Of a stretch of 54,002 nucleotides of DNA, positions 1-54,002 are shown one piece after another. The notes beneath the pieces are model-generated. The model saw only the letters and a list, made by a program, of their open reading frames with translations, had not been told where the DNA came from and did no database searches. A program made the position numbers and the translations under genes. Positions within the stretch are counted from its first letter, which is position 1. Every line of letters starts with the position of its first letter. This DNA is from Prorocentrum cordatum (lineage: Eukaryota), in the NCBI GenBank assembly GCA_963575745.1, contig CAUYUJ010000275.1:62001-116002 (forward strand), given 5' to 3'.

Positions 1-927
1 CGAGCTGGAATCGGCGATACATCGCCGACAGATCCGCGCTAGGCCCCCGATAGCAAATGCGCACGTTCCTGGGCGGGGTGTGCCAGTTGCCGGGCCCCCC
101 TCGGCGATCCCTGGGCGATTGGGGGGTCGATGCACTCCCCTCGGAGGCGATCCCCGTCACCAATGGCCTTCGGGTCCTAACTCGGGCCTCCGGAGGCTGT
201 CCGGGTCGATCCCGGCACCCCCAAAACGCCCTCGGCGAGGAGCTGCTGTTGACGAGCACCAGGAGGCTGGAAAACGGCCGAGGTCTGACGAAAACGCAGA
301 GAAACGTCGAGCCTGTGGCCTACCCCGCCGCCCTCGTTGCCTCTGACCCCTGACCCCCTCTTGCGCGCCCCCGAGAGCAGGGTGAGAGGCGAGAGGCCAG
401 GGATGCTCACTGCAGCGCGCAGCCTCTGCTGCCCCCTCGGGGGCTGCCTGCGCGGCGCCGCCGCAGAGGGATCGGGGAAGAGGGGCCGTGGAGGTGCTGC
501 GTAATGAGGGGAGGCGGGAGGGAGGAGAGGGCGGGGCACAGTCAACCCATTGTAGGAAGGATGCGCGGAAAGGATGCCGAGGCTCTTCGAGCGGTGCTGG
601 CCATCGAGAGTGGTTGAGGATGGGCCGAAGAGGCGAGGATGCAAGTGTACCATTGGGAAATCGGTTGACTGTATGGGGGAGGCGGCCGAGGAGAAAGGCG
701 GAGAAGGACACGACACGATACGATACGAGTCGACAACGACTGGGGCCACGTGTCTCTCTTGTCTCACATGTGCAGCTGCTCGTGCCATGAAACTCGCGTA
801 GGGAGGTTGATATATCTCAACGTATGGAGAAGGAGGAGGAGACTGAGGAGGAAGATGGAGGAGAAGGACGGAGGAGCAGGGAGGTGGGAGGAGGAGGAGG
901 AGGAGGAGGGTGAGGGGAATTAAGAGG

Positions 928-1002
928 GAGGAGGAGGAGGAGGAGGAGGAGGAGGAGGAGGAGGAGGAGGAGGAGGAGGAGGAGGAGGAGGAGGAGGAGG
1001 AG
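928..1002. repeat. (GAG)n microsatellite within a purine-rich tract (~820-1240)
   Basis: Uninterrupted GAG run; source of the poly-E/S/P/L ORFs in the track. Confidence 0.95.
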
Positions 1003-1477
1003 GGGGAGCCGATCTGTGAGGATCCACAGGAAGGACCCTCTCCAGAATCGGCGCTTTCGTTGGCAACACCCCAGTCGACATGCAGGTGCGGAACATGAAG
1101 GTGCGTGCAGTCGGGATGCGAGGGACGAGGATTGGGATGGGGAGGGATGATGATGGTGGTGGTGGTGATGATGAGGATGATGTTGATAATGGGGATGACA
1201 CGGGAGCGGGAGAGAGGGATGGATGAAAGAGGAATACACAAACCTACGCAGATACTAATAAGAATCCGCCGGCCCCCTTGTGGGGGCACCAGGCTGTAGG
1301 CGCGGGTTCGCAGTTTCCTGTGCCAGTTGTAGCTTGTAGTTTCCAGTGTTACAGTTCTGCTTCTTGCTGGTTACTGTAACTAGTTGATTGACAGCGCGAG
1401 GGGGGGGGAGGCCCAAACCAGATTTTTAGCGTCTCCTGGGCGTGTTGTCTGAATTGCTGGGGGAGTTCGAAATCAAC

Positions 1478-2212
1478 ACCCCTCACGCAGATCCGCGGGG
1501 TCAGGGTCCAATAACACAGGGGATTTGCCACATTTCTGAAATTCGGTGCCACCCCTCACGCAGATCCGCGGGGTCAGGGTCCAAAAACACAGGGGATTTG
1601 CCACATTTCTGAAATTCGGTGCCACCCCTCACGCAGATCCGCGGGGTCAGGGTCCAAAAACACAGGGGATTTGCCACATTTCTGAAATTCGGTGCCACCC
1701 CTCACGCAGATCTGCGGGGTCAGGGTCCAAAAACACATGGGATTTGCCACATTTCTGAAATTCGGTGCCACCCCTCACGCAGATCCGCGGGGTCAGGGTC
1801 CAAAAACATAAGGGATTTGCTACATTTCTGAAATTCGGTGCCACCCCTCACGCAGATCCGCGGGGTCAGGGTCCAAAAACACAAGCCACATTTCTGAAAT
1901 TCGGTGCCACCCCTCACGCAGATCCGCGGGGTCAGGGTCCAAAAACACAATGGATTTGCCACATTTCTGAAATTCGGTGCCACCCCTCACGCAGATCCGC
2001 GGGGTCAGGGTTCAAAAACACATGGGATTTGCCACATTTCTGAAATTCGGTGCCACCCCTCACGCAGATCCGCGGGGTCAGGGTCCAAAAACACAGGGGA
2101 TTTGCCACATTCTGAAATTCGGCGCCACCCCTTACACAGATCCGCGGGGTCAGGGTCCAAAAACACAGGGGATTTGGCACATTTCTGAAATTCGGTGCCA
2201 CCCTTCACGCAC
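1478..2212. repeat. 73-bp tandem repeat, ~10 near-identical copies
   Basis: Unit ACCCCTCACGCAGATCCGCGGGGTCAGGGTCCAAAAACACAGGGGATTTGCCACATTTCTGAAATTCGGTGCC starts at 1478, 1551, 1624, 1697, 1770, 1843...; one copy has a 7-bp deletion. Confidence 0.97.
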
Positions 2213-2216
2213 ATCC

Positions 2217-2330
2217 ATCGCAAGGCGTGGTAACCCAAACTGCGAGAACTCCCTCGGCCCTTTAATCGCAAGGTGTGGTAACCAAGCCCGTAAACCATAC
2301 ACGTCTTACCAATCGCCAGGTGTGGTAACC
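2217..2330. repeat. Three 19-bp direct repeats ATCGCMAGGYGTGGTAACC with dissimilar 28-29 bp spacers
   Basis: Copies at 2217-2235, 2265-2283 and 2312-2330. Confidence 0.8.
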
Positions 2331-3771
2331 CCTCTTGTGATCAGTTGGTTTTGCTGATTGCGAATCGGCTTCGCATGAAGTTTCGATACTGCTTCACGAC
2401 AGCGCCAAGGCCTCATGACTTTGCTCTTCCATGGCCCATTCTCCGAGAGAGGGGGCCGGCGGCAGGGGGCGAAGCCCTTACGGATAATCGAGACCTCACG
2501 AGCTGGGTCCGAGTACATGGGGTTCATGAGCACGTCGTATCGCCGATGCATCGGCGACGTTGGCGTGGAGAGAATCGGGATCCACATCGGCTGGGCGCTC
2601 CGACAGGGAGAGAGAACCTCCACCCAGAGGGGCACGATCGAAGGCGAAGAGGGCGGGTACGCTGAGCTGTTTAATAAGCGTGGGGGGCCCGATCGCGCGA
2701 GTGTGCGGGGATGGGCTGTCCTTCGCAGGTCGTGGGGGCGGGGGGATCGCTCGAGGGGGTGGGCCCGGCGTGCGAAAGGGGGGGGCGGACTGAAACAGGC
2801 CGCCGGGCGGAGTGGCACAGGGAGTGTGCTGAAAGACGAAGCGAAGGTCTGCGGTGCCGGTGCTGAGCGGCACGCGAAAAGAGCAAGAGCGCAGCACAAA
2901 AATAAGATGCTGACGCGGAGTTCTCACTCTTGTAAAAAAGCATGCTTGATGATCGCGCTGGCCGATGCTCATTGTTTTTCAGTGGAGCGGCGCTCGTCGA
3001 CGCTCGCACCTGGTCCTTTAGTTGGGGTTGGCGCTGGACCTTCAAGTGCCCCCCAAGACTGCCACGACGGCTTCCGCCTGAGGCCTCCTCACGACTTAGC
3101 CAGGAATCGCGCTCTCGCTCGAGGCTTCCTGGCACTTTACGCGGGGATCGCGCTCTTGCCTGCAATCTCCTTGTGCACCATCTGCGCACGAACGGCGCGG
3201 TCTCGCCGCCCAGGCGTCGTGCTCTCGCCCTGGGAGCTTGCTCAGGAACTGCATCCCCGCCAGAGAACCGCCCCCCCGAGCCTCCGGGCCCTCCGAAGCC
3301 CCCCTGTTCTGTTTCCAGGAAGTGCATCGGCTACACGCAAGGAGTGGCCCTGGGTAAGAGTGACCCTTCTGATGCGCGGCTTTTTTGGACCGCGGGGGGG
3401 CCAAAAACAAGCGCGCGAGCCGCTGCTACCGCTTCTCTTTCGGCCATCTGGGGGCCCATCTGTGCCCGCACCAAAGGTCACTCTGGCGAAAGGGCACTCT
3501 TACGCCTAGTCGAATCCAGGGAGTCCCGTAACGAACTCCAAAACGGCGCCCTCGCGAGGAACATCCTCAGAGACTTCTCTGCAAATTGTGCAAGAGTCGC
3601 ACGTTCGCCGGGACCTCCCGAGCAGCTCACGCAGGGATGGCGCCCTCTCGCCACTCGAGAATCGTGCCCTCGCCTCCTCACAGGGTCCTCAGGCCGTTCC
3701 ATGAGATCCTCCTCCTCCTCCTCCGCCTCCTTCTCCCGCCTCCCCCTTACGCTCTGTGGGAGGCCTCGCCA

Positions 3772-3900
3772 CTGCTCGGACGTTCATTCCCCGTGCATGT
3801 TTCGATGTCGTGCGCTTATTTTTTCGCAAGACGGGCCAAGATGCTCGTCGATGATCCCCGCCGAGAAAAACGCACACGTCCGAGCGATGCCAAGAGCCAT
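3772..3900 (+). repeat. Dispersed repeat, homologous to 9190-9320
   Basis: Both read ctcggacgt.catt...tcgtgcg...tcgcaa...gatgctc.tcga...cgccgagaaaaa...gcac..gtccga.cgatgcca. Confidence 0.7.
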
Positions 3901-4384
3901 GAGTGCGGCACCCGCTAGCCCGCGGGGATCACGGGGCTCAGGTGAAGACGCGTCTGTGCCACCGAACGAACGTTCTGTCCGAAGGCCATTCTGGGCGCGA
4001 AAGGGTCAGTCAATCACGCCTTGGACGATCCCACCCAGTGCGGCGTCTGCCCGCACTCGGCGATCATGAGGCTCTCAAGAGCTACCGCGCGCGGGAAATC
4101 TGCGTGAGAATGAGCGGGCGTGAGGGAGTGATAGCACGAGTGTGCATGAATGAGTATGGGCCTGGCTACCTGTGGGTTAAGTGCCAGTGATCACGAGCTG
4201 GCGTCATCAGCATCCGAAAGATGGTGAGCACGATGTTGAGTGCGTGAGTGTGAGCGGGTGCGAGCGTGATAAAGGAAAGGTGCATACAGGAAGAAGGGAT
4301 GCGGAGGGAGGAACGGGGAAGGAGGCGCACTCATTATGGCAAGAACTCGATGCTTACAGTGTCTGGAAGTATTCGCACATATAA

Positions 4385-4500
4385 CCTCCTCCTCCTCCTC
4401 CTCCTCCTCCTCCTCATTCTCCTCCTCCTCCTCCTCGCATACATAACCCTCCTCCTCCTCCTCCTCCTCCTCCTCCTCATTCTCCTCGTCCCCCTCGTCC
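4385..4500. repeat. (CCT)n microsatellite in a short local duplication
   Basis: Two TAACC(C)-(CCT)n-CATTCTCCTC units. Confidence 0.85.
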
Positions 4501-4571
4501 TCCTTCTCTGGTTGCGGCCTGCCACCGGCGGCGGCGCCACAGGCACACTAGGACTCCGCGCGTAATCTCTG

Positions 4572-4945
4572 GTACTGCCCGAAGAGAAGGTCGTAGTGCC
4601 CTGGCCCCTCAGCTGGAACTCCCTGGAAGCGGGCGCAGGAGCCGTCTTTAGGGAAAGGTCGAGCTTGGAGAGGACCAGTGCGGTGACATAATGTGGATGA
4701 CACGAGTATCACGAAGCAGCAGGTGCTACCAGGGCACGCGATGAGAGTAAGGCTGTGCCCCATTGGCTCCATCCACCCACAATGCGGCTTTTGCAGGCCA
4801 CTTTCCAGTTTTCCGTGTCGTGCCCCCGCGAAGGAATCCGAGCACGGCCACCGAGAGGATCGGTTATGCTGCGGGCGCGTGGCCGCGATCACAACCACGA
4901 AGGACCCCCAGCCGCCAGCCCGCCGTCGCCCTGGAGCTCCTGCAT
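4572..4945 (-). pseudogene. Possible degraded OTU-like cysteine protease fragment
   Basis: Minus strand MQELQGDG (D ~4927) is in frame, through one stop, with SQWG (W ~4762). A 1-nt frameshift then gives SLTLIAC...GPGHYDLLF (H ~4598). Order and spacing recall OTU GDGNC...WGD.TL.A...HYD; the catalytic Cys is absent. Confidence 0.3.
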
Positions 4946-5130
4946 GGTTCGAGTACGGTCACGGCGCTGCCAGAAGGAACGTTCAATCCGGAACGAAGGG
5001 GCTGCTCTGGCCACGGCGAGCGGCAGCCACGAATTGGCTCCCCGGCCTAGACCGAAGGAGACCGGCCCGAAAACCCGAGCCCCTCCTGAGCCCAAAGCGG
5101 TCCTCGTGTCAGCGCCTCGGCTTTGAGCTT

Positions 5131-5215
5131 TCGGAGCTCCGCGCGGACCTCTTGAATCCGCGCTGGACCCCCCTCCCCGGCGCGCCATGGCCCCGGCGCC
5201 GCAAGGGGGGGGTCC
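5131..5215 (+). repeat. Dispersed repeat GAGCTCCGCGCGGA...CGCTGG...GGCGCGC; also at 37582-37650 (+) and ~35815-35882 (-)
   Basis: Three alignable copies. Confidence 0.7.
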
Positions 5216-5580
5216 CGGCGCAGCCGCGAGAGATCCGCGCGGACCTCCAACAGCTCCTGTTTGCGCTGTGCTCTTTTGTTTTTTCCCCGGGGAGTGAGAG
5301 GAGGCGAGCGGGCATCCCAGCGACGGCCTCCACAAGCGGCGCGGAAGAAGACAGGCGGTGCGGAACATGCGGCAGCTCTCGTTTGTGTTTTTGCTGCTCA
5401 AGTGTGAAGAAAACGAGGCCCGAAGGAGGCCACAAGAGGTCCCCAAGCGGCCCCCAAGAGGCCTCAGAACTGCCTCCAAGAGATCCCCGAGATGCCTTCC
5501 ACGAGATCCCAACAAACATCCACTAGGCTTCATACCCACAGCCCAGGAACGTTGGCGGGACTTGCCGTAGGCAGCTGGAT

Positions 5581-7123
5581 CCGCCGCCCCCTGTTGCTTG
5601 CAAAAGGGGTGCCTGGCGTGCTGAACCCTCTCAGTTTTGGTATTGGCTCTTTTCCAAAAGAACTCCCCCTGGGCCTCCGGCGCGTTCCGCCGGCCACCCA
5701 GAAAGATTGCCAAGGACCGCAATCCGGGAACAAATCCTCCAAAATGGTCCAAGATGGCCACGTTGGCCCTAGACGGCCTCCAAGATGGTCCAAGATGGCC
5801 TCCAAGTCCGCCCAAGATGGTCCTTGACGGCCTCCAAGACGGCCCAAGAGAGTCCAAGATACATCCAAGGTCGCCCGAGAAGCCTCCAAGACGGCCCAAC
5901 ACGACCCAAGAAGCCTCCAAGAGGCCCTCCAGAAGGGTCCGAAGAGGCCAATATCCTTGATTTTCCATACGTTTTGAAGGATTTGGGCATGTGCTTCTTC
6001 TCGGCATTCCGACGGCTCAAGACGGCCCAAGAGGCCCCAAATATCGCCCCAAGATCGCCCAAGAGGGCTCCAAGAGGGCCCCTTGATGGCACAAGAGGCC
6101 TCCAAGACGGCCCCAAGAGGGCCCGAAGACGGCCCAAGAGACCTCCAAGACGCCCAAGATGGCCTCCACGACGGCCCCGAAGCGCCCCAAGAGGACCCCG
6201 AGTCGGTTCAGAGCGGCCCCCAAGACGGCTCCCGACGGCGTCAGACGGGCCAGGAGCCCACCAAGATGGCCGAAGTTGGCTAGAAGCTGGCCCAAGACGG
6301 CCCAAGAGGCCTCCAGAAATGTCCAAAAACACACTTTCCGCGTAGGTTTTTGAAGGATTTAGACATTTGCTTCTTTTCGGCCTTCCGACGGCCCGATACG
6401 GCCCAAGAGCCCCCAAAGATCGCCCAAAGGTCGCCCAAGATGCCTCCAAGATGGCCCCAGAAGGCCCAAGAAGCCCCCAAGACAGCCCCAAGAGGCCCCC
6501 AAGACGGCCCAGGAGGCTTTGAAGACGCCCAAGATGGCCTTCAAAACGGCCCTGGAGCATTCCAAGGACCCCAAGTCGGCTCAGAGAGGCCCCCCAAACG
6601 GCTTCCGACGGCGTCGGACGGGCCAGGGGCCCACCAAGACGGCCGAAGATGGCACTAAGATGGCCCAAGACGGCCCAAGAGGCCTCCAAGAGGGCCTCCA
6701 GGAAGGCCCGAAAAGGCCCAAATCATTTATTTCCAATAAGTTTTTGAAGGATTGTGGCATTTGCTTGTTTTCGGCCTTCCGACGGCCCGAGACGGCCAAA
6801 GTGCCCCCAAAGATCGCCCAAGAGGCCCAAGACGGCGCCAACATGCCCCCAAGAAGGCCCAAGAGGCCTCAAAGACGCTCAAGATGGCATCCAAGACGGC
6901 CCAAGAGCCCTCCAAGACGTTCTCCAAGAAGGCCCGAAAGGGTCAAAATGGCCTCCAGGCGGCCACGATGACCTTCAAGATGCCCACGTGTTCCCCGGGC
7001 TCTCCCAACCGATTCGGGGAACACATGGTCCGATAGCTTGGCAGGTCTGGCCTCACCGTTCGGCCACATAGGCGCTTCCAAAAAGGCAGGGGGCGGCGAT
7101 GATTCGCCGTAGGCGTCTTCGAT
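5581..7123 (+). mobile_element. Non-autonomous Helitron2/Helentron-like element (copy B) with CCAAG-rich body
   Basis: 5' CCGCCGCCCCCTG (5581-5593) matches 3' CAGGGGGCGGCGA (7087-7099) as an inverted repeat at 12/13. Then hairpin CGCC-GTA-GGCG (7105-7115) and TCTTCGAT. It directly abuts an orphan 3' end (GGCGG...TGCC-GTA-GGCA-GCTGGAT, 5554-5580). Confidence 0.6.
5738..6985 (+). repeat. Degenerate (GGCCCAAGA)-type minisatellite body
   Basis: Dozens of CCAAGA/GGCCC motifs with a ~400-bp higher-order recurrence (ttttgaaggatt...ttcggc.ttccgacggc at ~5972, 6347, 6742). Confidence 0.9.
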
Positions 7124-7145
7124 AAACAACTGTAACGGAAAACTG

Positions 7146-7253
7146 AGATCGGTTCAAGTGTGATTAAAATTGTGTTCGGTTCAACTGTTCTGTAGCATAG
7201 TTTTTGTTATCACACTGGATCAGAATTTGTTCAATCACACTTGCACCGAATCT
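7146..7253. mobile_element. AT-rich MITE-like element
   Basis: TCGGTTCAAGTGTGATTAA (7149-7167) inverted against TCAATCACACTTGCACCGA (7231-7249), 17/19; no TSD found. Confidence 0.6.
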
Positions 7254-7801
7254 AGCGCCACTTTTGAAACGGGCACTGTTCTTTAGGTTGGTTCACTTCT
7301 CCGAATGGTGCAATCCGCTGGCGCCCTCCCGCAAAGCCCACGGACATGTTCGCCGCACGTGAGACACGCCCAAAGCCCTGCCGAGTAAGGGTTGGACAGA
7401 ACCCCCTTTCGGGAGCGGCCAAGAGGGGGGTGTCCAAGAGGGGGGGTGCAAATCATGACCAGCGGCATGTGCGCGGCCCAGCGGGGGGGCCAGGGACGTA
7501 ATGAAATAAGAAGAGGCGCCGTGAAATCTGGGGAAAACTCATGGCCCGCGCCATGATATCCCCTCCTGCCCTAGTCATCCCCCCCCTCTTTTCCGCCCCC
7601 GACCCTTTAGTGAGACACCCCTTCACAGAAACCGCCAAGGACCACATGAGGCGACGGGCCCAGGGCCCGCGAGCAGCGCGGCCGCACCGCCCTCGCGAGA
7701 GTTCGAACCGGGCAGTCCGCGGATCGACTTGGCAGGGGGGAAGCTCTGTCGGCCTCCGACGAAACGACGCCGACGACCTCGATCTTGGACCTTCCACCAT
7801 A

Positions 7802-7979
7802 CAGTCGGGGCGTTGACCTAAGGAACCCTAAATAAGGAACGAGGCCCCTTTTTGTTCCACAAGTTAAACTTCGATTTCCCATCGAAAACATAAGGAAACC
7901 CTGAGGCAAGCTGCGAAACAATCAAGGAACACGGAGCCCCTCCCCAACGAAAAGGGTTCCTTCTTCAGGGCCCCGACTG
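7802..7979. mobile_element. Tc1/mariner-type MITE (178 bp) with TA target-site duplication
   Basis: TA|CAGTCGGGGC...AAGGAACC ... GGTTCCTT...GCCCCGACTG|TA. CAGT termini with TA flanks are typical of Tc1/mariner. Confidence 0.8.
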
Positions 7980-8014
7980 TACGGCCAAGAACTTTTTTCG
8001 TAGCGGCGTGGTTG

Positions 8015-8068
8015 TTGGCGTGTCGCGCCGAAGCATGGTGGGCCAGAACCGGCGGCGCGACACGCCAA
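8015..8068. repeat. Hairpin with perfect 16-bp stem and 22-nt loop; second copy at 8534-8585
   Basis: TTGGCGTGTCGCGCCG / CGGCGCGACACGCCAA; loop AAGCRTGGTGGGCCAGAACCGG is shared by both copies. Confidence 0.85.
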
Positions 8069-8735
8069 GCCAGAGACCCTGACCGTCTCGGCCTGCGACA
8101 TGACGACGCCGACCAGACCCGATCTTCGACTCTGCACCTGATATCTTCGCCTCATGGGCCGATGGGGCCCCACCGGAGCGAGCCCAAATGCAAAGCTCGG
8201 GGAGACGTGAGACTCGGGTTCGGGAGACTCGGGTCAGCCTGACGGGGCCGCCAGGAACATGGAGACCCAGTCTGACATTTGATGCGAACTCCCGCTGCAA
8301 ACACCCCACGAAAACTGGACCGTCAAAACTCAGGCTGTGCCCGTCGAAAAGCATCGGCAAACCCGAGTTCCGCCGATCTCGAGTCTTACGGTCAGGAGCT
8401 ATTGCATAGCGTGTCACGGCGGCGGCCCTGGCCACACGCCTTGCCTTGCAAGCGGATCGCTTGTCGCTTCGCTCCGCGGGCAGGGAGGCTTGGAAAGGCA
8501 GGGGACGTTGAAGCCTGAGGACTGGGAGATGGATAGCGTGTCGTGCCGAAGCGTGGTGGGCCAGAACCGGCGGAGCGACACGCTACAGTCACGCTGCTGC
8601 AGTCAAGATCGCTAGATGGCGGATTCTGGAAACCCTGAAACCCTGAAACGTTGTCGCCTCTGGGCTGCGCATCTGTTTTCCGCCGCCTTCAATCGGCCTT
8701 CCGCCGGCTTCCGCCAGCGGAGGCCTTGTTTTACT

Positions 8736-8818
8736 TCCGCCGCCCTTCCGCCGCCTCCCGCCGAGGAAGAGGTGGCACCTCCTTCGATCCTCGAAGGCGA
8801 GGCCATTCCTGGAACGCC
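8736..8818 (+). repeat. Direct repeat, second copy at ~9842-9928
   Basis: ccgccgcccttccgccgcct..cgccgaggaaga...ccttcga.cctcgaaggcgag...ctggaacgcc in both. Confidence 0.8.
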
Positions 8819-11800
8819 CCAGAAGAGCCCTGAAGCCCATTTTTGAAAGCATCGGCAAGCCCGAGTCTCACGCTTCCCCCATAGAAAAATCGCCCTCCTC
8901 GCGCTCTTCTGGCAGATGGCCCGCAGCTCCGGCACCGAGTCCTTCCACGTGCGCCCCTTGCAGAAGACGCCGAGGGCCTGGAAGCCCCAGCGGCCGCCTC
9001 GGCGTGGCCGCGCCCGGGGCGCGGGGGGGGCGGCGGGGAGGCGAGGAGCGCCACCTGCGCGTCCGAGCGCGCCGAGGCAGCCAGCGAGGAGGGCCGGGGG
9101 CAAGCGGGCGAGAGAGGCGCGCAGAGCGCGGCGAGCGGAGCAGCTCGGCGAGGGAGAGCACGCGAAGCTGGACGCAGGCCCTGGCCATCGCTCGGACGTC
9201 CATTTCCTGTGTTTTCTTCGGTTTCGTGCGTGGTTTTGTCGCAAAATGGTCGAGGATGCTCCTCGAAGGTCCTCGCCGAGAAAAAAATGCACAAGTCCGA
9301 TCGATGCCAGGAGGCCACGGATACGGAGGACAAGGCCAGCAGCCGGCCTCGTCCTGAGCAGGGGGGCGGCCTGGGGCCTCGCGAGTGGGGAGGAGTGGGG
9401 AGGATGAGGCGGGAGGGGAGCCGCCGCTCCCAAGCCCCTCCCCCTCCTGTCCTCCTCCTCCTCCTCCTCCTCCTCCTCCTCCTTGCCCTCCTCCTCCTCC
9501 TCCTCCTCCTCCTCCTCCTTGCTCTCCGCCCGCTCCAGCACAAGCCATGTCGGACCTCCGCGGGCGGTCTCTCCGCCGGCGCCCGACGCCCCTCCCCGCG
9601 CCGCCCCCCCCGGCGCGCGAAGTGCGCCAGGGGGATGCGGGGCGGGTGTCGGGCGCCTGCTGAGGAGCTGTCTGCGGCGCCTGCTGAGGAGCCGCGTGCG
9701 TTTCCAATCCTCCGCGACTGCTTCCCACAACTCCGACGGTGTGACTTGGTCGGTTCTGGGAGCCCTGGGACCGAAAAATATTGCGATCTCTCTGGGGCGC
9801 ATGTTTTACCCAGCCGGACTTCCGCCGTCCTTCGGCCACCCTCCGCCGCCCTTCCGCCGCCTTTCCGCCGAGGAAGAAGAGATGATAACGCCTTCGACCC
9901 TCGAAGGCGAGACCCTTTCTGGAACGCCTTGTTCGCACCGTGGGCCCCTGGATGCTGTGACCCCTTCCTTGGGGCCAGCTTTTCATCCCGAGTCGTTCTT
10001 TGGCAGTCCGTGGGGCCCGATGAGGGCCCCCAGAGGCCGAACCTTTTCCAAAAAAATTGGCCTTGATATATTTGGCACAGCAATTAGGTGGGGGTTCTGC
10101 TCGCCCGGGATCTCCTGGTTCACGGAACAGGCGGGCGATCGCAAGCCCGCTCTCGCCGAGGCCGTCCCGCAGCACGTATCTCGCGAGCTCGGAGCCCTCC
10201 TGCCCGGGTGCGCTGGGCGGAGCGTCATCGTGTGGACTGCCCCCTTCACCTCTCGAGTTATGGTGTCTCAGGGTGTTCGTGTACCGCTTGATGGGGGCAC
10301 GAGGTTGGGCTGGGGCCCTGCTGGGGAAATACGGAGGGAGGCAGGGGAAGGAGGAAGAATACGAGCCATCTGAGCAGGCACAGGAACATACCCTCCTGAA
10401 CGACTTCCCCCACAGGACATCTGATCGCTGTCCGAAGTGCCAAAGATGTCTCGCCATGAAGCAAGCGGTGACCTCTGGGCTTCTGTGGCTTTCCCAAAGG
10501 CGGGCCTCGAACTTCTGGAAAACTTACCTGTGGCCTTCACAGGCTTCGGGCACGAGCTGCGTAGGCCTTCTCTCTGGCGCACGGCCTGGCATTTGGATTG
10601 CCCCTCTCCTGGTCCATGATGCGGCAGAAGGCGTTGGACACCTGGGCCAATATCATGGGAGGCGCTCTTCGACTCAAGAATCTGCAGCTCGTCTGCAATT
10701 TAAAGCATGGCGCGCCCCACTGCTAGTGTCCCTGTCCGCCCACTCCTTCGGTGTTGTGAGCATCCTCTCGCTGCCCTCCCAATCTCAGCAGCATATCCAA
10801 GTCAGATCAACGCTTGCAATCATGTTTTCGGGGATCGGGCTGAAGATCACAATTCAGAAGATTGCTTTGGTAGCTTGGCCCTTCAGCGCTTTAACTCGTC
10901 ACTATTTTGTCCAAGCCCAATCGCAAGTTCAAGCCCACGCCACGACCAGTCCTGTGACCACTACGACGGCAGCATCTGGCGAGTCTATTCTGACACATGG
11001 CCAGATGATCTGAATGCAACCCTGATTCCACGTGTCACAAGCCACCATGACTCATGGGGATCGAATGTCGATCGCGCGATCACATCGATCCGAATGCTCG
11101 GTCGGGAACAGAATCAGGGCAAAGCGTCATCACACGATCACGGGACCGGATCGTTGTGATGAGCTCGCAACTCTGCATTGCACTTGTGATTGGTACCACT
11201 TTTTACACTGGAGAAGGCCTTCGAAAGGCCGTGTGGATCAACAGCAAATCAATCACGATGACGTGGGGCACGCATGCAACAGATCTACGACGATGTCGCA
11301 ACATGGGCATCCAAGGGGAGCAATCTCTTGGGAGGCCGTGCTCCATGTTCCTCAGGTCCCCGATCGCGCGCGAAGCTGCGCGTTCGCCACGCTGGTGGAA
11401 TGGGGCCCGCAAGCTCAGAACTCCGACGCCATATGCTTTTTGCTCGCAACGCGCACCTCTGGAGGCCCACGCCCCTTCCCCTGGGCCAACCTCTCATCCC
11501 GGGCCGCACGGGCCCCGGTGAGGACCCCCAGAGGCCGAAGCCAGCCAAAGGGGGAGGAGCTGCGGGATTCTCCGTGGCCAGCGGAAGAAAACGATAGAAC
11601 ATCTGACCAATGACTGCACAACGAGCTCCTCGAGTACGATGTTCCATCCACCCATCTCGTCACAAACCTCCCGCCGTGATTTTCGCTGCGAGGGCAGCGG
11701 GGGAGGCCTGTGCCCCAAGTCCTTCCTGGGCCGCCCCGCCGCGGTGAGCCCCGGCGTCGCCCGACGCCCCGGGCGTGCCCTGGCGCCCAGATTTGGCACG

Positions 11801-12336
11801 CCCGCAGTGGGCACGGTCAAGCTGCTGCAGTAAGGAACTCCAGATGTCGCCGCGCCGTTTGACGCCGCCACCACGGCAAACCCACGGCAAGTCCTGCGTC
11901 CCGCGCCCAAGCAAACGAAACTGACACCGCGGCGAACGAACGGCAAACCCACCGCGTCCGAGGCGGCGTTAGCCCTGGTGGCCGCGGGGCCCTCCCCTAG
12001 ACGCCAGGCCGTGCGTCGGAACAAACGGCGCGGCGACAAATGAGGAACGACACCCTTTTTGGCACCAAACGAGCCTGGGTGCACGACAAGAGCTGGAGGA
12101 ACAAGCACGCAACAAAAACGAGCCGCTTCCGAACGCAAAACGGTCATTCATTTCAGCGCCTTGACTGTACGGAAAAAGTGGGTACGATGCCCAACAGCAC
12201 GTGTTGCCCAAAACCGGCCGCGGCCGCTGTTTTGCATGCGCACTTGTGTCTCAAACGGGGAGCGCCCGCGGCGACACGGACAGCGAACTGCTGTTGGTCT
12301 TCGCCCCCATGCTTTATGTACTCCGGATGGCGTAAT

Positions 12337-13133
12337 CCGCTGACCCCCGCTTGCCGGGGGTGAGAAGGCGTGTGAGACATTTGGCTGTCCCCCTCCCCCT
12401 TCCCCCCTCCCCTGGGGTCCAAAATGCTATTCTAGGGGAGGGGGAGGGCGAGCTAGTCAACGCACCCCTGGGGCATCTGGAGCCCCCATGAAGCCCCAAG
12501 GCAGCCCAACAGGGCCCAGACAGAGCGCCAGGACCGTCGAAGAGAACGTCATGACGGCCCAGGGCAGCCCCTGGAAGATCCAAGATGGCTTCAAGATGGC
12601 CCACGAGGCCCCCAAGGCATCGCCGAGAGGACCCCAAGAGGCCCAAATCATCCCATTCCATTTGGGAAAAAAACATGTTTAGCATATTCGCACTTTACGT
12701 CTTGACAGCGAACACGATGGCCCAAGTGGCTCCCCAAATCGTCCGAATATGGCACGTGATGCCCCCAAGAAGGCCCTAAGACGGCCTAATAGGGCCCAAA
12801 GACAGCTACAGGGGCCCCCCAAGAGGGCTCCAAGAAAACCCAAGAGGGGGAATACGCGCCGACGAGCCTTTCCCACCGAGATGGCCCCTCGATCCCCCCA
12901 GAGGCCCCCGAGGGCCCTCCAAGAGGCCCCAAGAGGCTTCCCAGACGCCCCCCAAGAAGCCCCCCAGAGGCCCCCATGAGGCCCCCCCAAGATATTCCAA
13001 GAGGCCACAGGGAGGCATCAGAGGAGACCGTCAGATTCATCCAGGAGGCTCCGGCTCCAGGATTTGACTTCCGCGATCGTCTGACACACTCACTCCTTGT
13101 GGAGGTCGGCGGAATGGCGCAAGCCACTTGAAT
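12337..13133 (+). mobile_element. Non-autonomous Helitron2/Helentron-like element (copy C), CCAAG-rich body
   Basis: 5' CCGCTGACCCCCGC vs 3' GTGGAGGTCGGCGG (13099-13112), 11/14 inverted; hairpin TGGC-GCAA-GCCA (13115-13126), then CTTGAAT. Confidence 0.55.
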
Positions 13134-14415
13134 CCGCCCGCCCACCGGGCTGATGGGCGTGTGGGATTCAAATATGAGAGCTCCTGGCAATGCTTTCGTC
13201 CCCCCCCTAACCCTCCCCGGAAGCGTGCGCCGTTCCGCCGCCGGGCTGCGCCCAGGCCCCTTGTCAGTCCCCAAGACGCCTCCGAGACGGCTTCCAAGAC
13301 GAGCTCGCTTTTCAGATCGTTCTGAAGACGCCTCCGGGGCGCTTTGTGGCTCTATTTCGGCCCCGTCGGGGTCCCTGCTTGGCCTCCAGAATCCGCTCCC
13401 GGGGCCCTCGAGAGCGCCTTTGTGGCTCGCCCTCGTCGAAAAGCTGGCATGTCAAAAAGTATCGCAAATACTACGTCTGGTTGTTTCACGACTTGCGCTT
13501 CCCCGGGGGTAGCCTGGACGCTTCGTACAACTGCCTTCCCGGCTCGTCTGGGATATTTTTCATCTTTCAAATTTGGACGCTGTTTTTGGGCGCACTCCGG
13601 GGTCCACTTGAGAAGATTCGGGGGCCCACTTGGGCCCCAAAACGAACCCAAAACAGCCTAGAACAGGACCGGTTTTAACCGGAAGACGGACGTGACGGGC
13701 AAAGAGGCCGCCACGAAGGCCCCAAGACGACCCAAGTGGGCCCCCAAACAGCCCAAGAGGGCCCCAAGACGGCCCAAGAGGGCTCAAAGATCGCCCCAAG
13801 TCGGCCCAAGAGGCCGCCAAAAAGGCCCCAACATTGCCCAAGAGGGTCCCAAGGCGGCCCAAGAGGCCCCTGGGACGGCCCAAGAGGGGCCCAACAGGAG
13901 GAGCCCGAACAAACTTTTCGAGCCCTCCGTCCCAAGAGGCCCCACAGGAGGCCCCAAGAGCCCAAAGCAACCCCAAGAGGAAGCCCGAAGACGCCCCCGA
14001 CAGGCCCAGAAGAGGTCCAGATGGGTCCCTGCTTGGCTCCTTTTAGGCAGCGTTCGGGCCGTTTCTGGTTGATCTTGGGCAGTGTTCGGGCTATTTCTGG
14101 CCTCCTGCTGTGGATGATAAACGAGGGCCCCAAGAGCCCACGTCCACATCACTGATCCGTTGGTACTGACGACGGGACGGCGACCAAACGGCAAATCTAC
14201 GATCGATCAGCCACGCGGCATGCCTGAGCCTGACGGGCTCTGGGTTTTTTTGGAACGAAAATGGAGCGCAGGCAAAAAACAACTAACCACACCTGCAAAG
14301 GGGTCTTGTCTAATTTTCTGCATGTGCTCATGCCGTACAATAACTAGTGGAGCCGTCTTCGTCTCGTCCGGCGAGAACTGGAGTGGGCGGGCGGTGAACG
14401 CGAAGCGTCTTGAAT
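13134..14415 (+). mobile_element. Non-autonomous Helitron2/Helentron-like element (copy D)
   Basis: 5' CCGCCCGCCCAC is the exact reverse complement of GTGGGCGGGCGG (14383-14394); hairpin ACGC-GAA-GCGT (14398-14408), then CTTGAAT. CCAAG-rich block at ~13715-14030. Confidence 0.62.
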
Positions 14416-15496
14416 TCGCCAGCCCAACGGGCCAAGGGCGTGCTAAGATCTCGGGTAACTGGTCAACAATATTCTAGTTCGCGCGCGCGGGGCCGCCCCT
14501 GGGGGTCCCCCGACGAAAAGTACCCCGGGACACCCTCGGGACACCCCCGCGACACTCGGATCAGAGCTGCCAGACCGGGCAATTTTCCGACACCCCTCAC
14601 GAGAATCGTGGCCTCCGAGGGGAGGGGCGCAATCGACTAACCCCCCCTCCTGACCCAAGAGGTCCCCAAGACTGCCCAAGAGGCCCCGAGACGCCCAAAG
14701 AGCGCTCCAAGACGCCGATGATGACCCCAAGACGGCCCAAGACTCACAAGAGGGCCCGAGAGGCCAACATCATCAATTTTACGATGGTTTTGGAAGGATG
14801 TTGGCCTTGTCGCTTTTTCGGCCATCCGATGCTCCAAGACGGCCCAAGAGGCCCCCAAGAGCGCCCCAAGACGAGCCAAGAGGCTTCCAAGAGGGCCCCA
14901 AGAGGGCCCAAGAGGGCCCCGAGACGGTCCAAGAGGCGCCCAAGACGGCCCAAGACGGCCCCAAGACGGCCCCAAGAGGGGACCACGAATGGAAAACTCA
15001 AGCCTTCCGCCCCAAGAGGGCCCCAGGAGGAGGCCCTGAGAGGCCCCCAAGAGGCCCCCAAGAGGCCCCAAGATGCCGCCAAGAGGCCCCAAGAGGCCCC
15101 AGGAGGCCCCCAGGACGCCAAAAAGAGGGCCCAAGAGTCCCAAAAGTTCAAAAATGCCTCCCAGGCGCCCCCGAATGGCTTCTCAAAAGACCCCAAGAGG
15201 CCTCCCAAAGAAGCATCTTGACGACGACCCTGTTTGGCCCCAAGAGCAACACAAGATGCCAACGAGAGGCTTCCAGCTCCGCCCCTTCCCCTTCCTCCTC
15301 CTCCTCCTCCTCCTCCTCCTCCTCCTCCTACTTATCTTCATCCTCTTCCTCTCCTTCTCATCCTCTCCTCCTCCTCCCCTCCCCTTCCACATCCTCATCT
15401 TCCTCCTCCTCGGCGGCGCTACAATGGCCCCGGGCCCACGGCGAAGCAGTAGCGATCATGCAACATGGGCCGGCGGAGTGAGCGAAGCGATTGAAT
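14416..15496 (+). mobile_element. Non-autonomous Helitron2/Helentron-like element (copy E)
   Basis: 5' TCGCCAGCCCA vs 3' TGGGCCGGCGG (15466-15476), 9/11 inverted; GC-GAA-GC (15482-15488), then GATTGAAT. CCAAG-rich block at ~14650-15210. Confidence 0.55.
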
Positions 15497-16213
15497 AATC
15501 CCTCTCCCCCTTGGATTGGGGGGGGGGGATGGGCGCGTGCCTCCGGGAGGGGTTTTGGGGGGGATGGCACTTTTGAGGCTCAAGCTTCTAACCCACGGGG
15601 GGGTGGCCGAATGGCGTCGGCAGTTTCCGAGGGGAATGGAGGATAGGGGTGGCGCGAGGTTGCCTTGCGGGGGTGGCTGCAGGGATGGCGCTGCCATCCC
15701 CCCGATTACTATGCCATCCAGAGTGCCCAGGCCCCCGACATCATCATGTTTGATAAGGTGGGACCCCCAGAGCCCAGAGGTCTCGACCTATCCCCCGGGA
15801 CCGCTTGTCCATCCTGCCTCGCCTTGCGACGGCCCCGAGGCTTGGCAAGGCCAAAAGAGGCCAAAACCAACGACAAACCTCCCGTTGTGTTGCTTCATGG
15901 CTCGAGTTGCTCGAGGGGGTCTGAACACCCATCTCGATCGCACCGACCGACGGCCCACGTCTTGCCCGCCCGCCTGCACGGCCGGCCCTCGGCCTGCCGC
16001 GTGCTGCCGCAGCAGCCGAGGCACAGGGCCAGCGAAGGCCTTCCGAGCTCTAGGGTCCGAGCCCAGACCCCCTCGCGCCGTGAAAGACGACGGACTTGTC
16101 GTTTGCCATTTTTCTAAGGGCCCTCGCCGGGACCCGGGGCTGTCTTCCTTTCGCAAGGTTGCCGCCTCGGCCCTGCCGGCCTCGCGGGTCTCTCCCGGCG
16201 GATCGGGGGAGAC

Positions 16214-16225
16214 TATATATATATG

Positions 16226-16259
<34 letters not shown>

Positions 16260-16284
16260 CATTTGTATATATATACATACACAT
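16214..16284. repeat. (TA)n-rich microsatellite
   Basis: TATATA/TACA run. Confidence 0.9.
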
Positions 16285-16519
16285 ACGAGACTGCAGTGGC
16301 GCTTGGCGCCATGCACCTTGGTCCGTGAAGATTGGTATACAAACGGAAATGGCAGGAAGGTCAAGCGGACAATTTGGCGGTAATTCCTTGCTGCCTTTTC
16401 TGGCATCGCCATTATAATAATGTTGTTCGTTATCCTTCCTCCATGCTTGCTGTTCCTCATTCTCGCCATACCTGGGCATTCTCCTCATCCTCCTCAGCTC
16501 TTTTTGCGGAGGCTCCTCC

Positions 16520-17060
16520 TTGGAGAGCCTCTGGGGGCCTCACCAAAGTTCTCAGGCTTTCTTAAAACCTTCTGGAGGCCTCCTGGACGTGTTCTGGGTG
16601 CCTCTGGGGCTTCCTAAGGTCAACCTGCCTCTAACCGCGGCCTCCCTGAACGCCCTGGTCACGATTTGGAATGCTTCGGAGGGCGTCTTGGGGCCATCTT
16701 GGGCCGCCATGGGGCTCTCTTAGGGCCATTTTGGACCCCTGATGAGCCGTTTTGGGGTTCTCTTGGACTGCCTGGAAACCCTTTCGGATGGTTGTGGGGC
16801 CATTTTGGAGCCTCCCAGGCGACTTCGGACGCCCAGAAGAACGCTGTCTTGGAGCGTCGGGAAGCCGAAAAGAGGAGAACCCCAAATTCACCAAACACCT
16901 ATATCAAATCAATTATTTTTCCCTCTTGGGCATTCTTGGGGGTGCTCTTGGAGGCCTCTTGGTATGTTTTGGAGCGATCTTTCGGGGTATGACGGCTTCT
17001 TGGAGCGCTCTTTTGTTGTCTTGGGGTTCTCTGTGATCGCCCGAGGTGTGCTGCGAAGGC
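16520..17060 (-). repeat. Diverged CCAAG-family repeat in reverse orientation
   Basis: TCTTGG/GGCC motifs, the reverse complement of the bodies at 5.7-7.0 and 12.5-15.2 kb. Confidence 0.75.
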
Positions 17061-17257
17061 TTGGCAAAACGCCCTGCGAGGCCCGGTGGGCCGCTTCGAG
17101 GCCCGTCCGAAGGGTCTCAAAGCCCCAGATCCCGGGAGTCCGTTTTTTTTTGGGGGGGGGGGGGGGGCTGGTTTTCCCCCCGCCCGGGCTTGCAAAAATA
17201 TAGGAAGAGGAATATACATATATAAATGTAGATCTGTATATGTACACGTCTTGCCCC

Positions 17258-17551
17258 CCCCCCCAGCACCCCCAAACGGCGGAGTGAGGAGGAGGAGGGA
17301 TGGTTCCCCCCTCAGCGTCCTTCTCTTCTTCCTCCTGCTCCTCCTCATCCTCATGGTTCCTCCTCCCCCTCATAGGGGGGCATCCTCTTCATCGTCATTA
17401 TCTTCCTGTCCCTGCTCCTCATCCTCCTCGTTCCTCCTCCCACTCCTCCTCCCCCTCCTCCTCCTCATCTTCCTCTTCCTCATCCTGCTCCTCCTCCTCC
17501 TCCTCCTTCTCCTCCTCCTCCTCACTCCGCCGTTTGGGGGTGCTGGGGGGG
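17258..17551. repeat. Perfect 41-bp inverted repeat enclosing a TCC-rich tract
   Basis: 17258-17298 (C7-AGCACCCCCAAACGGCGGAGTGAGGAGGAGGAGG) is the reverse complement of 17511-17551. Confidence 0.9.
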
Positions 17552-17649
17552 AGGAGGAAGAGGAGGAGGAGGAGGAGGAGGAGGAGGAGGAGGAGGAGGA
17601 GGAGGAGGAGGAGGAGGAGGAGGAGGAGGAGAGGGAGGAGGATTGCACC

Positions 17650-18365
17650 TTGAACCGAGAGCGCCACACACTGTGTATATTTGTTGTTTTAGATTTTGGG
17701 GTCTGAGGAGCAAGGAAACCCTATTTGTTTTGTCTGAGGAGCAAGGAAACACTGTGTATGCTTGTTGTTTGTATAAAAACAACAACAAACATGTTTTGTT
17801 CTGCAAGCCTCAATGCTCGCTGGGACCCCCGACGACTCCAGACCAAAATAACCAAACAGACACAGTGTTTCCTTGCACCGAGAGCGCCAAACACTGTGTA
17901 TGTTTTTTTTGTTTTCTTGGTCTGAACAGCAAGGAAACACTGTGTATGTTTTTTGGGGTTTGACAGCGCCAGTGCTTGCTGGGAGAGGGGCCCCTGCGAG
18001 CATTGGGGCTGTCAAAACCCCCCAACCCCCCAAACCAAACATACACAGTGTATCCTTGCTCCTCAGACCAGAAAGACCAAAACAACCAAACATACACAGT
18101 GCTTGGCGCTCCCGGAGCAAGGAAGCACTGTGTGTGTTTTGTTGATTGTTTTTTTGTGGGTTTTGCCAACGCCAGTGCTTGCTGGGAGAGAGCCCCCTGC
18201 GAGCATTGGGGCTGTCAAATCAAAAAACAAAGCAACAAACAAATATACATTGTGTTCCTTTGCTCGTTATACGAAGAAACCCGAACAACAAAAGCAACAC
18301 CAACAAACAACATACACAGTGTTTGGCGCCCTCGGTTCAAAGAGACACTGTGTATGTTTGTTTTT
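17650..18365. mobile_element. Foldback/MITE-like modular element
   Basis: TTGAACCGAGAGCGCCACACACTGTGTAT at 17650 is inverted against ATACACAGTGTTTGGCGCCCTCGGTTCAA ending at 18340. Internal GCAAGGAAACACTGTGTATG modules occur in both orientations, and a ~50-bp module is duplicated at ~17966 and ~18170. Confidence 0.65.
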
Positions 18366-18423
18366 GCTAAAGTTGCAAAGAGGGAGGAGAGGGAGGAGGA
18401 GGAGTTAACGGTCATTGGTTACG

Positions 18424-18522
18424 ATTCTGCTTCTGGTTCTGGTTTTGGTTCTTCTAGTTCTGGTTCTGATTCTGGTTTCGGTTGTTCTGGCGTGGATTCT
18501 GGTTGTGGTTCTGGTTCTGGTT
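18424..18522. repeat. (TTCTGG)n degenerate hexamer repeat
   Basis: Visible 6-bp periodicity. Confidence 0.85.
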
Positions 18523-20930
18523 CGTTTTGTGGTTTTGTTGGCTTTGGGGGTGCTGGGGGGGGCGACCATATATATACATATATATATACACACATATACA
18601 CTGCTTTTGAAATACCGTGGACCGCCGAAGGCTCAAAGCCCTCGGCCTGCGCGTCTGCACATGGGCCGTCAATGACGGCCCAGGATGAGAAGCCGGTCCC
18701 GGTGGATGTGTCGAGACCTCTGGGGGTCGATGCTGTGAAACAGTGCCGACGTCGGGGGTCTTGGAAGGGCCGTTGCGGGGCCGCCTTCAGCACAAGAGCG
18801 CGCAGGAAAAAGCTAGCTGGCCTGTGAAGCAAGACTGAGATGCGCACGCCAAGCCTCCAACGACGTGCGACAGCGGTAGGGTCCACGTCGTGGAACGCGG
18901 GTGTGGGGCATATCGGCGAAGTATGTCCGAAAAGGGAGCGTCCATCCCCGTCCCATTCTATGACTCGCCATCCCATGCCATGAACCAACAATAGCTGAGA
19001 TTAAATTGGCTCGCCAACATGCGCATTTTGAGTGATACGCGCTCGAAACATGTGTTGGCACTACAAGCTCCAATGCGATTTACCCCGAATGAGGTCTGAT
19101 GTCAGTCGGATCTGGGTTTGAAGCAGTTGGCAGCCATCCCAGCAGACCCTATCGAACGTCGTGCCCTTGGAGTAAATGTTAACAACGAACACCAGCTGGT
19201 CACAGTCGGCTGGAATCTGGTCTAAGCTGACGGTGATCACCTCGCAAGGTGCTGGCTCCGCAGAGTGAACCAGACGCCGCCATCAACACGTAGCACATTG
19301 TCTCATGCCGCTTCGAATGTTTGGGTACTTCTCGCTTATCTCTGGGGGTAAATTCGCCCCCATCCAAGCATGCTGCTTGGAATCGGCCCGGGGTCTGAAG
19401 CGGGTGGACCTCGAGAAAACCCTTCAAGAAGGGGGGATAAGGGCAACTCCGCTCAAACTCGATCCTCAGATGGACCCCTCTCGTGCAGTGTTTCTTCCAC
19501 CATCCGTTTTTGACACGGCCCCTGGGCCCGTACGGCTCCTGGAGGCCGACAGAATAAAAACCTTCTCGACTCGAAAACCTCGAACCTCGCCACCCCCTTC
19601 CTGCTCGCCGGAACTCATGCTGGGCCACCTCAGGTCCCCAACCGACTCCCGCATGCTGCGGATGTCTGCCGCCCCCGACTCACCCGTGACGTTGGAACAG
19701 CGCCGTTCCGGGTCCGTGGACGAAAACCAGAACCACGGGCGCAGGGCAACAGAGCGTGGGAAATCAGCGCGACGGCCATGGACGCCTATGGCCCCCAACC
19801 ACATGAACGCGTACGCTTTTCTATCTCATGACTCGGTCAGGCTGGCGGCGGTGGCACACGTTCTTCCCATAAGAGCGGCAGGGGAGAGCGCGTCAGGGCG
19901 GCACCCCGCCAATGCTTGTTCGAGCCTCGATCAAAATCTAATCCGGGGCACTACCCTGACCAGCTTTTCGAACTGCGTCTGGCTGACGCGGTGAGGCCCT
20001 CCCCCCCGAAGGCTTGATCGGCAAGATCAATTTACACAACGCCATTCTCAAGGACTCGCTCCCCTCGTTTTCGCCCAGGTTGGAGCCCCCAAAATGGCCA
20101 GCGCCTCTACCCATCAAACTCACGAGTCAGAAAATATATGCTTCCCTTTGGACATGGGTGATTTGCGATCAAAGCTGCAAAACGACGTGGCAGAAGTAAG
20201 ACCCGGCGCGAAGCGAACGCGAACAAACTAACTGTCGCTCTCGCCTCAGCGCTGCGCAGACCTGCCCAGGCTGCGAGCGAGCGACATGGCACCTTCACTC
20301 AACAAGGCTGCGTAGGTTTCTCAGGAGAGGTTGCGCCTCCGCTTGGGTGCGGCGCGTGCTTGTCGCTCGCCAGGTCGTCTGGAACGGGGCCTGGCGCAAG
20401 CGAAATGGATCCTGAACAGTGCGCCCCCGCTGTGGCGCGGCGCCTCCTGCCGCTCGCCAAATCGCCTGTAAGCGTGGCCGCGCGAACGAGGAGGAGGAAC
20501 AGAGGAGAAGGAGGAGGAGGAGGAGGAGGAAGAAGACCACTGTAAAACCAACGTGTGTCAATGATGTTGCAATAATCAATCCTTCCACATTCCCTCTTCA
20601 TAGGTGAGTCATAGGCCCAAACAAAATATTCGAATTTCGGGAAGTGGCCCATTAAAGGACGGTCGTCTGAAAATCCTCAGCGGTGCCAGTCAACCCTTCC
20701 TGCGACTTCAAGTGTCAACGTGAGTGTTACGTTTAGGAAATTCTAAAACGTGCCAGAACGCCGTTCTTGGGAAGTGGGCCGCGCGACTCAATGTGATTGT
20801 TGCGGCCTGACAGTCCTAATCTTTGCCAGAGCACAATTCCTGGGACTTTGGCTATACGAATCCTTGAAGCTGTTGCAACTCATTACAACGAATGCGCGCG
20901 GTGCTAAGGCTGGAACCACATATATTAAAA

Positions 20931-21145
20931 GAAAAACGCACCCGCCCTCCATCCGCGAAGCGCTTGCAAACTTTCAAAACGAATGCGCGCGGCTCCAAGG
21001 CGAGAGCTGCACGTGGAAAACCACCCTCCGTCCATCCGTGAAGTTCCTGCAAACGTTTTAAGCAAATGTGCGCCGCGCGAATGACAGCCACTTTTTGGAA
21101 AACACGGCCCCCCTTCAGCGAAGCTCTTTGCACATTTCAAGCTTC
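20931..21145. repeat. Degenerate ~83-bp tandem repeat, about 3 copies
   Basis: gaaaa...ccc...cg.gaag....tgca recurs at ~20931, 21016 and 21097. Confidence 0.55.
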
Positions 21146-22129
21146 AGGATCACAAACTCAGGGGGCTTCTCAAACGAAGCGCCCAGCCCGCCCACCGACG
21201 CGCCTGGGCGTGCGACGTGGGGAAGTTACTGGCACGTGGGCGGACTAGAAGTAAAGGCGTATGGTAAGACATCTGTTTTACGATGAGCTGAAGAACGCGG
21301 CTGGAATTCAAAACGGGAAGAACAAGGGAACGGAAACTTTGCCAGCTTTCATACCCCCGAGCAACACGGCAGCGGTGAGGGAGACGATTACAAGAGCAAC
21401 ATCCAGTACAATACAAGAACGTTCTGTCTGTGACCGAAGCGCTGCGTCACATGACATCGCCTTTTCTGCCTTTAAAGCAGAGCCCACAAGACAACGACCT
21501 ACCGTTGGAGTCTGGTGTTCGAAAGAATGCGTTCGGTGCGAATGCGAAAACCGCACCCACAGCAACGAAGCAAACATAAGCTCAGATGAAAGGGCGCTGT
21601 ACGAACCGCGCCCCTCATAAACAGTTGCGCGAACGAGGGGATCTGATCACAGAGGGCCTTCTATTGACCAGGTCCTGACTGACAAATTGCCCAGCAGCAG
21701 GATTATCGATGGAGCACGCAATTGTTCACTCGCACGCTCTGCTGTCCGAAACATGCTACCCCGCGAACGCAGCTCGTGGAAGCAACCCGCTCGCTGGCAT
21801 GCTTCTCTCTTCGCATTTCTCTCTTGCTTTATGTATTTATTTGTGTTGTTCCTCTCTCTCTCTCGGTGTGTATATATATATATATGTGTGTATGCGTATA
21901 TGTGTAGATATCGCTCTCTCTCTCTCTCTCTCTCGCTCACTCTCTCCCTCTCTCTTCCGCATGGACTGCGCGGTCGTGGCATTCGCGAACAGCGTCCCGA
22001 CATGCGACGCCGATGGGGTTATCCAGTAGCGTCGTCGTCATCCTTGTTGAGGTTGCTGCGGCGGGAGCTCGGCGCCGTCTTCTCGCGCCGCCCTTCGCCC
22101 AACCTCACCGCGGGGCTTTCGCAGGCGAG

Positions 22130-23660
22130 CTTCTCCTCCATAGTGTCGAGGGCGAGCTCCTGGCCGACACTTCCCGGCGTCATAGGGTCGGCCCTCGTGT
22201 CGCGGGCGTCGCGCCACAGCGTGTCGGGTGCCAGTCTGGCGCGCAGCTGGTCTGCTGGCCGCCGCGAGCGGCCTGCCGCGCTCTTCTCTTATGGCGGCCG
22301 CGCGTGGTCCACGGCCAGGGCTGTTATGACGGGCGCGCCGTCCTCGACTGGGTCGGCGAGTGCAGAATTACCCCCCTCCTCCCCCAGCCCCCTGATTGCA
22401 TCTGCCGAAGCGGGCCCGCGCCTGCAGGCCGCCCGCTGCCCCGCGTGCCGCGAGCAGCTCAGGGCCGAAGGAAGATCGACGCACAGGCCAGTGCGTTCGG
22501 CTCACGGCGTCGAGCAAGTGACAGATGTGTTTACCAGCGCTGCGAAATTTGCCTGGGCGCATGTATGCGCCTCCACGCATGCTGCGCCCCGTCTCCTCCC
22601 CGCGCGTGAACGAGCCGTCGCTGAGCGCGCCGATCTGGTCCACGCTCGCCATCGCCGGGAAGGCCGCGCACGGATTGATCTTCTGCGCGGCCAGAACGAC
22701 GGAGTTGAGCTGCATCGCGCGTCTGACGAGCAGCTTGTTCAAGGCCCACTGCAGCGCGACGGCGCGGACGGCGACGCGGCGTTGCGCGAGCAGCGCGTGG
22801 GCAGCTGCTCCGAGGAGGGAGACGAAGCGATCCGGGAGTGGACCTGCGGCCGTCTCGTCGGCCTCCGACTGGGCCAGGTCGACGTGCCTGATGGGGATCA
22901 GCGGGTCGATGCGCTCGCCCTGGTCGAGTGTCACAATAACATCAGCACTGCGGGGCTGGCGGGCCCCGCAAATGGCGCAGCCGTCGCAGTCCGTCTTTCA
23001 TCTTGCCGACGACGCTCCCGATGTGGCTGACGAGTCGGTCGACGTGCTCCACGCGCCCTGCTTGAGATCGTCGACGTGCTTGGGCAGCGCGGGCGCAAAC
23101 TCTGAGCCGCCGGCGCCGCGGGCGCCGGGCGCCTCATGTTTGACCTGGAGCTCACGGCCCCATCGCGTCGGCTCTGCGTTGCGCTCGGGCGAGCGCGCGG
23201 GCAGTCGGTTCGCTCGTCGACGCACTCGCGGCCTGGAACCTGCCGGGGGCATAGCGGCACTGCCGGGCGGCAGGGCGAAGTCCACCCGCGCGGCGATTCG
23301 CCGTGTCCCTGCGTCGCGGCAGAGTTCGCGCCCCGCAGGAGAGCCTTCTCGACGCCCACGGCGACGCAACCCAGTCCGGGCGAAAAACCGCCTCCGTCGA
23401 CAAGATGCGCTGGGGCGCTAGTTTCGCCACGACGGCGCACGTCTCCGGGGCCCTGGCGCCTGCGTCGCGGAAGCCTCTCAGCGGCGCGCGGCGCGGGGTG
23501 GCCCCGGCCGCTGTGCTCGCAGGCCCCATGCGGCGCATCAGCTTGGACGCGCGCCTGGGGCCTGCGACGTTCCGGGCGCCTCTGACAGGGCGTCGCACGA
23601 AACGCTCGCCTTTTACCCAGATTGTGAGCTCCTCGAGGATGGCGGCGGCCACCTCCTTGG
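22130..23660 (-). pseudogene. Copia reverse transcriptase + RNase H, disrupted
   Basis: HVDD catalytic motif; TLDQ..IDPLIPI; FVSLLGAA; LSDGSF; CHLLD.VSR; ELLAA; DARDTRADPMT. Confidence 0.85.
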
Positions 23661-24649
23661 ACAGCCTCGACGCCGCTTCCGTGGATCGGAGATCGGCGTC
23701 GCGCTTGTTCGCCGCGGATTTGACGGCGGCATCATGTGATTGAAGCGCGGTTGTGGTGGACTCGCCGGCAACATAATTGTCCCCGCGGCAGCTCAGTCAT
23801 GCCTCTCGCACTCCGGGGCCCAGGTGCAACTCCGCTTGTTCTCCCCCTTCGACCTCCCCCTCTAGCTCGGCGCAATCGACTCAGGAGGCGCCGCGCAAGT
23901 AGTGGTGGCATTGCGCGTGGATGTGCTGGCGCCGGTGACGCGTCTCCAGCAGCGTCGACCACCTGCTGGCTGTCGGCGCTCTCCAGCCCCCGTAGCTCGC
24001 GGGCCAGATCCTCCGCGCCCTCGACTTCCTGCCGCGCTGCCATCATCACCTGCTGGGTGTGGCCAGAGAAGTGGCAGCCGGCTTCTTCGGGCATCGCCGA
24101 GAGGGCCGACGGTGAACCGCCCTCGGCGGCGCTGGCGGCGTCCTCGGGAACGTCGAGGACGCGGACATCGGCCGCCCCGTCGCGGTCGCGCCCGGCGTCG
24201 TCTGCCAACTGCTGTTCGCCACCCAGGACCGACTGGATGATGCGCTGCTCGCCGACGAAGCCGTGGGCGTCGAAGTTGACGCCGTCCAGGTGCAGCTGGT
24301 GGACGTCGCTCGGGTTTCGAAGGAGCCGCCAGATGGCCCGAATGCGGGCGCAGCCTGGCTGGTCGCCCGCAAATCTCTGCCCGCGTGGCCGGACGTCAGG
24401 CAGCTGAAAGCATCTGCGGGAAAGACGGCGCAACGCGTCGAGGACATCAAGTCGTTGCCGAGTCTGCTCAGTCAGCAGCTTGCCCTGCTCGCCCTCCCCG
24501 GGGCCGAAAATCCTGGCTCTTGCGCCTGGCGCGATGTGCTCTACGAAATACTCCGCGCGATCCCAGGCCAGGCCTGCTCGCGCCATGCCGGTGCCCGCGT
24601 CGTCGAAGACGGCGCCAACAAGGGTCCGTGCGCCCTGCAGTCTGCAGGC

Positions 24650-25586
24650 CGTCTCGGCGCTGCGGTACTTGCCCGCAACCTCGCCTCTGGCCGGGTCCAG
24701 AGAAACGACAATATCAAGACCTGGCCCGCCTGGCGCGTCCCTTGTGCTATGAGGCCAGTGAACCTCCACCTGGTCACCCGCGTTGAAGCGTCCCTCCCCA
24801 GTCTCTGTGGCGCGCGTCCGCAGGGCGCGGATGGCGCGGGCGATCGGCGCGGCCTCGATCGTGCGCTGCAGGGCGGTATCACGAATGCGCCGCTGCACTT
24901 GGCTGGGTTACACCTCGCAGCCAGCAGCGGGGCTGGCTCGGGCGAAGTGGTCGCCCTCGCCCTCCTCGTCTGCTTCGAGCGGCGGCAGCGTGGAGGGCTG
25001 CGTGCCAAAGACGACATTGCACGGCGTGGCGCCGCCCACGTGCGCGGGCGAGACTGTTGCCGGCGAAGATGGCATGGACCAGCATGGAGTCGAAGTTGGC
25101 GGCAATGCTTTCGCGTTCCAGCTGCTCCTCGGCGTCGCGCAGCGCGTGTCGTAGCATTGCGCTGCGTCGCCCTATGAAACGAGCGTGTTGGCGCGGAGCG
25201 CGCCGTCCACGATGAAGGTTTCCATTGATCCGAGTAGCTGGGTCCAGATCCTGACTGCTGCCAGCAGCGTTGAGTCGCATCTGTCCGTCATCTCCTGGCC
25301 GTTGCGCCACCGTGAGGCGCAGCAGAAAAAGTGCAGTACTTATCATGCGATCCTTGTAGTAAAGGATGTCGCATTCAACGTGAAGGTTCAAACGCGTCAG
25401 AAGGCGTAGCGTGGGAGTGGTCTGGTGCGCTGGTGGAAGCCGCTTACGACATTTCCAACAGTTTTTGGCTACAGTGGGGATGCGGTCGAGGATGGACTGC
25501 GGCATGTTGGCTGAACGCAGTGTTCGAGCCATCTCCTCCTTAGTGGCGTGCCCCCATCGGAGATGTAACTTGCGTAGCTCTCGCAT
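24650..25586 (-). pseudogene. Copia integrase (Zn-binding domain, DDE core, C-terminal domain), frameshifted
   Basis: LRKLHLRWGHA...CWKC; LNLHVECDILYYKD; RIRDTALQ...ARAIRALRTR...FNAGDQVEVH. Confidence 0.85.
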
Positions 25587-27647
25587 GCGTGTCTCGTGCG
25601 AGTCGCCACGCAGCTGTCAAACCGAATCCAGTCTGCAAGCGCTGGGTTGCCTACAGCGGCGTCGGCCGCTCGTGGCGCTGCCCGTCTCGGCGCTGTGCCG
25701 GCTGCTGGACTGGCCCGTAGTCGTGTAGTCGTGGGCCAGCAACACAACTGCCCGATCCACTACCGCTACCCTGAGCCGCAGCGCTGGAGGATGACTGGCT
25801 CCTGGCGAACTGACTGGTGCTGGTGGTAGTGCTGCCTTGCCTGCTGCTCCGAGGTCGGCTCCTCCAGGTAGTTGGGCCTGTTGGTCGCTGGTTGGGCGTG
25901 GTCCTAGAGGTCGTGCTGGTGTTCGTGGATGTTGGACGGTACGTGGACGTGGCTGTACATGGGGATCCGCGAGCTTGCACTTGCTGAACTCGTGGGCGTG
26001 TGATGGGCGGTCGCGTTCCTTCTCCTTGCGGCAGCCTGGGCGTTCCCCGTGTATGGGGGCACTGTGAGGATAGCGGCGAGTGGCCGGATCTCGGGAGCGC
26101 ATAAGCGAAAATGATCGCATGTTGCGTCGGCGCGCCATGCATGTGCAGCGTGCGCGCTCGGCTGTTATGGCGCTCCTGATTTCGCCCTCTGTGGCCCCTG
26201 CCCCTGAGGCCACTGCTGGAAAGGCTGCCGTCTCGACACCGCATTCGCGAACATAGTTCGCCATTTGCGGGCGTCTCAGGCGTCGGCGTAGGTCCACGGC
26301 TGGAGTCCACGATGCCGTGGACAAGCCGTTCGGACATCTTCCATGGCCAGACTTGGGCGTCGAAGCTGTCGTTGGTGCACTTGAGGTTTACGAACTGCTC
26401 TAGGATCTCCAGGGCGTTGGAGACGAGGCCTGTGATCTTTCGTAGAGTACCCCCGTGACGATCTCGTACGTGAAGGTGCCCTCACACCAGCAGAGCTTGT
26501 ACTCCAGCGCACCGCTTCGCGGTCGGTCGTATTCAGCCCTCGAGAGAGGCAAGGAAGAGGAGGAGGAGGAAGAGGAGGAGGAAGAGGAGGAGGGGGAGGA
26601 CTGCGAGGGCCTCCTCCGCTCCAACACATCCCCCGCTCGTCCTCCCGGATCTGCCCCCAAGAGGAGGCCAGACTGGCGGCGAAAAACAAGGGGCGCCTCG
26701 TCGTCCCCGGCGCCCTCCCCGGTGAGGTTGTCGCCGCTGGCGGGGATTTTTTCTTGTCTGGCCAGGGAGCGACGCCTCCGACGCCCCCCCGGGTCGGAGA
26801 CGTGTCTCCGACGCCTCAACCGCCTCCGACGCCTTCGGAGTCGGGGGCGCGCCGGGGAAAGCTGGGCGCACGCAGAGCGTGTTCGGGCGTGTTCGGGCAG
26901 CTTGAGCGCGCTGCTCTATTCTCTATCGCTCGTTGCCTCCCTCCTCCCAGGGGTGGTGGGGCTCTTGGGAGCCTTTCCTCCCATCCCTGGTCGTCCAGCG
27001 GCGGCTGGGGCTGGGCCGGGCAAGGGCTCTCGGCGCAGCTGTTTCCCATCAAAGAGGGGCCGTGCCCGCGGACCCGCTTGTGATTTGGAAGGGCCCGATC
27101 AACCAGGGCCCAATCACCGCCGAGAGAAGCGGGGGGAACCAAAACTAAAGACCTCTAGCGGTTACAGGGGCAGCTTACGAGCGGGTGCCCGCGCGGTCGA
27201 GCGCCTTCTGATGCGTCGTTGACCTAGCCCGTACGTGAGAGCTTCGACACTCTTGCATCGAACCGGAAGAACAATACGAGGCCAAGTCAAGCTAGATCTG
27301 CCACAGGATGCCCTGTGAACCCTGGGATGCCCTTGGACCCCTCGGAGTCCTCGGAGGCTCCGAGCTCTCGTCTTCCTCCTCCCTTCCCCTCGCCTCCTTC
27401 TCCATTCTCGTCCCGTCCCGCCTCGTTATCCTTCCCTCCTTTGCGTATGGGGGGAGGCTCACCAAGCAGCCAGCGGCATCGTGACTCTCGATCTGGCGTG
27501 GCACCGCTCGACTACACGAGCGGCACAGCGACGTGTGCAGCGCAGGCCGGGAACGTGATAGCACAGGAGGCCGTGCTGCCTTGCGAAGACTGCATCGAAC
27601 GGACACACGTGCGGAAAGTGGCCCTGGGCAGATGTGAGACGACGGGG

Positions 27648-28520
27648 GAAGAGGAGGAGGAGGAGGAGGAGGAGGAGGAGGAGGAGGAAGAGGGAGGGAG
27701 AGAGGAGGATGAGGAGGATGATGATGAGGAGGAGGAGGAGAAGCGGGAAGAGGGAGAAGGACCCAAATCTCTGACGATCTGGCTTTTCCAACCGTTTTTT
27801 GTCCCTCGACTGCGGTGTTCTCGGGGGCCCGGTTTGGGGGCCCCGGGGCCATCGCAGGTGGGCCTGGGCCGGAAAGCAGGCCCCGGGAAGGGGTCGGGAC
27901 TTCTCAGGGCCGCGCATTGCACACGTCACATCATCGGACGTGTGTTGAGGTCGAAGTCGTGGGCGGGGTCCCGCCTGTGCTCTACGCCGAACTCGGCAAG
28001 GTTGCCGAAGAAGACGGCGCCTATCTCCTTGCCGCCCTGCAGCAGAAGCTTCACAAGGGAGAGAAACGGGGGAAGGGGAAGGCAAGGGAGGGAGGCAGGA
28101 GAGGAAGGGGAAGAGGAAGGGGAACGAGATGTGGAAGGGGGTGTGGCGGTGGAAGGAAAGGGGGGGATCGGGAAGGTGTGTGTGTGTGTGCGTGTGCGTG
28201 TGTGGAAGATGGATGTTCCGGTCGGGGGAGGGGAGGGGGAGAAGGGAGGCGTGGTGGAGGACAGGGAGTGAAGTGAAGAGAAGGAGTCTGGGGAACGGAT
28301 CGGGAAGAAAAGGGGGAGAGAAAACTGAAGGAGAAGGAAAAGGGAGGGAAGGGAGGGGCGGGTGGAATAGGGGAGGGAAAGGGAGGGGGTGTTGGAATCT
28401 TGGAATGGGGGGATGGGAGAGGGAGGAAAGGGGATGAGAAGGGAGGCAGACGGAAGGGAAGGGGGGGAGAACATGAGGGGATGAGAGGAGAGAGACGAGA
28501 GGAAAGGGGAGGCGGAGGTC
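27648..28520. repeat. GAG/GGA purine-rich low-complexity tracts with a (GT)n run
   Basis: (GAG)n at 27651-27740, GA-rich 28060-28520, (TG)n ~28177-28204; a unique island lies at ~27760-28055. Confidence 0.8.
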
Positions 28521-29207
28521 AGAGGAATAGGGCATGGGACCTGTCGTGAAGTACCACACTCGGTTTCCGAGAAGAAGCAACCGCCGTCGACGAAGCATCC
28601 ATCGAGGTAGCGGCTTATCTGGCACCGAGAAGCTGATGGCAAGAAATGGCATATTGGGTTTCTTACGCTTCCTGTGATAATAGAGCAGTAGGACGGGGAT
28701 GCGCGATGAGGCCAGCATCTACGGCTCAGGCGTAGATTGGGCTAGTGCATCGGCGAAGGGCCAGCGATGCGACAGCCATCTCTGGCGATCTACCAGACAA
28801 GCCCATGCATCGTCGGTCGAGAATAGGGGCGACACGTCGGCGATCGAAAGGCAATATTACTCACTCCGCCTAGTCTCAGAACGCTCCATACGTCGCCTCT
28901 TGCGCCTCCTCCTCCTCACCACCATGATCGTCCCCACTTCTCCCTCCACCCGCCCTCCCTCGTCTTCCCCTCCCTTCTTCTCCTCCCCCAGAAGAAACAA
29001 GCCACATGAGCATAAATGATCGATGGTCAGCACGGATTTCTTGGATCTGCTCTGGGCCATCCTTCCTGGCGCGCGGAGGTCGCCAGAGGAGCCGCGCCAA
29101 AAGGGCGGCGTCGGGGGGGGGGCCGGCGCCGAATGCGCGCAGACCCTCGACGGCTTGTGCTTGAGCCGTCTTCTCCTCTCGGCGGCGAGCGAGGGGGGGA
29201 AGTGAGA

Positions 29208-29360
29208 CGGAGAAGGCCTTCTCAGAAGGCGGCGGAGCTTCTGGAAAGCCCTCCGGCCCGCTGAGAAGTCGTCTTCTGTGTCTTCGGGGAATGCTTAGAA
29301 AACTTCTCGAAAGGCCGGGGGGCTTCCGAGCCTTCTGAGAAGGCCCGCCCCTTCTCACTT
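29208..29360. repeat. AGAAGGC/GCCTTCT palindrome-rich repeat family; also at ~29655-29760, 34660-34790 and 36390-36510
   Basis: Recurring AGAAGG..CCTTCT words, e.g. AGAAGGCCTTCT at 29211-29222; cttccgagccttctga is shared by ~29323 and ~34687. Confidence 0.7.
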
Positions 29361-29529
29361 CCCCCCGTCGCTCGCTGCCGATCCTCCGTCCCTCCCTGCG
29401 ATGTCATGCTGCGCTCTGCAACTCTGTACCGCGCCGTGCTATGCCATGCTAGAACTGCTGTACATCACGCGCCCTTTCGGGATCACTGCCCTTTTCAACA
29501 TCCGCCTGTGCGAATGGAGAGGGGCTCTG

Positions 29530-29590
29530 CGCAATGGTACGGGCTGGGAGGGAGGGGTAGGACGTCGGGTAGCACGCGAGCGCACCTTTT
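29530..29590 (+). repeat. Dispersed repeat, homologous to ~41825-41882
   Basis: GGGAGGGAGGGGTAGGACGTC...ACGCGAGCGCACCT in both, each preceded by (ATGCT/ATGCC)-like pentamers. Confidence 0.75.
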
Positions 29591-31159
29591 TTGACCCTCC
29601 CCGTATCTCCTCCCTGCTTCCTCTTGCGGCGCGCCATAGGGTACGGGGAGGGGGGAAGGCTTCTTAGAAGCACCCTGCTTCTCATAAGGCCCCGGCTTTA
29701 CATCTATAGATAAGGCCAGCGCCTTCTGAGAAGCAGGGGTGCTTCTAAGAAGCCTTCCCCCCTGCCCCCACCCCGCTATTGCGCGTGGCCGATTCCTGCT
29801 GCCCGCTCCGCCCAGGTCGCTTCCAGGTCGCCGGCGGCCCCGCCCCCCGAACCCAGAGTGCCCCCAGCAGACGGGTGGAGGCGGCCACGGGCTCCCGAGC
29901 CACCTGGCAGCGGCGCTGGCGTGCCGCGTGCGTCGTGGTGGCGCTGCAGAGCCTGCACCGCGCATCGGGGACGCACTGGCCTGGGTCAGTCCAGGCCTGG
30001 GTCAGTCGGGCTCTGCAGGGTCCTGCACCATCCCCCAGGACCCTGCGCCCAAGACCGGGTCGGTGCAGCCCTGGCTCTGCAGGATCCTGCGAGATCCGGC
30101 GCTCTGACGCACCCCCGTTTGCATCGATCCCCGTCTCTTGAGGCCCGAGCGGATGCCGCCGCTGCGCCTCCCGCGCTGCCGAGCGCCCGCTCTGCCGCGA
30201 TCTCTGTGCCGAGGACAGCCCTGGGCCGAGGCAGCGGCCGCGGGACGGGCGCGGCGGCCGCGGATTCGCGCCCTGCGGCCGGGCCTCTCGGGCGAGCGCC
30301 GTGGGGGTGCAGACTGCGGAGCTCGCCTACACGCGAGAGTGACCCTGGGTGAGAGTGACCTTTGGTGCGCGGCTCTTTGGGGGGCTGTGGGGGAACCAAT
30401 CACACGACGGCAAGACGCTACTGCCGCATCGCGTTCGGCGATCGGCGGACCCCATTAGGCCCGCGCCAAAAGTCACTCCGGCGAAATGTCACTCTTACGC
30501 GTAGTCGAGGAGCGAGGGCGAAAGGAGCGAGAAGGGCCAGGTCCGTGAGGCTCTCGGAGCCCAGCCTCGAGGCGTGGCCGGCTGCAGATGGGAAGCGCTG
30601 CGGCCAGACCCAGGACATAACAGCATCCTTCAATAACGTGAGACCCTCCGCCGGCCAAACTGAAGAACATTCAAGGGTACCATCCCCCAGGATGCACAGG
30701 GACATCCAACAAACACGAAGAACCCTCCCAAAACCGACCGCGATCTTAGACCTCGGTCCGAACTCAGAGCAGCAGGGCTTCTGCTGAGAGGTACGAAGTT
30801 ACCCTGATCGATCGCCGACGCCTGCGTCAGCTTGGCACTTTGACCTCCTGATCAGTCAAAGAGGTGACAGAACCCTCAAGCTCAGAATCCGAAAAGCGAG
30901 ACAGGAACGGGTTCACTGCTGGCAGGGGTCTTGGGAAATTCGGTGAGCGCCTGGTGATCGGGTTCAGTAGCCCACGCCCCATGGCCATGGTCCGGCGTGC
31001 TAGGGTAGGGGCCTCCTCCCTCTCTCCCTTCCCCTCCAAATCCCCCCAGCCATCTGAGCGTAGGTGGTTTGGCAAGTTCGTTCCTCCAATCCCTTTCATA
31101 CTGTTCGGGGAAGGGTTTGGCCCTCCACCTTCCCCACGCGGAAGACTTCCCCGTGCGCG

Positions 31160-31550
31160 GCTTGGGGGCTTCTTGGAGGGCTCTTTGAGGCCTCTTGGGT
31201 GCCCTTCGGAGGCCTCTGGGACCTCTGCGGTCCTCTTGGGGTCGCTTTGGCATCAAGCACGCCGGACTCTGTTGGCCTCTTCGAGGCTTGAGATGGCATA
31301 CGGTGCCCTGCCTCTGGGGCCGTCTTGGGGCTCTCTTGAGGCCATCTTGAGGCATCGGGAGCCCTTCGGGCGCGCGAAACAGCGAGATGACACACTTTTG
31401 TCATGTACGGCTGCTGGAAAAATGTGGCCTCTTGGGGCCATCTTGAGACGACCTGGAGGTTGCCTTGGCGTAGTTATCTTGTCGGATCGTTTCTGGTCTC
31501 GGCTTGCCTCGTCTTGTCTTATCTGGTCGCCTTGGGGGCCTCTTGTGGAA
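31160..31550 (-). repeat. Diverged CCAAG-family repeat (reverse)
   Basis: TCTTGG/GGCC motifs. Confidence 0.7.
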
Positions 31551-31648
31551 GGGCACGACCGTCCCACGGCCGCTGGTCGACTGGAGGGGTTGGCCCGTCT
31601 CCTTAGGGAAGTCCCTCCCCTGGGGTCTGGACGCTCGGCCCACAAGGT

Positions 31649-31806
31649 TTAGGTCAGGCCTGTCCCCCTACAGGGAGATGTTGAACGAACGAATCAACAT
31701 ATACCATACATCATGGTCAAACAATTAAAAAAATAAAAAAAGGTCCCCACGCTATTTGTTGACCATTTTTCAATTTTCCTGCTGTAGAGGGACAGGCCCG
31801 GCTTAA
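31649..31806. mobile_element. MITE (158 bp) with 8-bp target-site duplication CACAAGGT
   Basis: CACAAGGT at 31641-31648 and 31807-31814; TIR core GGCCTGTCCCCCTACAG (31657-31673) vs CTGTAGAGGGACAGGCC (31782-31798), 16/17; AT-rich interior. Confidence 0.85.
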
Positions 31807-31829
31807 CACAAGGTGTCAGAGGGAACCTC

Positions 31830-32600
31830 TTGGCCCAAGATGGCTCAACGCAAACATGCTCCCAAGAGGCGCAAGCACCACCCTAAGACGGCTCCAAGTG
31901 GACACGGATCCTCCCAAGGACGCTCCCGAGAAGCTAAACTCATTCCAAGCAAGCACATCTAGAATGTTCCCAGGGATTTCTCCATCTCGGCGTTTCGTTG
32001 CCGGTGGCCCTCTGAGGCCTCAAGGCGGATTCAATATCGCCACAGAAGACCCACAAGAAAAGCTTCCATGCGGGGGCCCTAGGAAGGCACAACGATCGAA
32101 TGTACTTGATGGATGTTGGCACCTCGGGGGCATCCCTGAACGGCTTGTGGACCAGTGTAGTTCCAAGATGGATCCAGATGCCCTGAAATGGCCCCCAAGC
32201 TGACACAATATTGTCCAAGTTGGGTCACATGGGTATCCAGCATGCCTCCAGAAGGTCCCAAGACGGCCCCAAGTGGCCTCGGAGCCTCCTGAGGACGCTC
32301 CCGAGAGGCTCAAATCAGTCAATCACGTCGCTTCCGATGGGTCTCTGAGGCCCAAAGATCGGTCCACGATCGCACAAGAGAGCTCCAAAGAGGGGCCAGA
32401 AGAGGTCCAAGACGGCCCCAAGAGTGCCCAAGATCGCCCCAAGACCGTTCCAAGATGGCTCCAACATGTGACTTTCTGGCACGGACGGGGCACGGCTAAC
32501 TGCTCTCCCTTCTGTGATCGACTGCCTCCACGTCCGAAGGCCTCCAACATTGCACCAAGAGGACTAGCTCTGATAGACCTCCAAAAGGCTCCCAACGCGA
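31830..32600 (+). repeat. Diverged CCAAG-family repeat (forward)
   Basis: CCAAGA/GGCCC motifs. Confidence 0.7.
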
Positions 32601-34099
32601 TAGATTCGTGCAGGCCTTTGTCGCTGGCTCTCGTCGTCGTCATCGTCGTCGTCGCCGCCCGTTCATCCCCCATCCCCGCGGCTTTATCCGCCCACCTCCC
32701 TCCTCATCCTCCTTGACAGCGTCAAGAATACGGCGGCCCTCTGCAGACCCTGTGCCGGGAGTGGACTTCATCGAATTGCTCAGGCCCCCAAGAGGCGTCC
32801 AGGAGGGCCCCAAGACGTCCCAATATGCGCTAGCATGCCAATTCATGCTCGTCGTCTTTGTCCTCCTCCTCCTCCTCCTCCTCCTCCTCCTCCTCCTCCT
32901 CCATGGTCACGAGACTTGCGGGCCAATTTCCCGAAGGGTGAACCGCCTTGGCACCTGCTCTGCGGGCTCCACTTGGAGGGCGGCGGCAGAGGCAGTCATG
33001 AAACACATCGGTATCATGTAGCAGCGGCAGGGTGATACATTCCAAGCCATCAGTGCGACCTGCATCCGCCCGACGGATCACTGCACCGGCCTTGCTGCAG
33101 CGGATTGCCGCATGGATTCTGTCAATACAAAACCCCGAAATGGCGGGCGAAAAACGAAGTGAATTTCACGTGGATGGTTTGTAGTCTTTCTTTATGGCAA
33201 CGAAAATCCGCACGAAATCCACTTCGAGATCCGGGACGAACATCTGCAGGAGAATTCTGGCCCATCACATTGTTTTCCGAGCGACATCCGCTCTGCGGTA
33301 CTGGCGCCATGAGACGGAGGAGGGGGGGCGTGCCAAAAAAGTGGCAGCGCACCCAGTGGGCGCCCGCCGTCCTGGCCCAGGGCCGCAAGCGGACGCGATC
33401 AAGACCCACGGAGCTGACGCAGGGGGTCGGGCAGCCAAGGGCGCAGGCGGGGCACCGTGCCCGGCGCAGTTGGTCAAGGGGGGGCGGCCAAGAGCAGGGG
33501 CGTCATGACATTGATCCGTCGGCCGGAAGAAGTAGAAAAAACATGAGCTCGGAAGGTGGACAACGTAGATCGGATGAGGTAAATACCTGAGGTCGATTGG
33601 GTTCAGACCCTCCCATAGAACAACAACACACAGCAAAACCATATCGATTCTTGCAGCAGGAAGGCGCTAGAAGTAGATTCTGGGATCTGGGAATCTCAAA
33701 AATACCTACTTTCAACGACTGGCGTGTGCGCTCACACGCATTCTTGGTCGCGGCGGTGGCGGCTCGCGCGGCACGGTCGGAGCCTCCTGCGCCGCGGGGC
33801 CGCTGCAGCGGGCGAACTGCGGGCGAGAAGCGAAGGGGGGGACAGGAGGGCGGCCGCGGATCCACGCTGGCTGACATAGAACTATCACTAGGCACCAGCA
33901 GGGCAGCGCAAGAGGGAGCTGTCTTGCGCACGCTGGCAGAATGCAACGCTATGCTGGGTCATGCATGCTCCGCCCACCGGATGGGCCTCCCTCTCAAGAT
34001 GTCTTTCCCCGCAACGCAGCGCAACCCACACCCTGAGCATCGCGGTGCGTACGAGGAAGGCCCGGGCAGCCAGGTACGACAGACTGAGCGCCACGCGTG

Positions 34100-34101
<2 letters not shown>

Positions 34102-34153
<52 letters not shown>
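34102..34153. repeat. (GCA)n microsatellite
   Basis: About 17 perfect units. Confidence 0.95.
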
Positions 34154-34154
<1 letters not shown>

Positions 34155-36239
34155 GGGGGGCAGGAGGGCGGCCGCAAAGGGAGGGAGGGCGGTGAGGGCG
34201 GCGCACTCGGGCCTTGAATGCCCAGGGCTACGCTCACCAACAGAGCCATGCAACATCTACCCATCGGTGGGAAGAAGTGGGCAGAGACATGGCGACGAGC
34301 GGCGCTGGAAGCAAACTTTGGATCTCCGCCGGGGCCCATGAAGGCGACGGAAGAGGGACCACCACTCGAGCCCTGAAGTAGCAAGGCGCCCAGAGCACAT
34401 CGGGACCTGGGGATCAAGAGAAGCCGACTCTCAACGACTGATGGGCACACGAGCCCTGTGGCAGGTCGGGGCGAGGGAGGGTCTGCCACCCTTCGGGGCA
34501 GGCCTGCAGTGCACTTGGCCTCGTCGCTGGTGTCGGAGGTGCCTCAGCTGAGGAGCCGCACCTGACCGTTCGACCCCATGCAAATAACATTCGGGATGAT
34601 GATCTGCGATGAAGGAGCTACCTGGATTGGCGGCGAGCCTGGGGGGGGAGCGAGAGGGGATGGCCTTCTCAAAGGCTCGGGAGGCCTTCCGAGCCTTCTG
34701 AAAAATATTCGAAGCCTTCCCCGAAGACAAAGACATCTTGTCAGAAGGCGCGAGGGCTTCTGAAAAGCCCCCCGCTTTCTGAGAAAACCTACCCACTCTC
34801 AGTTTCCCCCCGGCACGCCGCCGACTGAATACGGGGGTGCGACATCATCGTGGACACTGTGCGCATCATCGAATCGAGCTGGCGGAGGCGTGGTGCCGAG
34901 CGACGTCGCACTGGTCTCGTGCGACAGCTTGTGCTGCGTTGGGGCCCAAAACGCCAGCTGCAAGAGCGGGGACATGGGAGGCATCATCGAGGAGGGCGCG
35001 CATACGAACCTCTGGGGTCAAGCAGCTGAGGACCGAGATACCCCACGAGGGCGTCGCCCACCTGCCCCCATGGGAAAGAGCCGCGCGCGCAGGATTCCAG
35101 GGCGATGCAGTCTGAGGACTCTCCCCCCGAGGGGGCGCGAGCGGGCCGACCCCGGGGCGGGAAGCACCACATGGGAGCGCAAGCGCGGGTCGGGCCGTCG
35201 CGGCCACCGCGGTGACCAACGATACCGTGGCGCCCCCGACGCTCGCCACGCAGAGCTACGGGATACTGGCTACTCAAGAACGGTGTGCGGTCAGATGATG
35301 TGACCTTGTGAAGAGCTTCGGGTGCGACCGACACGCCCCTGTCTGCGAGGGATGCCCGAGTAACGGATCCAGCGCGGCAGTGCTGCGCATGTATGCCGCG
35401 TTCGGCGAAGGCCACACATCGGGCCAGCCGGTGTGAGAAGAGCACCGTGGCAGGAAGCGTGCTAGCGTGGGCGGCGCTGAGCACCAGTTCCGCTGGAAGG
35501 TCAGAAGTCTTCTCGTCGAAGAGGGCCTGGCTGGGGCGGTGCTGCTCGATGGTTTCCGTTCGAACTCTGGGCTCAGAGGTCGCCCCCCCAAAGCGCCCCG
35601 GCCGCTCAGCCCACGCGGTCCTCCTCCTCCTCCTTCTCCTCCTCCTCCTCCTCCTCCTTCGTTCCGTCATCCCTCCTCGGTGCTTCCTCCTCTCTACTGT
35701 TTCCTCCTTGCGACGCTAGAAGAACAACAATGATATAAGCAAGACATATTTCGCAGCTCCGTGCTGATATTCTGGGTCGGTGCTGACCCCACGCCGGCGC
35801 CGCCTCTGGCGCAGCCTCTGGCGCGCCACGCGCGCCAAGGAGGGGGATCCAGCGCCGATCAAAGAAACCCGCGCGGAGCTCATAACAATTTATGTCGTTG
35901 CACTTTTTCCTGCTGCGAGGTGCTGGAGCACAGTCGCTGTCCTGGGCGAACAGCACGACGGAGACGTCGAGGTCCACGTCCCCCGCCTGGCGGCAAGTGC
36001 GGCCGGCCGCAGCCGGATTCCGCGAGGATGCTGCCGTCGCGGCGCTGTTCTGCGGCTGGTGCACGCCATCGTGACTTCTCCTGCTCCTCCCTCCTCCTCC
36101 TCCTCCTGCTCCTCCTCCACCTCCTCGCCCCCCTCCTCCTCCTCCTCCTCCTCCTCCTCCTCCTCCTCCTCCTCCTCCTCCTCCTCCTCCTCCTACCCCT
36201 CGTCCTCGCCCCCCTCCTCCTCGTCCTCCTCCATCCCTT

Positions 36240-36370
36240 TTCCTTGTAAACAACTCCTGCCCTCCACACCCTGAGACGTGTCGGTAAGGAGGGCCGGGCG
36301 TTTCGCCTGAGACGATCTCGCCATTCATGCCCATGAAGCTGGAACTTTGCAACAGTTTCACAGGTTGAGG
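36240..36370 (+). repeat. Dispersed repeat following a (CCT)n tract, homologous to ~46409-46540
   Basis: cctt.taaa.aact...cacacc...gggccgggcgtttcgcctgagac...atg.cc.tga.gct..aac.tt.gcaac.gtttc.ca in both. Confidence 0.8.
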
Positions 36371-38043
36371 GCGGGGGGGCGGGGCTTGTCAAAAGGCTCG
36401 GACGGCCTTCAGGCTTCTGGGAAGCTCTCGGAGCCTTATCCAAAGGAAGGGAGGGCTTCTCTGAAGGCCAGAAGGCTTCTGAGTAGCCCCGCTGCCTTGT
36501 GTGAAGGCTGGCACCCCCCTGCCTTCCCCCCAGGCGGGCGCGTCGACGATAGTTGTGCTATTTTGTGGAGCCAAGATGAAGAGCCTTTCCACCGCATTCA
36601 GGACGGCCTGCACAACAATTTTGAGAAGGCCCACAGGGGTTCGACCACATGACTCGACATCTGCGTCACTGGGATCTCCCAGGCCTCCCCGCCCCCCAAG
36701 CGCGGTGACGCATGTGTTAGGTATTACAACTTGGTTTTTGTAAAAAAAAAAAAAAAAAGAGAGGGGGCCATAAGGATGCCTCCAGGGGTCGTGGCTTCAG
36801 CGCGGCAAGATTGCGTGGGATTGAGTGAGCGTCTTGGGCCCACTGGAGCCTGATTTGACACGATCAGATTGCCCATTGAGGTCCAGAATAAACTTCTAAT
36901 GGCGGACGTCATGGAAACGCAAATCCAAAGCCCCTTTCGGGGTGTGGCTTGGATGGTTCGAAGGTGGGACGAGGGCGAGAGCGGCGACGGCGACAGCTTC
37001 CACAAGTGCCTCGACGAGGCCGACGAGCGCATCGACGAGGACGCCGAAATTCCGACGAAGAAAAGGGCGGCGACGGCGAATACAACGAGACGGTCTCCAC
37101 GGAATTTCCGTCGGACCATGACCTCCTGCACCACCCCGACACCGACGGTGATTGGGATTCGCCTTGGAAGAGCGATGGGCAAGCCGATGATGACGGCATC
37201 CGATACTTCGCAGACGTCGAATGGCTTTCCGCCGACGAGGCCATGCTCGCTATAATGCTTCGGAACGTAAGGGGATAGCGCCGCTTGGTTGCTCAGAAGC
37301 CACCAGACACTGATATCCCTCAAGGCACCGCTGATTGACTACAGACAGTGGCGGCCACCAACCACTGCTACCCCGAATACTGTCCACTCTGCTGAGCTGT
37401 GCGGTGGCGGTCGCAAACATAGTTCCATGGCCACCGTGCCCCTGGCTCGACCCACCCAAACAGTGACGCTGAGAGCCCACAGAGCGTGTGGCACACCTCT
37501 GACGCGACGGCGCGGCCTTTGGTTTTTCCGCCAACGCGTGACCCGCTCATGGAGGAACAAGCAACGGCATAATCATCTACATTCGGAGCTCCGCGCGGAT
37601 CTGTTGATCATCGCTGGCCCACACTCCCTGGCGCGCGGAGCGCGCCAGGGGCGGCGCCGGAGGCACCGCCAGGGAGGGGCCAGTGCAGGTCCAAGACATT
37701 CGTGCGGAACTCCCAAACCTTTTTGCTTATATGCCGCGGTTTGTTCCTCTGGCTCTGCCTGGAAGAGGCGCCGTTGCTTGGCCCCCACGCCCAACATCTG
37801 CCAGGCGAGCGACGAAAAAAGAAGAAGCTATTTCGCGAGACGACGTCATGAACGACCTCACGCCGCGTCTCACGCTGGCCGCCAGCGCGGCACGCTGCCT
37901 AGAGACGGGGGCGCATACGCGCGACCGTACGCGGGCAACTTACGCGCGAATGTCGTCGAATACGGACTCGTTGTTCTGCGTCGCCCACATGTTTTCGACA
38001 GTGCGCGCCAGTGCCCGCGCCGCCGCGCATAGGCGCCCGCGCC

Positions 38044-38191
38044 ACACACACACACAAACACACAAACACACACATACACACAAACACGCACACACAACAA
38101 CACACACAAACACACAAACACACACACACACACACGCTTCAGGCCGGCGGTCCGTGGCTCCTAGGTGCGGGACGCGCGCCCTTGAGTGCAC

Positions 38192-38243
<52 letters not shown>

Positions 38244-38545
38244 GACACTCACACTCACACACACAAGCAAGCACGCACGCACGCACACACACACACACAA
38301 CACACACACACATACACGCACACACACACAGACACACACGCACGCACGCACGCACACACACACACACCCTCACACTCACACTCTCTCTCTCTCTCACACA
38401 CACACACGCACACGCGCACACACCGCGCACGCACGCACGCACGCCCCCCCCCCCCCCTTCCCCCCTCCCCCCCCCCCACACACACATACACACACACACA
38501 CGCGCACACACACGCACACACACGCACGCACGCACGCACGCACGT

Positions 38546-38589
<44 letters not shown>

Positions 38590-38651
38590 GCACACGCACA
38601 CGCTCACGCACACGCAAACGCACACGCACACGCACACGCACACGCGCACGC

Positions 38652-38684
<33 letters not shown>

Positions 38685-38972
38685 CATACATACATACACA
38701 CAGACACACACATACACACCCTGTATCCGTGCGCTCGCGGCCCGGGCCCTTTGAGATTGGGCGGTGCGCTCGCAGTGCGCACGCACGCACGCACGCACAT
38801 ACATACACACATACACACATACACACAGACACACAGACACACAGACACACAGACACACAGACACACAGACACACAGACACACAGACACACAGACACAGAG
38901 ACACAGACACACAGACACAGACACAGACACAAACACAGACACAGACACAGACACAGAGACACACACACACAC
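38044..38972. repeat. Compound CA-rich microsatellite: (CA)n, (CACG)n, (CACACG)n, (CACAGA)n, (CACACAGA)n
   Basis: Visible directly; a 40-bp unique block CCGTGCGCTCGCGGCCCGGGCCCTTTGAGATTGGGCGGTG is duplicated at ~38727 and ~38978. Confidence 0.95.
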
Positions 38973-41900
38973 CGCACCCGTGCGCTCGCGGCCCGGGCCC
39001 TTTGAGATTGGGCGGTGAGCTCGCAGTGGTCTTCGGCCTGGCCTGCCTGTGGGCGTGGCGCGGCGCGGCGGTTTGCTGCTCGCTCCGCCCCAGCTCCTCG
39101 AGACCACCATCCCACCCTGCCTCTCTCTCCTCCCTCCCTCCCCCCCGGCCCACCTGTTGCCCCTGCGCCTGCGCGTCCGCCGCCTCGGACCCAAACTCCG
39201 CCACCTACTCCTCCACCACCTCCACCACCTCCATCACTTCCAGCACTCAGGAACGGCGAGCAGGTCTGGTTCAACAAATGTGATTTCGACGGCTGCTGGG
39301 GCGCCTCATGTCGAGCTGGGGGGCCTCTGGTCGGGCTGGGGGGGGACATCAGATCTAGCGAAAGCAACCTTGTCCAACGAACCTTTTTGCAAGTCTCCGA
39401 ACAACCTCGTCCTCCGCCGCAGCCTCCGTATCCTCAACCACCTCCACGCAGACCGAAGGGGGGGTGGAGGCGGGAACGGGGCAGAGCGGGGCACCGCAAC
39501 GGGCGCACGGCCGCCTTCGGGTCCACGTCCCAGCCGAGCCCCGCCCTGACGAGCGTCATGTGGTTGGAATCCTGGAGGTCTAGAACCTCGTGGGATGGGG
39601 GCCCGCCCGCCGCCTGGGCCTCCCCCTCCGCCTCCGCCTCCTGTTGAGGTCCACAAGCCGGCATCAACACGCAAACTGTCGGAAGCTCGGGCAAGTGCAT
39701 TGGGTCGGCGCTGCTCCCCCAGCGCGCCACGGGCGGTGCCGGAGGCGCGGCCGGGGCGGCCCGGCGCCGATCCAAGAAATCTGCACAAACCTCCGAATGG
39801 TTGTGTTTTTGCCCGCGTTTGTTCCTCGATCCTCGTTATCCTCATCCCCCCCGTGAGGGGTGCAACAAGCGAGTCGCAGTCAACGGAGTCGTTGGCACTT
39901 CAGCGCGCGGTTGCGGTCTGACGTATATATACATATATATATATACGCCCGCATGAGCGACGACAAGAAACGAACCCTACGCAAGATGGCACAGCGACCA
40001 TATGCGGTGGCTTACGCGGGCCGCCAGCGCGGCGAACCACACTGGACACGAGGGCGCTTACGCACAACCTTACGCGGGCAGCTTGCACGCCAATGCCGGC
40101 GCAGACGACTCCCTTGTCTTGCGTCGTTCACATGGGAACATCTTCGTGGGGGCTAGATCGGGCCACTGGGGGCCATCGCTCTGGCTCCCTCCCTGGCCTC
40201 GTCGTCGGGGGTCGAGGCGGGAGGCCGCGGCGGGGAGGAAACCAAGGCCGGACGATAGAACCTCACTGCCAGCCCCGGTCGGGGCGTGAGCAGCGAGGAG
40301 GAGGACGAGTCCCCAATAAGCGCTGATCATCCGCAGGATCTGCGCAGCGACACTTTCCCCCCGCCACGCAGGCAGCTTGGGAGGCGCACGCGCACCGGGG
40401 AGCATCCGCACCTTACCCATGATGCGCGTGGCCTCCTTGAGGCTGCCATCCCACGTGGGGCCGCAGCGGGATGCGTCACGCTGCGTACTGCAATGCCCCC
40501 GCTGGCAACCATCGCAGCACCAAACCACGCCTATGCGTGGTCAACTAATTAGTGGTGCCGCGGGGCATGATGCCCAAGGGCCGTAGGTATCCGGAACGTG
40601 CCATGGGATACTGGCGCGCGCATGGCACCATTGACGCCGCAGGAGGCTCGAGCACATCATATGGCGAAACTGGGCGAGTGGGCCCAGGGAAAGTTTCGCC
40701 AGGACTCGAGCCAACGACTATGGGTAGCGAAACAGATGATGACGATAGCGATGCTGACGACGACGATGAGGTTCCGACCACGCCTGCGCAACACCGAATC
40801 CGTGACACTCAAGCCGGACCTCTCGGTGTCACGGTTTCCGCCGATCGGCTTTCGCACCCCGGCCTGGGCTGCGGGAGCGGCGGCCCCAGGCGACACGAAA
40901 ACGCCGAACAGTAAGACCCTGGGCCCTCCGAGGGCCCCCAAAACATAGTTCTCGGCCGATGAGCGCTCTGTCTGGGGAGGAGGGTTCAAATTCTCTGGCC
41001 CCCAGAGGCGGCCTTGTGGCTGACAGTCGACCTGCCGATAAGAACAAGTGTTGCGATGGGGGGGGAAGGATTTGTCCGCCGCGCGCACAACAAACTGGAA
41101 CCAACCCGATGTTGATGCTACGCCACTCCCTGTCCCTACATCCCCGCCCAGACGCGGGCCGCCGGGCCCCCGGGCGGTGGCAGCAGGCGCCGCCGCCGCC
41201 TCCGGCTGCTAGCCGCCAGAGCAGCCGCAGCCGCCCGCCGCATCCTCCTCCTCTTCTTGCTCTTCCTCCTCCTGCTCCACAATTACACCATATGAATAAT
41301 ACTCTCCTCTCTCCCCTGGTGGCGTTCCGCAAATGTCCAGCCACCCTCCGCGTACTGGTGTTTAACACACAAGATTCCTGGAATTTGGGTTTTCGCTTGG
41401 TTTGTACTTTCCCCTCCAAAAATGCTGCTCTCGCTGAAGCGCCGGCCTCATTTTTGGGCTACCGCTCGTTCCGAATCGCGCTCCCGCTGCAGCGCTGGCT
41501 TCATTTCCGCGCTTCCGCTCGTCCCGAATCGTGCTCCCGCTGCAGTGCTGGCGTCATTATTCTCAGCGCCATGCCACGGCATGGTTTTCGGTTCTTCCAA
41601 ACAGGCCCCAAAATCTAGAAAATGCCCCCCGAAAAAACCATCGGAAGTGATTACACATTCGCTGTCGATGCAATGATTTCTTGGGCCGCAGAAGCCCCCC
41701 CCCACTTTGGGGCGTTGCCACGCCATGCTATGTCATGCTACGCGTTGATCTTCAACACCATGCTATACCATGCAATGATATGCCATGCTACGACATCCGA
41801 TTGTGCAAATACAGATGAGATCTACGCCATGGTAATGGATGGGAGGGAGGGGTAGGACGTCAGATATGACGCGAGCGCACCTAGCTTGTCTCTTCCCCTC

Positions 41901-42788
41901 CTCCTCCTCCTCTTTTCCGCCTCCTCCTCCTTTCCGCCTTCTCCTCCTCCTCCTCCTCCTCCTCCTCCTCCTCCTCCTCCCCGCTGCGGCCGTCTGCTCG
42001 GCGCTGCCCCCTGCTCTAGGCCGCGCGCCTCTCCCTTCTCCATGGCAAACGCCACCTTCTGCCTCTTGGGCGCTCCTCTCGCCGATTGGGAGGCCGAGGA
42101 GACCAGGACGCAGGATGCAACAGAGAAAGTGGAACCAACGAGTCGCGAGCATGACAGGGCAGTAAAGCATGGATGCGCCACTACAGCAAGAGGCGCGCGG
42201 ACGCTGACAAGCAATTCGTGAGGCAGGTGAAGCAAGCACCGTCACCTGGGAAACGCCGCCCAAAACCAGTGTCGGGTCGAAGCCGAAGGGCATCGAACAT
42301 AACACATCTCGAGGTTGAAGCCTCGGATGTGCGCGACTCACCACACGGGCGTGAGCCCCGAGTTGTCCTCGCTCTACCACGGTAGAAGATGAGCCTAGGT
42401 TGAAAGAGGCACCAGCAAGCAGCAGCAACGATGGAGAGGGCGAAGGAGGAGGAGGAAAAGGAGGGAAAGGAGGACGAGGAGGAGGAGGAGGACGAGGAGA
42501 AGGAGGAGGAGGAAGAGGACATGAAGGAGCATGCCACGCGTCAGATTATGCTGATTACGATGAGGAGGGGGGGAGGATGATGATGAGGATGAAAGAGCGG
42601 TGCCGAGGGAGAGCACGATGAGAAGCAGGGGCAATTGCAGGAGCAGCAGGAGCGGAAAACGGGCGGAACTCCTGGGATCACGCCGCGGATTAGGTTGCCC
42701 AAAGTGGGCTCCACGACCCGCTGGCTCCGCTGGGGCGCTCCGAGGCGGGGCTGAAGAGGGAACGGAGGGGCGAGGTTTGAGAAGGAAC

Positions 42789-42819
42789 GAGGAGGAGGAG
42801 GAGGAGGAGGAGGAGGAGA

Positions 42820-42904
<85 letters not shown>

Positions 42905-43420
42905 CGAGGAGGAGGAGGAGGAGGAGGAGGAGGAGGAGGAGGAGGAGAAGCAGGAGCAGGAGCAAAACCAGGAGCAGGAGGAGCAGGAGCAGGAGGAGGG
43001 AGGAGAGGAGAGGAGTGAGGGGGGCCCTCCCTGCCTGCTTCTGTTTTTGTTTTTCTTTGGATGGGGGAGGGGGCCCCTGCCGCTGGCACTCGGGTGGCCG
43101 TCGCCATCCACCTGGGTGCCGAGAACTGCCTCCGTGACGGCCTCCCCCTGTCGTGGCGGGCTTGGGACCTCCAACCGGCACGCCTGGCCCCTGTGGACAC
43201 GAGACACATTGCGGACGGGTCTCGTGCCGGGGCCGCGGATTAGCGGAGGAGGCGAAGGAGAAGGAAAAGGAGAAGGAAACAGGGGAGGAAAAGGACAAGG
43301 AGAAGGAGGAGGAGGAGGAGGAGGAAGAGGAGGAGGAGGAAAAGGAGAAGGAGAAGGAAACAGGGGAGGAAAAGGACAAGGAGGAGGAGGAGGAGGAGGA
43401 GGAGGAGGAGGAGGAGGAGG
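42789..43420. repeat. (GAG)n-(GAT)n-(GAG)n compound microsatellite and duplicated GA-rich unit
   Basis: (GAT)n 42822-42904; AAAAGGAGAAGG..AAACAGGGGAGGAAAAGGACAAGGAG-like unit occurs twice in 43260-43385. Confidence 0.92.
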
Positions 43421-44763
43421 GGACAGCAATAATGTCACCGCCGTATCGCTGGGGCACGAATGGGGCGCCGTCGCTGGAGCCCGCATGGGGGAATGAGATC
43501 CGGCGAGCGGGGGACACCCGCCACGTGGGTGAAATCGGGGGGTGCGATCTACAGTCGCGGCGTCGTGGTGCCGAGTGCCTGTCGTCACTCCTCCTCCGCA
43601 TAACCGCATGGACTGTCCCTCACCACCTCCTCGCCCCAAGGCCCTTCGACGATCCAGGCGAGTCCAAGATTCTAGGGGGTGACATCCCGGAAAGGGGGGG
43701 GCGAACTTGCTGAGGCAGTCGTCCGCTAAGTTGCGGCTAATCGAGCCGCGGCGCGCACGAGGGCGGGCGAGCCCTCGGCAGGGCTGCGCCTGGGCCGGGC
43801 AGCAAGCGGAGGGAGGAGGAGGAGGAGGAGGAGGAGGAGGAGGAGGAGGAGGAGGAAGAGCAGAGGGGCTTGGCCGAACCCCCAAACGGCGCGGTGACCA
43901 TACCGCGCGGTGATTCAGCGGGGATGCGGGGTAGCCGCACGGTTTCGGGACGTGGGTCGTTCTCCGAGGATGTCTGGGGCAGCCGGGGCCCCCAGGAACT
44001 CCAAACGGCACGCTGACGGACACTGCTGTCATGTCTTTGCGGATTTCGGAACCACCGCAAGGTCTGTCACTGCGCAGTTTTGGGATCACCAATCAGCTCG
44101 CGCAGCGGTCTTTCCTGGTGCCCCCCAGCGTCGGGGGGAGCCAACGTAAGTATCGAAGAACGGCGCCTGGCGGCGGGGCCAGAAACGTCTGCGTGAAGCA
44201 CATCTCGTAACCGCACCTTTCCCTATCCCCCCTTTCTCGATTCTTATCAGAGCTCGTGCTATCGCCAACGTGCGCTTACCCGCGGGCAGCGCGACGAGGG
44301 CCGACAGAGGCTGCGCGCCATCGGTGGAGCTGAGCGGGGTAAGCGCACACTGGACTACGCAGCGCACACCGTAAAGAGCATCGGCTTTCGTCCGACCCGA
44401 CATGGGGAGGCACCGTCTCCCACGCGCGGCGCCTAAGAAGAGCGCCGCTGCGCCCCAGCGGCCACCGCGTGACGCACAGAGCGAGCAAGAGGAGGCGGAC
44501 ATTCCCCACCTCCGCCGCCTCGGCCCCGGCCAGGGGGTCGTGCCGCGGCGGACCGCCGCCCGCCGCTGCTGCTGGCCATCGCTGGCGCCCCCGCCGCTGT
44601 CGGCGTCGACGTCTGGCCCGAGCCCCAGGGGTGGCGCCCCGTGGAGGCCCTGGGAAAGCCCCAAAGAGGCCCCGGGGAAGCACCACGTAGAGGCCCAGGA
44701 GCGCGACACCCGCGGAGGTCCTGGGAAACGGCCGTCGTTGTTTCCACGGTCGTTGTCCTCGTC

Positions 44764-44812
<49 letters not shown>
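44764..44812. repeat. (TCG)n microsatellite
   Basis: Visible directly. Confidence 0.9.
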
Positions 44813-44813
<1 letters not shown>

Positions 44814-45654
44814 TGTCTGTCATCGGCGTCGGCGGTGGCTGCCGCCCGCCGCTGCTGGTGGCTACCGCTGGCCTGCGCTGCTGGTCTGGGTCCCGAGTCG
44901 TCGGCGTCAATCCGCGGGTGCGTCTGTCCCCCCGCTGCCGGCTCTTAGGCCGTCGTGGCAGCCTCGAGGGCCATCTTAAAACGTCGTGGCGGTATCCTGG
45001 GCCATCTTGAAGCTTCCTGGCCTGCTGGGGCCCGTGTAAGCCGTCCAGCACGCCCCGGAACGCGCCCCGGAAAAAACCCGAAGAGGCCCAAGAGGGGCGC
45101 TGCCGCCCTGCTGCCCCGCCTGTGGGTCTCACAGACGGGGCGTCGTCCTCCCTGTTCACATCTGCTCTTCCCGCCTGCTCTCCCTCCCTCCGCGCGCCGC
45201 CATGGCGCTGACGGGCTGCTCGCAGCCGCCGCGCTGTCACCCCGGGCTTGGTCTTGCCCCCCGCCGCCTGCGGCCCAGCTTTTTGCTGGACACCACGCCC
45301 GCTCCCGCCCTGGGGAAGGTGCGGCCACCAGACGTCGGCTCCACACTGACCGTTTTGCACCCTTGCCCCACTGGATGGTCACAGCCCCCGCGCTGCGCCC
45401 CGCCGCCGCCGGCCCCCCCCGGTGCAGCAGCCGCCGCGGCCCTGCCGGCGGGGCCGACCGCGCCGCGCGCTCGGGGCGCGACCCGTCCCCCTGAGCGGCC
45501 TCGTTCCCCTCCCGCCCCCTCTTTCGGCAGTTTCCTCTGCCCTGTCCCCTCCTCTTGCATGGTGGCACAGTTCGCTACAACGGCATCCCATTTTAGGTCG
45601 CTTTTCGCCAGCGCAGTTACTCTGCCTAGCCGCCGACGCACAAACAAGTGTTCG

Positions 45655-46410
45655 GTGATTGGTGTTTGCGATTTGGTGTTGTGGCTCGGAATTTGGTGTC
45701 TGGGGTGTTGGTGTGAGGGTGTTTGGTGTTTGGTGTTTGGTGTCTGGGGGTTGGGGTTTGGTGTTTGGTGTTTGGGGTTTGGTGTGGTGGGGTTGAAGGG
45801 GTGGTGTGGCCGGGTGTTTTCATGGGTGTCCATTGGTTGTTCCTGGAGAGGGAGCTCCCCCCCGCACCGCCTCTCCCCGCCCCCCCCCGCCCCCCCTTTC
45901 CCCTTCCACCCCTTTTCCCCTGCGTTGCCATCCGCCCCCCCCCCCCGCCCCCGCTTCTCCCCCCGCCTCTCCCCGCCCCTCGTTCTCCCCCGCCTCTCTC
46001 CGCCCCCCGCTTCTCCTCTGCCTCCCCCCCATTCTCCCGCCCCCCTCCCCCCGCACCCCCCCGCACCCCTGGACCTCCTCCTCCCCTCTCCCCTGCGCCC
46101 CGTCGCCCTCGCCATTCTCCGTCCTTGCACCGCCCAGGGCGCCTGTCGGCGGCCACAAGGTGCCGACAGGCGCACCCGATGTCCACGAAGTGCCTGCCCT
46201 CCTGCGGCGGCGGGGCTCCTCCTCCAAGGATGCCCCCTCCTCGTCCTCCCGGGTCCTCCTCGTCGTCTCCCCCCCCCCCTCTCTTCTGCTCCTCCCGCGT
46301 TCCGCGTTCCTCCTCTGCGCTCTTCCGTGTTTGTCCTCTTCCTGTTCTTCCTCGTTTTCGTCCTCCTCCTCCTCCTCCTCCTCTTTCCCCTCCTCCTCCG
46401 CTCCTTCTCC
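45655..46410. repeat. (TTTGGTG)n heptamer tract followed by a C-rich tract
   Basis: TTTGGTG/TTTGGGG units at 45655-45800; runs of C at 45857-46100. Confidence 0.8.
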
Positions 46411-47025
46411 TTATAAATAACTTCTCCCTGTCGCACACCGAAGCCAGTGTTTACGGCGGGCCGGGCGTTTCGCCTGAGACTTCCTCACCACTAATGACCC
46501 TGAGGCTTAAACCTTGGCAACCGTTTCGCACATGGAGGCGCGCTGTTTTCAAAATGTGGTTCTCGCCTTTGCGCCGCGCGCGTTCGCTTTAACGACCCGG
46601 GGAGGACGTACCCAACCATTTGTTGGTATTAAAGAACATAGGGCGAGCAACTATACATCGGACCGCTCCGTTTAACAGCCATCATTGAATTATCCGCAAT
46701 GCCCTTGAACGCTTCGCCAAAGAACGTCGGGCCAGATTCAGATGTTTCACATGCGGCGTCACTCTTAAGAGTCATGTCCTTGGTAAAAGAGCGACCACGA
46801 GGGGGCGTGGAAACATGTGGAAGAGGGACGATTGGGGACATCATTCGTGGGAGTAGCAACGCCTTGCGCTGCGTTCGCATTGCAGGACAGCGCTCTGCGC
46901 GCCATGACAATACAGCGCCTTGCGCTTAACGTAGCATCTGCGCGCACGCATTGCAAACAACAGGCAACTGAAGAAGGGATGCGGCATGGGCAACGGACAG
47001 CGCCATGCGCTATTCGTTGCGAGGC

Positions 47026-49241
47026 GCTGGCCCTCCCAGAAGCCCACGGAAACGGCGACGGACTCGCAGATCGCAGGCGCCAATGGGGCGGCGAGGTCCC
47101 GTGGTGATCTGCGTAGGACGTACCTCCGCTGGCCCTCCCAGAAGCCCACGAAAGTGGCGACAGCTTCGCAGATCGCAGCCCCCCAGGGGCGACGCGGTCT
47201 CGTGGTGATCTGCGTGGGACGTACCTCGGTTGGGCCTCCCAGAAGCCAGCGAAAGTGGCGACAAGTTCGCAGATCGCAGCCCCCCAGGGGGGCGGCCTCG
47301 TGGTGATCAACGTAGGACGTATCTCCGCTGGCCCTCCCAGAAGCCCACGAAAGTGGCGACAGCTTCGCAGATCGCAGCACCCCAAAGGGCGACGAGGTCT
47401 CGTGGTGGATCCGCGTAGGGCGTACCTCCGCTGGGGCCTCCCAGACGCCCACGAAAGTGGCGACAAATTCGCAGACCGCAGCCCCCCCAGGGGGGCGGCC
47501 TCGTGGTGATCAGCGTAGGGCGTACCTCCGCTGCCCCCCCCCCCCAGGAGCCCACGAACGTGGCGACAGTTTCGCAGATCGCAGCGCCGGCGCCCCAGGG
47601 GACGGAGAGGTCGCGTGGTGATCCGCACATGGCGTCACCCCACTGGCCCTCCCATGGGCCAGCGAAAGTGTCGACAGTCTCGCAGACCGCAGCACCCCAC
47701 GGGGCGGCGAGGTCTCGTGGTGATCTGCGTGGGACGTACCTCTGCTGGCCCTCCCAGAAGCCCACGAGAGTGGCGACAGTTTCGCAGATTGTAGCCCCCC
47801 AGGGGGCGACGCGGTCTCGTGGTGATCTGCGTAGGACGCACCTCCGCTGGCCCCCCCCCAGGAGCCGGCGAACGTGGCGACAGCTTCGCAGATCGCAGCC
47901 CCCCAAGGGGCGACGAGATTTCGTGGTGATCTGCGTGGGACGCACCTCCGCTGGCCCACCCAGAAGCTACGAAAGAGGCGACAGCTTCGCAGATCGCACC
48001 CCCCCCCCCCCGCCCAAGGGACGGCGAGGTCCCGTCGTGATCTGCGTAGGACGCACCTCGCTTGCCCTCCCAGGAAGCGGGCGGACACGGCGACGGATTC
48101 GCAGATCGCCCCCCCCCCCCCCCGGGGGCGGCAAGGTCTTGCGGTGATCCGCGTATGACGTACCTCCGCTGGCCCAGAAGCTCGCGGAAGTGGCGACAGA
48201 CGGCGTAGTCTCGTGACGGTATGCGAAGGACGTACTTCCGCTGGCCCTCCCAGAAGCTCACAGAACTGGCGGCAGCTTCGCAGATCGCAGCCCCCCAGGG
48301 GACGGAGAGGTCTCGTAATGATCTGCGTGGGGCGCACTTCCGCTTGGCCTCCCAGAAGCCAGCGAAAACTGCGACATATTCGGGGGCCGCCGCCTCCCAG
48401 GGGACGGCGAGGTCTCGTGGTGATCTGCGTAGGACGCACCTCCGCTTGGCTTCCCAGAAGCCAACGGAAGTGGCGATATATTCGCAGATCGCAGCCCCCC
48501 AAGGGGCGACGAGGTCTCGTGGTGATCTGCGTAGGACGTGCCTCCGCTGGCCCTCCGTGAAGCCCGCGAAAGAGGCGACAGCTTGTCAGATCGCAGCCCC
48601 CCAGGGGCGACGCGGTCTCGTGGTGATCTGCGTGGGACGTACCTCGGTTGGGCCTCCCAGAAGCCAGCGAACGTGGCGACAGGTTCGCAGATCGCAGCCG
48701 CAGGGGGGCGACGCGGTCTCGTGGCGATCTGCGTGGGACGTACCTCTGCTGGCCCTCCCAGAAGCCCACGAGAGTGGCGACAGTTTCGCATGTCGCAGCC
48801 CCCCTGGGGACGGCGAAGTCTCGTGGTGATCTGCGTGGGACACGCTCCAGCCGGCCCTCCCAGAAGCCAACGAAGGTGGCGACAAGTTCGCAAATCGCAG
48901 CGAAGCCCACGAAAGTGGCGACAGCTTCGTAGATTGCAGCCCCCCAGGGGACGGCGAGGTCTCGCAATGATCTGCGTGGGACTCGCCTCCGCTGGCCCTC
49001 CCCGAAGCCAACGAAAACGGCGACAGGTTCGCAGATCGCAGCCCCCCAAGGGACGGCGAGGTCTCGTGGTGATCTGCGCGGGACGTACCTCCGCTCGCAG
49101 CCCCTCTGGGGACGGCGAGGTCTCGTGGTGATTTGCGTGGGACGTACCTCCGCTGGCCCTCCCAGAAGCCCACGAACGCGGCGACAGTTTCGCAGATCGC
49201 AGCGCCCCAGGGGACGGAGAGGTCTCGTGGTGATCTGCGTG
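47026..49241. repeat. ~100-bp GC-rich tandem satellite, ~22 diverged copies, each with an internal inverted repeat
   Basis: CCTCCCAGAAGCC recurs near 47031, 47133, 47234, 47332...; each unit has CGCAGATCGC ... GTGATCTGCG arms. Confidence 0.95.
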
Positions 49242-49499
49242 TCCCGCCCAAGTCGCCGCCGTAGAGGCCGTTGCCTCGTCGCGGGTGGCTCTTCTCTCCT
49301 GGCCCATGGCCTGGCCTGTTTGCTTGCGGTTGTTTCCCGTCCCTTTCTGCTCGCTGCTTCCCTCCATGTCCCTTCCTCCTGCTCCCTGCATGTTGTCCCC
49401 GCTTGGCCCCTCTTCTGCCTGCCCGCCCGCCCCGCCGGCCCTGGCCTCCCGCCTGGGCGTTCGTCGTCGTCTGCCTGTCCCCTCCCGCCTGGAGATCCT

Positions 49500-51144
49500 C
49501 CTTCTGGTCCGTAATTATCCTCGTCGAGAACCATCGCGCGCAACACGAACTCCTGAGCGGCGTTGCAGGTGTCAAGCTCCTTCTCCGAAATTCACGACCT
49601 GGCCGTTTCGGAGGCCGCCTTCCCGCTCTTGCGCAGCCGGGCGAGGTAGTGGGCAGCAATCCTCGCCTTCGCGCCTCCTAGGTTCCAGCCGTCGATGTCC
49701 CGATGCTTCTGGAGGTGATCCATGAGCCCCGCGAGGGTCGCGGGTCTCCTTCTCGATGATCTGGATGAGCTCGGGCACCTTGGAAGTACCTGCCAAATTC
49801 TGCGATCCTGTCAAGGACGTCGGGCCCGTGCGGATTCCGGCACCGCCTGGGTCGGCGCTCGAGCTTCCCTTGGTGACCGCGTCGGTCCTGACGATGTCCT
49901 CGTGCTCCTTGGGTCGATCCAAGAGAGAGCTGATCCCGCTGCTCACTCAGCTCCGACCTGATCCTGGGCGAGTCCAGCGAGCTCAGGGTCGCCTCGGTCC
50001 CCGAACTCCCGTTTGTCGTATGTGGCGAGTGATTGCCGCCGCCTTGCTCTATTTGGGCGATCTCTTTCGCGAGCTCCGTCTGCGATTGCACGACGACCCC
50101 AGCAAGTCGTGCATCTGGACACCCGCACGGCCGAACTCCCTCTCCGACGAGTCCGAATCCAAGTCCGAATCCACCCCAAACGGCCCTGCGGAATGCCTTC
50201 TTCTGCCCGGGCCACTTCAGGACGATGCCCCAGTCGAGGAATAAGCCCATAGCGATCAAGGCCATAACGTCCCAGTCCAGATCCTCGAAGTACCCGGCGA
50301 TCTCCTCCCAGCGCTCGCTCGCGCACTCGGTGGCCTCGACCACTTCGCGGGCAGTGATGTACAAAGCCTTGATCGCAACCCAGATCTTGAAACGCTTGCC
50401 CACGACGTAGATGGCCCACGAGGCTCCGCCCCAGTACCCTGGGGCGCCCCAGGAGACGAACGCCTCGATCAGGTTGATGGCCGTCCCCAGGCAAGGCATT
50501 ACTTATGTATTCGTCTAACCTTTGGTGGTAGCCGTCGTCCTCGTAGTAGCTTTGCTGTTGCGCTTCCGGACCACCGAATTCGACTGCTTCTCGATCTGTA
50601 TCAGGTCGGCGGTGCTGAAGCCAGGCACGTCCGAGTAGTCGATCTCTGGCAGCGGAATCGGCTTTACCTTGGTCCGATCCCGCACATGGATCACCTGCGC
50701 GCGCTTCCGAGGGTCGGTGGCCGTCCAGTGCGGATCGTTTGCCTCCTGCGGGAACACCCGCCCCACCAACAGCATGACCACGCCTCGCCGACGCCCACCA
50801 GGCGCTGCCGCCTTGCTGGTGTAGTACACTCTGCAATATGTTTGAAAGGTTATATCCTGCTCGTGTAGTTGCACGCTCTCGAGGTCGTCCCCCGAGCAAT
50901 GGAATCCGTCGTGCTGATCGGTCGGGTCCTCGCTGAACAAATGGGGCTCGGGAGCGTAGTAGCTCACAAACTCCTGACAGTACAGCTGCTCCTCACGCTC
51001 TGACGCGTTGTCGTCCCCAGCTGTCTCGTTGAGGGCCGAGAACTCCGTCACCAACACCAAAGAGCCCAAAAAGCCCCGCGGCCCAACGAGGGAACGCCGT
51101 GATTCCCTGTGATCTGAAGGATTTGAAAGAGGCTGCTCGATCAA
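49500..51144 (-). pseudogene. Disrupted long ORF of unknown function, possibly a retroelement ORF1/gag-like protein
   Basis: ORFs 50515-51144 and 49678-50499 share a frame separated by two stops (KG*TNT*VMP). Protein-like sequence continues through frameshifts: SLLDRPKEHEDIV...VPELIQIIEKETRDP / MDHLQKHRDIDGWNLGGAKARIAAHYLARLRKSG...ARS*ISEKELDTCNAAQEFVLRAMVLD. The identity rests on recollection of similar dinoflagellate repeat proteins only. Confidence 0.6.
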
Positions 51145-51155
51145 TCCCTAAAAAA

Positions 51156-51171
51156 CTTGAGCCCAATTAGC
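51156..51171 (-). other. Dinoflagellate spliced-leader-like relic
   Basis: Minus strand GCTAATTGGGCTCAAG vs DinoSL 3' part GCCATTTTGGCTCAAG (13/16), ending 11 nt upstream of the ORF above. Confidence 0.5.
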
Positions 51172-52562
51172 AACAAACGGAAGGGAGAGCGGGAGCAGAT
51201 ACGATAAACACCGATCGACGATCAGATATTGGGTTCACTGTTTACGGGCCGCGTGTGTCCAGCAGATCTCAGCCCGAGGGCGGCACGCCATCGAATCGTT
51301 GTTTGTTTTCTCCCTCCCGGCCGGGCTCTTGCCCGGCAGAAGGAGCCGAGATGCGGGGCCTCCTTCGATTTCCGCCGCCTTCCACCAGCCCTCCGCCAGC
51401 GGGCCCGTCTGCGATCTGCTCTCGCCGCCTCCTGCCGGCTCCAACCGCGCGCCAGGTGTGGCCCCCGTGGTTTCGACGACGGCGAAAGCCTTCGTGGAGC
51501 TGGCCATGTACCCCAGCCTTGGGCTCCCCTGGATTATTTTGAGACTCTGGGAGGCCACATTAAGACGTGCGTGCGCAAAGCGGGCGTCTGGGGTCGTTGG
51601 GCGTGCGTGAGAAGTGTATGTTGGCACCCTACGTTCGCTAATACTTTTGATCACGCCTGGACGAGTGTAGTGTGGTTGTTTTGGGTATGGTCGTTTTGGA
51701 TATGTTCCTTTTGGGTATGTCTGAAAGAATTTGGAGGGGTGGTGTAAAAAAATCAGAAAGAGACCAAACCAACCCGTCCTGTACTTCTACGTTGCGTACA
51801 CGTGCAACATCGCGGGAAATTACTGCCAAAAAACCCCAAACCGATCTTTCCGCGACATTTCTCGACCTTGGTCGATGCGTGATGGTCCTGGGACCCGAAC
51901 CAAGCAAACACTTTCCCGTCGGCGGCGAGGCAGAGGTGATCCACACCAGCGAGAGGCGATTCGGGGCAACCGAGCGAAAGCGCTGGGTGTGAAAAAGATG
52001 CAACGCCCGGATCTCAGGGCCGCCCACCCGCACACGTTCCTCCTGTCCCCCCCTGGGGATTCCTGCGCAGGCTCGTCGAGAACTCTGAGCACCCAGTGGC
52101 TGGACTCCCTCACCATCATGCAGATCGCGTCGACCTCTGCGGCGCTGTCTTCCATGGCGAAGCTGCCAACCTCGTTGTCCTTTCTCTCCTGTAATTGCGC
52201 TGGGACCGCACACCGCACCACAATCAAACACCAATGTGGTGGAAAACGTCCAGATCAAAGGGCATCAGCCCGCAAACCTAGCCGTTGGGTGCGAGTCCTT
52301 TCCTTTGCGGGCGTTTCCTCTCCCTGCCTGTGGCCACCCCGATCACCCCTCCTCAAACACGCCAGCTCAAACGAAAGCAAACAATGGCGGGATCGAGACA
52401 CGAGTCTAATACAGTATTGTCGATCCTTGCGCCGGGACAGGTCGGAGGTTGGGGGGTCAGATCGCAGCGGAACGGAGACCCCCAACCGGGAAATCGTTCC
52501 GTTTCGTTCGTGTCGTGCGTGCGGGCGAGGCGAAGCTGCGTGGGCGCGCGAGAGGAATGAAC

Positions 52563-53472
52563 CCGCCGCTGCTAGGGCGCATTCAAGACAAATGTTGCTC
52601 CCCCGTCCGTTCGTCCGTCCGTCCGTCCGTCCGTCCGTCCGGCGGTGGCCCAAGCGGTGTCCCGCGGTGTCCCGTGGTGTCCCGTGGTGTCCGCCGTTGC
52701 TAGGGCGAAGTCAAGACAAATGTTGCTCACCCGTCCGTCTGTCTGTCCGTCCGCCTGGCGGTGATCCTAGCGGTGGCTCGGGGTGTCCCGCGGTGTCTCG
52801 TGGTGTCCCGTGGTGTCCGCCGCTGCTAGGGCGAAGTCAAGACAAATGATTCTCCCCCGCTCGCCCGTCCGGAGGTGGCTCGCGGTTTCCCGCAGTGTCC
52901 CGTGGTGTCCCGTGGTGTCCTGTGGTGCCCCGTTGAATGAGATCGATAAACAGATCGATAGTGAGATCGATCGTAAAAACGATACTGAGATCGATGTGGT
53001 GCCCCGAGGTGTCCCGTGGTGTCCCAACACATGATACAGATAGAGAGATCGACAGGTGTCCCGTGGTGTCCCGTGGTGTCCCGTTGAGTGAGATCGAGAG
53101 TGAGATCGATAGTGAGATCGATGTGGTGCCCCGAGGTGTCCCGTGATGTCACGTGGTGTCCAACAAAATGAGATCGAGAATGAGATCGACAGGTGTCTCG
53201 TGATGTCCCGTGGTATCCCGTTGGGTGAGATCGAGAGTGAGATCGATATTGAGATCGATGTGGTATTCCGAGGTGTCCCGAGGTGTCCCGCGGTGTCCTA
53301 TGGTGTCCCGTTGAGTGAGTAGTGAGATCGATAGTGAGACCGATAGTGAGATCGAGAGGTGTCCCGCGGTGTCCCGCTGTGTCCCGTGGTGTCCCGTTAA
53401 GTGAGATCGATAGTGAGACCGATAGTGAGATCGACAAGTGTCCCGTGGTGTCCTGGCGAATGAGATCGAGTG
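52563..53472. repeat. Composite satellite: ~127-bp unit x3, then alternating (GTGTCCCGTG)n and (GAGATCGATAGT)n blocks
   Basis: CCGCCGYTGCTAGGGCG...TCAAGACAAATG at 52563, 52691 and 52817; 10-mer and 12-mer blocks alternate to ~53470. Confidence 0.92.
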
Positions 53473-53656
53473 AGTCAGATGTTGGTTCCCCCCTCTCCCC
53501 CCCAACAACCTACTTATCACCCGAAGGGTCGTCGTATAGGTATATACAGAACTGCGCGGCGTGTTGACATTCCAAGACTCAACACAATTATCTTGGCTGA
53601 TAGGCGATGGGCAATGGCAATGCTGAGGGTATCGATGGTGATGTTATGATGCCAGT

Positions 53657-53850
53657 GGCTGTGCTGTGCTGCACTGCGCTTTGGCGTGCTGTGCTGGACT
53701 GTACGGACTGTGCTGTTTCATGCTGTGTTGAGCTGTGCTGTACTCCATTGAGTTGTGGATCAAGGCGTCCTGGGCGTCCAGAGCGTTGCGGAACGCTCTG
53801 AGACACCTCCATCTCCATCTCCACCTCCATCTCCGATGTCGATGTCGAGT
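53657..53850. repeat. (GCTGT)n pentamer and (CTCCAT)n hexamer tracts
   Basis: Visible directly. Confidence 0.75.
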
Positions 53851-54002
53851 TCCCTTATCCCGATCTCAGGCCTGCCTGAAGACGACCCGCCACCGTGCCT
53901 TCGTCACACAGGGGCGTGTTAGCCGAGTGCCCCTCCATCTTCTTGTGGGGCCTACGGCCGTTGTTGTTTTGCCTAGCGCGTCGAGGCGGCGGCCCTGGCG
54001 AC

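What the first reader, a model, noticed from the sequence alone, without database searches (positions are those of the whole stretch)
1266..15496. Family of five non-coding elements, each with its own matched asymmetric terminal inverted repeat pair
Seen: five segments (1266-2485, 5581-7123, 12337-13133, 13134-14415, 14416-15496) share one layout: AT, then YCGC-n8 with a local hairpin, then a body, then n8-GGCGR, a mini-hairpin, ~7 nt, and AT. The variable part of the terminal repeat differs between elements, yet each 5' end matches its own 3' end (12/12, 12/13, 11/14, 12/12, 9/11). The ends therefore co-vary. No TSDs were seen, and the bodies differ (73-bp array vs CCAAG minisatellite). Known: asymmetric TIRs, a 3' stem-loop and no TSD characterise Helitron2/Helentron elements and their non-autonomous derivatives such as DINE-1. 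Inference: a diverse rolling-circle-type family whose ends are recognised by pairing rather than by fixed sequence. I do not know of a description of it in dinoflagellates but cannot confirm novelty.
Basis: partly seen in the sequence, partly recalled or inferred. Interest (0 to 1): 0.8.

Follow-up and report, generated by a model that had tools for sequence, protein, structure and literature searches.

The report
Small Helitron2-type transposons, matched ends
The five segments are real non-coding mobile-element copies built like Helitron2-type rolling-circle transposons, each with its own matching pair of end sequences, so this is a new family of a known kind rather than a new kind of element.

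Summary
All five segments sit at the stated coordinates. Each has AT, a 5' arm (N-C-G-S plus about 8 nt) that also folds back locally, a repeat-rich body, the complementary 3' arm, a mini-hairpin, a 7-8 nt tail and AT. A sixth 3' end (5551-5580) abuts element 2.

Own ends match better than swapped ends. With five elements, own pairing is the best of 120 permutations. With four metagenome relatives added, it is the unique best of 362,880 (97 of 108 against a mean of 76).

The layout matches the published definition of Helitron2 (Bao and Jurka 2013) point by point. That paper already reports compensatory changes in the arms. A Helitron2-like RepHel from a dinoflagellate is also in print (PMC8788227).

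No Rep/helicase, DDE or RT gene was found in the window or in the related loci, so the enzyme link is inferred.

Local features are loops of the very stable G-N-A mini-hairpin type, AT at both junctions, and new copies landing exactly at the 3' end of resident copies.

Earlier notes of this scan report the same kind of element elsewhere in this genome.

Verdict: new member of a known kind, moderate interest.

The parts
1266..2485 (+). Element E1 (1220 bp). 5' arm 1266-1278; local 5' hairpin partner at about 1282-1287; 73-bp tandem array 1477-2216; 3' arm 2450-2462; mini-hairpin GGGC-gaa-GCCC 2467-2477; tail 2478-2485. AT at 1264-1265 and at 2484-2485.
   Evidence: (0 mismatches of 12)
5551..5580 (+). 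3' end of a further element (E0): GGCGG, spacer, mini-hairpin TGCC-gta-GGCA 5563-5573, tail GCTGGAT. It abuts the first base of E2. A CCAAG-type repeat lies upstream at 5413-5508. Its 5' end was not found.
5581..7123 (+). Element E2 (1543 bp). 5' arm 5581-5593; body of about three higher-order units of CCAAG-type minisatellite; 3' arm 7087-7099; mini-hairpin CGCC-gta-GGCG 7105-7115; tail 7116-7123.
   Evidence: loose end at 7123
12337..13133 (+). Element E3 (797 bp). 5' arm 12337-12348; 3' arm 13101-13112 (10 of 12); hairpin TGGC-gcaa-GCCA 13115-13126; tail CTTGAAT 13127-13133. First member of a head-to-tail trio.
13134..14415 (+). Element E4 (1282 bp). 5' arm 13134-13145; 3' arm 14383-14394 (12 of 12); hairpin ACGC-gaa-GCGT 14398-14408; tail CTTGAAT 14409-14415. 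Both ends are fixed by the neighbouring elements, not by complementarity.
14416..15496 (+). Element E5 (1081 bp). 5' arm 14416-14426 (starts TCGC); 3' arm 15465-15476 (9 of 11-12); weak hairpin GC-gaa-GC 15482-15488; tail GATTGAAT 15489-15496. The most decayed pair of ends.
35847..37598 (-). Candidate further element on the minus strand. It has an AT+CCGCGCGGAGCT start, an exact 12-nt complement, and then 22 nt ending in GGAT. There is no G-N-A mini-hairpin. It could be a chance pair, because the arm is partly palindromic and 0.62 such pairs are expected per window.

Best explanation
The five segments, plus a sixth 3' end, are non-autonomous copies of Helitron2-type (HLE2) rolling-circle transposons, comparable to HINE/DINE-1 elements.

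Anatomy of each copy:
- A left end whose first 12-13 nt (the 5' ATIR) can pair either with nucleotides just downstream, forming a 5' hairpin, or with the 3' ATIR.
- A 3' ATIR lying 20-25 nt before the right end.
- A very stable DNA mini-hairpin directly after the 3' ATIR, then a 7-8 nt tail ending in AT.

Inferred mechanism, taken from what is known or proposed for Helitrons:
1. A RepHel transposase encoded elsewhere nicks one strand at the left junction.
2. It unwinds 5' to 3'.
3. When the 3' arm becomes single-stranded, the displaced 5' arm pairs with it. Together with the mini-hairpin, this marks the place of the second cut.
4. The strand is then inserted at an A/T junction.

The right junction of a resident copy (hairpin, tail, AT) is itself such a cut site. 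New copies therefore land exactly there, in the same orientation, and build head-to-tail piles such as E0|E2 and E3|E4|E5.

Shown here: the anatomy, the co-variation of the arms, the stem compensation, the exact abutment, and the recurrence of the layout in unrelated environmental contigs.

Inferred: the enzyme, the single-strand intermediate, the role of pairing, and the choice of target.
For: (1) Point-by-point fit to the published Helitron2 definition (PMC3627910, passages read):
- ATIR of 8-15 bp. Here 11-13 bp.
- 5' ATIR 0-2 bp from the end, forming a 5' hairpin. In one search the minimum-energy folds pair the arm with downstream bases in 5 of 5 elements.
- 3' ATIR about 20-30 bp from the end and just upstream of a hairpin. 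Here 20-25 nt in 9 of 9 elements.

(2) Co-variation of the arms:
- Own pairing is the best of 120 permutations for the five window elements.
- It is the unique best of 362,880 for nine elements: 97 of 108 against a mean of 76.0, sd 3.43.
- Eight of the 12 arm positions show two or three different Watson-Crick pair types.
- E4, E5, L021B and L021C have both ends fixed by neighbouring elements and still pair 12, 9, 12 and 13 of 14.

(3) The 3' hairpin:
- 5 of 6 window ends have a 4-bp stem, each of a different sequence, in a zone where random 20-nt stretches reach that in 10% of 20,000 trials.
- The loops are G-N-A closed by C-G, or GCGNNAGC. These are the forms described as extraordinarily stable DNA mini-hairpins (PMC13037366 and PMC3201870, abstracts only).

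(4) One orientation and exact abutment:
- 6 of 6 ends in 1-15.5 kb lie on the + strand.
- 3 of 6 window 3' ends are followed at once by a new 5' start.
- The same arrangement is seen in a four-element array in locus L021 and in L062 and L118.
- In run X1, 49 contigs run from E2's last base straight into letters whose first 14 equal E2's own 5' start.

(5) Bodies made of tandem repeats, as in HINE/DINE-1 (PMC4067079, passages read).

(6) A Helitron2-like RepHel exists in a dinoflagellate (PMC8788227, passage read).
Against: - No Rep, Pif1 helicase or remnant of one was found in the window or in the related loci scanned.
- Most HLE2 are reported to insert between T and T (PMC11417382). Here both junctions carry AT. 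That fits the FoHeli1/2 report (between TNAT and A, PMC5148889) or an A|T site, but a 2-bp AT target duplication is equally compatible.
- No empty site was seen. None of the 15 joints shown is a clean excision, and 7,437 joints were not shown.
- Nearest-neighbour DNA folding energies are not better than shuffles for most ends. The z-scores run from -2.62 to +2.74 over 11 ends.
- The 5' ends of L062 and L046 were located through their complementarity, which inflates the nine-element test. E3 and E5 pair only 10 and 9 of 12.
Confidence: 0.75

Rival explanations
1. A different single-strand (HUH-type or unknown) transposon that is not a Helitron relative but has converged on hairpins at both ends and end-pairing. 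An example would be an IS200/IS605-like or otherwise undescribed eukaryotic element.
For: - Hairpins at both ends.
- Strand-specific layout.
- Insertion beside a fixed short sequence (AT) that is repeated at the element's own right end.
- No enzyme identified.
Against: - Every structural feature, including the distances, is the one published for Helitron2 (PMC3627910).
- As I recall, IS200/IS605 ends are not complementary to each other.
- A dinoflagellate Helitron2-like RepHel is in print (PMC8788227).
Confidence: 0.12
2. A cut-and-paste TIR DNA transposon (MITE-like) that makes a 2-bp AT target-site duplication.
For: AT flanks every copy on both sides, and there is an inverted repeat of 11-13 bp.
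Against: - The 3' repeat lies 20-25 nt inside the end in 9 of 9 copies.
- The extra 3' segment (mini-hairpin plus tail) is conserved in one orientation only.
- All six ends in the cluster share one strand.
- New copies sit exactly at resident 3' ends, which a DDE enzyme acting on symmetric ends does not predict.
- No DDE domain was found.
Confidence: 0.06
3. Not mobile: a locally evolved satellite or higher-order repeat whose unit borders look alike because of unequal crossing-over.
For: - E3-E5 are tandem.
- E2-E5 share minisatellite bodies.
- Depth in public runs is very high over these bodies.
Against: - E1 has an unrelated body but the same ends.
- E1, E2 and E3 lie kilobases apart in different flanks.
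- Each unit has its own compensated arm pair.
- The same end architecture occurs in environmental contigs with quite different composition and flanks (L021, L046, L062).
Confidence: 0.04

Closest known systems
Helitron2 group / HLE2 (Bao and Jurka 2013, PMC3627910; HELIANO paper PMC11417382)
   Same: - Short asymmetric terminal inverted repeats.
- 5' arm at the very end, folding into a 5' hairpin.
- 3' arm 20-30 nt inside the end and directly upstream of a hairpin.
- Compensatory changes that keep the arms paired.
- Non-autonomous derivatives that share only the ends.
   Different: - Both junctions carry AT rather than the T|T usually reported.
- The 3' hairpin is a 2-4 bp mini-hairpin with a G-N-A loop.
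- Many different arm sequences sit side by side in one cluster.
- No RepHel partner was seen here.
HINE / DINE-1, non-autonomous Helentron derivatives (Thomas et al. 2014, PMC4067079)
   Same: - Non-coding.
- Subterminal inverted repeats.
- A short inverted repeat next to the 5' repeat.
- A 3' stem-loop.
- A central microsatellite or tandem-repeat block that can fill about half of the element.
- High copy number.
   Different: - In HINEs the 3' repeat lies about 38-60 bp from the end and the elements carry runs of T at their borders, inserting in TT.
- Here the distance is 20-25 nt and the borders are AT.
- Their partners carry an endonuclease domain. The partner here is unknown.
FoHeli1/FoHeli2 of Fusarium oxysporum (Chellapan et al. 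2016, PMC5148889)
   Same: - Helitron2-type ends with ATIR.
- Insertion reported between TNAT and A. This resembles the ...AAT | A context found here, where 10 of 12 non-abutting 3' flanks start with A.
- Joined ends and self-insertions are discussed.
   Different: Those are autonomous 6-7 kb fungal elements with a hairpin 30-40 bp from the 3' end. Tandem piles of different family members are not a feature reported there.
Helitron2-like element of Symbiodinium microadriaticum (Heringer and Kuhn 2021, PMC8788227)
   Same: A dinoflagellate host and a Helitron2-like structure without an endonuclease domain, according to the passage read.
   Different: Only the RepHel and a one-line structural remark are in the passage.

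Membership tests
Helitron2 / HLE2 | [quoted passage not shown] | tested here: met
   Arms of 11-13 nt pair 13, 12, 11, 12 and 9 of 14 in E1-E5. Own pairing beats all swapped pairings.
Helitron2 / HLE2 | 5' ATIR 0-2 bp from the 5' end and part of a 5' hairpin | tested here: met
   The arm starts 0-2 nt after the junction, depending on whether A, T or neither belongs to the element. Minimum-energy folds pair the arm with downstream bases in 5 of 5 elements, although z-scores are weak at -2.62 to +0.85.
Helitron2 / HLE2 | 3' ATIR about 20-30 bp from the 3' end, immediately upstream of a hairpin | tested here: met
   The distance is 20-25 nt in 9 of 9 elements. The hairpin starts 2-6 nt after the arm, and 5 of 6 window ends have a 4-bp stem.
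Helitron2 / HLE2 | Insertion without target duplication at a fixed dinucleotide (T|T in most reports; TNAT|A in FoHeli1/2) | tested here: inconclusive
   AT stands on both sides of every copy. An A|T site, insertion after AT, and a 2-bp duplication all give the same sequence. No empty site was found.
Helitron2 / HLE2 | Autonomous partner with the same termini encoding a RepHel (HUH Rep plus Pif1-like helicase) of the HLE2 clade | not testable with these tools
   No genome is held. No such domain was found in the window or in three related loci.
HINE / DINE-1 (Helentron derivatives) | Subterminal repeats 38-60 bp from the 3' end, T runs at the borders, TT target | tested here: not met
   The distance is 20-25 nt and the borders are AT. 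These elements work like HINEs but fit the Helitron2 spacing better.
Canonical Helitron (HLE1) | 5' TC, 3' CTRR, a single 3' hairpin, no terminal inverted repeat, A|T target | tested here: not met
   The ends are ...GAAT, GGAT or CGAT, with no CTRR. An inverted repeat and a 5' hairpin are present. Only the possible A|T site would agree.
TIR (DDE) transposon / MITE | Symmetric terminal inverted repeats reaching both ends, with a fixed-length target duplication | tested here: not met
   The 3' repeat is internal by 20-25 nt in 9 of 9 elements. No DDE domain was found.

The most novel reading that the evidence does not exclude
The private, co-varying arm pair of each element may work as an address. 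In head-to-tail piles of relatives, a transposase that starts at one left end would stop only where the displaced 5' arm finds its own complement. Arm diversification would then be selected to prevent read-through into neighbours. In parallel, the shared hairpin-tail-AT right junction would serve as the preferred landing site that builds the piles. That would make end choice in this Helitron2 lineage RNA-guide-like, by base pairing in cis, rather than by protein reading of a fixed sequence.
Probability: 0.25. Interest if true: 0.6.

Novelty: new member of a known kind. Interest (0 to 1): 0.35.

Why it matters
The finding adds a well-delimited family of non-autonomous Helitron2-type elements in a GC-rich protist genome. 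Earlier notes of this scan call that genome a dinoflagellate. I did not verify this.

The family offers an unusually clean natural series: one cluster holds several relatives with different but internally compensated arm pairs. This is the material needed to test the 2013 proposal that pairing of the two arms sets the end point of rolling-circle transposition.

The exact landing of new copies at resident 3' ends shows one way in which such elements build satellite-like arrays.

The finding does not change what is known about kinds of mobile elements.

Tried and rejected
- **Whole genome.** None is held, so no genome-wide census, empty-site search or RepHel search in the source organism was possible.
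- **Metagenome scan.** The 3' end pattern was too loose. By eye only 10 are relatives (L012, L015, L021, L046, L054, L062, L089, L093, L109, L118). L015 and L054 are the least sure. The other 109 look like chance hits in unrelated DNA.
- **Tighter pattern.** It gave 0 hits in viral contigs and 0 in genome contigs.
- **Sequencing runs.** No RNA holder is listed. Only four small-share holders (0.05-0.08) were found.
- **Laying the runs.**
  - Very high summed depth lies over the E1 array and the E2 and E5 bodies.
  - None of the 15 joints shown is a clean excision of an element, and 7,437 joints were not shown.
- **Folding energies.** No support from z-scores.
- **Partner searches.** No 5' partner for the sixth 3' end (E0) and no 3' partner for the hairpin-like start at 15497.
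- **BLAST of the elements against the loci.** Only L062 shares body repeats. One 53-nt match to L060 is probably forced by the search pattern.
- **Pfam scans.**
  - Window: 237 ORFs of 120 aa or more.
  - Elements: 50 of the 88 ORFs of 45-119 aa over the elements, plus 2 longer ORFs beside E1. The 38 ORFs lying in the arrays were left out.
  - Related loci: 76 of 112 ORFs, only those of L015, L054 and L021.
  - Result: no transposase, helicase or RT domain.
- **Rfam.** No match in the window.
- **Loose 5' signature regex.** Not specific: 17 hits against 6.6 expected.
- **Earlier findings by sequence.** Nothing.
- **Not attempted.** No structure or complex prediction, because there is no protein to test.


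Full report
**What is there**

The window is GC-rich (0.52-0.70 per kb) and repeat-rich eukaryote-like DNA. No whole genome is held for it.

- AT
- a 5' arm beginning N-C-G-S (CCGC in four, TCGC in one) followed by about 8 variable C/G-rich nucleotides
- a short fold-back partner just downstream
- a body
- the reverse complement of the arm
- 2-6 nt of spacer
- a mini-hairpin
- a 7-8 nt tail ending in AT

| Element | Length (bp) | Arm match | 3' arm ends before last base (nt) |
|---|---|---|---|
| E1 | 1220 | 12/12 (13/13 extended) | 23 |
| E2 | 1543 | 12/13 | 24 |
| E3 | 797 | 11/14 | 21 |
| E4 | 1282 | 12/12 | 21 |
| E5 | 1081 | 9/11 | 20 |

Bodies:
- E1 carries a 73-bp array (1477-2216, 10.2 copies, 94% matches).
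- E2-E5 share an 11/21/32-bp CCAAG-type minisatellite with interspersed spacers.

A scan for G-N-A hairpins preceded by GGCGR and followed by AT found a sixth 3' end at 5551-5580 (TGCC-gta-GGCA, tail GCTGGAT). It directly abuts the first base of E2. Its 5' end could not be found.

Three of the six 3' ends in the cluster (E0, E3, E4) are therefore followed at once by the next element's 5' start. All six lie on the + strand.

**Is it more than chance?**

I counted pairs that meet three conditions: an AT+YCGC start, its reverse complement with at most one mismatch of 12 within 8 kb, and AT 20-25 nt further on.
- The window has four such pairs.
- 100 dinucleotide-preserving shuffles give a mean of 0.62, a maximum of 3, and none reaching 4.
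- The fourth pair is a minus-strand candidate at 35847-37598. It lacks a G-N-A hairpin and may be one of the roughly 0.6 chance pairs expected.

On the eight variable arm positions the five elements score 8, 8, 6, 8 and 6 with their own partner.
- That is 36 of 40, the best of all 120 permutations. The mean is 27.6 and the best derangement is 29.
- Swapped pairs still match 4-6 of 8, because all arms are of one C/G-rich type. Five elements alone are weak evidence.

**Relatives from elsewhere**

My one metagenome scan used too loose a pattern.
- By eye only 10 are relatives. The rest look like chance hits in unrelated DNA.

The useful loci:
- **L062:** a complete 884-bp element with a CCAAG-type minisatellite. 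It abuts the 3' end of another element.
- **L046:** a complete 417-bp element inside a TTTGAAAG-type satellite.
- **L021:** a head-to-tail array of four elements, A|B|C|D, in one orientation. B and C use a CCGGCCACCCACC arm and a CGCC-gca-GGCG hairpin. D uses an ACGGCGCGCC arm and a 6-bp stem with a TCT loop.
- **L118:** another 3' end followed at once by a 5' start.

With E1-E5, L062, L046, L021B and L021D (L021C was dropped as a near-duplicate of B), I took the best ungapped match of each 12-nt 5' arm anywhere in the last 50 nt of each element.
- Own pairs score 97 of 108.
- Permutations give a mean of 76.0 with sd 3.43.
- Own pairing is the unique best of 362,880.
- The 3' arm ends 20-25 nt from the end in 9 of 9 elements.
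- Eight of the 12 arm positions carry two or three different Watson-Crick pair types, and C-G at positions 2-3 never varies.

Caveat: the 5' ends of L062 and L046 were located through complementarity. E4, E5, L021B and L021C have both ends fixed by their neighbours and still pair 12, 9, 12 and 13 of 14.

The 5' regions also share a GGCGTG(Y)NRGA-like motif 25-45 nt inside the end, in E2-E5, L062 and L046.

**The hairpins**

In the window, 5 of 6 ends have a perfect 4-bp stem in the 20-nt zone before the tail. The five stem sequences all differ: TGCC, GGGC, CGCC, TGGC and ACGC. Random 20-nt zones of the window reach a 4-bp stem in 9.96% of 20,000 draws.

Ends not selected by my search pattern (L021B, C, D and the upstream end in L062) have stems of 4, 4, 6 and 3 bp.

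The loops are GAA, GTA or GCA closed by C-G, or GCGCAAGC in E3. These are the GCGNAGC and GCGNNAGC forms described as extraordinarily stable DNA mini-hairpins, with stability depending on the closing pair (PMC13037366 and PMC3201870; I saw only the start of each abstract in the search listing).

The nearest-neighbour DNA folding tool does not single these ends out:
- 5' ends: z = -0.34, -2.62, -1.82, -1.30, +0.85
- 3' ends: z = -0.01, -1.77, -0.95, +0.47, +2.74, +0.13

The case for the hairpins therefore rests on position and stem compensation, not on computed energy.

**What it is**

The layout is the published definition of Helitron2. Bao and Jurka 2013 (PMC3627910, passages read) state the following:
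- The ATIRs are 8-15 bp.
- The 5' ATIR lies 0-2 bp from the end and pairs with downstream nucleotides to form a 5' hairpin.
- The 3' ATIR lies about 20-30 bp from the end, just upstream of a hairpin.
- Compensatory mutations between two related elements keep these features.
- Pairing of the two ATIRs may break the 5' hairpin and set the replication end point.

Other literature points:
- Non-autonomous derivatives with central tandem repeats are described for the allied Helentrons (HINE/DINE-1). There the 3' repeat lies 38-60 bp from the end and the target is TT (PMC4067079, passages read).
- HLE2 elements are generally said to insert between T and T (PMC11417382).
- FoHeli1/2 of Fusarium insert between TNAT and A (PMC5148889). 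This resembles the context here: the 5' flank ends in AAT in the 4 non-abutting cases I could read, and the 3' flank starts with A in 10 of 12 non-abutting cases.
- The same paper notes that tandem insertions of Helitrons are reported in several organisms.

Because AT stands on both sides of every copy, three readings give identical sequence and cannot be separated without knowing the chemistry:
- an A|T site, with the element running T...A
- insertion after AT
- a 2-bp duplication

**What could not be shown**

No Rep, Pif1 helicase, DDE transposase or reverse transcriptase domain was found in:
- the window's 237 stop-to-stop ORFs of 120 aa or more
- 50 of the 88 ORFs of 45-119 aa over the elements, plus 2 longer ORFs beside E1, 52 in all
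- 76 ORFs of L015, L054 and L021

Other negative results:
- A tighter end pattern has no match in the viral or prokaryote-genome collections.
- Rfam finds nothing in the window.
- Only small-share sequencing runs hold parts of the stretch.

Laying those runs gave three results:
- Very high summed depth lies over the E1 array and the E2 and E5 bodies.
- At position 7123 in run X1, 49 contigs continue from E2's last base into letters whose first 14 equal E2's own 5' start. This is a same-family head-to-tail junction. It could be a tandem copy or a joined-end form, and contigs cannot tell which.
- None of the 15 joints shown is a clean excision, and 7,437 were not shown.

The link to a RepHel enzyme is therefore inferred from the ends. 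It is backed by the printed report of a Helitron2-like RepHel element in the dinoflagellate Symbiodinium microadriaticum (PMC8788227, passage read).

My searches for 'Helitron' with 'dinoflagellate' (34 papers, 15 listed) and with 'Prorocentrum' (1 paper) showed no description of this family of ends.

**How it most likely works (inferred)**

1. A RepHel encoded elsewhere nicks at the left junction and unwinds 5' to 3'.
2. The displaced 5' arm, first held in its own hairpin, pairs with the 3' arm when that arm is exposed.
3. With the stable mini-hairpin 2-6 nt further on, this marks the second cut 7-8 nt beyond the hairpin.
4. The right junction of a resident copy is itself such a cut site. New copies therefore land exactly there in the same orientation, giving E0|E2, E3|E4|E5 and the L021 array.

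Recognition is not by pairing alone. The C-G at arm positions 2-3, the AT junctions, the loop type and the GGCGTG motif are all fixed.

**Standing**

This is a new family of a known kind. Earlier notes of this scan, on other pieces of the same genome, report the same kind of element: piles of Helitron2-like non-coding elements with co-varying arms, some with helicase remnants. I treated those notes as leads only. I did not see their sequences.

The more novel reading that remains open is that the private arm pair serves as an address. It would keep termination on the cognate end within piles of relatives.

Noticed in passing
window 5125-5256: A 62-nt inverted repeat (73% complementary). Within it, CTTGAAT is followed at 5158 by an ATIR-like start (CCGCGCTGGACC...) whose complement lies about 50 nt downstream. 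It looks like another head-to-tail junction with a long 5' hairpin, but its arm does not pair with the 3' end at 5545-5558.
   Followed up: partly
window 35847-37598 (minus strand): A candidate element with an exact 12-nt arm pair (CCGCGCGGAGCT), a 22-nt 3' tail ending in GGAT, and a CTC/GAG microsatellite in the body. It has no G-N-A mini-hairpin. It may be a chance pair (0.62 expected per window).
   Followed up: partly
window 15497-15545: Directly after E5, AATCCCTCTCCCCC folds back on a run of ten G and is followed by a GGCGCGTG motif, like a 5' end of the family without the N-C-G-S start. No 3' partner was found within 14 kb.
   Followed up: partly
window 16500-17100: A CCAAG-type minisatellite in the opposite orientation (read as CTTGG on the + strand), without recognisable element ends.
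   Followed up: no
window 7338-8004: The stretch right after E2 has very high summed contig depth in runs X1-X3 (48,348; 3,405; 18,036) but much less in X4 (3,488). It is probably another abundant repeat.
   Followed up: no
window 47025-49239: A long array of a 102-bp unit, with 203/206-bp higher-order periods, at about 77-88% matches.
   Followed up: no
window 52563-53298: 126-, 137- and 57-bp arrays built from 10-nt GGTGTCCCGY sub-repeats.
   Followed up: no
window 38193-38972: A 780-bp AC-rich microsatellite with strong strand skew (GC skew -0.48, AT skew +0.71 in that kb).
   Followed up: no
L021 (reverse strand) 1-3126: An environmental contig with four elements of the same architecture head-to-tail in one orientation. 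Two are sister copies and two have quite different arms and hairpins. The piling is therefore not peculiar to this genome.
   Followed up: yes
L046 (reverse strand) 600-1016: A 417-bp element of the family inserted in a TTTGAAAG/CTTTCAAA-type satellite, flanked by ...GAAAAT and TTGAAAG.
   Followed up: partly
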